Sequence record: DRR723986_591 | DNA length: 42,543 bases | Strand: one strand, 5' to 3' | Shown here: in pieces, positions 1 through 42,543 of the stretch | Numbering within the stretch: the first letter of the stretch is position 1 | How the letters are laid out: each line of letters begins with the position of its first letter | Position numbers and translations under genes: made by a program | Notes under the pieces: model-generated | Seen by the model: the letters and a program-made list of their open reading frames with translations, nothing else | Database searches by the model: none | What the model was told of the DNA's origin: nothing

Positions 1-5
1 TCTCA

Positions 6-64
6 GTAGCACGGCTCTCCGAGCCGTGAATTGCAGCCACTCTCGCCTCGGAGAGGCGAGCTAC
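6..64. repeat. Inverted pair of GTAG-type REP elements (REPIN-like doublet)
   Basis: 6-28 reads GTAG-CACGGCT-CTCCG-AGCCGTG. The reverse complement of 42-64 reads GTAG-CTCGCCT-CTCCG-AGGCGAG. Both share the GTAG foot and CTCCG centre, and their stems differ by compensatory changes. Confidence 0.8.
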
Positions 65-118
65 AATAGTGCTTGGTTGATGGTAAGCACCGATAGGGTT
101 TGGCAGCTTCGCTGGGCA

Positions 119-159
119 AACAAAAAAAGGCCAGCAGTCCGTCGTGGACTACTGGCCTT
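119..159 (-). terminator. Rho-independent terminator of the cytochrome c gene
   Basis: On the minus strand, AGGCCAGTAGTCC-ACGAC-GGACTGCTGGCCT forms a hairpin followed by a T-run, about 55 nt after the stop at 214. Confidence 0.8.
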
Positions 160-213
160 GAGATTAAAGTTAAACCGCTCTTGCTATGAAGCGGCCGTTT
201 CTTGCGTTCAGCC

Positions 214-597
214 CTAGGGCTTGTGCGGCTTGTGGCAAGCGGCACAGTTGGTGGCTTTCTTCAGTTCGTCTTCTGCGCCTTCTCGGCCAACTACCAGTTT
301 AGCAGCGGCCAGGGCTTGGCCTCCTGCGAGTTTCTGCCATGAATTCATGTCGCCCTTTGGAGGCTCGTTTTCGAGCAAGCTGATCGACATGTCGAGGAAC
401 ATCTTCTTTTCCTCTGCCGTGCCTTCGCCAGAAACCAGCTTCTTCAGTAGGCCACCCTTGTGGGCCTTCATGACTTCCTTAATTGTGTGCTTCGGCTTTG
501 CCTTCTCTTCATCGTCTGCACGTGAGACGGTCATAAGGCACGCACAAGCAGATGCAGCTAGAATGGCTGCGACCATTTTCTTCCAATGTTGCGTCAA
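214..597 (-). CDS. Small exported c-type cytochrome, class II (cytochrome c'-like helical bundle)
   Basis: Signal peptide (MVAAILAASACACLMTVSRA), helical Lys/Glu-rich body and a single C-terminal CAACH heme-binding motif. Start is TTG 597 or ATG 576. Confidence 0.75.
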   Translation of the reverse strand: MTQHWKKMVAAILAASACACLMTVSRADDEEKAKPKHTIKEVMKAHKGGLLKKLVSGEGTAEEKKMFLDMSISLLENEPPKGDMNSWQKLAGGQALAAAKLVVGREGAEDELKKATNCAACHKPHKP

Positions 598-901
598 GGT
601 TGGGGCTCCGGATTTATAAAGGGCTGTCAGCTACAATAAACATTGATCGCCAATATACCCAGGTCATTCGGCAGTTTGGTGTCAGATTGCCTCAGAAAAT
701 ACCCATTTTGACCAAATCCTCACACAGCCACTACTGGTTTCATTGCCCCATGGGCCGTGCGTGGGATTGGCTTTGTGGAATACAAACGGCGATCTAAAAC
801 TGTTGGCCGAAAGTGAATTTGGCAGCCTGGCTTGGTTTTCCAGTGCTGCGGTGTGGTGGGCGGGGGCACGTTTTGTTCAGCAATTGGCAAGATCGACACT
901 G

Positions 902-2020
902 ATGACTGCTCAAACACTGGCACTGACAATTCACTCACTGCGCGGCGGTGGCGCAGAGCGATTGATGGCCCAGTTGGCTAATCGTTGGGCCGGTTCCGGG
1001 CACCGCGTTCATTTGATTACCTGGGATAAAGGGCAGGGGGGCTACGAACTTGATCCCCGCGTCGTGCGAATCGGACTTGATCTCGCACAGCAGTCAGGGG
1101 GATTGATTTCCGGCGTTGCGGCAAACTGGAAACGCATCCGCGCTTTGCGAACCGAATTCAGGCGCATCGAGCCGACGCGAATCGTTAGTTTTTGTGATCA
1201 GATGAACATCGTTGCACTCCAGGCCGCTCGCGGACTGAGTATTCCAGTGACGATCGCTGAACATAGTGATCCGTCGAAGCAGAAGCTAAGTCGACTTTGG
1301 GAGGCCTTTCGACGCCGCACCTATCCCACAGCCAGACAGATCGTTGCCTTGACACCGGCAATTGCAGAATTCATGAGGCCTTGGTGCACCGGGGAGATGG
1401 TCGTGATTCCTCCCGCCATTTCGCCACCAGAAGCACCCATTCCAGGAACGCCGAAGTCGGATGCTGCTGCAATCCAGGGCCAGCAAGTAGACAGCTCAAA
1501 CCGTGCCGCCGGAAGGCGGTTGTTGTACGTTGGCCGTTTGAGTGAGGAGAAGGGTATTGGCCTGCTTGAAGATGTTTGGAAGAAAGTGCAAAGCGACCTG
1601 CCGGATTGGCGTCTTTCGGTGATCGGTGATGGGCCGATGCGCGATCATGTTCGTCGTGAATTTGGCAAAATGCAGCGGGTCGATGTCTTGGGGTGGAGAG
1701 ATGATGTTTGGGCCGAGTACCGTAGGGGTGGCATCTTTGTGTTGCCCAGCCGTTATGAAGGGTTTCCCGTTGCGTTACTTGAGGCGATGAGCCAGGGGCT
1801 GGCATGTGTTACGAGCGACTGCAGCTCGGCAATCAGACAACTAGCCGATGGCGTGCGCGTTTGTGAATCACGCGACGCGGAGTCTTTCGCGAAACAGATC
1901 GTCGGGCTGGCCAATGACAATGCTGCTCGACAGAGTCTGGGCGTAGCGGCTGCGGAGATTGCAGGTAATTACACCTGGGACTGCATTGGCCCGAAATGGG
2001 ACGAATGCATAGATGGGTAG
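902..2020 (+). CDS. Glycosyltransferase family 4 (GT-B)
   Basis: N-terminal IHSLRGGGAER, YVGRLSEEKG, and FVLPSRYEGFPVALLEAM (E-x7-E motif). The ORF is open from 743, but ATG 902 fits the domain start. Confidence 0.92.
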   Translation: MTAQTLALTIHSLRGGGAERLMAQLANRWAGSGHRVHLITWDKGQGGYELDPRVVRIGLDLAQQSGGLISGVAANWKRIRALRTEFRRIEPTRIVSFCDQMNIVALQAARGLSIPVTIAEHSDPSKQKLSRLWEAFRRRTYPTARQIVALTPAIAEFMRPWCTGEMVVIPPAISPPEAPIPGTPKSDAAAIQGQQVDSSNRAAGRRLLYVGRLSEEKGIGLLEDVWKKVQSDLPDWRLSVIGDGPMRDHVRREFGKMQRVDVLGWRDDVWAEYRRGGIFVLPSRYEGFPVALLEAMSQGLACVTSDCSSAIRQLADGVRVCESRDAESFAKQIVGLANDNAARQSLGVAAAEIAGNYTWDCIGPKWDECIDG

Positions 2021-2043
2021 ACACGTCGCTGCAGTTCTGCGCT

Positions 2044-2820
2044 CTACGACTGCTCTGGTTCTTTGAAACGGTAGCCGACACCGCGAACCGTTTCGATAAC
2101 GTCGGACAGTCCGTCTAGCTTTCGGCGGATAGCGCGGATGTGGACGTCGATTGTGCGTTCGAGCACCAGGGTGTCCTCTCCAAGGGCGGATTCTATCAAT
2201 TCAGATCGATCAAATGCTCGGCCGGGCTCGGCAATTAGTGTCCGAAGCAGGTTGAATTCGCTGCGTGTGAACTCTAGTTGTTTGCCATTTAGAGTGACTT
2301 CGTGGCGGCGTAGGTCAACCTTAATGCCCATGCATTCGATGTGCGTGATTGTTTCGTCTTGTTCTGTGCCAGAAGTGCGTCGCCGCTGGAGGGCACGGAT
2401 CCGCTCAAGTAGTACGCGAACGCTGTACGGTTTGACAACATAGTCGTCGGCCCCTGCCTCGAAGCCCTCAATTTGGTCGAAGTCCTCGCCTTTGGCCGTC
2501 AGCATGAGGATCCCCGCGTTCTGAGTTTCCTTCTGCTTGCGAAGATGCCGGCAGACGTCCATTCCGCTGATGCGTGGGAGCATCAGGTCGAGGACGATAA
2601 TGTCGGGTTGTTTCAGTACAGCCTGTTCGATTCCTTCGCGTCCATCGGCGGCCCGAAAAACGTTGAAACCTTCTTTTTGAAGGTTGTAGAACAAGATGTC
2701 CGCCAGCGCTTGGTCGTCTTCAACGATGAGCACCTTGGTGCGGGACATCGCACGGCTCGCATTCTTGGGGGAGTCGTGAGGGCTGTTAGAAGGAGTGGTC
2801 ATAAAGGCATCGGCTTGCAT
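2044..2820 (-). CDS. phoB: OmpR/PhoB-family response regulator, probably PhoB
   Basis: REC domain (VLIVEDD, DIIVLDLMLP, MLTAKG, GADDYVVKP) plus winged helix (ERTIDVHIRAIRRKL, IETVRGVGYRF), adjacent to phoU and phoR. The start could be 2802 or 2748. Confidence 0.85.
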   Translation of the reverse strand: MQADAFMTTPSNSPHDSPKNASRAMSRTKVLIVEDDQALADILFYNLQKEGFNVFRAADGREGIEQAVLKQPDIIVLDLMLPRISGMDVCRHLRKQKETQNAGILMLTAKGEDFDQIEGFEAGADDYVVKPYSVRVLLERIRALQRRRTSGTEQDETITHIECMGIKVDLRRHEVTLNGKQLEFTRSEFNLLRTLIAEPGRAFDRSELIESALGEDTLVLERTIDVHIRAIRRKLDGLSDVIETVRGVGYRFKEPEQS

Positions 2821-2842
2821 GCGGTTCTGCTGACGAGGTCAA

Positions 2843-3541
2843 TCAATCGCCCTTGCTGGCACTAGTGGCACCGGATTGATCTGGTGTGTAGTGCTGGTGA
2901 CGAACGATTTCCCCACTGACCATGTAGATGACATCTTCGGCAACACTGGTCGCATGGTCAGCAATTTGTTCTAGGTGGCGGGATGCGGAAAAACAATGCA
3001 GTGCGGGCTCGACCCAATCTTGCCGTCGCTGCATCAGCTCCACTAGCTCAGCGATGACGCGAACATTTGTGTCGTCGACGTGGTCATCGGAGGCGATTAC
3101 TTCAAACGCGAGTTGGGTGTCAAAGTTGACGAACGAGTTGAGTGCCCGGCGCACCATGTCGACAACTTCTGCGGCCATGCTTTCGATGGCTGATGGAATC
3201 GGAAATCCATCGGTAGCAACAAAGCTACTGGCGCGTTCGGCCACGTTGCACGCGAGGTCCGCGATCCGCTCCAGGTCGTTGTTTACTTTCATCATCGTGG
3301 TCAGTCGTCTTAGGTCGGCGGCCACGGGTTGGTGAAGCGCCAACATCTTGAGGCATTCCTCTTCGATGCGGACTTCTGTCTTGTCAATTTTCTCGTCCGC
3401 TTCGATGACCTGCTGAGCGGCTTTGTTGTCGTCATTCATGAGCGACTTCACCGCCAAATTGATCATCTCCTCCACTTCGCCACTGAGTGCCAGTAGGCGG
3501 TGGTAAGCTTCTTCTAGGTCGTTCTTCAAGTGCTTGGACAT
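2843..3541 (-). CDS. phoU: Phosphate signalling complex protein PhoU
   Basis: Two PhoU repeats: LALHQPVAADLR...DLERIADLACNVAE and HLEQIADHATSVAEDVIYMVSG. Start placed at ATG 3541 (MSKHL). Confidence 0.93.
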   Translation of the reverse strand: MSKHLKNDLEEAYHRLLALSGEVEEMINLAVKSLMNDDNKAAQQVIEADEKIDKTEVRIEEECLKMLALHQPVAADLRRLTTMMKVNNDLERIADLACNVAERASSFVATDGFPIPSAIESMAAEVVDMVRRALNSFVNFDTQLAFEVIASDDHVDDTNVRVIAELVELMQRRQDWVEPALHCFSASRHLEQIADHATSVAEDVIYMVSGEIVRHQHYTPDQSGATSASKGD

Positions 3542-3768
3542 TCCGTTGCTACCCCTCAGAAATCCGATTGCTGGAACATGGTGAGTCCGCTCGGTCAGTA
3601 CGCTCATGGCGGTGAACGAGGCAGAATCTAATGTTTTTAGCAGGTTTCGCGACACGGAGATAGCGACGGGAAAGCGGAGCAAGGAAGCTCGGGGCCGACC
3701 ATGGCCGCGAGCGATGCGACAAGTTTTAGTCGGAGGAGGCCCTGGACCGGAGCTTCAAAGCGAGAAGT

Positions 3769-5484
3769 TTATGTTAAGAATGCCCCACTCGACTTTGCCG
3801 GTAGGACAACCTGGAATTCACTTCCTTCACCGGGATGGCTGCTGGCTGAGACGCTGCCGCCTAGAGCGGTCGTCAGATGTTTCACAATGGAAAGCCCGAG
3901 CCCGGTTCCACCCGTTTCGCTCGAACGGTCCTTTTCGGCACGATAAAACCGCTCAAAGATGCGTTCTAGGTCGTCGGGATGGATGCCGATCCCGTTGTCC
4001 TGGACAACCAGCTCGATCGCGGCCTCATCGTCGACGGTGGTTCTTCGAATCCGCAAGCGAACCGTTCCGCCACTGGATGTGTAGCGGACGGCGTTGGAGA
4101 GCAGGTTGCTGGCGATTGTCTGGAACCCGTTGATATCGCTCTCGAGCATAAGGTCGTCCGTGCAGTCCGCGACCAGCTCAATACGCTTGGTTCGCGCGAC
4201 GGCTCCTGCCGCGGCGAGGCATGGTTCTAGGGCAGTGCTCGCGGAGAACTTTTCAATCCGCATGCCGCTGCCCGACTCCACGCGTGAAAGCTGCAGCATG
4301 CCCTGCACCAGTCCGTCGATTCGATCCACTTGTCCGATGATATTTGCCAGGAAGCTCTCAGCGGCCGGGCGGTCATCCATCGCGCCAAGCTGGAGGGTTT
4401 CGGCGTAGGCGCGAATGGCCGCCAGCGGCGTCTTTAGTTCGTGAGAAGCGTTGGAGATGAAGTCTTTCCGTATGGCTTCGATCCGTTTCAGTAACGATTC
4501 ATCTCGCGTCGTAACAAGAACGCCGAAGCTGTCGCCGATGGGAAGCGGCCGGGCGGTGATGCGTAACCATTTGCTGGTACGGTGGATTTGTACAACCTCC
4601 TCACGCGGGGAGCCAGTGCCCAAAACAGACGTGACTGACTCGTGCACCTGGGGCGTTCGGACGACTTCTAAGATCGGGCGCAGCAGGTAGTTTTCCGAAG
4701 CAACGGTGACGTGTTCGTCCAGCGTTCGATTTGCCAGGATGACCCTAGACTGGTCGTCGACGGCCAAGACCCCTTCGCGCAGGTTTCGCAAAACGAGTTC
4801 GTTCCGCTGTACGGATTCATGCAACTCGGCAAGTGAGCGATTGACCTTTTCGCCGACCGTGTTCAACGTTGTGGCGAGGTTGCTGGGGCCAGCCAAATTA
4901 TCGAGCTGGATGGGGCCGGGCTTTGGGCGTTGCTGAATCGCCTGCACCCAAGGAGCGATTTCTTCGTGGATGTGTCGTTGTTGCCATCTCCACCGCAGGG
5001 CTACACCACCAACAATTGCAAGGCCACAGAGTCCCAGCGTCAGGCAAAGAGTGTTCCAAGTCCCCAGGGGCGTTGTCCGCAGCGGCCGCGTTAGTTGGAT
5101 GGTGGTCAGCCGCGTTTCGGTTTGATCGGGGGTCGCGCGGCTGCGGAGAAGTTCCAGGTCGACAAGCTTGCTTGATACAAGTCGGTCCCCTTGGCGTTTT
5201 ATGTCCGACCAGTCTGCTTGCCTGCGCTGCTTGGGCAAATCAAGGGTACTTGTTGGAAGCACATCGACTTCCATCGCGGTTTCGATGCCTGTCCATTCCG
5301 AGGATGCATCCGGTGTAGCCGGCCAAGCGCGGACGCTCAACAGTTGCTCGACGATTAGAGCGTCTTTCGCGAAACGGCTGACCTGTCGTTCAGTGTTGTG
5401 GCGGATGAACAGAGATCTGCCAGCAAACCAACTGCCAGTGGTGATGAAGATCCACAGTAGGGCTAGCAGTGTGAATGATCTCAT
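3769..5484 (-). CDS. phoR: PhoR-like sensor histidine kinase (2 TM, PAS, HisKA, HATPase)
   Basis: Two hydrophobic helices, PAS-like LREGVLAVD, H-box FISNASHELKTPL, NLLSNAVRYT, DNGIGI, IFERFYR and GGTGLGLSIVKH. Start moved to ATG 5484 because the longer ORF runs into the tRNA. Confidence 0.85.
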   Translation of the reverse strand: MRSFTLLALLWIFITTGSWFAGRSLFIRHNTERQVSRFAKDALIVEQLLSVRAWPATPDASSEWTGIETAMEVDVLPTSTLDLPKQRRQADWSDIKRQGDRLVSSKLVDLELLRSRATPDQTETRLTTIQLTRPLRTTPLGTWNTLCLTLGLCGLAIVGGVALRWRWQQRHIHEEIAPWVQAIQQRPKPGPIQLDNLAGPSNLATTLNTVGEKVNRSLAELHESVQRNELVLRNLREGVLAVDDQSRVILANRTLDEHVTVASENYLLRPILEVVRTPQVHESVTSVLGTGSPREEVVQIHRTSKWLRITARPLPIGDSFGVLVTTRDESLLKRIEAIRKDFISNASHELKTPLAAIRAYAETLQLGAMDDRPAAESFLANIIGQVDRIDGLVQGMLQLSRVESGSGMRIEKFSASTALEPCLAAAGAVARTKRIELVADCTDDLMLESDINGFQTIASNLLSNAVRYTSSGGTVRLRIRRTTVDDEAAIELVVQDNGIGIHPDDLERIFERFYRAEKDRSSETGGTGLGLSIVKHLTTALGGSVSASSHPGEGSEFQVVLPAKSSGAFLT

Positions 5485-5609
5485 TGCGGAATCCGAAATC
5501 GCTAAACGATTGGAAAGTCGGATGGTCGTCACGTCGAAGGGGACGAAATTGCCGGCCAAAGAGTGGGTCGGCGCTAGAGGCCGGGCGTGCAAATGAGAGA
5601 GAAGCGGAG

Positions 5610-5682
<73 letters not shown>

Positions 5683-5745
5683 GAGTACTCGCTAAATCTT
5701 TCCAGCCGCGGACGCGAGGCCCGATCAGCTCTTAAGACAGACAGA

Positions 5746-5774
5746 ATGCTATTTGTGTTCGGCATCAGTGTCAA
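5746..5774 (-). promoter_or_regulatory. Sigma70-type promoter of tRNA-Phe (and possibly phoR)
   Basis: Minus strand TTGACA-17 nt-TAGCAT, ending about 64 nt upstream of the tRNA 5' end. Confidence 0.75.
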
Positions 5775-5923
5775 CTAGCACCGCTTCGATAGTGCCCGAA
5801 GAACAAAAATTTATGCACTAGAGGCCGCAAAACCGTTTTCATCCGGCCGCTATCGAGCTGACTGCTGTTGAGCCGATTCTGTAGCGGACTGCGGCCGGCG
5901 ACTGCAAATTGTCAGTTCGGCAG

Positions 5924-6124
5924 CTACGCGTCGGTTTCAAAGTACAAATAAATGTAGACAGCGAATCCAAAGTCGGTGGCATCGGTCGAGACTAGACGCC
6001 AGCCCTTGGAGGCGTACTCGTCCAGTTTGTCCTGGATGTCTTTCGAGGAAGCCTCAATGATGTGCTCCTTCTCCGCGAATACCTTTGAGTAGTAGATGAG
6101 CGATTCAAGCTTGTATTTCTTCAT
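5924..6124 (-). CDS. Small DUF4177-like protein (66 aa)
   Basis: MKKYK...IQDKLDEYASKGWRLVS...YLYF matches the DUF4177 pattern (L-x3-G/A-x-x-GW-x-LV). ATG 6124 preferred. Confidence 0.7.
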   Translation of the reverse strand: MKKYKLESLIYYSKVFAEKEHIIEASSKDIQDKLDEYASKGWRLVSTDATDFGFAVYIYLYFETDA

Positions 6125-6636
6125 AGTCCTCAAGTTCCCCAGCGTCTTCAAGTTCCGCTGTCAGTGCGATTTACCACGCGAGCGGTTTGCCAACCGGCTC
6201 CAGCGGAGCCGACCTTTGGACTCTATTACAGAGGGAACCAGGAGAGTTCTGTGGGATGGATGCGTACTTCATGGGGCCTCGCGGCATATTCGTGCTTGCT
6301 CTGGCAAACCGCAAGATTCTGTTTGACAGGTCCGGGGAATCTTCTGTTAGAATGAAAAGTCTTGTCTCCCTTGGGAAATGGGCTTTTGAGCCGCAGGCTG
6401 CGTTCCCATGAGTTAAGTAGGCTGGATCAAAGTGCGCAGTGACACTGCGGTAAGTGAAGCTTCCGCGAGTGAAGTTGTCGAGCAAGTTAAACCTTCTGAC
6501 TTTGCAGGATTGCCGAGCGGGCTGGCGGTCTGACCGTTGGCAAGCTCTGACCGTTAGAAAATGCCGGGGAGCTTCGGCGTTTGCTCAGTGGTGAGTCGTT
6601 AGCGACGTCTTCGAGGATTTTTTAGGACTACCAACG

Positions 6637-8268
6637 ATGAATCGACGACTGACCATGTGTCTTTGGCTGTTGAGCGCCCTGCTGCCACTTCTCGCAGCCC
6701 GCGGACTACACGCGCAGTACACGCCAAAGCACCCCAAAGTCCAGGCGATGGTCGATCGGGGTGTGAAGTACTTGAATACGGCCAAGGATTCACCTACGGG
6801 TGGATTCGGATTGGGGAGTCGAGCTTTAGTTGGTTATGCGTTGCTCAAGGCCACCGGTGATGCTGAACTGCCTAAGGTCAAAAGCGGCATCCAAGCAGCC
6901 CAACGCCTCGCCCAGTCGTTGGCCTCGTATCGCGAAGTTGGCGAAAGCAAAATCATGTACGAGGTCTGCGTTGCCGCGGTCCTTTTAGCTTCCGTGGATG
7001 TGGCCATGTATCAGCCGGAGCTTGTCACCATCCGCGAATGGCTGCTCGAGGTGCAAAAGCCTCACGGTGGGTTTGGCTATCTAGAGAAGCCTACTGGAGA
7101 CACGTCCCAGGTGCAGTATGTAATGCTCGCCTTTTGGACGATGGCTCAGGCGGGGATGGACATTCCCGATTCTGCGGTTGAACGGTGTGTCAATTACATT
7201 CGTGCGACCATGGACCCAAGTGGAAGTTGGGGTTACCAGGGTGTAATCAGCACTGGAGGACTCGTCAGGCAGGACAAGCCAACTAAGTCGCTCGGAACCG
7301 CCGGGCTCGGTGCTCTCATCATCGGCTCAGATATCCTCCAATTATTCGGTGCTCGGAAAACTCCTGAGGATGAAGCTGAGGGGATTCCGGATGCACTCAA
7401 ACGCGTGGATCTGTTGCTCGCACGGCGTGAACGCGGGCAGACTTCTCTCAAGAAGGGCGATGTAGAGCCGATGATCAATCGCGCGCGACAGTATCAAAAT
7501 ACGTCGCGATTCTCTGGTGCCACCTGGTACTACTACTGGCGATACTCACAGGAACGCTACGAGAGTTTCTACGAAATCGTACAGGGCAAGCAGGAGAAAA
7601 GTCCGGCTTGGTACAACGCAGGCGTGGAAGATCTAGCAAAGAAACAGGATGAAAATGGGGCCTGGGGAAAGACCGGGCTGCGAGATTTCTATCCGGCCGA
7701 TGTATGCACCGCGTTCTCGGTTCTGTTCCTGATTCGCTCTACACAGAAGTCCATCGGAACACTGGATGAGGGATTGGCCTTCGGGGGTTATGGTTTGCCC
7801 ACCGACCTATCAAATATCAAGATGGTTGGAGGGAAGATCGTTAGTGCTGAGGAGCAGTCGGTTGAAGACATGCTGAAAATGTTGGAGAGCGACGAGGTCT
7901 CGGGAATCGAGCTTTCGCTCATTCCCAAGAATCTGAAACTTCACAAGGATCCGGCACAACGCAAGGAACAGGTTGCAAGGCTGTCGCGATTGCTGGTTAG
8001 TCAAGACGCTATTGCTCGCCGGAAGGCAGCTCAGCTACTCGGTCGAAGCGACGATTTGAGTGTCGTGCCGGACTTGATTTTCGCACTGACTGACCCTGAC
8101 TCAGAAGTGCCTGCCCTGGCCGAAGAGAGCCTGCGCCTGATCAGTCGAAAGCTCGATGTCCGAAACCTTGATCAGAACCCCGATTCGGAACAGCGTGCGA
8201 AGGCCGTTAAGTTCTGGAAATCGTGGTACCTCGGCCTTCGGCCTGATTACATTTTTATCGAGCGTTAA
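6637..8268 (+). CDS. Exported prenyltransferase/squalene-oxidase-repeat (alpha/alpha toroid) protein with C-terminal HEAT/PBS-lyase repeats
   Basis: Signal peptide ending GLHA-Q; QW-like repeats QKPHGGFGY, MDPSGSWGY and QDENGAWG; motifs GDTSQVQY and YYYWRYSQERY; HEAT-like ARRKAAQLLG...VVPDLIFALTDPDSEV...AEESLRLI. Confidence 0.8.
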   Translation: MNRRLTMCLWLLSALLPLLAARGLHAQYTPKHPKVQAMVDRGVKYLNTAKDSPTGGFGLGSRALVGYALLKATGDAELPKVKSGIQAAQRLAQSLASYREVGESKIMYEVCVAAVLLASVDVAMYQPELVTIREWLLEVQKPHGGFGYLEKPTGDTSQVQYVMLAFWTMAQAGMDIPDSAVERCVNYIRATMDPSGSWGYQGVISTGGLVRQDKPTKSLGTAGLGALIIGSDILQLFGARKTPEDEAEGIPDALKRVDLLLARRERGQTSLKKGDVEPMINRARQYQNTSRFSGATWYYYWRYSQERYESFYEIVQGKQEKSPAWYNAGVEDLAKKQDENGAWGKTGLRDFYPADVCTAFSVLFLIRSTQKSIGTLDEGLAFGGYGLPTDLSNIKMVGGKIVSAEEQSVEDMLKMLESDEVSGIELSLIPKNLKLHKDPAQRKEQVARLSRLLVSQDAIARRKAAQLLGRSDDLSVVPDLIFALTDPDSEVPALAEESLRLISRKLDVRNLDQNPDSEQRAKAVKFWKSWYLGLRPDYIFIER

Positions 8269-8350
8269 TCGCAATTGCTTTCCGCTAGTGTTGGAAGTTG
8301 AACCACTTGGTCCGCAACCGTCATGCGGGCCCTAAAAAGGTTGTAGATGA

Positions 8351-9247
8351 ATGAGTAGTGCTAGCTCGTCTCCAAGAGGAACCAATAGCCTCAAGACGCA
8401 GAAGGTAGACGTTGTCGCAAGTCTGCTAATGGCGTTTCTCATGGTGCTGGGCCTGATCGTCTCGCTGTTGTTCGTCGTTTGGCTAACGCAGACATTCACC
8501 TGGAGTCCAGGTCGGCTTGAGATCGAGGACGAACGGATACCTGGCCGCGGCGATCACGCACCTGGTTTTGAAACCGACGTTGAGCCGCCTGGAGCAGAGG
8601 ACATTCAAGAACTCACCGAGCCAACTCTTGAGCAGGCTTTGGAGGCGGTGACCGAGGCTGCCACGAGCGTAGCGGCTTCGCTGAACGCGGTGCCCTCGGA
8701 TGCAATGGCTAGCTCTAATTCCAATGGTCGGGGTGACAAGCGTCCGCCGGGGCCTTTGGGAGATGGAGATGATATCGTCCCGAGGTACGAGCGGTGGCAA
8801 TTGAAGTTCCAGGCAAAGGGGCTCAAGCCTTACGCGAAACAGTTGGACTTCTACAAAATCGAGCTAGCCGCCGTTGGTGGTCGTTCCAAAATGGTTGACT
8901 ACGCATTCAACGTCGGGACCAGCGCGCAGAAGCGACAAGGGTCCAGCGCCGCAGAGAACAAGCTCGGGCGATTGCATTTCATGTGGCGTAAGGATGGCCC
9001 GCTGAAGCAGTTTGATCGGCAACTTCTTGGCCAGGCTGGCGTTCAAACGCAGGGGCGAATCATGATGAAGTTCATCCCCAAAGAGTTGGAGGACGAATTA
9101 GCTCAGGTGGAAAAGCGGTACTTCTTAGACGCCGGCAAGACAACAATCAAGCAGGTTGCCAAGACCGTTTTTGAATCGCGTGCGGCCGCCAGCGGCGGTT
9201 ATGAATTCGTTGTGATCGAACAATTGTATCGCGAACCGAAGGGGTAA
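8351..9247 (+). CDS. Single-pass membrane protein (TM, acidic/Pro-rich linker, about 150-aa C-terminal domain); paralog 1
   Basis: TM VASLLMAFLMVLGLIVSLLFVVWL, linker ETDVEPPGAEDIQELTEPTLEQ, and a C-terminal domain strongly similar to 9306-10190. Confidence 0.8.
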   Translation: MSSASSSPRGTNSLKTQKVDVVASLLMAFLMVLGLIVSLLFVVWLTQTFTWSPGRLEIEDERIPGRGDHAPGFETDVEPPGAEDIQELTEPTLEQALEAVTEAATSVAASLNAVPSDAMASSNSNGRGDKRPPGPLGDGDDIVPRYERWQLKFQAKGLKPYAKQLDFYKIELAAVGGRSKMVDYAFNVGTSAQKRQGSSAAENKLGRLHFMWRKDGPLKQFDRQLLGQAGVQTQGRIMMKFIPKELEDELAQVEKRYFLDAGKTTIKQVAKTVFESRAAASGGYEFVVIEQLYREPKG

Positions 9248-9305
9248 GCCGGGCGACTAGACGGCCCCTTGTGATTCGCACAGGCAGTATTTCGAAAGAG
9301 TTGTC

Positions 9306-10190
9306 ATGACTGAAGCAGGTCTCAATCCGCGCGGCATCGGTCAACTCAAGACGCACCGCGCCGACATTGTTGCCAGTCTCCTGGCCGCAATGTTGATTGT
9401 TGCTGGGGGAGTCGTCGCGTTCCTGTTCTTACTCTGGCTGACGTCCGGGGTTGCGAAACTACCTACCGGAAGCGGCGCTGTCGTTGTTCTTATCCCCGGT
9501 GCCGAGGGCGACTCGCGAGTTGCAGTGGATAAGGTGCTTCCGCCTGGTCTCGATGAGGCTGTGGAGCTAGCCGAGCCCTCGCTCCAGCAATCTCTCGTGA
9601 CGATCAGCGGTGCCGTCGAAACGGTTGCATCTTCCCCATTGCAAGACGGTTCTTCTCAGTTGCAGGACGCTCGTGCTGGCGACATGTCTGGGGATCAGCG
9701 ACTACCTGGACCAGCAGGGAGCCTTGGCGGAGGTGTTCCGAGGTACGAACGTTGGCAGCTAAAGTTTCAGGCCGAAAGTCAGGAGCAGTACGCAGAACAA
9801 CTAGACTATTATGCTATCGAGTTGGGTTGCATCGGCGGTGATTCTAGGCAAGTAGATTACGCATCTGGTTTCAGTCAGGATCCTAAGAAACGCTCTGGTA
9901 GCAGTGCGGAGGAAAATGAGCGTGGCCGTCTCTATTTCCTTTGGCGGGGCGGTGTAGCCCTTGAGAAGTTCGATCGTCGCCTGCTTGAAGAAGCGGGTGT
10001 AAAGACGACGAGCCGCTTCGTGGTGAAATTCATTTCCAAGTCGCTTGAAGCAAAGCTGGCTGAAATTGAACAACGGCACTGCGTGTCCAACGGGAAGACA
10101 GTCCAGCAGGTTGCCAAGACAGTCTTTCAGTCTCGTAAGGTGGCTGGCGGCTACTCGTTTGTGGTCGTGGGACAGGTTTACCGGCAATGA
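9306..10190 (+). CDS. Single-pass membrane protein; paralog 2
   Basis: Shares LKT..D.VASLL, PPG, VPRYERWQLKFQA, QLD.Y.IEL, VDYA, GSSA.EN..GRL.F.WR, FDR.LL..AGV.T, QVAKTVF.SR and GGY.FVV..Q.YR with 8351-9247. Confidence 0.8.
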   Translation: MTEAGLNPRGIGQLKTHRADIVASLLAAMLIVAGGVVAFLFLLWLTSGVAKLPTGSGAVVVLIPGAEGDSRVAVDKVLPPGLDEAVELAEPSLQQSLVTISGAVETVASSPLQDGSSQLQDARAGDMSGDQRLPGPAGSLGGGVPRYERWQLKFQAESQEQYAEQLDYYAIELGCIGGDSRQVDYASGFSQDPKKRSGSSAEENERGRLYFLWRGGVALEKFDRRLLEEAGVKTTSRFVVKFISKSLEAKLAEIEQRHCVSNGKTVQQVAKTVFQSRKVAGGYSFVVVGQVYRQ

Positions 10191-10491
10191 ACTTCCGCCT
10201 GTTTGCAATCCCTAGTCTGGGCAGTTGTACCCCAATCACCTCCTTTGAGGCGCGGTGCCAATGCATCCCGGAGAATTCTAGCTAGATCGCCCTCAGAGCC
10301 TGCAAGAATCGGCTCACTCTGGTTATCATGGGGTTCTTGTCAAAAAATTTGAATCAGTAAATTTGGACTGATTCGACGGTCGCCACGGCCGCTCACGTTG
10401 GCGATTCGCTTGCTGCATTTGTTTTGAAGTTGTGGATGTATCCATCGGATCCCTTCACCCCCTGAGTACTTCTGCAAAGGAAACCCTGTAA

Positions 10492-11136
10492 ATGCCTCAG
10501 TCGGTTTACGATTGGATTGGCCTTGCCGATTACTGTGCCCTTGCATCAGTTGCGCTTTTTGGTGCGTTTTGTTGTTATCTCGTGTGGACGCGTGTTGGGC
10601 AGAAATGGTTCAAGTCGGAGGAAGAGCAAAATGCCTTCCTGGATTCGATCGAACCGGACTTGCTAGCCGGCAATTTCGAAGCCGTTGAAGAGGCTTGCAG
10701 CTCTGATCCACGTGCGGTTCCCATGTTGATCAATATTGGTGTCATGAACCATGAGATGGGTTTCGCGAAAGTGAAGCACCTGCTCATGGAACGGTTCCAG
10801 CGTGATGTGTTGGCTGATTTGGAAACAAACATCAGTTGGGTGACAACCGTTATCAAGACTGCTCCGATGCTGGGGCTGTTCGGGACGGTGACCGGGATGA
10901 TCGGTGCGTTTGCGACTTTGGCGGCAGCCCAAACCGTAGAAGCGACTGCCTTGGCCAAGGACATTAATGTTGCTCTGTACACAACCGCGATCGGCCTTTG
11001 CATTGCGATCCCGCTGGTGATGGCTCTCAACGCGGTGAACAACCGCATTCGCCATATGGAAGAACTGGTTGGCTCCGGTGTAACTCGATTCCTGGAAGGG
11101 TTTCGAGTGGGGCTGGCAAAGCGACGCGGTGGGTAG
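10492..11136 (+). CDS. exbB: MotA/TolQ/ExbB proton-channel family protein
   Basis: TAPMLGLFGTVTGMIGAF and ALYTTAIGLCIAIP TM signatures plus an N-terminal TM. ExbB cannot be separated from TolQ by eye. Confidence 0.9.
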   Translation: MPQSVYDWIGLADYCALASVALFGAFCCYLVWTRVGQKWFKSEEEQNAFLDSIEPDLLAGNFEAVEEACSSDPRAVPMLINIGVMNHEMGFAKVKHLLMERFQRDVLADLETNISWVTTVIKTAPMLGLFGTVTGMIGAFATLAAAQTVEATALAKDINVALYTTAIGLCIAIPLVMALNAVNNRIRHMEELVGSGVTRFLEGFRVGLAKRRGG

Positions 11137-11228
11137 ATTCATCCGCTCATTGCTTTGGGCACCGGGCATCAAGTTTTGTGGTTCGGTGTAACACGTCGTT
11201 TGAGTGTCTCTGAAGTCGAGGCTGAGAA

Positions 11229-11720
11229 TTGTCCAACGCTGCAACAGAAACAGAGCTCGAGCTTGGCGAAGTCGTCGAAGAAGACTTCGTGAAGCCGCGT
11301 GGTGCTGATAACGATGACGAAATGGATATCACTCCTATGATTGATATCACATTTCTGTTGCTTATCTTCTTCCTCGTGACATCCAAGATGAACGAGCAGG
11401 CTCCTGTAAACTTGCCAAAGGCTAGGCACGGGAATGTTGTGCCCGACCAGGATGCAATTGTCATCGTCATGAAACGTGGCAGTGGCGATGAGGCTGAGGT
11501 GACTAAGGGAGATGGCGGCGGCTTTTCGCAGAATATTGAACAGCAGAATGCAGAATTGGCGGAGTACATTCAGCAGGAGTTCGATGCCGGGAAGTTGAAG
11601 GTCGTAATTCGCGCCGAAGAGTCGGTGCGGCAAGGTGAGATTAGCCGGGTGAGCGAAGCAATTGGTCAATCAATGCCCGAAGGTGAGCTGATTAATTTCG
11701 CCACCATGGAGCAGAATTGA
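11229..11720 (+). CDS. exbD: ExbD/TolR family protein
   Basis: MDITPMIDITFLLLIFFLV with the conserved TM Asp, VNLPKA and VVIRAE. TTG start. Confidence 0.9.
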   Translation: MSNAATETELELGEVVEEDFVKPRGADNDDEMDITPMIDITFLLLIFFLVTSKMNEQAPVNLPKARHGNVVPDQDAIVIVMKRGSGDEAEVTKGDGGGFSQNIEQQNAELAEYIQQEFDAGKLKVVIRAEESVRQGEISRVSEAIGQSMPEGELINFATMEQN

Positions 11721-11836
11721 CGTGTTGAAACCGATCCTTGGCCACTCGTAGATGAATCAATTCCCTCGCCACGCGCTGTAGAGTGTTTGGCCTTTTTAGC
11801 TGGCGTTTGCGGTCCGATTGAAGTTCGGGAACAAGT

Positions 11837-12562
11837 ATGTCCGTCAAATTTCAATGTTCATCTTGCAAGGTCGTCAAGGCCATCAATCCGAGGATGCTCG
11901 GTCGCGAGATTGCATGCCCTGACTGCGGTAGCCCCGTGCAGTTGCCCACTCAGGAGCAAATCGACGCTGCCCATCGTCGTCGCGAGCAGAAGCAGACGGC
12001 CGCAAATCTGCAAGCGGCATTGGCGGCTGCCGCACAGCGCGCCGAAGCTAAATCGAAACCTCCGCAGCCTCACGGCGATCCGGACGATGAGAAGCAGTTG
12101 GCTGCAGCCGAGGCTACTTTCACCAAGCCCAAGCCACCCAGCGGTGAGGACATGGACATGACTCCGATGGTCGATGTCACGTTCCTGCTGCTGATTTTCT
12201 TTATGGTGACCGCGTCGTTTAGTGTGCAGAAGAGTGTTTCCCGTCCGCCGCCGCGCGAAGAGGATCCCAGCACCAATGCGGTTCAGAAAGAAATAGAAGA
12301 AGAGAAAGATACCGTCGAAATTCAGATCGACGAATTCAACGCTTACAACGTAGTGACCAGCGAATGGGATCGCATTGTTGCTAGTAAGCAGGACTTGATT
12401 GTCGCTCTTGAGGAAGCTCGATCTTCCAATGGGCAGGCGGGCAAGATTGTCATCAAGGCTCATCAAGACTGTATTCATGCCTCGGTGATTGCCGCGCTAG
12501 ATGCCGGTCGTGAAGCGGAGTTTGAGAGCTTCGAAGTCAGTACGGTAGAAGAATTAGAATGA
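11837..12562 (+). CDS. exbD: ExbD/TolR family protein with N-terminal Zn-ribbon
   Basis: N-terminal CSSC-x17-CPDC, Ala/Gln-rich helical linker, then MDMTPMVDVTFLLLIFFMV and IVIKAH...VIAALDAGREA. Confidence 0.88.
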   Translation: MSVKFQCSSCKVVKAINPRMLGREIACPDCGSPVQLPTQEQIDAAHRRREQKQTAANLQAALAAAAQRAEAKSKPPQPHGDPDDEKQLAAAEATFTKPKPPSGEDMDMTPMVDVTFLLLIFFMVTASFSVQKSVSRPPPREEDPSTNAVQKEIEEEKDTVEIQIDEFNAYNVVTSEWDRIVASKQDLIVALEEARSSNGQAGKIVIKAHQDCIHASVIAALDAGREAEFESFEVSTVEELE

Positions 12563-12648
12563 TTTAGCCCAAGCTCACTGCTCCGGTGGGCAAATCGGCT
12601 GTCGAGATCCATCCTGGAATTTGACTCAACGAAGAGTAAAGTTTTTCA

Positions 12649-15600
12649 ATGTCGAAGGCTCAAAATTTTATCGATCTCCTCGTTTCGCAGGATCTTCTTG
12701 CGCCAGAAATCGTGGAGGAATTGACCCGGCAAGTTGCCGAGAGTAAAGGGAAGCTTTCACCTGAACTGCTCGCAAAATTGCTGGTCGACAATGGGCACCT
12801 GACGAAGTTTCAGGCTACCAAGTTGGTGTCGCAGATTCGTGACGGGGACGGGGCCCCCGCTGACGGTGTAAGCGACGTTGAAGATGAACTTGGGCTTGCA
12901 CCCGAAGATGGCGAGCCGGCAGCCGAAGATGGTGTCGCTGCAATCATCATCGACGAGCCTGGCGACGCCGACGAAGCGGAGGTTGTCGAAGTCGTCGATG
13001 CGGCTGAAATCGTTGACGCAGAAGAGGAAGAGATTTTTGACGTCGCTGCCGCCTCAGGATTCGATAGCGTCGCTGAAGAGGATACCTCGGAACTGGGAGC
13101 CGATGTTCCTCGACGACCCGTCAGGCCATCTACGGTTGAAGCAAAGTCCAGTCCGTGGGATTCGTTCCGGATTCTCGGCGTCGCGTGCATCTTGGTGCTC
13201 GTGGGGATTGCCGGGTTCTTTCTGATTCGAGTCTTCTTGTTGGGCAACGCGGACAAGTTGGTCGAGCAAGCGGATGCAAGCTACGAGCAACGCTCCTACG
13301 AAACCGCTTACCAGGCCTACGATGACTTCATTGTTAATTTTCCTACTGACGAACGCCAGTCGTATGCGAAGGTGCGTTCCGCGCTGGCTAAATTCCGAGA
13401 AGCGGCGGAGAAGGTTCCTGATCCAGTAAAGGGATTAGAGACAGCCCTTGAGGTTTTGCCCGACATTGCTTCCGAGGATGCTCTTCGCGATGAAGGGCAA
13501 GCCAACGACTTGGCCGGAGCCCTCATTGGACTTGCCAGCAAGTTTACCGAAAGAGCCGACGATGAATCTGAGATTCCACAGCGAAAGCTGCTGATGGGAG
13601 AAATGGATAAGCTGCTGGAGATGATCAACAATCCGCAGTTTGTCGCTAACGCTCAGCGGGAGATTCAGCGGCCAACGATTATGCGAATCATGGAAGATCG
13701 CCAGCGGATCCTGCGTGAGATCGCACGTGACGAAGAACTGGCTAAGGCGCTTGTCGAGATTGACGGGAAGTTGGGAGAGAAAGATGTGATGGGCGCGTAC
13801 AGCGTCCGAGAAGAATTGATCGCCGAGTATCCACTACTGAAAACGAGCAGCGAACTGCTCACGCGAATCCAGCAAGCAACCGGTATCCAAAAGACGCTGG
13901 TAGTGCCCAGCTCGATCACACCTCGAATGATCGACAATGCGATCGAGGCAGAGAAGGGCGGACGTATTGTAGTTTCCAACCGCTTCGGTGAAAAAGCGCC
14001 GTCGCTGGCCGGTAGGGTTGTAACCGTCCGTGCTAAGGGATCAATTTACGGATTGGACGGCGAGACAGGCGGCGTCCTATGGCGGCAGTTCGTTGGTCGT
14101 GGGCTGGATAGTTACCCAGTTGCACTTGGCGAAGGGCCCGGGGTCGACTTTGCACTAGCCGATCCAGCCACCGGTGTTGTCTCGCGAGTAGCCGCCAAGT
14201 CGGGCGATATCGTCTGGAGTGTTGACATTGGCACCCCAATCAATGTGCCCGTCTACGAAAGCGAAAATCTATTCATATCAACAAGCGATGGATCGGTGAT
14301 CTGTCTTGATGCTGCTGGCGGTCAGACCCGGTGGGCGACCAAGTTACCGCAGGCAACTCCAGTCAGTCCTACAGTTGCATTCGGCCGTTCGCAGTTGTAC
14401 ATCCCCGGTGAACACAGCAACCTTTACGTGCTTTCTCGCGAGAATGGTGAATGTGAACAAGTTCACTACTTGGATCACCAAGCCGGAGCTCTCTCGGTTG
14501 CACCGGAGTTGTTTCAAGGGCAGTTGTTTGTTTTTGATAACATCAGTTCGAGCGTCTCCAACATTCGTTTCTTGGACATTGATAGTTCGGGCACGGTAAC
14601 AGGTGAAACGCAGGCACACGTACAAATTGCGGGCAACATTGTCGTTTCTCCGACCATCAGCGGTCGCCGGCTCTTTGTTCAGTCTGACTTGTCGGCGATC
14701 ATTGTCCTCGACGTCGAACTCAATTCAGAAGCGGAACGCGTCTCGGTGATCGGACGCGTTCCCGAAAGCGCCTCGCAGCCAACTCGCTCTTGGGCTGTCG
14801 CCGACCGCAGTAAACTCTGGGTCGCCGACGAGCGCCTGACGCAGTTCGATCTACAGGTCACATCCCAGCGCCTGGATCGGATATCCACGGTTCACGATGG
14901 CGATGTCTTTACGGGACCGCTTCAGAAATTTGATGACATTATCGTTCACTCACGACGCTTGCGAGGCAATCGTGGCGTTCGAGTTTCCGCTTTCGATACC
15001 GATCGCGAGCGTGAACTTTGGTCCGTTGATCTCGGCGTGCCTGTCGTGATGGTCCGGCCTGCCGGCGGCAATCAGTTTGACGTCGTAAACAGTGGCGGCA
15101 TGTACTTTTCGTTCGATGGATCCAAACGAATCTTCAAAACGGCTGACTTGAATCCAGGCGGTGGCAAGCCTCGAATGACCTTCGATGCACCGGTAACGCT
15201 CGACGACGGTCGTGCCGTTATGATTAACCGATCGCGCAGCAACCAATTGCTCGTTTACTCGCCTGACGCACCCAAGTTGCAGATCCTTAGCACCAGTTTG
15301 GGACAGGCAAACCTGAGTTCAGATCCTGTTGCGGTTGGGAACCTAGTCGGCATTGGCCTGGACAACGGTCAATTTGTCTTGGTTGATCCGACCACTGGAG
15401 TGCGTGCTGGTGCACCCTACCAGCCGGCTCTCGAGCCCGGCAGCGATAAAGTCGTTTGGAACCGTGGCGTTTACTTGAAAGACCAGCAAACGTTGATTGT
15501 CGCCAACGACCGTCTAAAACTCGCCCGACTTGGTGCGTCTGGTGACTTGAGAAAACTGAATGAAGTCGAATTGCAGTCACCACTGCTAGGACCTCTTTGC

Positions 15601-16056
15601 TCTGTCGGCAATGCGATCTGTGCTGTAGCGGACACCGGTGGTAGTGAAAGTCTCTTGTACTTCAATTCAAACTCGCTTGCCGCTGCTGGTAGTGTCCCGA
15701 TCGAAGGCAACGTGGTCGCTGGGCCCTTTGCTGTTGATGGCGGATGCTTGGTGCAGACCGACCGGAAACTGATGATGATCGCCAATGACCAATCGGTTGC
15801 ATGGGCCGTGGACTTCCCGCGTTCAGCGATTAGTTCGCCACCTTTGCAGGCCCAAGGGAAACTGGTTCTCACAAATCGTGTCGGGCAGCTCTTCGTCATC
15901 GACGCCGGTTCTGGTGACATAATTGGAGACTCGGACACTCGTCAAGCATTCACATCGCAGCCGATCCCAGCACGAGGTGGTGTGTTGATTGGTAGTGACG
16001 AAGGAGCAATGATGGCGTTGCCGTTGCCAACGAGTGTATCCTCAGGAGGTCAGTAG
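12649..16056 (+). CDS. Large single-pass protein: cytoplasmic helical domain, acidic linker, TM, TPR/BamD-like helices and multiple PQQ/BamB-like beta-propeller repeats
   Basis: TM ILGVACILVLVGIAGFFLI; TPR-like ADASYEQRSYETAYQAYDDFIVNFP; propeller blades IYGLDGETGGVLWR, AKSGDIVWSVDIG, CLDAAGGQTRW and FVIDAGSGDII. Confidence 0.8.
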   Translation: MSKAQNFIDLLVSQDLLAPEIVEELTRQVAESKGKLSPELLAKLLVDNGHLTKFQATKLVSQIRDGDGAPADGVSDVEDELGLAPEDGEPAAEDGVAAIIIDEPGDADEAEVVEVVDAAEIVDAEEEEIFDVAAASGFDSVAEEDTSELGADVPRRPVRPSTVEAKSSPWDSFRILGVACILVLVGIAGFFLIRVFLLGNADKLVEQADASYEQRSYETAYQAYDDFIVNFPTDERQSYAKVRSALAKFREAAEKVPDPVKGLETALEVLPDIASEDALRDEGQANDLAGALIGLASKFTERADDESEIPQRKLLMGEMDKLLEMINNPQFVANAQREIQRPTIMRIMEDRQRILREIARDEELAKALVEIDGKLGEKDVMGAYSVREELIAEYPLLKTSSELLTRIQQATGIQKTLVVPSSITPRMIDNAIEAEKGGRIVVSNRFGEKAPSLAGRVVTVRAKGSIYGLDGETGGVLWRQFVGRGLDSYPVALGEGPGVDFALADPATGVVSRVAAKSGDIVWSVDIGTPINVPVYESENLFISTSDGSVICLDAAGGQTRWATKLPQATPVSPTVAFGRSQLYIPGEHSNLYVLSRENGECEQVHYLDHQAGALSVAPELFQGQLFVFDNISSSVSNIRFLDIDSSGTVTGETQAHVQIAGNIVVSPTISGRRLFVQSDLSAIIVLDVELNSEAERVSVIGRVPESASQPTRSWAVADRSKLWVADERLTQFDLQVTSQRLDRISTVHDGDVFTGPLQKFDDIIVHSRRLRGNRGVRVSAFDTDRERELWSVDLGVPVVMVRPAGGNQFDVVNSGGMYFSFDGSKRIFKTADLNPGGGKPRMTFDAPVTLDDGRAVMINRSRSNQLLVYSPDAPKLQILSTSLGQANLSSDPVAVGNLVGIGLDNGQFVLVDPTTGVRAGAPYQPALEPGSDKVVWNRGVYLKDQQTLIVANDRLKLARLGASGDLRKLNEVELQSPLLGPLCSVGNAICAVADTGGSESLLYFNSNSLAAAGSVPIEGNVVAGPFAVDGGCLVQTDRKLMMIANDQSVAWAVDFPRSAISSPPLQAQGKLVLTNRVGQLFVIDAGSGDIIGDSDTRQAFTSQPIPARGGVLIGSDEGAMMALPLPTSVSSGGQ

Positions 16057-16058
16057 GA

Positions 16059-18347
16059 ATGGCGATAACAAATTGCCGAGGTTTACTGGTTCTGCTGTTT
16101 GCTCTTGGATTATCGCTTGTCGGTAGCAATCTTGGTGCGCAGGGGATCAAGGTTGAGGAACCTGAATTAATCGACCAAGAGCCCTTTGATCTGCTGGTCC
16201 TGAAAACGGGCGAGAGCGTCAAGGTGTTTCCATTCGGCTTTCGCACACAGCCACGAGACGTTCGGGAGAACGACCGTCTGAGCTTGGTGCTGGTGCGATT
16301 TCCCGAGCGAAAATACGAAGTGCTTTGGCGCGACGTCGAGCGCATCGACTTCTATGAACAACGCATCCGCAAGCAAGCGGAAGAGCGGATGGCTAAGAAG
16401 GACTTTATCGGAGCCTTCCAGAATCTCTCGTTCCTTCTCAACGCATACCCGGAAATGGAGGGACTTGAGTCGCTTCATCGCGAGTTCTTGCTGCTGAGTG
16501 CCGCGGATCGATTACGAGCTGGCGGCGCCGCCCAAACGCTCTCGGCCCTTGAGTCGCTTCGAGAGATGGCTCCAAGTTACCGCGAGTCGACTGTCTCAAC
16601 CGGGCTGTCTCGATCAGCCGATGCTCTCATCTTGGAATATCAGGCGGCGGGCGATCTAACCAGCGCGAAGAAGATCTTAGCTCGTGTTGAGAAAGAAGTG
16701 GATCCAAGATTGCCGGTCGTTTCCAAATGGAAAGGGCGCCTGGATACGATGGCTCGGGCCAAAATGCAGCTTGCCAAGGACTTGATGCGTCAGGGCAAGT
16801 TTCGTGAGGCTCGTAAGGCAGCAGTCGACATGTTGGGGATTCTCCCCGATTTTGAAGAAGGTCAAAATCTCATCAGCGAAATCAATCGGATCCATCCGAT
16901 GGTGCGTGTTGGTGTTATGCAGCGAAGTGGAGACCTGGATCCATCGAGTTTGGTGAACTGGCCAGCACGCAGGGCCGGTGCTTTGGTCGCCGAACCCTTG
17001 ATGAGGTTCGAAAAAACGGGTTCAGAGGGCGGCGAGTACGATTTCGCGCTTGGTTCTTTTCGATTCACTGACGACCGACGCCAGCTTTTTCTTAGTCTGG
17101 ATTCAGATCAACTTCAGCGACTCGATGCATTCGGGCTAGCCCAAGATCTTTTGCGTCGAGCAATTCCGGGGGACAGCCTGTACGATTCCTCCTGGGCCGC
17201 ATTGGTCGAATCAGTTGAAGTTGCCAGTTCGACGCAGGTTGTTGTGTCACTTCGGCAACCAAACGTTCTCCCGCAGGCATTGATGCAGTGGGTTCTGCGG
17301 GACGCCGATGGCGATTTCACTTTAAAATCTAGGTTCATCGTCAGCAGTTCTGACGAGCGCGAGACGTCTTTCAAACTTGCCGACAAGAGCGGTGCCAGCG
17401 GAGTTCCAGTCGAAGTGGTAGAGGTCTTCTACGACGACCCTAAGGAAGCCGTAAACGATCTCTTGCGGGGTGACATCGATGTGCTGGATCAGGTTTATCC
17501 GGCTGATGCCAAACGTTTGGCCAATGACCAACGTCTGCGAATTGGCAGTTACTCGTTGCCTTCGACGCATATGCTGATTCCCGTCTCCGACGATCCATTC
17601 TTGAAGAGTGCGAAGTTTCGACGCGCGCTGATGTTTGCGACCAATCGTCAAGCGATGCTTCAAGGAGAGATCTTAAATAGCGACGACGAACGCGATGGGA
17701 GATTGATCAGTGGCCCGTTTCCGATCGGTGACGGACGAAATGACTTGCTTGCCTATGCCTATGATCCAGAGATTCCGCCAATTGACTACAGCCCACCGCT
17801 TGCTCGGTTATTGATCGTCATGGCTGAGAATGAGGTGGTCAGTGCTGCGGCGCGAAAACGCGAGCCAGAACCAGAGCGCAGGAAGTTGATTGTCGGCTGC
17901 CCCGACTACGAATTCGCCAGAGTTGCCGTTCAGGGCATGATCCAGCAATGGGCCAACATTGGAGTAGAAGTCGAGATGGAGATCCTCCCGCCAGGCCGAC
18001 TGGAGAAGGAAGGTGTCGAGCTCGACCTGCTGTACGTTGTAGCGGCTCTTTGGGAACCAGTCAGCGATATCGAACGTCTGCTTGGCAGCAACGGCGTGGC
18101 CGAGACGGACGATCCGTACGTTGTTCAGGGGCTCGAAGAACTACGTAATGCATCCAACTGGCGCGAAGTTCGAGAAGCGCTTCAGAAACTACACCAGCTC
18201 GTAGATTACCATTTGCCGGTGATGCCACTGTGGCAAGTGAAGGATCAGTTTGTCGTCAACAAATACGTTGAGGGCATTCGCGACGAGCCACTTTCGCTAT
18301 ACGAGAATATTTCTCGCTGGCGAGTGAATCAATCGCAGGGCAACTAA
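16059..18347 (+). CDS. Exported protein with N-terminal TPR-like region and C-terminal ABC solute-binding protein family 5-like domain
   Basis: Signal peptide; TPR-like KDFIGAFQNLSFLLNAYP and GKFREARKAA; SBP5-like AVNDLLRGDIDVL, LKSAKFRRALMFATNRQAM, YSPPLARLL, IQQWANIGVEVEME and YHLPVMPLW. Starts 2 nt after the upstream stop. Confidence 0.75.
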   Translation: MAITNCRGLLVLLFALGLSLVGSNLGAQGIKVEEPELIDQEPFDLLVLKTGESVKVFPFGFRTQPRDVRENDRLSLVLVRFPERKYEVLWRDVERIDFYEQRIRKQAEERMAKKDFIGAFQNLSFLLNAYPEMEGLESLHREFLLLSAADRLRAGGAAQTLSALESLREMAPSYRESTVSTGLSRSADALILEYQAAGDLTSAKKILARVEKEVDPRLPVVSKWKGRLDTMARAKMQLAKDLMRQGKFREARKAAVDMLGILPDFEEGQNLISEINRIHPMVRVGVMQRSGDLDPSSLVNWPARRAGALVAEPLMRFEKTGSEGGEYDFALGSFRFTDDRRQLFLSLDSDQLQRLDAFGLAQDLLRRAIPGDSLYDSSWAALVESVEVASSTQVVVSLRQPNVLPQALMQWVLRDADGDFTLKSRFIVSSSDERETSFKLADKSGASGVPVEVVEVFYDDPKEAVNDLLRGDIDVLDQVYPADAKRLANDQRLRIGSYSLPSTHMLIPVSDDPFLKSAKFRRALMFATNRQAMLQGEILNSDDERDGRLISGPFPIGDGRNDLLAYAYDPEIPPIDYSPPLARLLIVMAENEVVSAAARKREPEPERRKLIVGCPDYEFARVAVQGMIQQWANIGVEVEMEILPPGRLEKEGVELDLLYVVAALWEPVSDIERLLGSNGVAETDDPYVVQGLEELRNASNWREVREALQKLHQLVDYHLPVMPLWQVKDQFVVNKYVEGIRDEPLSLYENISRWRVNQSQGN

Positions 18348-18428
18348 CCTCAGCCAAGATTGAATCCGCCGTAAACAGAGAACGCAGCCTGAGGCTTGGA
18401 TCGCCTGCGCCTAACCTAACGCAACACT

Positions 18429-20450
18429 ATGTTCAGAAGTATGTTCCGAAATATTTGCCAGTTAGCGGTTTGCGGCATCGCGATTTTGGTGTCTGCGAAT
18501 GCTTTTGCGCAGAACGAGGTCGAGATCTTTGAATATGAGCCTTACCAGGTTCATATCGGCTATACATTTGACGCATCGGTAGACGTCGCGCCGGAGCTAC
18601 AGCAGCAGTTTCTCGATGGACTTGCCCAAGAGTTGAAGAGGACATTCCGCTCGGCATGGCGGACGTCAATGGCTCCGCTACCGCAGTCCCTCGAATCGCA
18701 GGTCGTGCGCAATCTGGCTCGAGTCGAATCCAAGCAATTGCTTGAGGATGATTTCGTTTTAGTCGTTTCATCAACGCAGGATGCTACAAAGAATCTTCGC
18801 TCGGCCGAAATCGCGCTCGACGCCATTTCTGACTTTGCCATCCTTGATAGCGACTATCGGCTGCTGACCATGTTGGCGGCCAGCTATCCGGATTCTGAGT
18901 TGGCCTCGCAGCTAATTTCGAAGGCGAAGACCGCCGATTTTGCCGTCAAGAACGTTGGTGAGCAGATCCCGGCTGCAATCATGCGCAAAAGCTCCACGTC
19001 GCAGTTGCCTGCAACCGGGGCTCGCGTCATGCCCATCTACTTGCCCTGGCAAACAGGAACGCTGATGCGGCAGTACGACAAATTGTTCTTCATAGTTATC
19101 GGGCAACACGGCGATGACTTCTTCGTCAGAGCGAAGGAAATTGATTGCCCGATGTTCTTTGACGGCCCGATGTTCTCAGGGACATTTCCCAGTTGGGGTT
19201 CCGGGCCGCGGATTGCATCGACGGTCATAACAAGGGCCTTTGCACCAATCGCTCGCGTTGAGCGTTCTACGAGGACAACCGCTGAACTGCTATTGAAAGC
19301 TGGCGGGTTAATCATCGATGACGAGAATCCAGCCAAGATACACGTCGGCGAAGTTGTGCATCCTGTTGTTCGGAAAGACGATCGCAATGGCATGCCGGTT
19401 CTTCTGAAGGCGCAGCCATGGACTTACGCGGCGATATCTGATGTGGATCGGGCTGAATTGCAAGCCAACGTTTACTCCTTTTCAAGCAGTTCGGGTGGTT
19501 CCGGCTTGGGCGGTCGAGCGAATCGGCGCACGAAGCGACTTGTGTTTCGAGTCAGGCCGCAGGTAGAGGAAACGGCCATGCAGATTGTCGTGGCCCGCGA
19601 TGGGACACCGCAGGCGGGGTGTTTCGTCTACGAGCGAGATTTGATCACCGACAAATTCGACTATATCGGGCGGACGGACTGGCGTGGACAGATTGTGATA
19701 CCCGTGCCAGACGATTATGGAACGTTCCTTCCGAATGATATTAAGCAGAAGCGTCTGGCCGCACTACGCGAAAAACAAATCGCTGAGAAGAACGGCGAGG
19801 TAACTGACAGCGAGACAACCGACGACGAGGCAGGTGGAGACGCCGCAAAGTCTGATGCTGAAAGCGACACCGCGGAGGCAACTTCTGATACAGACGCAAC
19901 GGTTAGCGAGAAAGTTGACGACTACGCTGGTGACACGTCAAAGTGGGAGATTCCGCTCAAGTCACCTCTGAAGCAGATCTACGTAAAGAGTGGTAACTTT
20001 GTCATGGCAAAGTTGTCGATGGTTCCCGGTCTGAAGGACGTAGAAGTCGCTGAACTGCTGGATGATCGGCTTCGGCTCGAGATTGAGGCCTTTGTTAAGG
20101 GGTACCAAAACGAGGTCATTGAGCTCATCGGTCTCCGCCGATTGCTGGCAGCTCGCGTCAAACTGCTAGCCGACAAGGGGAAGATTGACGAGGCAAAGCA
20201 AGAGCTGATTCGCCTGCGTTCGCTGGCCGATTACACGCAAATGGCCGATGGCTTGGTAAAGATCCGCCGACGTTTCCTAGGCGACAATCAGAATGATCTA
20301 CCCGGATACACGCGATTGCAAATTGATCGGATGTTTGCGACAACACGTGAGCTTCTACAAAAGTACTTGCAGGATTCACTTGTAGACGACGCCGTTGAAG
20401 CCGTTGAGGATGCTCAACGCAATCCGGCCACACCCAGCGATGCTGGTTAG
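18429..20450 (+). CDS. Exported hypothetical protein (673 aa)
   Basis: Signal peptide ending ANAFA-Q, long co-oriented ORF, internal acidic low-complexity segment and helical C-terminus. Confidence 0.8.
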   Translation: MFRSMFRNICQLAVCGIAILVSANAFAQNEVEIFEYEPYQVHIGYTFDASVDVAPELQQQFLDGLAQELKRTFRSAWRTSMAPLPQSLESQVVRNLARVESKQLLEDDFVLVVSSTQDATKNLRSAEIALDAISDFAILDSDYRLLTMLAASYPDSELASQLISKAKTADFAVKNVGEQIPAAIMRKSSTSQLPATGARVMPIYLPWQTGTLMRQYDKLFFIVIGQHGDDFFVRAKEIDCPMFFDGPMFSGTFPSWGSGPRIASTVITRAFAPIARVERSTRTTAELLLKAGGLIIDDENPAKIHVGEVVHPVVRKDDRNGMPVLLKAQPWTYAAISDVDRAELQANVYSFSSSSGGSGLGGRANRRTKRLVFRVRPQVEETAMQIVVARDGTPQAGCFVYERDLITDKFDYIGRTDWRGQIVIPVPDDYGTFLPNDIKQKRLAALREKQIAEKNGEVTDSETTDDEAGGDAAKSDAESDTAEATSDTDATVSEKVDDYAGDTSKWEIPLKSPLKQIYVKSGNFVMAKLSMVPGLKDVEVAELLDDRLRLEIEAFVKGYQNEVIELIGLRRLLAARVKLLADKGKIDEAKQELIRLRSLADYTQMADGLVKIRRRFLGDNQNDLPGYTRLQIDRMFATTRELLQKYLQDSLVDDAVEAVEDAQRNPATPSDAG

Positions 20451-20510
20451 CAAGAGCAGGAGTGGCGGCAACTTCTGTTGGGCTTTGAGCGGCCCAGCAT
20501 TCGACGAGTG

Positions 20511-20903
20511 CTATCTTTCTTCACTTGCATCGGGGCCAGAAGCCTCCGGTGGTGTGGTGTCGTCGGATTCTTCCTCTCGCTTTCGCGAGCCACCCCGCCA
20601 TGTTGGTCGCCGCCGCTGAGCCTTCTTGTGGTGCTGCGCCCGAAAGTGGGGAGCGTCAGTAGGACCGAGCTTGAGTTCCAGAGGACGGGCTGAGCGTCGA
20701 ACAGACGTGGCTCGCAAGTCAATCTTTTCAATCCTCGCCAACTCATCGAGTTCGTATTCGACTTCGTCACCCTCTTCAAGGTTCTTGGTGCCGATCTTGA
20801 TGACCTTGGAAAAGTGAAAAAACACGTCGTCGCGAAGGTCGGCAGATCGGATGAACCCGATCTTCTTTTCTGGAAGAACTTTGACTACTTTTCCGATTCG
20901 CAT
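20511..20903 (-). CDS. Cold-shock domain protein with basic C-terminal extension
   Basis: GKVVKV, KIGFI (RNP1-like), DVFFHFS (RNP2) and LEEGDEVEYEL. ATG 20903. Confidence 0.85.
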   Translation of the reverse strand: MRIGKVVKVLPEKKIGFIRSADLRDDVFFHFSKVIKIGTKNLEEGDEVEYELDELARIEKIDLRATSVRRSARPLELKLGPTDAPHFRAQHHKKAQRRRPTWRGGSRKREEESDDTTPPEASGPDASEER

Positions 20904-21054
20904 CGATCGAACATTCAAAAGGTAAACTGAACGCGAGGAATTTTCCGCCACACCGCTAATTCTGACTGGTCAGCCACGAAATTCCCAGTCGTATTTTGCG
21001 AACTGTAAATCGATTGCCCAATCTAGCGGTGTCTGTAATAACGAAAGTTGCGTT

Positions 21055-21636
21055 TCAATTCACCAAAGAGCTTGAGGGCACCACGGAAGTTCCCGTCATG
21101 GAGGCGACAAGTTGGTTGCCGATCTGTCGCATCGCAAGCGGCCAAAGGATCTGGGAGTCGGCGAAGACTAGGGCATCTGAAAGTGGCAGCGGAAGCCATT
21201 TGCCGGCGGCAAATTGGGCATCCAGTTCGCCTGGGGCCCATTGTGTCTGGCCGACGATAATTCTCAGTTTGGACGATGATCGTGTGATTGCTTTGATACT
21301 CTCGACCTGAGCCGCAAAATGGACGTTTTCAGCCGGGGAGTACTCGCTCTTCGTTGCGTCTTGATGGATGGCAACCACTGGGCCGGAATGGAGCCCGCCG
21401 AGATGGACCTCCCGCGGACGCTCTGAGCCCGTGAACAGAGACGAGAGCTGGGGCGAAAGCTTGGCCGTTGGACGGTTGAGCATAATGCCAACGGCGACTT
21501 CCGGCGTATGATGAACGACCAGGACAACGCTTCTTTCGAAAAATTCGTCTGACCACTCAGGGGCAGCTACAAGCGCGTGTCCAGATAAATTGATGGGTAA
21601 ATTGAGGTGGGGATCTATTTCAAATCTTCCGCTCAT
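21055..21636 (-). CDS. YqgE/AlgH (UPF0301) family protein
   Basis: LVAAP...FFERSVVLVVHH...GIMLNRP, GGLHSGP, GQTQWAPGELDAQ...GKW and C-terminal SSLVN. ATG 21636 preferred. Confidence 0.85.
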   Translation of the reverse strand: MSGRFEIDPHLNLPINLSGHALVAAPEWSDEFFERSVVLVVHHTPEVAVGIMLNRPTAKLSPQLSSLFTGSERPREVHLGGLHSGPVVAIHQDATKSEYSPAENVHFAAQVESIKAITRSSSKLRIIVGQTQWAPGELDAQFAAGKWLPLPLSDALVFADSQILWPLAMRQIGNQLVASMTGTSVVPSSSLVN

Positions 21637-21872
21637 GCTCAAACTAGCCTTACAGAAATTTGATGATTCAGTTGCCTTTCTGCCTGTGAAGACGGCTGTC
21701 ATGCTGGCAGAACAAACGCAGGTTTGCAGATTTTGCAAAATCCGCGCCAAACTCGGCGCAGGGCCTCGGAAATTCGTTTAATCACCACTGTGGAATCTGA
21801 AAACAATACAAAGCTGCCGCATTTTCTTGGGATGCTGGAGGCAGCGACCTACACCATAGCGAGACAGAAACG

Positions 21873-22517
21873 ATGGGATTGGAAGATCTAAGACGCAGCT
21901 ACACGGCTAGTGAACTTGATGAGCAACAGCTCCGGGACGATCCGATGGAGTTGTTTCATGCGTGGTTTGACCACGCGCAAGGCGAAGATTCCCCCGAGTG
22001 GCTGGAGGTTAACGCGATGACTCTGGCCACGGCGGGCCAAGATGGTCGCCCGAGCGCTCGGATCGTCCTCCTCAAGAAAGTGCTCGAGGATGGTTTTGCA
22101 TTTTTTACGAACTACAACTCGCTCAAGGGACAGCAGTTAGCTGAAAATCCACAGGCGTCGTTGATGTTTTACTGGCCGCACGTCGAGCGTCAAATCCGGA
22201 TCGAGGGCAGCGTCGAAAAGGCTTCCTCGGAACTAAGCGATGAATACTTCAACGCGAGACCAATTGGCAGTCGTATCGGTGCAGTGGTTAGTCCACAGTC
22301 GGAAGTAATCGGGGGCCGGCATGTTCTAGAGGATGCGGTTGATAAGCTGGAGGAGCAAGTCGAATCATCAGGGCTTCAGCGTCCAGAATTTTGGGGCGGC
22401 TACGTCCTCAAGCCTGCGCTGATGGAGTTCTGGCAAGGTCGTCCCAGCAGGCTGCACGATCGATTTCAGTACCGACGATCAGAATCGGGCTGGAAAGCCA
22501 GCCGTCTCGCCCCTTGA
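21873..22517 (+). CDS. pdxH: Pyridoxamine 5'-phosphate oxidase
   Basis: NAMTLAT...PSARIVLLK, FFTNYNSLKG, RQIRIEG, EYFNARP, EFWQGRPSRLHDR and RLAP. Confidence 0.97.
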   Translation: MGLEDLRRSYTASELDEQQLRDDPMELFHAWFDHAQGEDSPEWLEVNAMTLATAGQDGRPSARIVLLKKVLEDGFAFFTNYNSLKGQQLAENPQASLMFYWPHVERQIRIEGSVEKASSELSDEYFNARPIGSRIGAVVSPQSEVIGGRHVLEDAVDKLEEQVESSGLQRPEFWGGYVLKPALMEFWQGRPSRLHDRFQYRRSESGWKASRLAP

Positions 22518-22812
22518 GCAGGGCTAATCGGAGCTTCAGTCTTTGGTGGATGAAGGTTGCAAATCCCCTTGGGTTGCAGTGCATTTTACGCGAGTTTCCA
22601 ACGGAACCGTTGCGCCGGTAACTGCTTCCACTTTCGCCAACCGCATCACCGTGAAACCGCGGTGCTACTCTGACAAGTACCAGCGGGCAAGGCCCCTCTT
22701 TGTGATATCAATTTCTATTGGTTGCAATCTCACCGCAAGTCATCGTGTAGAATCGGTGCGACGGCTTTGAGTCGCTGCTCCATCCTACTTGTTTCACATG
22801 AAAGAGTTGTTC

Positions 22813-23283
22813 ATGTCAGAAAATCCGTATCAGCCCGCTCCACTCCAGGAATCTATTGCGCCACCTGTTCAACCTGGAGGCGTTGCTGCTTCTCAGAATA
22901 AACGATTTGTAAATTTTCTGGTCGACGTATTGTGCTACTATATGGGGACCTTTGTTGTTGGATTTGCAATAGGGGTTGTCGCTGCGATTGGCGGCATCGC
23001 TGAACCTGTAGCGGCGATCGTGGCTAGTCTGGCTGGCTTCCCTGTCTTCTTCGGGTACTTTATTGTCCTGGAGGCGACGACTGGGAAGACACTGGGCAAA
23101 TTGGTAACGGGCACGCGAGTCGTGCGGGTTGATGGCGGTAAGCCGACCTTCCTGCAAATATTGGGGCGCACAGCATCTAGGATCATTCCCCTCGAGCCAT
23201 TTTCATTTCTGTTCGGCGACAATACCACCGGATGGCATGATACGCTGTCCGGCACGAAGGTCATCGATGAACGCGCGCGTTAG
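22813..23283 (+). CDS. RDD family membrane protein
   Basis: KRFVNFLVD, YFIVLEATTGKTLGKLVTGTRVV and WHDTLSGTKVI, with an N-terminal NPYQ motif. Confidence 0.9.
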   Translation: MSENPYQPAPLQESIAPPVQPGGVAASQNKRFVNFLVDVLCYYMGTFVVGFAIGVVAAIGGIAEPVAAIVASLAGFPVFFGYFIVLEATTGKTLGKLVTGTRVVRVDGGKPTFLQILGRTASRIIPLEPFSFLFGDNTTGWHDTLSGTKVIDERAR

Positions 23284-23308
23284 TTCGCAGTCAGCTTGCG
23301 CTCGATTG

Positions 23309-25231
23309 TTATGCCGGCACGGATGCCGTTGCGTCCCCGGACGTAATCTTCGGCTGTGTCGCTAGGGAAACAACGACAAGGGTCAAGAATGATAGCGGTA
23401 TCGTGACGATGCCAGGTTGGCTAAATGGGACAATTGAAGCCAATATTTCTGGGCGATCGATGTGATACACCGAACTGAAGGTGTCGGAGCTCAGCAGGAT
23501 CCAAGCAAGTGAGCTTGCCATGCCCACTAAGATCCCTGCAATAATGCCTTGGCGGGTTGTCTTCTTCCAAAACAGAAGCATAACCAAGGCAGGCAAGTTT
23601 GCGCTAGCTGCAACGCTAAACGCCCATCCTACTAAGTAGGAAACGTTAAAGCCTTGGAAGACAATTCCGAGCACGATTGCGATCAACCCAACTCCAACAG
23701 AGGTGATCTTGGCGACACGGACCTGCGCGGCATCGTTCATGTCGTTGCCCAGGACATTCTTGACGATGTCGTGACTGACCGCACCGGCAGAGGCCAGGAT
23801 CAGCCCAGATACCGTTCCTAAAACGGTTGTAAACGCGATCGCGGAAATGATCGCAAACAACCATTCGCTCATGCTGCGAGCCAACAACGGCGCGGCCATA
23901 TTGCTGGTCGTAACATCGAGTGCACCGCTAGTCATCGCCCCAAGGCCCAAGTAGAGGGTCAATACATAGAAGAATCCGATCGTGGCGATGCCAACGATGG
24001 TACTTTTTCGGGCGGCAGCAACGTCTTTGACCGTGTAATAGCGAATCAAAATGTGCGGCAACGAGGCTGTTCCGCAGAACAACGCAAACATCAGCGATAG
24101 GAAGTTGAGTTTCCCGAACAAATCGTCTTTGCGAATGCCATTGAACTTCGGATGCTCGCCAGGACGCAACACTCGGTCGCCTGGCGTAATTTCAGGGAAG
24201 TAAATGGTGCTGGTTACGTCGCCATCTATCGCAAACTTTGCTTTGTCCTTTCGCCACAGGACCAGCTCGCTACCATCGATCACCTGAAAGAACTCGATCG
24301 GCCCTACGGCGCCCGTAGACTGCTGGTCGCCTGGCAACTTGCGTATGTGGCCAATCGGGTGCAGGGGCGAGTTCTCTTGTGTGTCTTCGTCGGAGCGGAC
24401 CTCTTGGCACTCAAGCAATAGCTGGGAATCAGGTTCGTGGCGGAGTACCATCGTCACTCCGTCGCGCGTCGTTGCGCGAAAGTAGTCGGTGTCCTCGAAC
24501 TCAGGTGCATTTTCCAGTGTCATGCCCGACGCTGCGATCTGTTGTTCCGGCGTCGATCCATCGGCAATCTGCAGGGTCGTAAATTTGTGACCATCAATGC
24601 CACCTTCGGCAGTTTCGAATCCACGGTTCAAGATCGCCACGGTCAAGATGCCACTAAACAGGACTAGCAGCGATCCCTTAAGAAACTGAACCCAAGTCGT
24701 GGAGACCATTCCGGCCGTTACCACAATCAAGATGACGACAGCACCGACAATGACGACTCCAGCCCAATGCGGAAACCCGAGCAACGGCTGAACGAGAACC
24801 CCTGCGCCGACCATCTGCGGGATGAGGTAAAAAATGCTAACGGCTAGCGTGCTAATGCCGGCGGCGAGTTGAATGCCCTTGGACTGAAATTTTGAATTGA
24901 GCGCATCGGCAAAAGTAAATTTCCCCAGTCGCTTCATTGGCTCTGCAACGACGAACAGGGCAACAATCCAACCTGCGAGATAACCAATCGAGTAAAGAAA
25001 ACCGTCGTAGCCGTAGAACGCGATCATTCCGCAGATACCGAGGAAGGATGCTGCAGAGAGGTAGTCGCCAGCGAAGGCTATGCCGTTAACGAACCAGGGA
25101 ATCTGGCCGTGCGCGGTGAAGTACCCAGAAGAGGACTTGGCGCGGCTGCCCAGATAAAAGCTGAGGCCGAGTGTCACTCCGACAAATGCAAAGAAAATGA
25201 CAACTGCGATTGGAGAGGTCTCGTAATTCAT
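23309..25231 (-). CDS. actP: Cation/acetate symporter ActP-like (SSS family) with a large soluble insertion
   Basis: NGIAFAGDYLSAASFLGI, GKFTFAD, YLIPQMVGAG, GMVSTTWVQFLKG, GTASLPHILIRYYTV and AFSVAASAN, next to a DUF485 gene. Confidence 0.88.
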   Translation of the reverse strand: MNYETSPIAVVIFFAFVGVTLGLSFYLGSRAKSSSGYFTAHGQIPWFVNGIAFAGDYLSAASFLGICGMIAFYGYDGFLYSIGYLAGWIVALFVVAEPMKRLGKFTFADALNSKFQSKGIQLAAGISTLAVSIFYLIPQMVGAGVLVQPLLGFPHWAGVVIVGAVVILIVVTAGMVSTTWVQFLKGSLLVLFSGILTVAILNRGFETAEGGIDGHKFTTLQIADGSTPEQQIAASGMTLENAPEFEDTDYFRATTRDGVTMVLRHEPDSQLLLECQEVRSDEDTQENSPLHPIGHIRKLPGDQQSTGAVGPIEFFQVIDGSELVLWRKDKAKFAIDGDVTSTIYFPEITPGDRVLRPGEHPKFNGIRKDDLFGKLNFLSLMFALFCGTASLPHILIRYYTVKDVAAARKSTIVGIATIGFFYVLTLYLGLGAMTSGALDVTTSNMAAPLLARSMSEWLFAIISAIAFTTVLGTVSGLILASAGAVSHDIVKNVLGNDMNDAAQVRVAKITSVGVGLIAIVLGIVFQGFNVSYLVGWAFSVAASANLPALVMLLFWKKTTRQGIIAGILVGMASSLAWILLSSDTFSSVYHIDRPEILASIVPFSQPGIVTIPLSFLTLVVVSLATQPKITSGDATASVPA

Positions 25232-25479
25232 CGATCATCCTCCGCATCACTGGTTTGCTCCTGAGGGGCGAACAGTCCGTAGATTGCCGAGAGTGCAAAA
25301 GCCACAATGATCAAACCGAAGCCCCAGAGAATCGCGAGGTTCAGACCGCCCAGTGGCTTCCATTCCGAGAGCGTGGGGACAAAAGCGTTTACGACAACAA
25401 AGCTGGCGTAGAAAAGAGAGTAAACAGCAAACAGGATCAATCCAAGTTTGGATGCTCCCGACGATGATGGATCAGACAT
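25228..25479 (-). CDS. DUF485 (YjcH-like) small membrane protein
   Basis: Two TM helices (LFAVYSLFYASFVVV; GLNLAILWGFGLI). It overlaps the actP start by 4 nt (ATGA), matching the usual yjcH-actP pairing. Confidence 0.85.
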   Translation of the reverse strand: MSDPSSSGASKLGLILFAVYSLFYASFVVVNAFVPTLSEWKPLGGLNLAILWGFGLIIVAFALSAIYGLFAPQEQTSDAEDDR

Positions 25480-25639
25480 CTCGCGCTTTCCTAGAATAGT
25501 AAGCTGTGCTGGGAATGCTCGCCCATGCCAACTTGTTGCTTTTCCGCCAATCGGGCCACTGTAGCCCTTGCAAGCTGCGGATTCAAGACGCCTGCCCGTC
25601 GGAAGGGAGCAGCTCAAGCCCTAGAGAGTTGTACTTGGA

Positions 25640-27916
25640 CTACATCGTATCCATCGGGTCGATGTCGATGACGTACTGAACCTCTTTGGGAGGCTTAAGT
25701 CCTGCAGTTGTCTTAACAAGCAGCCGATTGAGAGGCTCAGGGGTGTCGGTTTGCAAAAGACAGTGGAACCGATACTTGCCCCGTAGCTTGGGAAGGGACG
25801 GTGGAGCAGGGCCAAGAATGCGACATTCGATTCCCATGATTTCTCTCTGCGTGTTGAGACGCCGAACGACGCTTTCGGCGAATCCTTCCACTTCGTCCTG
25901 GTTCGGGCCTCGCATAATGATCCGCGCAATATGACCGAAGGGAGGGTAGGTGTACTGCTTTCGCTGAATCAGTTCTTGGGCGGCGAAGCCCAGGAAGTCG
26001 TGTTTGGCCGCCGCAACAATGGCCGGGTGCTCTGGAGAAAAGGTCTGTACCAACACATGTCCCGCCTTCTCACCGCGGCCAGTGCGGCCGGCGACTTGGG
26101 TAACGAGTTGGAAGGTGCGCTCGGCGGCTCGAAAATCAGGGAAGTGCAGGGCGGTGTCAGCGTTGATTACACCGACCAGCAGCACGTTGGGAAAGTCAAG
26201 CCCCTTTGCAATCATCTGCGTACCGAGAAGTAGTTGGATCTTGCCTTCGCGAAACTGCGAGAGGATTCGCTCGTGGCTGCCGGGACGACGCATCGTGTCG
26301 CTATCCATTCGGCCAACACTGATATGTGGGAAAGCTCGCTGAACCTCCATCTCTAGTCGCTGTGTGCCCAGTCCAGCGTAACGGATTGTTTTTGATTTGC
26401 ATTCCGTGCAGCTTGGCGGTGTGGGGATTTGGTAATCACAATAGTGACAGCACGCTTTGCCGCCGTCATGATGGTGGGTCAGCGGCAGGTCGCAATCGGG
26501 GCACGCTTCTACGTGACCGCATGCTGGGCATTGGATGGCAGTTGCAAAGCCGCGTCGGTTGAGGAGCAGCATGACCTGCCCGCCCTCTGCAACGGTCTCT
26601 TTAACCGCCATCTTGAGTTGCCTGGATAGCGACCCGCGATTGGGATCGACTTGTTCGCTGCGCAGGTCGACTGTGGTGACCTGTGGCATTGGCCGGTTGT
26701 GAATGCGTCGTGGCAAACTGGCCAGCGTGTAGAGCCCATTCTTCGCCCGATGCCATGTCTCAAGACTGGGAGTGGCTGATCCGAGGATGAGTGGGATGCG
26801 TTCAAGGTGTGCGCGGTGCAGAGCTACGTCGCGAGCATGGTATCTGGGTTGCGTGTCCTGCTTGAATGTCGTCTCGTGCTCTTCGTCTAAGATGATCAAG
26901 CCAAGATTGGGAAGCGGGGCGAAAATCGCACTTCGAGCTCCGATGACAACGGGCACGTTCCCCGATGCAATACTTCGCCATTGTGCGTGGCGTTGGCCAT
27001 CGGAGAGATGGCTATGCAAGACGGCGACATTTCCAAAACGCTCCAGGAAACGCCGGCGTGTCTGAGGTGTAAGGCTGATTTCTGGCACCAGTACAATGGC
27101 TTGTCGACCGTACGAGAGCACCTCATGAATGGCCTGCATGTACACTTCCGTCTTGCCACTGCCCGTAACCCCGTGCAAGAGGATTGTTTCAGGCTTGGCA
27201 CTTTCAAGGGCGGCGACAATCGTTTGGAAGGCGCCGCGTTGGTCGCCACTAAGGGCTAGTGGAATTCCACTAGGGCGAATGTTCGCACCCCGAGCTTCAT
27301 CGTAGACGCGGATGGTTCGAGCTTCGATGACACCCGCATCCTTGAGAGCTTTAATGGGTGCTGAGGAGCATCCGGCAAGTTTTTGCAGTTGATCGGAAGT
27401 CAATCCCTCGCCAGCAACGACCAATGCAGATAGTGCATCGCGTTGTTTCTTGGTCAGGCTGTCCAGTGCGGCTGCGTTGCTGGCAAGGTCAGTTGGAAAA
27501 TAGAGCTTTTTTTGACGGCTGCCCGCATTGGCTCTGACGCCCGCCGGAATTGCCGCTTCGAAGATCTGACCGAGTGGCGTAATGTAGTAGCGGCTCATCC
27601 ATTGGAAGAGCTCAAGCAATCGCGGAGTGCAAAGTGGTTCGGCATCCACGACTTCTTGAACAGGCTTGAACGCCTCAGGCGGCCGAGCAGCCGTTTCGAC
27701 GCCGATGCAATAAGCCAACATCGGGCGGTTGCTCTTGCCGAGCGGCACGCGGACACGCATACCAATCTGCACAGCATCCAGCAGTTCATCTGGAATGCGA
27801 TAGTCAAACGGTCCGTGGGGAGCTTCAGAAAAAACAACTCGCGCAATGCGACACTCACCCTGGGCGTCTAATTCCCACGGTGGAATTTCTTGCGAGAATA
27901 GTTCACCTTGGCTCAT
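25640..27916 (-). CDS. priA: Primosomal protein N'
   Basis: LLHGVTGSGKTEVY, LVPEISLTPQ, DEEHE, GSATPSLE, LNRRGF, the eight-Cys Zn region (CPAC, CPDC, CHYC, CTEC) and GTQMIAKGLDFP. Confidence 0.98.
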   Translation of the reverse strand: MSQGELFSQEIPPWELDAQGECRIARVVFSEAPHGPFDYRIPDELLDAVQIGMRVRVPLGKSNRPMLAYCIGVETAARPPEAFKPVQEVVDAEPLCTPRLLELFQWMSRYYITPLGQIFEAAIPAGVRANAGSRQKKLYFPTDLASNAAALDSLTKKQRDALSALVVAGEGLTSDQLQKLAGCSSAPIKALKDAGVIEARTIRVYDEARGANIRPSGIPLALSGDQRGAFQTIVAALESAKPETILLHGVTGSGKTEVYMQAIHEVLSYGRQAIVLVPEISLTPQTRRRFLERFGNVAVLHSHLSDGQRHAQWRSIASGNVPVVIGARSAIFAPLPNLGLIILDEEHETTFKQDTQPRYHARDVALHRAHLERIPLILGSATPSLETWHRAKNGLYTLASLPRRIHNRPMPQVTTVDLRSEQVDPNRGSLSRQLKMAVKETVAEGGQVMLLLNRRGFATAIQCPACGHVEACPDCDLPLTHHHDGGKACCHYCDYQIPTPPSCTECKSKTIRYAGLGTQRLEMEVQRAFPHISVGRMDSDTMRRPGSHERILSQFREGKIQLLLGTQMIAKGLDFPNVLLVGVINADTALHFPDFRAAERTFQLVTQVAGRTGRGEKAGHVLVQTFSPEHPAIVAAAKHDFLGFAAQELIQRKQYTYPPFGHIARIIMRGPNQDEVEGFAESVVRRLNTQREIMGIECRILGPAPPSLPKLRGKYRFHCLLQTDTPEPLNRLLVKTTAGLKPPKEVQYVIDIDPMDTM

Positions 27917-27995
27917 GGTTATGTGTGATTTGCAATAGTCGGGGAGGGCATTCTACCGTCGTGCGTGTGCCGCATCCGTGACGCAGTCATATACT

Positions 27996-28024
27996 CTGCA
28001 GTAGTCTGGACTGCAGTAGTCTGG
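27996..28024. repeat. Tandem duplication (CTGCAGTAGTCTGG)x2, period 15
   Basis: Exact copies at 27996-28009 and 28011-28024 in the priA/nadD divergent intergenic region. Confidence 0.8.
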
Positions 28025-28237
28025 CGGGCGACGCCTCGCCCGGGCGGATCATTTAGCGACGGCCAGCAGTACGAGCGGGACACACTGCTGCGATGTGCAA
28101 CTTGTTTCCAGGAGTGCTGGAAAATGCCGCTGCAGCGGGTATCCTGCGATGCGATCGCTTTCGCGCGATGCATCGCAATTATGCCCGAGCTTAACAGTGG
28201 CGTCATTTGTTTTATTACCAGTAGAGTGGGGCAGTAT

Positions 28238-28876
28238 ATGGACCAGGGAGCAAGCCGCCAACGAGTCGGTGTATTCGGCGGAACATTTGATCCGATTCAT
28301 TTAGGGCATTTGCTCATCGCGCAGTACGCCGCGGAAGCACTCCAGCTCGATCGCTTGCTCTTAGTTCCTGCTGCCCAGTCACCGCTGAAGCTGGACCACG
28401 AGTCGGCGGCTGCCAAACAACGGCTAGAGATGGTTCGTCTGGCCGTCTCGGGCAATCCGCTCTTTGAAGTCGATGATCGCGAAATCCGCCGCGGAGGCAC
28501 CAGCTACACAGTAGACACGCTGCGCGAACTGGCCGCTGAACAGACCGATGCGGATCTGTTCTTTATCATGGGGGCTGATTCGTTAGCCCAGCTAGACAGT
28601 TGGCGAGAACCAGAGGCGATTTGTCAGCTTTCAACCGTTGTTGTGCTTCATCGCGGCGGTTCGCCGCCGCCGGATATGGAGATGTTGAGGCGCTATCTGC
28701 CGGAGGATAAGAAGGGCAAAGCCGCCGAGCAACTTCTTTCGATGCCGCAAATCGAGCTCAGTAGTTCATCCATTCGCCAGCGGGTCAGGGATGGGAAATC
28801 GCTCCGCTACATGGTCCACCCGACGACAAGTGCTTACATCAGTGCTGCGGAACTGTATTCTGAGGCTGGTTCATAG
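28238..28876 (+). CDS. nadD: Nicotinate-nucleotide adenylyltransferase
   Basis: VFGGTFDPIHLGHL, SYTVDTL, FIMGADS and LSSSSIR. ATG 28238 preferred over the ORF start at 27965. Confidence 0.96.
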   Translation: MDQGASRQRVGVFGGTFDPIHLGHLLIAQYAAEALQLDRLLLVPAAQSPLKLDHESAAAKQRLEMVRLAVSGNPLFEVDDREIRRGGTSYTVDTLRELAAEQTDADLFFIMGADSLAQLDSWREPEAICQLSTVVVLHRGGSPPPDMEMLRRYLPEDKKGKAAEQLLSMPQIELSSSSIRQRVRDGKSLRYMVHPTTSAYISAAELYSEAGS

Positions 28877-29155
28877 CGATTCATCGCATGTGCCATTCAA
28901 CTGTTTCTCAGCCATTCCAGGGGGGGCGAAATGCCGCCGAATTGCTGAAAAACCTTGAATCTCAGCCATCTTTGGTTCATCATCGACTTAGTCGAAAATC
29001 CCACCTTGCTCCCACCTTTGGCCGATTCCTCGCGGCCTTGATCACTTGCCCTCAGCCCGGCGTGGTCACCCCGAAAGACGCCCAGACTTTCGACTTTCCT
29101 GGGTTTGTCGCAACTGACGAACCTTTCGTTTTTCCCACCCAACAAGAATTGGATT

Positions 29156-32100
29156 ATGAAACGATACTGCAAGTTTATTGCGTTGGCTCTGCTGTTTGCG
29201 TTCGCCCCGCCAGCGCTCGCCGAACAAACTCCACTAAAGTTGGTTACGACGCCGAGTGTTTCTCCTGATGGACAGCAAATCGCATTCAGTTGGATGGGTG
29301 AGATTTGGACGGCTAGCACTGGCGGCGGTGCGGCGGTTCGACTCACGAACAACGACGCCAGCGACTCGCAACCTCTGTTCTCGCCCGACGGCGAGCGAAT
29401 TGCTTTCGTAAGCAGTCGATCTGGTTCGAGGCAGATATTTGTTATGAACGCCGATGGTTCGGCCCCAGAGCAAGTAACCTTTCACTCCGAGGGCTACTCG
29501 TTAGAAGATTGGTTCCCCGACGGAAAGGCACTGCTGGCGACCGGAAATCGGGATCACTACCATCGCGATTCGACGCGTCTGTTGAAAGTGCACCTGGGTG
29601 ATCGGCGATCTGACGTCGTGCTTGCAGACGCCATGGCCGAAGATGCAAAGCTCTCGCCTGACGGTACAAAAGTTCTGTTCACCCGTGAGGGCGAACGATG
29701 GTGGAGAAAGGGTTACACCGGAGAGCGCTCTGCGCAAGTCTGGATGCTGGACTTGGCTAGCGGTGACTTCACTGAGTTGCTGCACGAGGGCGTCGAGTGC
29801 ATGTGGCCTAATTGGATGGCCAACGGTCAAGGTTTCTACTTCACCAAGGGCGAAAAGCACGGGTTCGATCTTTGGCAGTACCGTTTCCCAAAGAAGAAAG
29901 ACGGCAAGCCGAAGCAAAAGGAAGTCGCGGGTTTTGATTCCGACTCCATCGTCTATCCCGCGATTTCACGAAATGGGAAAACGCTTGTCTTTCGGCATTT
30001 GTTCGATCTCTACTCATTGTCGCCCGGCGAGAGAGCGGCTCCAAAGAAAATCGAGATCCACGTCGATGGTGATGTTGATCTGCCAAATGATGAGCAGCGG
30101 CGAGAGCTTAGTGATGCGTCGGAGGTGGCCTTCTCGGAAGATGGTTTGGATATCGCCTTCATCGCTGGTGGTGACGTTTGGGTGATGGACACCAAACTGC
30201 GCGAGCCGCGGCAAGTTACCAAGACGCCTGGATACGAAGAGTCGTTGGTGTTCTCACCCGATGGTGATGCCCTCTGGTTCACCTCCGTTGTCGACGGCAA
30301 AGTGGACATTTACAAGGCGACGCGCTCTGATGACCAGCTCTACTGGTGGCAAACGGAAGAGTTTGACATCGATGCCGTTACCGATGATATGCACGTCGAG
30401 TCAGGTCTAACGTTCACGCCCGACGGTAAGTCAGTCGTATTCCAGCAAGGCCGAGGTGACTTGGTCGTGATGAATCTGGAATCGAAGGAGAAGCGGATGC
30501 TCGTAGACGGCTTCAGCGGCCTGAGCTTTGACATCTCACCTGACAGTCGCTGGATCACGTATTCCAAGCAAGACGACAACTTCAACACGGAAATCTGGAT
30601 CACCGATCTTGCCGGAAAGCAGAAGCCGGTCAACGTTTCTCGGCACCCAGACAATGACTACTCGCCACGTTTCTCGCCGGACGGAAAAATCCTGGCGTTC
30701 ACTGGGCGGCGATTCGATACCGAGACCGACATCTACTACGTGTACCTGCAGAACGAAAACGACCAGGAAACTTCCAGGGATCGACGGGTTGAGCAGGCCC
30801 TGGAGCTGATGAAGAAAAAGCGTCCGCAGAAATCGTCGGAATCGAAGGCAGAAGGCTCGAAAGAGAAAAGCGACGCCAAAGAAAAGAGTGATTCCAAAGA
30901 CGAAAAGGCTTCGGATACACCGGACGATCTCGTCCAGATCGATTTCGATGGTATCCACGAACGCCTGCGTCGTATTTCTGTCCCAAACAGTTTCGAGACG
31001 GGCTTGCTGTTCTCACCAGACGGCAGCAAGCTGGCATTCTCAGCATCCATTGACGGACGACGCGGTTGGTACACCGTTACGTTTCCAACAGAGCTATCGC
31101 CCAAGTTCTTTACGTCGACAACAGGTTCAAATCCGGTCTGGAGCAAAAAGGCTGGCGCGATCCTAATGAATCGCAGCGGCACACCAACTCGAGTCGAAAC
31201 GTCAGGCAAGAGCGAATCGTATTCCTTCGAAGTTGCTCAGGTGCAATCACGCGGAAAGTGGCTGCGGGCCGGCTTCGAACAAGCCTGGTTGGTCATGCGT
31301 GAAGTCTGGTATGACGAGAACTTTGCAAATCGTAACTGGGACCAGATCCGTCGCAAGTATGGCGACATGGCTGAGAGCATGAACTCAACCGCCGGTTTGG
31401 CGCAGGTCGTCGAGCTGATGCTCGGTGAACTGAACGGCTCGCACCTCGGCTTCACTCCGTTTGGAGTGTCCTCGCGTAGCAGTGTCGAAGGCTGGCGGGA
31501 CACAACGGCGCACCTGGGCGTCCGTTTCGACGAGAGTTTCAAAGGGCCTGGGTTAAAGGTTCGAGACGTCATACCGGAAGGGCCCGCAGATCGGGTTTCC
31601 AGCAAGCTGCACGCGGGCGACGTGATCATGCAGATTGATTCCACGCCTGTCGACCCAGCAATGGATCTGACCACCGTCCTCAACGGCCGACTCGACCGCG
31701 ATATCGAACTATTGGTTTCCCGCAAGAATGACGAAGACAAGGCAGAGGATATAAACATTACGTTGCGTCCAATCAGCTTTGGTGCGGCTCGTGGGCTACT
31801 TTATTCCAAATGGCTGGACGACAATCGTAAGGCCGTCGATGAAGCCAGTGATGGAAGGCTTGGCTATCTTCACATCCGCGCAATGGATATGGGAAGTTTC
31901 TATCGTTTTGAACGAGAGCTCTACAACGTCGGCTATGGCCGCGACGGTATCGTGATTGATGTTCGCGACAACGGTGGCGGATCGACGACAGACCGCTTGC
32001 TAACGGCACTGACTCAACCACGGCACGCAATCACCGTTCCGCGTGGCGGTGGAAGAGGTTACCCGCAAGATCGATCCGTTTACGCTACTTGGCACAAACC

Positions 32101-32473
32101 GATCATTGTCCTGTGCAATCAAAACAGCTACAGCAATGCGGAGATCTTCTCGCACGCGATCAAGACGCTCGGCCGCGGGAAAGTTGTCGGCGTCCGCACT
32201 GCGGGTGGAGTTGTCAGTACTGGTTCAGCAACGGTGAACGATGTTGGGCGAATCAGAGTCCCGTTCCGCGGTTGGTTTGTCCTCGGAACTGGTGACGATA
32301 TGGAAATGAACGGATGTGCGCCTGATGTCGTCGTGTGGCCGCTACCTGGCGAAATGCCAAGCGGGGAAGATCGTCAGCTTCAAACAGCCGTCGATACGCT
32401 GCTTGAGGAAATCGGCGATGGTGAGGCTGAGATTGACTTGATTTACGCGACAGAGCGCGGCAAGGACGATTGA
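29156..32473 (+). CDS. Exported tricorn-like S41 protease (PD40 propellers, PDZ, S41 domain)
   Basis: Signal peptide MKRYCK...PPALA; many SPDG/PD40 repeats; MLGELNGSH; PDZ-like GPAD...LHAGDVI; GYLHIRAM, IDVRDNGGG, SYSNAEIF and GVRTAGGV. Confidence 0.92.
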   Translation: MKRYCKFIALALLFAFAPPALAEQTPLKLVTTPSVSPDGQQIAFSWMGEIWTASTGGGAAVRLTNNDASDSQPLFSPDGERIAFVSSRSGSRQIFVMNADGSAPEQVTFHSEGYSLEDWFPDGKALLATGNRDHYHRDSTRLLKVHLGDRRSDVVLADAMAEDAKLSPDGTKVLFTREGERWWRKGYTGERSAQVWMLDLASGDFTELLHEGVECMWPNWMANGQGFYFTKGEKHGFDLWQYRFPKKKDGKPKQKEVAGFDSDSIVYPAISRNGKTLVFRHLFDLYSLSPGERAAPKKIEIHVDGDVDLPNDEQRRELSDASEVAFSEDGLDIAFIAGGDVWVMDTKLREPRQVTKTPGYEESLVFSPDGDALWFTSVVDGKVDIYKATRSDDQLYWWQTEEFDIDAVTDDMHVESGLTFTPDGKSVVFQQGRGDLVVMNLESKEKRMLVDGFSGLSFDISPDSRWITYSKQDDNFNTEIWITDLAGKQKPVNVSRHPDNDYSPRFSPDGKILAFTGRRFDTETDIYYVYLQNENDQETSRDRRVEQALELMKKKRPQKSSESKAEGSKEKSDAKEKSDSKDEKASDTPDDLVQIDFDGIHERLRRISVPNSFETGLLFSPDGSKLAFSASIDGRRGWYTVTFPTELSPKFFTSTTGSNPVWSKKAGAILMNRSGTPTRVETSGKSESYSFEVAQVQSRGKWLRAGFEQAWLVMREVWYDENFANRNWDQIRRKYGDMAESMNSTAGLAQVVELMLGELNGSHLGFTPFGVSSRSSVEGWRDTTAHLGVRFDESFKGPGLKVRDVIPEGPADRVSSKLHAGDVIMQIDSTPVDPAMDLTTVLNGRLDRDIELLVSRKNDEDKAEDINITLRPISFGAARGLLYSKWLDDNRKAVDEASDGRLGYLHIRAMDMGSFYRFERELYNVGYGRDGIVIDVRDNGGGSTTDRLLTALTQPRHAITVPRGGGRGYPQDRSVYATWHKPIIVLCNQNSYSNAEIFSHAIKTLGRGKVVGVRTAGGVVSTGSATVNDVGRIRVPFRGWFVLGTGDDMEMNGCAPDVVVWPLPGEMPSGEDRQLQTAVDTLLEEIGDGEAEIDLIYATERGKDD

Positions 32474-32554
32474 TGCCAAGCTCAACAACCCGGCAGTATC
32501 CTCGGTAGAATGGTGGCTCGCAAAATCTGAGCCCTACTACTGAAGGATAGTATT

Positions 32555-33922
32555 ATGAACACCGCGAATCTTGTTGCTAAACCTCGAGTCGTGGTGTTCT
32601 TTTTTGCGCTCAGCGTGCTACCCACGTACGCAGCCGGGCAGAGTATTGCAGTTGAAAGAGCCGCTTCTACGGACAGGCAAGCAATGGCTGAAGATGCTAC
32701 GGAGCGTCTTCAGCAGTTGATTGACGATAGCTCAGGTGTAGTTGTGCTGCCCGAAGGCGTTTCTGAAATCAGCAAGCCACTGCGTTGGAACTTGTCAGAG
32801 ACCAAATGCCGCGAGATTCGTGGCAGCGCTGCGACCGAGTTGGTGATGAAGGGTGCTGGCCCCGCGATCCGAATTCGCGGAACGCATCAAAAGTCGGCGG
32901 CACCGGCCGGAGTGGATCAGCGAGTTTGGCGACAGGAGCGGATGCCAGTCATCGCTGGATTCGGCATTCGCGGTGCCCATGATCAATCGCATGGAATCGA
33001 AGCGGACGGCACGTTTCAGTTGACTCTGTCACGAATGCACATTCGCAAGACTCATCACGGAATGCATTTGATCGGCAACAACCGAAACCTCCTGGTAGAC
33101 GGCTGTCACATATATGAATTGGGAGGCGTTGGCGTCTTCTATGATAACGTCAACTTGCATCAGTCGAATATTGTCGGTTCGCATATCAGCTACTGCGACG
33201 GCGGCGGTGTTGTGGCTCGGAAAGGCAACGTCCGCAATATCCATATCTCTGGCTGTGACATTGAAGGCAATATGGCAGGCGGCGGCCCCGAGACGGCCAA
33301 CATTCTCATCGATTGCCGCGATAGTCAGTTCGGGACGGGGGAAGTGGCCATTACTGGCTGCACCATTCAGCATACCGATGATGGCCCCAGCTCGGCGAAC
33401 ATTCGCATTCTCGGCAAGACGCAATCTCGAGAAGGAACTCCGCAGAAGGAAGGGAATGTTACCATCGTCGGCAACGTGCTCAGCGATGTGCAGCACAACA
33501 TTCATCTTCAGAATTGCCGTGGGGCAACTATTTCAGCCAACACGTTTTGGATGGGGTTTGAAACGAACCTGCTCTTGCAGGGCTGTGAACACATCGTTCT
33601 AACTGGCAACAATATGGACCGTAATCCTCGGTACGCTTACGGCAATACGGCTGATGCGAAGAACTTGGTGCGCTTGGTCGACTGTGATGCCTGCACGATC
33701 ACAGGTCTGAACATTAGTGCCATCGACGACGGTCCGGCCCTGGATTTTGAAAGCTGTAGCCGGTTAAACGTCTCCGCCGTGACCGTTACCGATTCGAAGT
33801 GGGCGATTCGGATGGCCAAAGTAAAGAATAGTGTTTTCGCCAGCACGATACTTTCACCGGTGGAAGGCATAGCGCCGCGAGTCGACATGCAGGAGTGTGA
33901 AGACTGCCGCGTTGATTGGTAG
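32555..33922 (+). CDS. Exported right-handed parallel beta-helix protein
   Basis: Signal peptide, LQQLID...GVVVLPEG cap, and repeated I-x-G-C/N-x-I rungs (NIHISGCDIEGN, AITGCTI, TIVGNVL, TISANTF). Confidence 0.82.
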   Translation: MNTANLVAKPRVVVFFFALSVLPTYAAGQSIAVERAASTDRQAMAEDATERLQQLIDDSSGVVVLPEGVSEISKPLRWNLSETKCREIRGSAATELVMKGAGPAIRIRGTHQKSAAPAGVDQRVWRQERMPVIAGFGIRGAHDQSHGIEADGTFQLTLSRMHIRKTHHGMHLIGNNRNLLVDGCHIYELGGVGVFYDNVNLHQSNIVGSHISYCDGGGVVARKGNVRNIHISGCDIEGNMAGGGPETANILIDCRDSQFGTGEVAITGCTIQHTDDGPSSANIRILGKTQSREGTPQKEGNVTIVGNVLSDVQHNIHLQNCRGATISANTFWMGFETNLLLQGCEHIVLTGNNMDRNPRYAYGNTADAKNLVRLVDCDACTITGLNISAIDDGPALDFESCSRLNVSAVTVTDSKWAIRMAKVKNSVFASTILSPVEGIAPRVDMQECEDCRVDW

Positions 33923-33953
33923 CTGCGGCAAACCAGCAGAAGTGGAATGCCGT

Positions 33954-34505
33954 CTAGAGCAGTAGTGGCGTCGGGCCGTCGGCGAATTCCCCAGGCATCC
34001 CAAAATGCTCTTCGACCAAGTCGCCCAGTCGATCGCGAGACTTCTTGCTGAGTAGCTTTTGCATTTCACGCGACGCTTCACCGGAGACCATTAGCGGCAG
34101 AATATCAAGTGACATCAACGTGCCGCGGCAGCGTGCGGTGATTTGGTACTCGCGACAGTCTTCGACTGGAATCTTCAGGAGTGCACACCGGCCGATCCAC
34201 TCTGAAAGGTCAGCCTCATCCCACATCAGGGCCTCACGCATTCGATCGTCCAAGTCGACACGTTCTTCAACGTAAGCTTGGATGCGTTGCGTTGATTCTT
34301 TGGATAGTTCAGCCGAAATCTTTTCATGGCAATCATCGCACATCGCCATTTCAAAAATTGGCTCGGTGCACTTGAAGGCACGCTGAATCGAATAACTCGT
34401 ATCGGCCAAAGTTAAGTCGGCATCGCAGTCAATGCAGCGCGTAAAGGGGCCTTCGAAATAAAGCGAATGGAACTGAGGTGGAATGGGTATCCAGCGATTA
34501 AACAA
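33954..34505 (-). CDS. Cys-rich hypothetical protein, putatively metal-binding
   Basis: CIDC and CDDC pairs plus further Cys. It fills the gap between two genes. The TTG start is uncertain. Confidence 0.7.
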   Translation of the reverse strand: MFNRWIPIPPQFHSLYFEGPFTRCIDCDADLTLADTSYSIQRAFKCTEPIFEMAMCDDCHEKISAELSKESTQRIQAYVEERVDLDDRMREALMWDEADLSEWIGRCALLKIPVEDCREYQITARCRGTLMSLDILPLMVSGEASREMQKLLSKKSRDRLGDLVEEHFGMPGEFADGPTPLLL

Positions 34506-34722
34506 GAGGCTGTTCCTGGGAGTGGTGGGCTGGCAAACGGTTGGTTAGCAAAGGTGCGATTCGGTGGCGTGAGATCGAAAGTGTGAAGGTGACGCTACCG
34601 AAGGATTCGACGCAAAGTATAGCCGAGCACTTTGGGTGGCAAACGGTGGGCACACACGAGTAGCTCGCACAGGCGGGCGGAGCACGGCGGCTAAAGCTTC
34701 GATCTATGCCTGGCAATTAGCG

Positions 34723-36060
34723 TCAGGCAAGGATCTCCTTAATGGGCAGGCCTTCTGAGATCTTAATTGGCCGCCGGTCATCCGCCATGTTTTCTGTTTC
34801 TGGATCGACTCCAACAGCCTCACAAAGAGTCGCAAGGAAATCGGCCGCGTTGACGGGGCGGTCGGTGACTTCCATTCCGTCCTCGCTGGTTTTACCGACC
34901 ACCGAACCACCTTTTATGCCGGCTCCGCCAAGGACGCAGGACCAAGCAGTTGGGAAGTGATCGCGTCCACCATTTTCGTTGATGCGTGGTGTTCTGCCGA
35001 ATTCACCCATCCAGACAATTGTGGTCGATTCAAGCAGACCGGTATCACTCAAGTCTTGCATCAGTGCGCTCCATGATTTGTCGAGTCGTTCGCTGAGTGA
35101 CTGCACAACAGAGAAGTTTTCCGCGTGACTATCCCAGGAAAGCCCTCCAGGACCATCCGACAGAGAAACCTCCACGACTGGTACATCTCGCTCGAGCAAG
35201 CGACGCGCCATCAAGCAACCTTGGCCAAAGCCGTCGTTGCCAAACTTCTCCCGAGTTGCATCGCTTTCTTTGCTGAGATCGAAAGCGTCGACAAGTTCAC
35301 TTTCAGCCAATTGCATCGCACGTCGGTAAACCGTATCGTGCGTTGAAGGTGAACCAGGACGTTTTGAAGCTCCATAGTTGTTCTGCAGAATTTCCCAAAA
35401 CGCTTTCCGTTGTTTCAGCCGGTCTTTGTCCAGTCCCTCGGGTGGCAGAAGGTTGTCTACTCGCAGGTTTGCAGGGCCATCGTTCATCGCTGCTTGGCCA
35501 AGTTGCGTCGGGTCAAACGTTGCCGTACTGGCAACCGTCAGTGGTTCACGCGACGCTCCCAGGAAACCGGCACTAAACGCCGGCGGGTTGATAAACGAAT
35601 TTGGAAGGATACTAACATATCCCGGAATCACTGCGTCGGGAGCACTCAGCTCTTTACCTAGTGCAGCAGGAATCGCAGGGTATCCAACTGGTGCACCTGG
35701 GCGTTGGCCGGTGCGAATCAGGTAAGTGCCTCGGCTGTGGTCGCCTTCCTTGGTCTGCATGCTCCTGACGATGCTGAGGTGATCCATCCATTTTGCCACG
35801 CCGGGCAAATGTTCGCTGATCTTGATACCGGGAACGCTTGTCGCGATCTCCTTGAATTCCCCGCCATTCTCGTGATTCGGCTTGAGGTCGAAGGTGTCCA
35901 TCTGGGACGGGCCACCCGGCATCCACAACACGATCAGGCGGCGTTTGCTGTCAGCCTCTTTCATACGAGCGGCTAGACGGCTCGGCCATGCTCCCAACGC
36001 ACCACTGGCAGCCCCGAGAGAGAGCATCGTTTGTATGCATCTTCGTCGATTGGTTTTCAT
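34723..36060 (-). CDS. DUF1501 family protein, Tat-exported
   Basis: TNRRRC twin-Arg leader, LWMPGGPSQMDTFDLKP, FGQGCLMARRLLE, WDSH, WMGEFGRTPRIN..GGRDH and GGAGIKGG. Confidence 0.92.
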   Translation of the reverse strand: MKTNRRRCIQTMLSLGAASGALGAWPSRLAARMKEADSKRRLIVLWMPGGPSQMDTFDLKPNHENGGEFKEIATSVPGIKISEHLPGVAKWMDHLSIVRSMQTKEGDHSRGTYLIRTGQRPGAPVGYPAIPAALGKELSAPDAVIPGYVSILPNSFINPPAFSAGFLGASREPLTVASTATFDPTQLGQAAMNDGPANLRVDNLLPPEGLDKDRLKQRKAFWEILQNNYGASKRPGSPSTHDTVYRRAMQLAESELVDAFDLSKESDATREKFGNDGFGQGCLMARRLLERDVPVVEVSLSDGPGGLSWDSHAENFSVVQSLSERLDKSWSALMQDLSDTGLLESTTIVWMGEFGRTPRINENGGRDHFPTAWSCVLGGAGIKGGSVVGKTSEDGMEVTDRPVNAADFLATLCEAVGVDPETENMADDRRPIKISEGLPIKEILA

Positions 36061-36562
36061 CGCATCGCCTTTCACAGGTATCGAAGAATTGGCTGCTGAA
36101 CTGGATTCTGCAAAATGAGCACTTCGGCCGACTCGAAGTCCGGCCCCACTAATTGTATCCGCCTCTTGCCGCCATCTTCAATTGATATTGTTGGCTTTTC
36201 GGGCCAAGTCACCAATTGTTCCCGCTTAGCTTTGGTAACCTGCCGTGCACAACAAGGCTGAGTGTAAGACTGTGCCCAGTAACTTATCCCGCCTCGTTTG
36301 AGCCACTTAGCCGTAGAATCGGCCGACTTCCCGCGTTTTACGTTGCGTTGGCAGATTCAGTTAGGTGCGAAAACTTTGTTAGATTCTTCAAAAACCTATT
36401 TCTCGCGAAGCATCAATGGAAAAAGGGCTTTAAGCTTTTGGCCAGTTTGCAAGAACTCCTATCGCGATCAAGGTGTTCCTGCGGTATCACCTGCGGCTAC
36501 AAACCGAGCCGTATCTTGTAGGCAATCAGTTTAAATTGGTTTACCACCAGGACAGCGAGTGC

Positions 36563-37939
36563 ATGACAGACTCCAACGAGAATCCAAAAACCGCTTCCGA
36601 TTCCGGCATTGCCGCGGACAACACTCAACCCCCGGCGGCTGCGCAAGTAGGGCTTTTGGCCGACAAAGCGTTCTGGGGAATGACGATCACTCAGTTCTTG
36701 GGAGCCTTCAACGATAACCTCTACAAGCAACTGATGCTCTTGCTGGCGGTGCCTGCTGCCGTTGCCGTGGCTGCAGGAGCTGAAGCTGGTGGAGCGGAGG
36801 GCGGGAGTGACGTTCAGGGCTGGGCGACGCTCGTTTTCTCTCTGCCATTTGTTCTGCTCAGTGGCATCGCGGGCTATTTGTCAGACAAGTACAGCAAGCA
36901 ACCGATCATAGTCCTTTGCAAGGTGGCGGAAATCGTCATCATGCTGCTGGGCTTAGCCGCCTTCTACTTCTTCGATACCTTCGGCACCGCCGGTACCTGG
37001 TTGGTGCTTTTCTTGATGGGCACGCAGAGTTCATTTTTTGGGCCGAGCAAATACGGAATCTTGCCCGAGTTGTTCCGGCCGCAAGATCTACCCAGAGCAA
37101 ATGCCATCATCTTGATGACCACGTTCCTGGCAATCATTTTCGGCACTGTTCTCGCCGGTGGTTTGAAAGACGCATTGACCGGTGAAGATGGCGATATGAG
37201 CCAGCTCTGGATCGGTTTGTTGTTATGCTCAGGGATTGCAATTGCCGGCACCGTCACCAGCCTCCTAATCCGCTGGGTGCCACGAGCGAAACCCGAGCTA
37301 CAGTTAAAGCCCGATTCATGGGCGGTCAGCCAAGACGTCTGGCAGGTCCTCAAGTCCGACTCGGTGCTGCTGAAAGCTTTGCTTGTCTCAAGTGTTTTTT
37401 GGCTCGTATCTGGAATTGCTGTCCCAGTTGTAAACCGTCTCGGTTTGGAATTGCTCGGCGTCGACGCAACAAAGACGAGCATCCTGACGGCGTCGATAGG
37501 CTTTGGCATTATGGGTGGTGCACTTGTTGCCAGCTACTTTTGCCGCATTGGTAAAGGGGACCAGGCTGTTACCGTCGGGTTGTTTGGGATTTTCGGCGTG
37601 TTGGTTGTTTTAGGCATCTGGTTTCCTGGTGATTCACCGACGCATGTGCTTGGTTTTGGCGGTAGTGTCGTTGCCCTGATTCTTCTTGGTGTGTTTGCGG
37701 CGATCTTCGCAATTCCAATTCAAGTGTTTTTGCAGACACGACCTCCTGAGAGCGTTAAGGGTCGCATGATTGCGACAATGAACCAGGCGAACTTTGTTGG
37801 GATCTTGATTTCCGGCCCGCTTTATCAAGTTTTTGAGGCAATTTCTTCCGCCGCACGTTGGCCTATTTGCAGCGTTTTTGTCATGATGAGTCTGCTCGTT
37901 CTGCCTCTGGCCATCTTTTATCGTTTGAAATCGAAGTAG
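36563..37939 (+). CDS. MFS transporter, LplT/Aas-MFS-like
   Basis: TQFLGAFNDNLYK, LPFVLLSGIAGYLSDKYSK, KVAEIVIM, SSFFGPSKYGILPE and GRMIATMN. ATG 36563 preferred. Confidence 0.85.
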   Translation: MTDSNENPKTASDSGIAADNTQPPAAAQVGLLADKAFWGMTITQFLGAFNDNLYKQLMLLLAVPAAVAVAAGAEAGGAEGGSDVQGWATLVFSLPFVLLSGIAGYLSDKYSKQPIIVLCKVAEIVIMLLGLAAFYFFDTFGTAGTWLVLFLMGTQSSFFGPSKYGILPELFRPQDLPRANAIILMTTFLAIIFGTVLAGGLKDALTGEDGDMSQLWIGLLLCSGIAIAGTVTSLLIRWVPRAKPELQLKPDSWAVSQDVWQVLKSDSVLLKALLVSSVFWLVSGIAVPVVNRLGLELLGVDATKTSILTASIGFGIMGGALVASYFCRIGKGDQAVTVGLFGIFGVLVVLGIWFPGDSPTHVLGFGGSVVALILLGVFAAIFAIPIQVFLQTRPPESVKGRMIATMNQANFVGILISGPLYQVFEAISSAARWPICSVFVMMSLLVLPLAIFYRLKSK

Positions 37940-38118
37940 GCAGACACACCCCTGATTGCACACTTCGAGGCTATAGCGTGAACGGAGACAGGCCAATCAG
38001 CGCGCTGGCTGTGTGAGAGTCGACAGGACAGGAAGTGTTCCGGAGCTTTTTGAATGCTGTCCGGTGTATAAATCCTTGGTGTCGGCCGAACAAACGATCT
38101 TCGCAGAAAGCGAATAGA

Positions 38119-38924
38119 ATGCTTCGATGTCTTCTTCTATTCTCGGCAGCACTTTGTGTTGTCGGCCAGGCGTCCGCGCAGATGACGGTACAGGAGTGTG
38201 TAAGGTCTATCAAACAAGAGCGGCAACGCGCCAAAACGTATATAGCCAAAGTAACTGCCATTACCTATGGAGCGGATAGAGGCACTATAAATAGGGAACT
38301 GCGTAGGTTCGCGGTGAAGCAGCAGTACGAATGCGCGTACGATCAGTCGTTGGATGCTCTACTGATAATCCTTGCAATTTCGCATCGAACTTAGCTGTCG
38401 AGCGCAGTGGATTGTTGCTGAAGCGAGGTGACCTAGTGGCCGTCGCCGACCAAGGCGTTCTAACCACTGATGTGCGGAAAGACGAATCTTTCCTGCTCGG
38501 GCCTGACGGGGATTTCTTGAATCCCATGCTTGTTGGGATCTCAAGCTATTTTGAGCTCCACAATTTTGTCGAGACTGAAGATCACTATAAGTTCTGGAGT
38601 GTTCCGAGCGCCAGGTTTTGGAAGCACAGATACATCGGTGATCAGCTAGTGTTTAACCGAGGCCGTGAGAAAGTAGTCTTTGACAAACGGTTCGGATTCG
38701 GCATTACTGAGTATAGAACAGAAGGAAAAGATATCGCCTACACTTGTTCGTACAAGAAAGTCCAGGGGCTTTGGCTACCGGACTCGGCACGAATAGAGAG
38801 CGGTAGTAGGCGACACACGGCAGTTGACATCGAATGGGTCGCCGTCAATCGACCAATTGACGAACGTTTGTTCGATCCCCTTTGGATTGCTCGCCAGGCT
38901 GGTTTGGAATGGGAGGCAGAATAG
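38119..38924 (+). pseudogene. Frameshifted paralog of 39685-40488 (exported, LolA-like fold); 1-nt deletion near 38371
   Basis: The N-terminal half (MLRCLL...MTVQECV...YIAKVTAITYG...YECAYD..LLI) is in one frame. The C-terminal half (GLLLKRGD..VADQG...VNRPIDERLFDP.WIARQ.GLEWEA) is in another. Both align collinearly with the intact paralog. Confidence 0.8.
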
Positions 38925-39577
38925 TGTTTAGGCCAAAACTCTTATGTCAGGTGTTTTGTGTTGTTTTGCTCGGGGGTGCCTCAGAGGCTTGCGCCCAGCC
39001 GCGAGATCTTTTTGTACCACTTGGACGGTGTTCTGGTACCTATCGAGAGTTGTTGCGACACAGTGGAAGCTCAACGGCATTTCGTGAAGAGTTCCGCGAC
39101 GCATCAATTGCGAGCCCGATTGTGATGCCGCCTTTTGAAACACTTGACGAAGACGGAGCATCGGCGACAGGATTCTGGGACAAGCTTCATCAAGAGCAAC
39201 TGAAGACTGACGAGCCGTTTCGGAGGGTTTACGCAAAAATGAACGCAAAGCAACAGGTTCCATTTTTAGGAGCTTACATTGAGCGTTTTGGATTGGAAGC
39301 GTTAGAACACGAAGCGGTTGCCAAGAGGCTAAGTATGTCAGATGGTCAACGCGTCAAGTTGGCAAAGTTGATCGAATTTGAACAGGAGCGGGCGAGAAGG
39401 CTCTGGGATGAGAATAAGTATGTCGAAATCGCAGACAAGAGCGAGGTGCCCGCGATGCGTCACAGTTGGTCGCTACGACTGACTGCGAAACTTCTGACAA
39501 CGGAGCAGCGCGAAGAGTTGGAGCGACTTCGCAGCGTAGCAAACAAAGTCCAGCCTACGTTTACTCTTGGGCTTTAA
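38924..39577 (+). CDS. Exported helical protein with LTxxQ-like (Spy/CpxP-like) motifs
   Basis: GTG start overlapping the upstream TAG, signal-like leader ending EACA-Q, and motifs LSMSDGQRVKL and LLTTEQREEL. Confidence 0.6.
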   Translation: MFRPKLLCQVFCVVLLGGASEACAQPRDLFVPLGRCSGTYRELLRHSGSSTAFREEFRDASIASPIVMPPFETLDEDGASATGFWDKLHQEQLKTDEPFRRVYAKMNAKQQVPFLGAYIERFGLEALEHEAVAKRLSMSDGQRVKLAKLIEFEQERARRLWDENKYVEIADKSEVPAMRHSWSLRLTAKLLTTEQREELERLRSVANKVQPTFTLGL

Positions 39578-39684
39578 GCACTTTGTCGCACCCAGAGTGG
39601 TTCGTTTTCAAGCATCAGGGCTATTCTGTTGTCGCATCTGTAAAGAATGCTTTCCGGTGTGGTTTCTTGTTAGGGAGTCGATTC

Positions 39685-40488
39685 ATGTTCCGATTCTACT
39701 TGTTCGGTGTCCTATCACTCGGCTTCGTCGGCGAGTCCATTGCGGACATGACGGTACAAGAGTGCGTCCAACGCATTAGACTTGAACGCGAACGAGTCGA
39801 GACCTACGTGGCCAAAGTTACTGCCATTACCTACGGCACGGAAGTTGCAACTACTGGGGATTCTTGGAAAATCGCTGGCAAGCACGAGTACGAATGCGCC
39901 TTTGATGCTGAACGAAAGTCCTTGCTCATTACGAGGACATCTTTTGGGTCACGGTTCTCACCAAGACGCGGTGGACTTTTACTGCAGCGAGGCGATGACA
40001 TTGCCGTTGCCGACCAGGGGATTTTGACAACTTCAGTTCGGCAGCACGGGCAACTCTTGATGGGGCCAGACGAGAATTTTCTGAACCCGATGCTCGTCGG
40101 ACTAGCAGGCCAGGCTGAGATGCGCCATTTCGTACGGACCGAAGATTTCTTTAAGTCGTGGGGAGTTCCGAAGGCGGTAACCTGGAAGTTGAAGGATGGC
40201 GGGGATCAACTCGTTTTTGATCGAGGAAGGGAGAAGGTCGTATTCGACAAGCGTTTTGAGTTTGGTGTTACCCAGTATGCAAACGACAACTCGGGGATTG
40301 CTTACAAATGCAAGTACAAGGAGGTGAACGGGATCTGGCTGCCAAGCTCGGCGAGAATCAAGAGCAAGGCGGGAGTAGACATGTTAGTAGACATCGAGTG
40401 GGTTTCCGTTAACCGGCCGATTGACGAGAAGTTGTTTGACCCGAAATGGATTGCTCGACAAACTGGGCTAGAGTGGGAGGCCCAGTAG
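39685..40488 (+). CDS. Exported hypothetical protein, probable LolA-like/lipoprotein-sorting fold
   Basis: GGGAG RBS, signal peptide ending ESIA-D, and C-terminal YKEVNGIWLP...VNRPIDEKLFDP typical of LolA-like proteins. Confidence 0.7.
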   Translation: MFRFYLFGVLSLGFVGESIADMTVQECVQRIRLERERVETYVAKVTAITYGTEVATTGDSWKIAGKHEYECAFDAERKSLLITRTSFGSRFSPRRGGLLLQRGDDIAVADQGILTTSVRQHGQLLMGPDENFLNPMLVGLAGQAEMRHFVRTEDFFKSWGVPKAVTWKLKDGGDQLVFDRGREKVVFDKRFEFGVTQYANDNSGIAYKCKYKEVNGIWLPSSARIKSKAGVDMLVDIEWVSVNRPIDEKLFDPKWIARQTGLEWEAQ

Positions 40489-40493
40489 CGAGG

Positions 40494-40862
40494 CTAGCTT
40501 CGCCAACGAGCGATGGCTTCTGGTAGGGGATAATCAACAACGGACATATCGCTACGTCGCTGCTGTAATTCTCGAAGTCGCTGGAAGCCTCGTGTCAGCA
40601 GTTCCGATCTTTGACGCACGAATGCTTGATCTAGCTGCCGGCGGTCAAGTTCGCCTGTGACCTCAACCGGTGGAGCAAAGTCATCGTGCTGAATGTACTG
40701 CGCCAGCGATGGGTTGCACCGAAGATGGCATTCCCGACGTGTGTGAAGCGTCTCTGGATCCACCCACCCAACCACATACTGGAGGTAGAGCGCGCTTTCG
40801 TCTAAACGCTTGACTTCTTCACCACAGACCTCGCACAGATATCCTTCGTCGCACCTTGCCAT
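40494..40862 (-). CDS. Cys/His-rich hypothetical protein, co-oriented directly downstream of dapB
   Basis: MARCDEGYLCEVCG...ECHLRCNP; starts 6 nt after the dapB stop. Confidence 0.75.
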   Translation of the reverse strand: MARCDEGYLCEVCGEEVKRLDESALYLQYVVGWVDPETLHTRRECHLRCNPSLAQYIQHDDFAPPVEVTGELDRRQLDQAFVRQRSELLTRGFQRLRELQQRRSDMSVVDYPLPEAIARWRS

Positions 40863-40868
40863 GGCGGG

Positions 40869-41663
40869 CTACTTGATACCAAGGACGTCGAACATATCGT
40901 ACATCCCGGGCCCCTTGCCGACCAAGAATTTGGCTGCGGCCAACGCGCCCGAGGCATAGCAATCGCGATTTGATGCACCTACTCGGAGCTCAATCGTTTC
41001 ACCCATCATGCCGAAAATGATTGTATGCTGGCCTGGATCATCGCCAGTCCGAACGGCGTGGTAACCGATCTCGTCCTGACCACGTGCCCCGCATAGCCCT
41101 TCGCGGCCATGTACATGCTTCTCGATCCCCATTTGGTCAGCGATCAGTTCGCCGAACTTAAGGGCAGTTCCACTTGGTGAGTCTTCTTTGAAGCGGTGGT
41201 GGCGTTCGATAATCTCAACATCTGTTCCTTGAGGGACGTTCTTTAGTGCCGCACCAGCTTGTTCGGCAAGCTTCATTGTCAGGTTTACAGCCAACGACAT
41301 GTTGGGCGCCCAGCAAATCGGGATATCATTCGCAGCATCGCGGACGAGCTGCATTTGAGCGTCGTTTAAACCTGTGGTGGCAACGACAAGCGGCACACCC
41401 GCCGAGCGGCACTGTTTCACGGCCGCCTCGCAGCCCGCCGGCACGGAGAAGTCGATCGCAGTATCGCACTCAGGCCACTTGTCCGATAGTGGCAAATCAA
41501 GCTGTCCAACACCTGCGATGGTTCCAGCGTCTTGCCCCAACAATGGGCTGGATGGGCTATCGACGGCCCCTGCAATCATCAGATCTTTGTCTTCGCTGCC
41601 GAGAGCAATGAGCCGCTTGCCCATTCGTCCAGCGGCTCCATGAATGGTCACTCGAATCGTCAT
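40869..41663 (-). CDS. dapB: 4-hydroxy-tetrahydrodipicolinate reductase
   Basis: IHGAAGRMG, IDFS, VVATTG, APNMSL, EIIERHHRFKEDSPSGTA and GQHTIIF. ATG 41663. Confidence 0.97.
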   Translation of the reverse strand: MTIRVTIHGAAGRMGKRLIALGSEDKDLMIAGAVDSPSSPLLGQDAGTIAGVGQLDLPLSDKWPECDTAIDFSVPAGCEAAVKQCRSAGVPLVVATTGLNDAQMQLVRDAANDIPICWAPNMSLAVNLTMKLAEQAGAALKNVPQGTDVEIIERHHRFKEDSPSGTALKFGELIADQMGIEKHVHGREGLCGARGQDEIGYHAVRTGDDPGQHTIIFGMMGETIELRVGASNRDCYASGALAAAKFLVGKGPGMYDMFDVLGIK

Positions 41664-42060
41664 TTTCTGGTCCCTACGTGGCCCGGCACAATCGCAAATA
41701 TCAGGCAGACATCGTAGTCGATCTGTCCAAGAACGAGAACGGGACGGCCGTATCGTGTGATCCGCTCCTTTCGCTGCATGCGTTGCAAGCTGCAATCACC
41801 GTAGTGCAGGCAGCTCGCCTGCACACACGCATAATGCGTTCCAAGACAGCAAGCACGCTCCATCCGCAGCCCATTTTACACTTGCCGGAGCTTCGTTTCA
41901 CTCGTTACGGCCCATGTTCTTCCTGGCACCTCAAACGCAACGCGGGGGACGTCGGCGGTAATGCCGCAGGGGCGGTTTGGTGGTTCACTTCTACGAGGTC
42001 AAGCTAGTCGATGAATTGCATCGGATCGTCAACAAATTCACAAAGGGATGATCTGGCGTT

Positions 42061-42298
42061 AAAGACGCAGAGGTGCTGAGAACGCAGAGTTTGTGTTCAC
42101 GTGGCTTCTCGGCGTTTCAGAACCTGTCGAATATGGCTGCGCACAACAGGCAGTAGCTTCGGGGAGGGAGGTAAAGGAACGACTTCCTTTGCATCGCTAA
42201 GGCCGAACGAGTGGGATCTTGTGAAGGATTTAGAAACGCAGAGATGCAGAGAACGCGGAGTCTCGTTCGCGCGGCTTCTCGGCGTTCCCTGCGTTTCA
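42061..42298. repeat. Two copies of an approximately 60-nt imperfect palindromic element (ACGCAGAG-type REP-like)
   Basis: ACGCAGAGGTGCTGAGAACGCAGAG...TTCACGTGGCTTCTCGGCGTT (about 42065-42118) versus ACGCAGAGATGCAGAGAACGCGGAG...TTCGCGCGGCTTCTCGGCGTT (about 42236-42287). The second copy closes with AAACGCAG/CTGCGTTT. Confidence 0.65.
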
Positions 42299-42432
42299 CA
42301 ACTATCAAGCATCGCTACTTCCTCAAGCCCGGTCGATAGGAATCGGCAACTGGCGGATGTTGCCCTTGGTGTCGTAGTGGGGCTGAAGCTGAGGCCGGCT
42401 GCGCCGGAAGGGGGATGAAGGGAATCTGGCGA

Positions 42433-42528
42433 GAGAAGAACCGGCTGCGCCGGTTGAGGAAGAGTCGGCTGGGTCGGTTGAGGAAGAGTCGGCTGCGCCG
42501 GTTGAGGAAGAGTCGGCTGCGCCGGTTG
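42433..42528. repeat. 24-bp tandem repeat (GAGGAAGAGTCGGCTGCGCCGGTT), about 4 copies
   Basis: Two exact and two variant abutting units. The period is a multiple of 3, so it probably lies inside a gene cut by the window edge. Confidence 0.88.
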
Positions 42529-42543
42529 CAGGCAGGCTGCCTG

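Follow-up and report, generated by a model that had tools for sequence, protein, structure and literature searches.

A conserved envelope gene cluster of Pirellulales that combines an ExbB–ExbD1–ExbD2 motor with a putative force transducer of a new family

On what does a Ton/Tol-type motor act when neither a TonB-dependent receptor nor a Tol partner is encoded beside it? The question is raised by a cluster of nine genes at positions 6637–20450 of record DRR723986_591, in a stretch of 42,543 nucleotides that was analysed as a whole and is hereafter referred to as the window. The nine co-oriented genes of a preliminary description of this DNA correspond to nine plus-strand ORFs (Table 1). As computed from the ORF coordinates, the intergenic gaps from g1 to g9 are 82, 58, 301, 92, 116, 86, 2 and 81 nt, in agreement with the range of 2–116 nt, save one gap of 301 nt, that had been given. 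The products had all been regarded as exported or membrane-anchored, and a Kyte-Doolittle scan, which is not a signal-peptide predictor, indeed revealed hydrophobic segments in each of the nine: an N-terminal one in g1, g8 and g9, one membrane segment each in g2, g3, g5, g6 and g7, and three hydrophobic regions in ExbB. Domains of a Plug/TonB-dependent receptor, TolB, OmpA/Pal or an ABC permease/ATPase, which the cluster had been said to lack, were found neither in the nine proteins nor in 19 flanking ORFs of at least 150 amino acids.

Table 1. Genes of the cluster, with their positions in the window and predicted products
Gene	Position	Strand	Product
g1	6637-8268	+	Predicted exported; weak alpha/alpha-toroid N-terminal part (prenyltransferase/squalene-cyclase-like), C-terminal HEAT-type repeats
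g2	8351-9247	+	Single-pass inner-membrane protein of a new family; putative force transducer
g3	9306-10190	+	Diverged tandem paralog of g2; outside the usual cluster
g4	10492-11136	+	ExbB/TolQ-type stator protein (proton channel); PF01618
g5	11229-11720	+	ExbD/TolR-type protein 1 (ExbD1); PF02472
g6	11837-12562	+	ExbD/TolR-type protein 2 (ExbD2) with cytoplasmic N-terminal CxxC...CPxC zinc ribbon; PF02472
g7	12649-16056	+	Single-pass scaffold: cytoplasmic domain, membrane helix, TPR region, two PQQ/BamB-like propeller regions
g8	16059-18347	+	Predicted exported; N-terminal helical/TPR part, C-terminal family-5 solute-binding-protein-like domain
g9	18429-20450	+	Predicted exported; family without a known name, Planctomycetota only

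The three motor genes were identified by their Pfam matches. The g4 product scored 87.3 bits against MotA_ExbB, and the g5 and g6 products scored 64.8 and 75.9 bits, respectively, against ExbD. The helix 2 and helix 3 region of ExbB contains invariant residues, including T132 and T165 (45/45 sequences). Both ExbD genes had been noted to keep the aspartate of the membrane segment, and the alignments confirmed this, with D39 invariant in 33/33 ExbD1 sequences and D113 in 33/33 ExbD2 sequences. The zinc-ribbon cysteines of ExbD2 (C7, C10, C27 and C30) were invariant to the same extent (33/33), and the ExbD2 set includes the distant loci. The cluster hence encodes an ExbB-family channel and ExbD-family proteins with the membrane aspartate, the components of a Ton/Tol-type motor. 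This motor can be assigned to neither Ton nor Tol, because the TolQ, ExbB, TolR and ExbD equivalog models all scored below their cut-offs; g4 fell far short of both TolQ (69 bits against 221) and ExbB (54 bits against 206). Each genome contains 7–11 MotA/ExbB-family matches, and another of these paralogs could be the Tol equivalent.

The g2 protein consists of a short N-terminus, a membrane helix (residues 18–48), a linker (about 95 residues) that contains a single helix (93–112) and a periplasmic alpha/beta domain of 150 residues (145–298). It had zero matches in Pfam and NCBIfam, and its family comprises 994 clusters at 50% identity. The predicted model of the whole protein had a pLDDT of 84, and that of the periplasmic domain alone reached 94.8. 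A conserved acidic residue, D20, opens the membrane helix, and this position was acidic in 64/64 relatives (D in 56 and E in 8). Located where the helix meets the cytoplasm, this residue could instead act in topology or in a contact of a different kind.

The preliminary description had called g2 and g3 two TonB-like paralogs. Pfam searches detected TonB_C (PF03544) in neither protein, and no histidine column that could represent the SHLS histidine appeared among the residues tallied at helix positions 12–49 of 64 g2 sequences. No solved relative emerged from a fold search with the periplasmic domain (best Z 3.9, TM-scores of about 0.2). Neither TonB nor TolA was among the fold-search rows for this domain, an absence from the list that leaves room for a remote relation. 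Likewise, g2 had no Pfam match to vWA and no vWA chain was among the rows, which does not exclude that fold. The designation as TonB-like could thus not be upheld; the resemblance is one of layout, namely an anchor, a linker and a globular end, and does not extend beyond it. We also considered g2 as an ExbD/TolR homolog and rejected this assignment, as the hhalign probabilities were 1.4% against the ExbD1 profile and 1.9% against the ExbD2 profile.

With 47% identity to g2, g3 is a patchy old duplicate of that gene. A second full-length g2-type copy was present in 6 of 80 related loci, and g3 is missing in the closest relative (L001) and a pseudogene in G001. Because the second copy is so patchy, we regard eight genes as the core of the cluster.

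The remaining products are candidate envelope partners. The toroid and HEAT matches of g1 were under the Pfam cut-offs (23.4 against 26.1, 22.9 against 26.5 and 21.0 against 27.7), and its HEAT-type repeats at residues 444–505 were backed by matches to alphaRep proteins in the PDB (E 2e-7); of the 63 loci with at least 2 kb of upstream sequence, 51 have a g1 homolog in front of g2. The g7 protein scored 89.8 bits against PQQ_2 and weakly matched YfiO/BamD and TPR. From its N-terminus, it features a cytoplasmic domain of about 170 residues, a membrane helix (about 175–193), a periplasmic helical/TPR (BamD-like) region and the two propeller regions. The cytoplasmic domain is confined to proteins of the g7 architecture (95 matches, all with PQQ_2), and in distant orthologs it is replaced with an FHA domain (5/5), which suggests a phosphorylation input. 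The SBP_bac_5 match of g8 (residues 453–677; 50.3 bits against a cut-off of 32.4) covers only positions 151–363 of the 368 in the profile, and the matches of this protein to TPR and to AgaA/AccA in the PDB (E 4e-4) were weak. No ABC permease or ATPase partner was found among the window ORFs scanned, so that the gene is an orphan, as had been stated; with a partial domain and no cognate permease or ATPase in the window, we rejected g8 as a family-5 binding protein of an ABC importer. For g9, there were zero matches in Pfam, NCBIfam or the PDB, and a search of the ESM Atlas yielded unnamed clusters from Planctomycetota and nothing else.

The gene order is widely conserved. Downstream sequence of 10 kb or more was available for 46 related loci; the order g2-ExbB-ExbD1-ExbD2-g7-g8-g9 is kept in 37 of these, and a further 3 contain the seven genes but have the motor genes in another place. 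In distant loci (20–43% identity), g2-g4-g5-g6-g7-g8 occur in this order in 10 of 14, and an 11th has the same order up to its contig end. The unit that had been proposed is, apart from g3, syntenic in related genomes and, because it recurs in them, the arrangement is not a matter of chance. The g2 family was present in 120 of 121 genomes of the family to which G001 belongs, in 68 of 101 of the order and in 16 of 301 of the phylum, and the cluster is usually single-copy. The g9 family occurred in the identical 16 phylum genomes, and both families were missing from the other 285; this co-occurrence includes two genomes in which the pair is unlinked. Such a distribution speaks for a housekeeping function within Pirellulales. 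Of the possible roles that had been put forward, namely macromolecule uptake, envelope remodelling or budding, and surface motility, a general one in budding does not fit, because so few of the sampled phylum genomes contain the family. A literature search found no description of the cluster; it is a conserved Pirellulales envelope cluster not described before.

We then asked which Ton and Tol components are encoded elsewhere in five cluster-carrying genomes. TolB_N (PF04052) was found in 0/5, and so was Pal (TIGR02802) above its cut-off, with weak OmpA-like matches only. TonB_C was not found in 4/5, Plug (PF07715) was present in 2/5, and both were absent in 3/5. The earlier statement that the motor has no standard Ton or Tol target thus held for the cluster itself, for TolB and Pal in all five genomes, and for the receptors and TonB_C in three of the five, two genomes having Plug. 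For Planctomycetes, of which it examined one species, a survey of force transducers published in 2025 reports that pal is absent (PMC12204202).

We propose, with a probability of about one half, that the cluster encodes a conserved Pirellulales envelope machine with Ton/Tol-type force transduction, probably in a Tol-like role. ExbB and the two ExbD proteins would form a proton-driven stator of the 5:2 type, onto which g2 would dock via its acidic membrane helix. g2 would then operate in the manner of TonB and TolA, albeit with unrelated parts, relaying conformational work along the linker into the periplasmic domain; g7 would position g1, g8 and g9 in the periplasm and take in cytoplasmic signals. 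The role of the machine would be to maintain the envelope much as Tol-Pal does, by keeping the inner membrane connected with the outer membrane or the wall while cells grow and bud, and the cluster may stand in for missing Tol-Pal or TonB machinery. We favour a Tol-like role because almost all genomes of the family have the cluster, usually as one copy, and because the searched genomes are without TolB and Pal and most of them without TonB and receptors; the case for such a role is drawn entirely from the absence of other systems and from analogy.

The comparison with Tol-Pal (TolQ-TolR-TolA-TolB-Pal-CpoB) reveals likeness as well as difference. Both have an ExbB/TolQ channel, ExbD/TolR partners with the membrane aspartate, an anchored protein with a linker and a globular end, and periplasmic beta-propeller and TPR parts, and the cluster is present almost throughout its clade, as expected of a housekeeping system. 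In contrast to Tol-Pal, the cluster has a pair of dissimilar ExbD proteins, of which one carries a zinc ribbon, and g2 has neither a detectable relation to TolA nor the SHLS histidine. The propellers are of the PQQ/BamB type and fused to a membrane anchor, whereas TolB is free; TolB_N and an above-cut-off Pal were not found in the five genomes, and g1, g8 and g9 have no Tol counterpart. No outer-membrane or wall-binding part (such as a beta-barrel, lipoprotein or OmpA-like domain) is encoded in the cluster, which counts against our proposal.

Alternatively, the cluster could encode a Ton-like import machine. A channel of the outer membrane, with its gene at another locus, would be opened by the motor and g2; the peptide or oligosaccharide that enters the enlarged periplasm would be bound by g8, and g1 and g9 would deal with it further. 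SBP_bac_5 is a ligand-binding fold, and accessory genes are found beside known Ton motors. In the Bacteroidota arrangement exbB-exbD-exbD-tonB, two exbD genes are likewise present and a binding-protein gene follows, a phosphate-binding one after the exbB-exbD-exbD-tonB2 operon of Riemerella, according to the accessible part of that report (PMC4446302). The Vibrio TonB2 operon (TtpB-TtpC-ExbB-ExbD-TonB-TtpD) also includes a TPR protein, and this system requires TtpD2, the TPR protein, plus TtpB2, as stated in the portion of the text available (PMC6957404). Furthermore, planctomycetes are reported, in the accessible text, to take up macromolecules into the periplasm by machinery that is not known (PMC12673574). 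However, g2 differs from the transducers of these Ton systems in the absence of TonB_C, the accessory proteins of the cluster come from other families, and Plug receptors are missing from three of the five genomes. The cluster contains no channel gene, there is no nearby ABC importer to act downstream of g8, and presence in nearly every genome of the family, usually in single copy, speaks more for a core function than for one tied to a particular nutrient. We therefore consider import unlikely.

Does the module depend on the motor? In 6 divergent loci the cluster is without an ExbB or ExbD1 match, and in L021, L028, L035 and L108 the module is without an adjacent motor. Because several lineages keep g1-g2′-g7-g8-g9 (g2′, their g2-like protein) without the motor, the periplasmic module can exist without a dedicated stator. 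The notion of a dedicated unit accordingly stands as regards synteny around one ExbB and two ExbD genes, and has to give way as regards the motor, which is separable. These loci favour a force-independent scaffold of g1, g2, g7, g8 and g9 that would build the outer membrane or the wall, the ExbB/ExbD trio being a later insertion that only modulates or localises it. The BamB-type PQQ_2 match of g7 and its weak BamD/YfiO match would agree with such a scaffold, as would the joint presence of g2 and g9 in 16/16 genomes, motor-linked or not. BamB-like propellers are, however, generic interaction domains, and the position between g2 and g7, kept in most of the long loci, would be an unusual place for an unrelated insertion.

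The features of g2 and ExbD2 bear on the same point. In the g2-like proteins of the motor-less loci, the membrane helix was without the acidic motif in the 4 clearly readable of 6, and an ExbD2 spanning the zinc ribbon and the ExbD part was found in 0/5 genomes tested from these lineages. Five genomes have an acidic g2 without an adjacent motor; three of them encode a full-length zinc-ribbon ExbD2 elsewhere, in a fourth the gene runs off the end of a contig, and the fifth lacks such a gene. Next to the unlinked zinc-ribbon ExbD2, ExbB and ExbD1 adjoin in 3 of the 4 loci inspected, and the fourth (L134) has ExbD1 and no ExbB match. An acidic g2 is thus accompanied by the trio with the zinc-ribbon ExbD2 in all motor-linked loci and in 4/5 genomes with an unlinked motor, a link that comes from few, mutually related genomes, some of which are incomplete metagenome bins. 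This co-occurrence is against the force-independent scaffold, which we judge to be quite improbable.

In Myxococcus, the AglRQS-Glt system has one TolQ-like and two TolR-like proteins that drive a complex of neither Ton nor Tol type, with TPR proteins and cytoplasmic control. By analogy, the motor might drive a TPR-rich trans-envelope complex under cytoplasmic control for surface movement, adhesion or fibre handling. The putative likeness lies in the motor stoichiometry of one ExbB and two different ExbD proteins, and the ExbD2 zinc ribbon and the input domain of g7, FHA or other, would be the cytoplasmic add-ons. The cluster differs in having no outer-membrane parts, neither Glt-type components nor adhesins, and gliding in Pirellulales is not known to us, so that we hold this reading to be very unlikely. 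That the genes simply lie side by side, through chance or because close genomes share ancestry, and do not work together is scarcely credible: most loci do come from one family, whose members keep gene order by descent, but the order persists at 20–43% protein identity, g2 and g9 are present and missing jointly even where unlinked, and the features of g2 and ExbD2 change together.

To return to the envelope machine with Ton/Tol-type force transduction, a further close parallel is offered by the vWA force transducers, which adjoin TPR-tolQ-tolR-tolR in the PVC group, Planctomycetes included, in the available text of Williams-Jones et al. 2025 (PMC12204202). As described there, these are anchored proteins of neither TonB nor TolA type that stand, like g2, beside one tolQ-like gene, two different tolR-like genes and a TPR gene, and each has a vWA domain, combined with the SHLS histidine in some and with an ExbD-like pore helix in others. 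g2 differs from them in having no vWA Pfam match, an acidic residue instead of the histidine, and another gene order and set of partners. We raise tentatively, as a possibility that is itself doubtful, that g2 and its relatives make up a third class of PMF transducers, independent of TonB/TolA and of the vWA type, in which acidic docking to a heteromeric ExbB-ExbD1-ExbD2 stator would replace the SHLS histidine and the periplasmic domain would have no known fold. Together with g7, g8, g9 and g1, it would take over the task of Tol-Pal and tie the outer envelope to the inner membrane in the budding, FtsZ-less Pirellulales, under cytoplasmic signalling via the ExbD2 zinc ribbon and the input domain of g7, be it FHA or another.

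All nine plus-strand open reading frames, g1 to g9, lay exactly where the preliminary description had placed them, with gaps of 82, 58, 301, 92, 116, 86, 2 and 81 nt. The motor genes are intact: g4 (ExbB) matched the Pfam family MotA_ExbB with 87.3 bits, and g5 (ExbD1) and g6 (ExbD2) gave ExbD matches of 64.8 and 75.9 bits. The propeller gene g7 matched PQQ_2/BamB-like models (89.8 bits), and g8 matched SBP_bac_5 (50.3 bits; cut-off, 32.4) with an ABC partner absent nearby. For g1, described as a toroid-HEAT protein, the Pfam toroid and HEAT scores stayed under their cut-offs, but HEAT-type repeats were supported by PDB alphaRep matches (E 2e-7). A hydropathy scan fitted the proposed export or membrane anchoring of the products, with signal peptides in g1, g8 and g9, single membrane helices in g2, g3, g5, g6 and g7, and a threefold set of hydrophobic stretches in ExbB. 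No Pfam or NCBIfam match was obtained for g2, g3 or g9. In the cluster, as had been claimed for it, and in the 19 flanking open reading frames scanned, we found neither a receptor barrel nor TolB, OmpA/Pal or an ABC transporter part. Promoter and terminator scans gave no excess over shuffled sequence (7 versus 7.7 and 20 versus 17.9), and the sole Rfam match was a tRNA outside the cluster. The source of the DNA is a Pirellulaceae-like planctomycete; DUF1501 occurs among the flanking genes, and the nearest loci belong to Pirellulaceae metagenome bins.

Coordinates of features in the window and in related genomes
Feature	Source	Coordinates	Strand	Remark
PhoU, PAS histidine kinase and OmpR-type response regulator genes	window	2044-5667	-	upstream of the cluster, pointing away from it
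Longest histidine kinase ORF	window	3769-5667	-	start overlapped by the tRNA
tRNA	window	5610-5682	-	Rfam, 72.4 bits
g7 N-terminal domain	window	12649-13176	+	no Pfam match
Three overlapping or adjacent ORFs	window	38331-40488	+	197, 231 and 340 aa; no Pfam match
Second g2-like copy	G001 (genome of related locus L033), C1	5538222-5538666		beside intact g2; disrupted by TAA stops, a decayed duplicate
Locus L134	G210, C3	573507-577208		ExbD1, zinc-ribbon ExbD2 and a g7-like gene together; no ExbB match; g2 and g9 dispersed

We assessed the conservation of the cluster in 80 related loci obtained by a profile-guided scan, with one genome per species; gene order was counted in the 46 loci whose sequence runs on for 10 kb or more downstream of g2. 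The order seen in the window, g2-ExbB-ExbD1-ExbD2-g7-g8-g9, was kept in 37 of the 46, with g1 upstream in 29 of these 37; where 2 kb or more of upstream sequence was available (63 loci), g1 was present in 51. Among the 46 loci, ExbB was relocated ahead of g2 in two, the motor trio was inverted and upstream in one, and two had g1-g2-g7-g8-g9 with the motor not nearby; g9 was undetectable in two, and both g8 and g9 were missing in another two. These results show that an eight-gene unit is conserved. The core is not the nine genes proposed initially, as g3, a second g2-type copy 47% identical to g2, is mostly missing in relatives. A second full-length copy occurs in 6 of the 80 loci and is absent even from L001, the closest relative (g2 89% identical). 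Five of the six second copies cluster with g3 on long branches in a FastTree phylogeny computed without branch support, and this grouping suggests that the g3-type copies stem from a single old duplication that was then mostly lost. One relative's genome, G001, retains a decayed copy (see table).

Genome-wide statements here rest on relatives' genomes, and family, order and phylum refer to those of G001. Matches to the g2 profile occurred in 120 of the 121 family genomes, in 68 of 101 of the order and in 16 of 301 of the phylum. In the 20 kb around each of the 14 weaker phylum matches, g2-g4-g5-g6-g7-g8 stood in order at 10, at 20-43% identity; of the others, one kept the order to the contig end, one had g2-g7-g8-g9 without the motor, and two had g2 alone. 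The g9 profile matched exactly the same 16 of 301 genomes as the g2 profile, and in the two genomes with a solitary g2, g9 lay on a different contig. Judged from these profile matches, the co-occurrence of g2 and g9 and the distant synteny far exceed what the shared ancestry of close relatives would lead one to expect.

Motors of the ExbB/ExbD type, with 5:2 stoichiometry, drive TonB import, gliding and the maintenance of the envelope by Tol-Pal, and two threonines line the proton path of E. coli ExbB. The helix 2/helix 3 region of the cluster's ExbB contains invariant residues including T132 and T165 (45 of 45 sequences), and the membrane aspartate is invariant in ExbD1 (D39) and ExbD2 (D113), each in 33 of 33. 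Against the NCBIfam equivalogs of TolQ, ExbB, TolR and ExbD, all scores fell far short of the cut-offs; thus, the motor can be assigned neither to Ton nor to Tol. The N-terminus of ExbD2 has a CxxC...CPxC zinc ribbon, and all 33 of 33 sequences, distant loci included, keep its four cysteines. The same motif was seen at the N-termini of many otherwise unrelated open reading frames of 120-1100 aa (genomes G450, G472, G486, G502 and G515), and these five Pirellulales genomes gave dozens of zinc-ribbon matches each, over profile positions 1 to ~50. The zinc ribbon looks like a widespread cytoplasmic module of Pirellulales.

The g2 family comprises 994 clusters at 50% identity (E 0.001 or better), and the source names shown among the 120 matches listed were all 'hypothetical protein'. 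The model of the whole protein (pLDDT 84) has a helix at residues 18-48 and a linker that contains a further helix (93-112); these are followed by a compact alpha/beta domain (145-298), which reached pLDDT 94.8 when modelled alone. In fold searches with this domain, none of 48,161 chains reached Z 5 (best, 3.9), and Foldseek returned no match at E 0.001 or better. The top Foldseek rows were GHKL ATPase domains, a likeness that we distrust at E ~0.1 and TM-score ~0.2. TonB, TolA, vWA and ExbD were absent from the fold-search listings for the domain, an absence that does not exclude those folds; the list for whole g2 was filled by membrane-helix matches. A profile search of PDB sequences with the domain gave a best E of 0.23, and the ESM Atlas returned only unnamed Planctomycetota clusters. 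Searches for longer fused forms of g2 found none, which is weak evidence, and a homodimer prediction (score 0.00, mark 0.32) speaks neither for nor against binding. Homology of g2 to ExbD was rejected by profile comparison with the cluster's two ExbD proteins (probabilities, 1.4% and 1.9%).

The name 'TonB-like' first given to g2 and g3 therefore holds for the layout, which is that of TonB/TolA, and no further, since no histidine column stands in the membrane helix (64 sequences), the domain has no solved relative among those searched, and the profile comparison revealed no kinship with ExbD. At the cytoplasmic start of the helix, position 20 is instead acidic in 64 of 64 sequences (D in 56, E in 8) and belongs to a motif of the approximate form (S/T)x(Y/F)Dx(V/A)x(S/G). 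The wider initial interpretation is partly borne out: the cluster proves non-canonical and conserved, with this label and the ninth core gene to be corrected.

In some members of the order the g2 profile matched over the C-terminal domain only, and we retrieved six loci of this kind. None of the six had an ExbB or ExbD1 match. In five, g8 with g7 and/or g9 adjoined the g2-like gene, and g1 was also present in four of these five. The periplasmic module can thus occur on its own, apart from the motor. The membrane helix of the motorless g2-like proteins is preceded by arginines and the acidic motif is absent (four clearly readable), and no ExbD extending over the zinc ribbon as well as the ExbD part was found in the five genomes with motorless clusters that were tested. 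In five genomes with an acidic g2 away from the motor, a full-length zinc-ribbon ExbD2 was present elsewhere in three, cut by a contig end in one and not found in one; ExbB and ExbD1 adjoined the unlinked ExbD2 in three of four loci fetched. The fourth of these, L134, had ExbD1, ExbD2 and a g7-like gene but no ExbB match (see table). Thus, the helix motif of the g2 family goes together with the zinc-ribbon ExbD2, in a co-variation drawn from few genomes that are related to one another. This pattern is the one that coupling of the g2 helix to this particular stator would predict, and g2 is a putative force transducer of the ExbB-ExbD1-ExbD2 stator.

The g7 protein is single-pass, with ~170 cytoplasmic residues, a membrane helix, a helical region with weak BamD/TPR matches and a pair of PQQ/BamB-like propeller regions. 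Within the family, the N-terminal domain of g7 shows high conservation, and it is restricted to this architecture, as every one of its 95 matches, named 'PQQ-binding-like' or 'BamB family' by their sources, carries PQQ_2. The cluster has cultured carriers, since an ortholog of g7 is named from Aureliella helgolandensis. The cytoplasmic N-terminus differs by lineage, being an FHA domain in the distant clusters (among loci L101-L112; five of five over the Pfam cut-off). The FHA domain of g7 and the zinc ribbon of ExbD2 point to control of the cluster from the cytoplasm, and g7 may be a regulated scaffold that holds g1, g8 and g9. The g8 protein has a helical/TPR part fused to the SBP5-like domain. 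PDB sequence and profile searches and the ESM Atlas detected no relatives of g9 beyond unnamed Planctomycetota clusters, and these relatives gave no Pfam match. Upstream of g1, the kinase is found again in 10 or more related loci and PhoU in seven (related loci: L002, L005, L011-L013, L016, L017, L033, L036 and L076), which hints at shared or phosphate-linked regulation. Because the tRNA overlaps the start of the longest kinase frame, the kinase start must lie further in.

Classical Ton/Tol clients are absent from most genomes searched: among five cluster-carrying genomes, Plug was matched in two, TonB_C in one, and TolB_N and over-cut-off Pal in none. The MotA/ExbB family, searched in three of the five (G001, G002 and G003), gave 7, 11 and 7 matches, so that these planctomycetes have several motors and few or no classical clients; as Plug and TonB_C were unmatched in G001, several of its stators have no known client. 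Our literature search on ExbB/ExbD/TonB, TolQ/TolR and uptake in Planctomycetes, Rhodopirellula and Pirellulaceae found no account of this cluster. The closest work describes vWA-type transducers of the PVC group adjoining TPR-tolQ-tolR-tolR genes (Williams-Jones et al. 2025; PMC12204202), and its supplement page on Planctomycetes reports no pal for the taxon, with one Aquisphaera genome examined. A 2025 review states that the components which take up macromolecules in planctomycetes are unknown (PMC12673574). An R. baltica array study lists an exbB and an exbD as salt-induced (PMC2754498).

We favour a Tol-like housekeeping role, since the cluster belongs to the core of the family, usually as a single copy, and no Tol-Pal parts turned up; the weakest point of this reading is that the known parts include none that sits in the outer membrane or binds the wall. 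A rival is import via an unknown outer-membrane channel, to be weighed with the SBP5-like domain of g8 on one side and the missing ABC partner on the other. The proteins could also form a force-independent assembly scaffold, a reading to be set beside both the motorless loci and the pairing of the acidic motif with ExbD2. A motility or fibre motor, for which gliding motors offer a precedent, is a further rival.

To our knowledge, the mechanisms of planctomycete envelope cohesion (outer membrane, large periplasm), budding division and macromolecule uptake are unresolved. The cluster offers a concrete eight-gene set carried almost throughout a family that is both major and abundant in the environment, and g2 is a putative new transducer whose conserved acidic residue is a sharp target for point mutation. 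If the coupling of g2 to the motor is real, it would add to the known ways of carrying proton-motive force across the periplasm.
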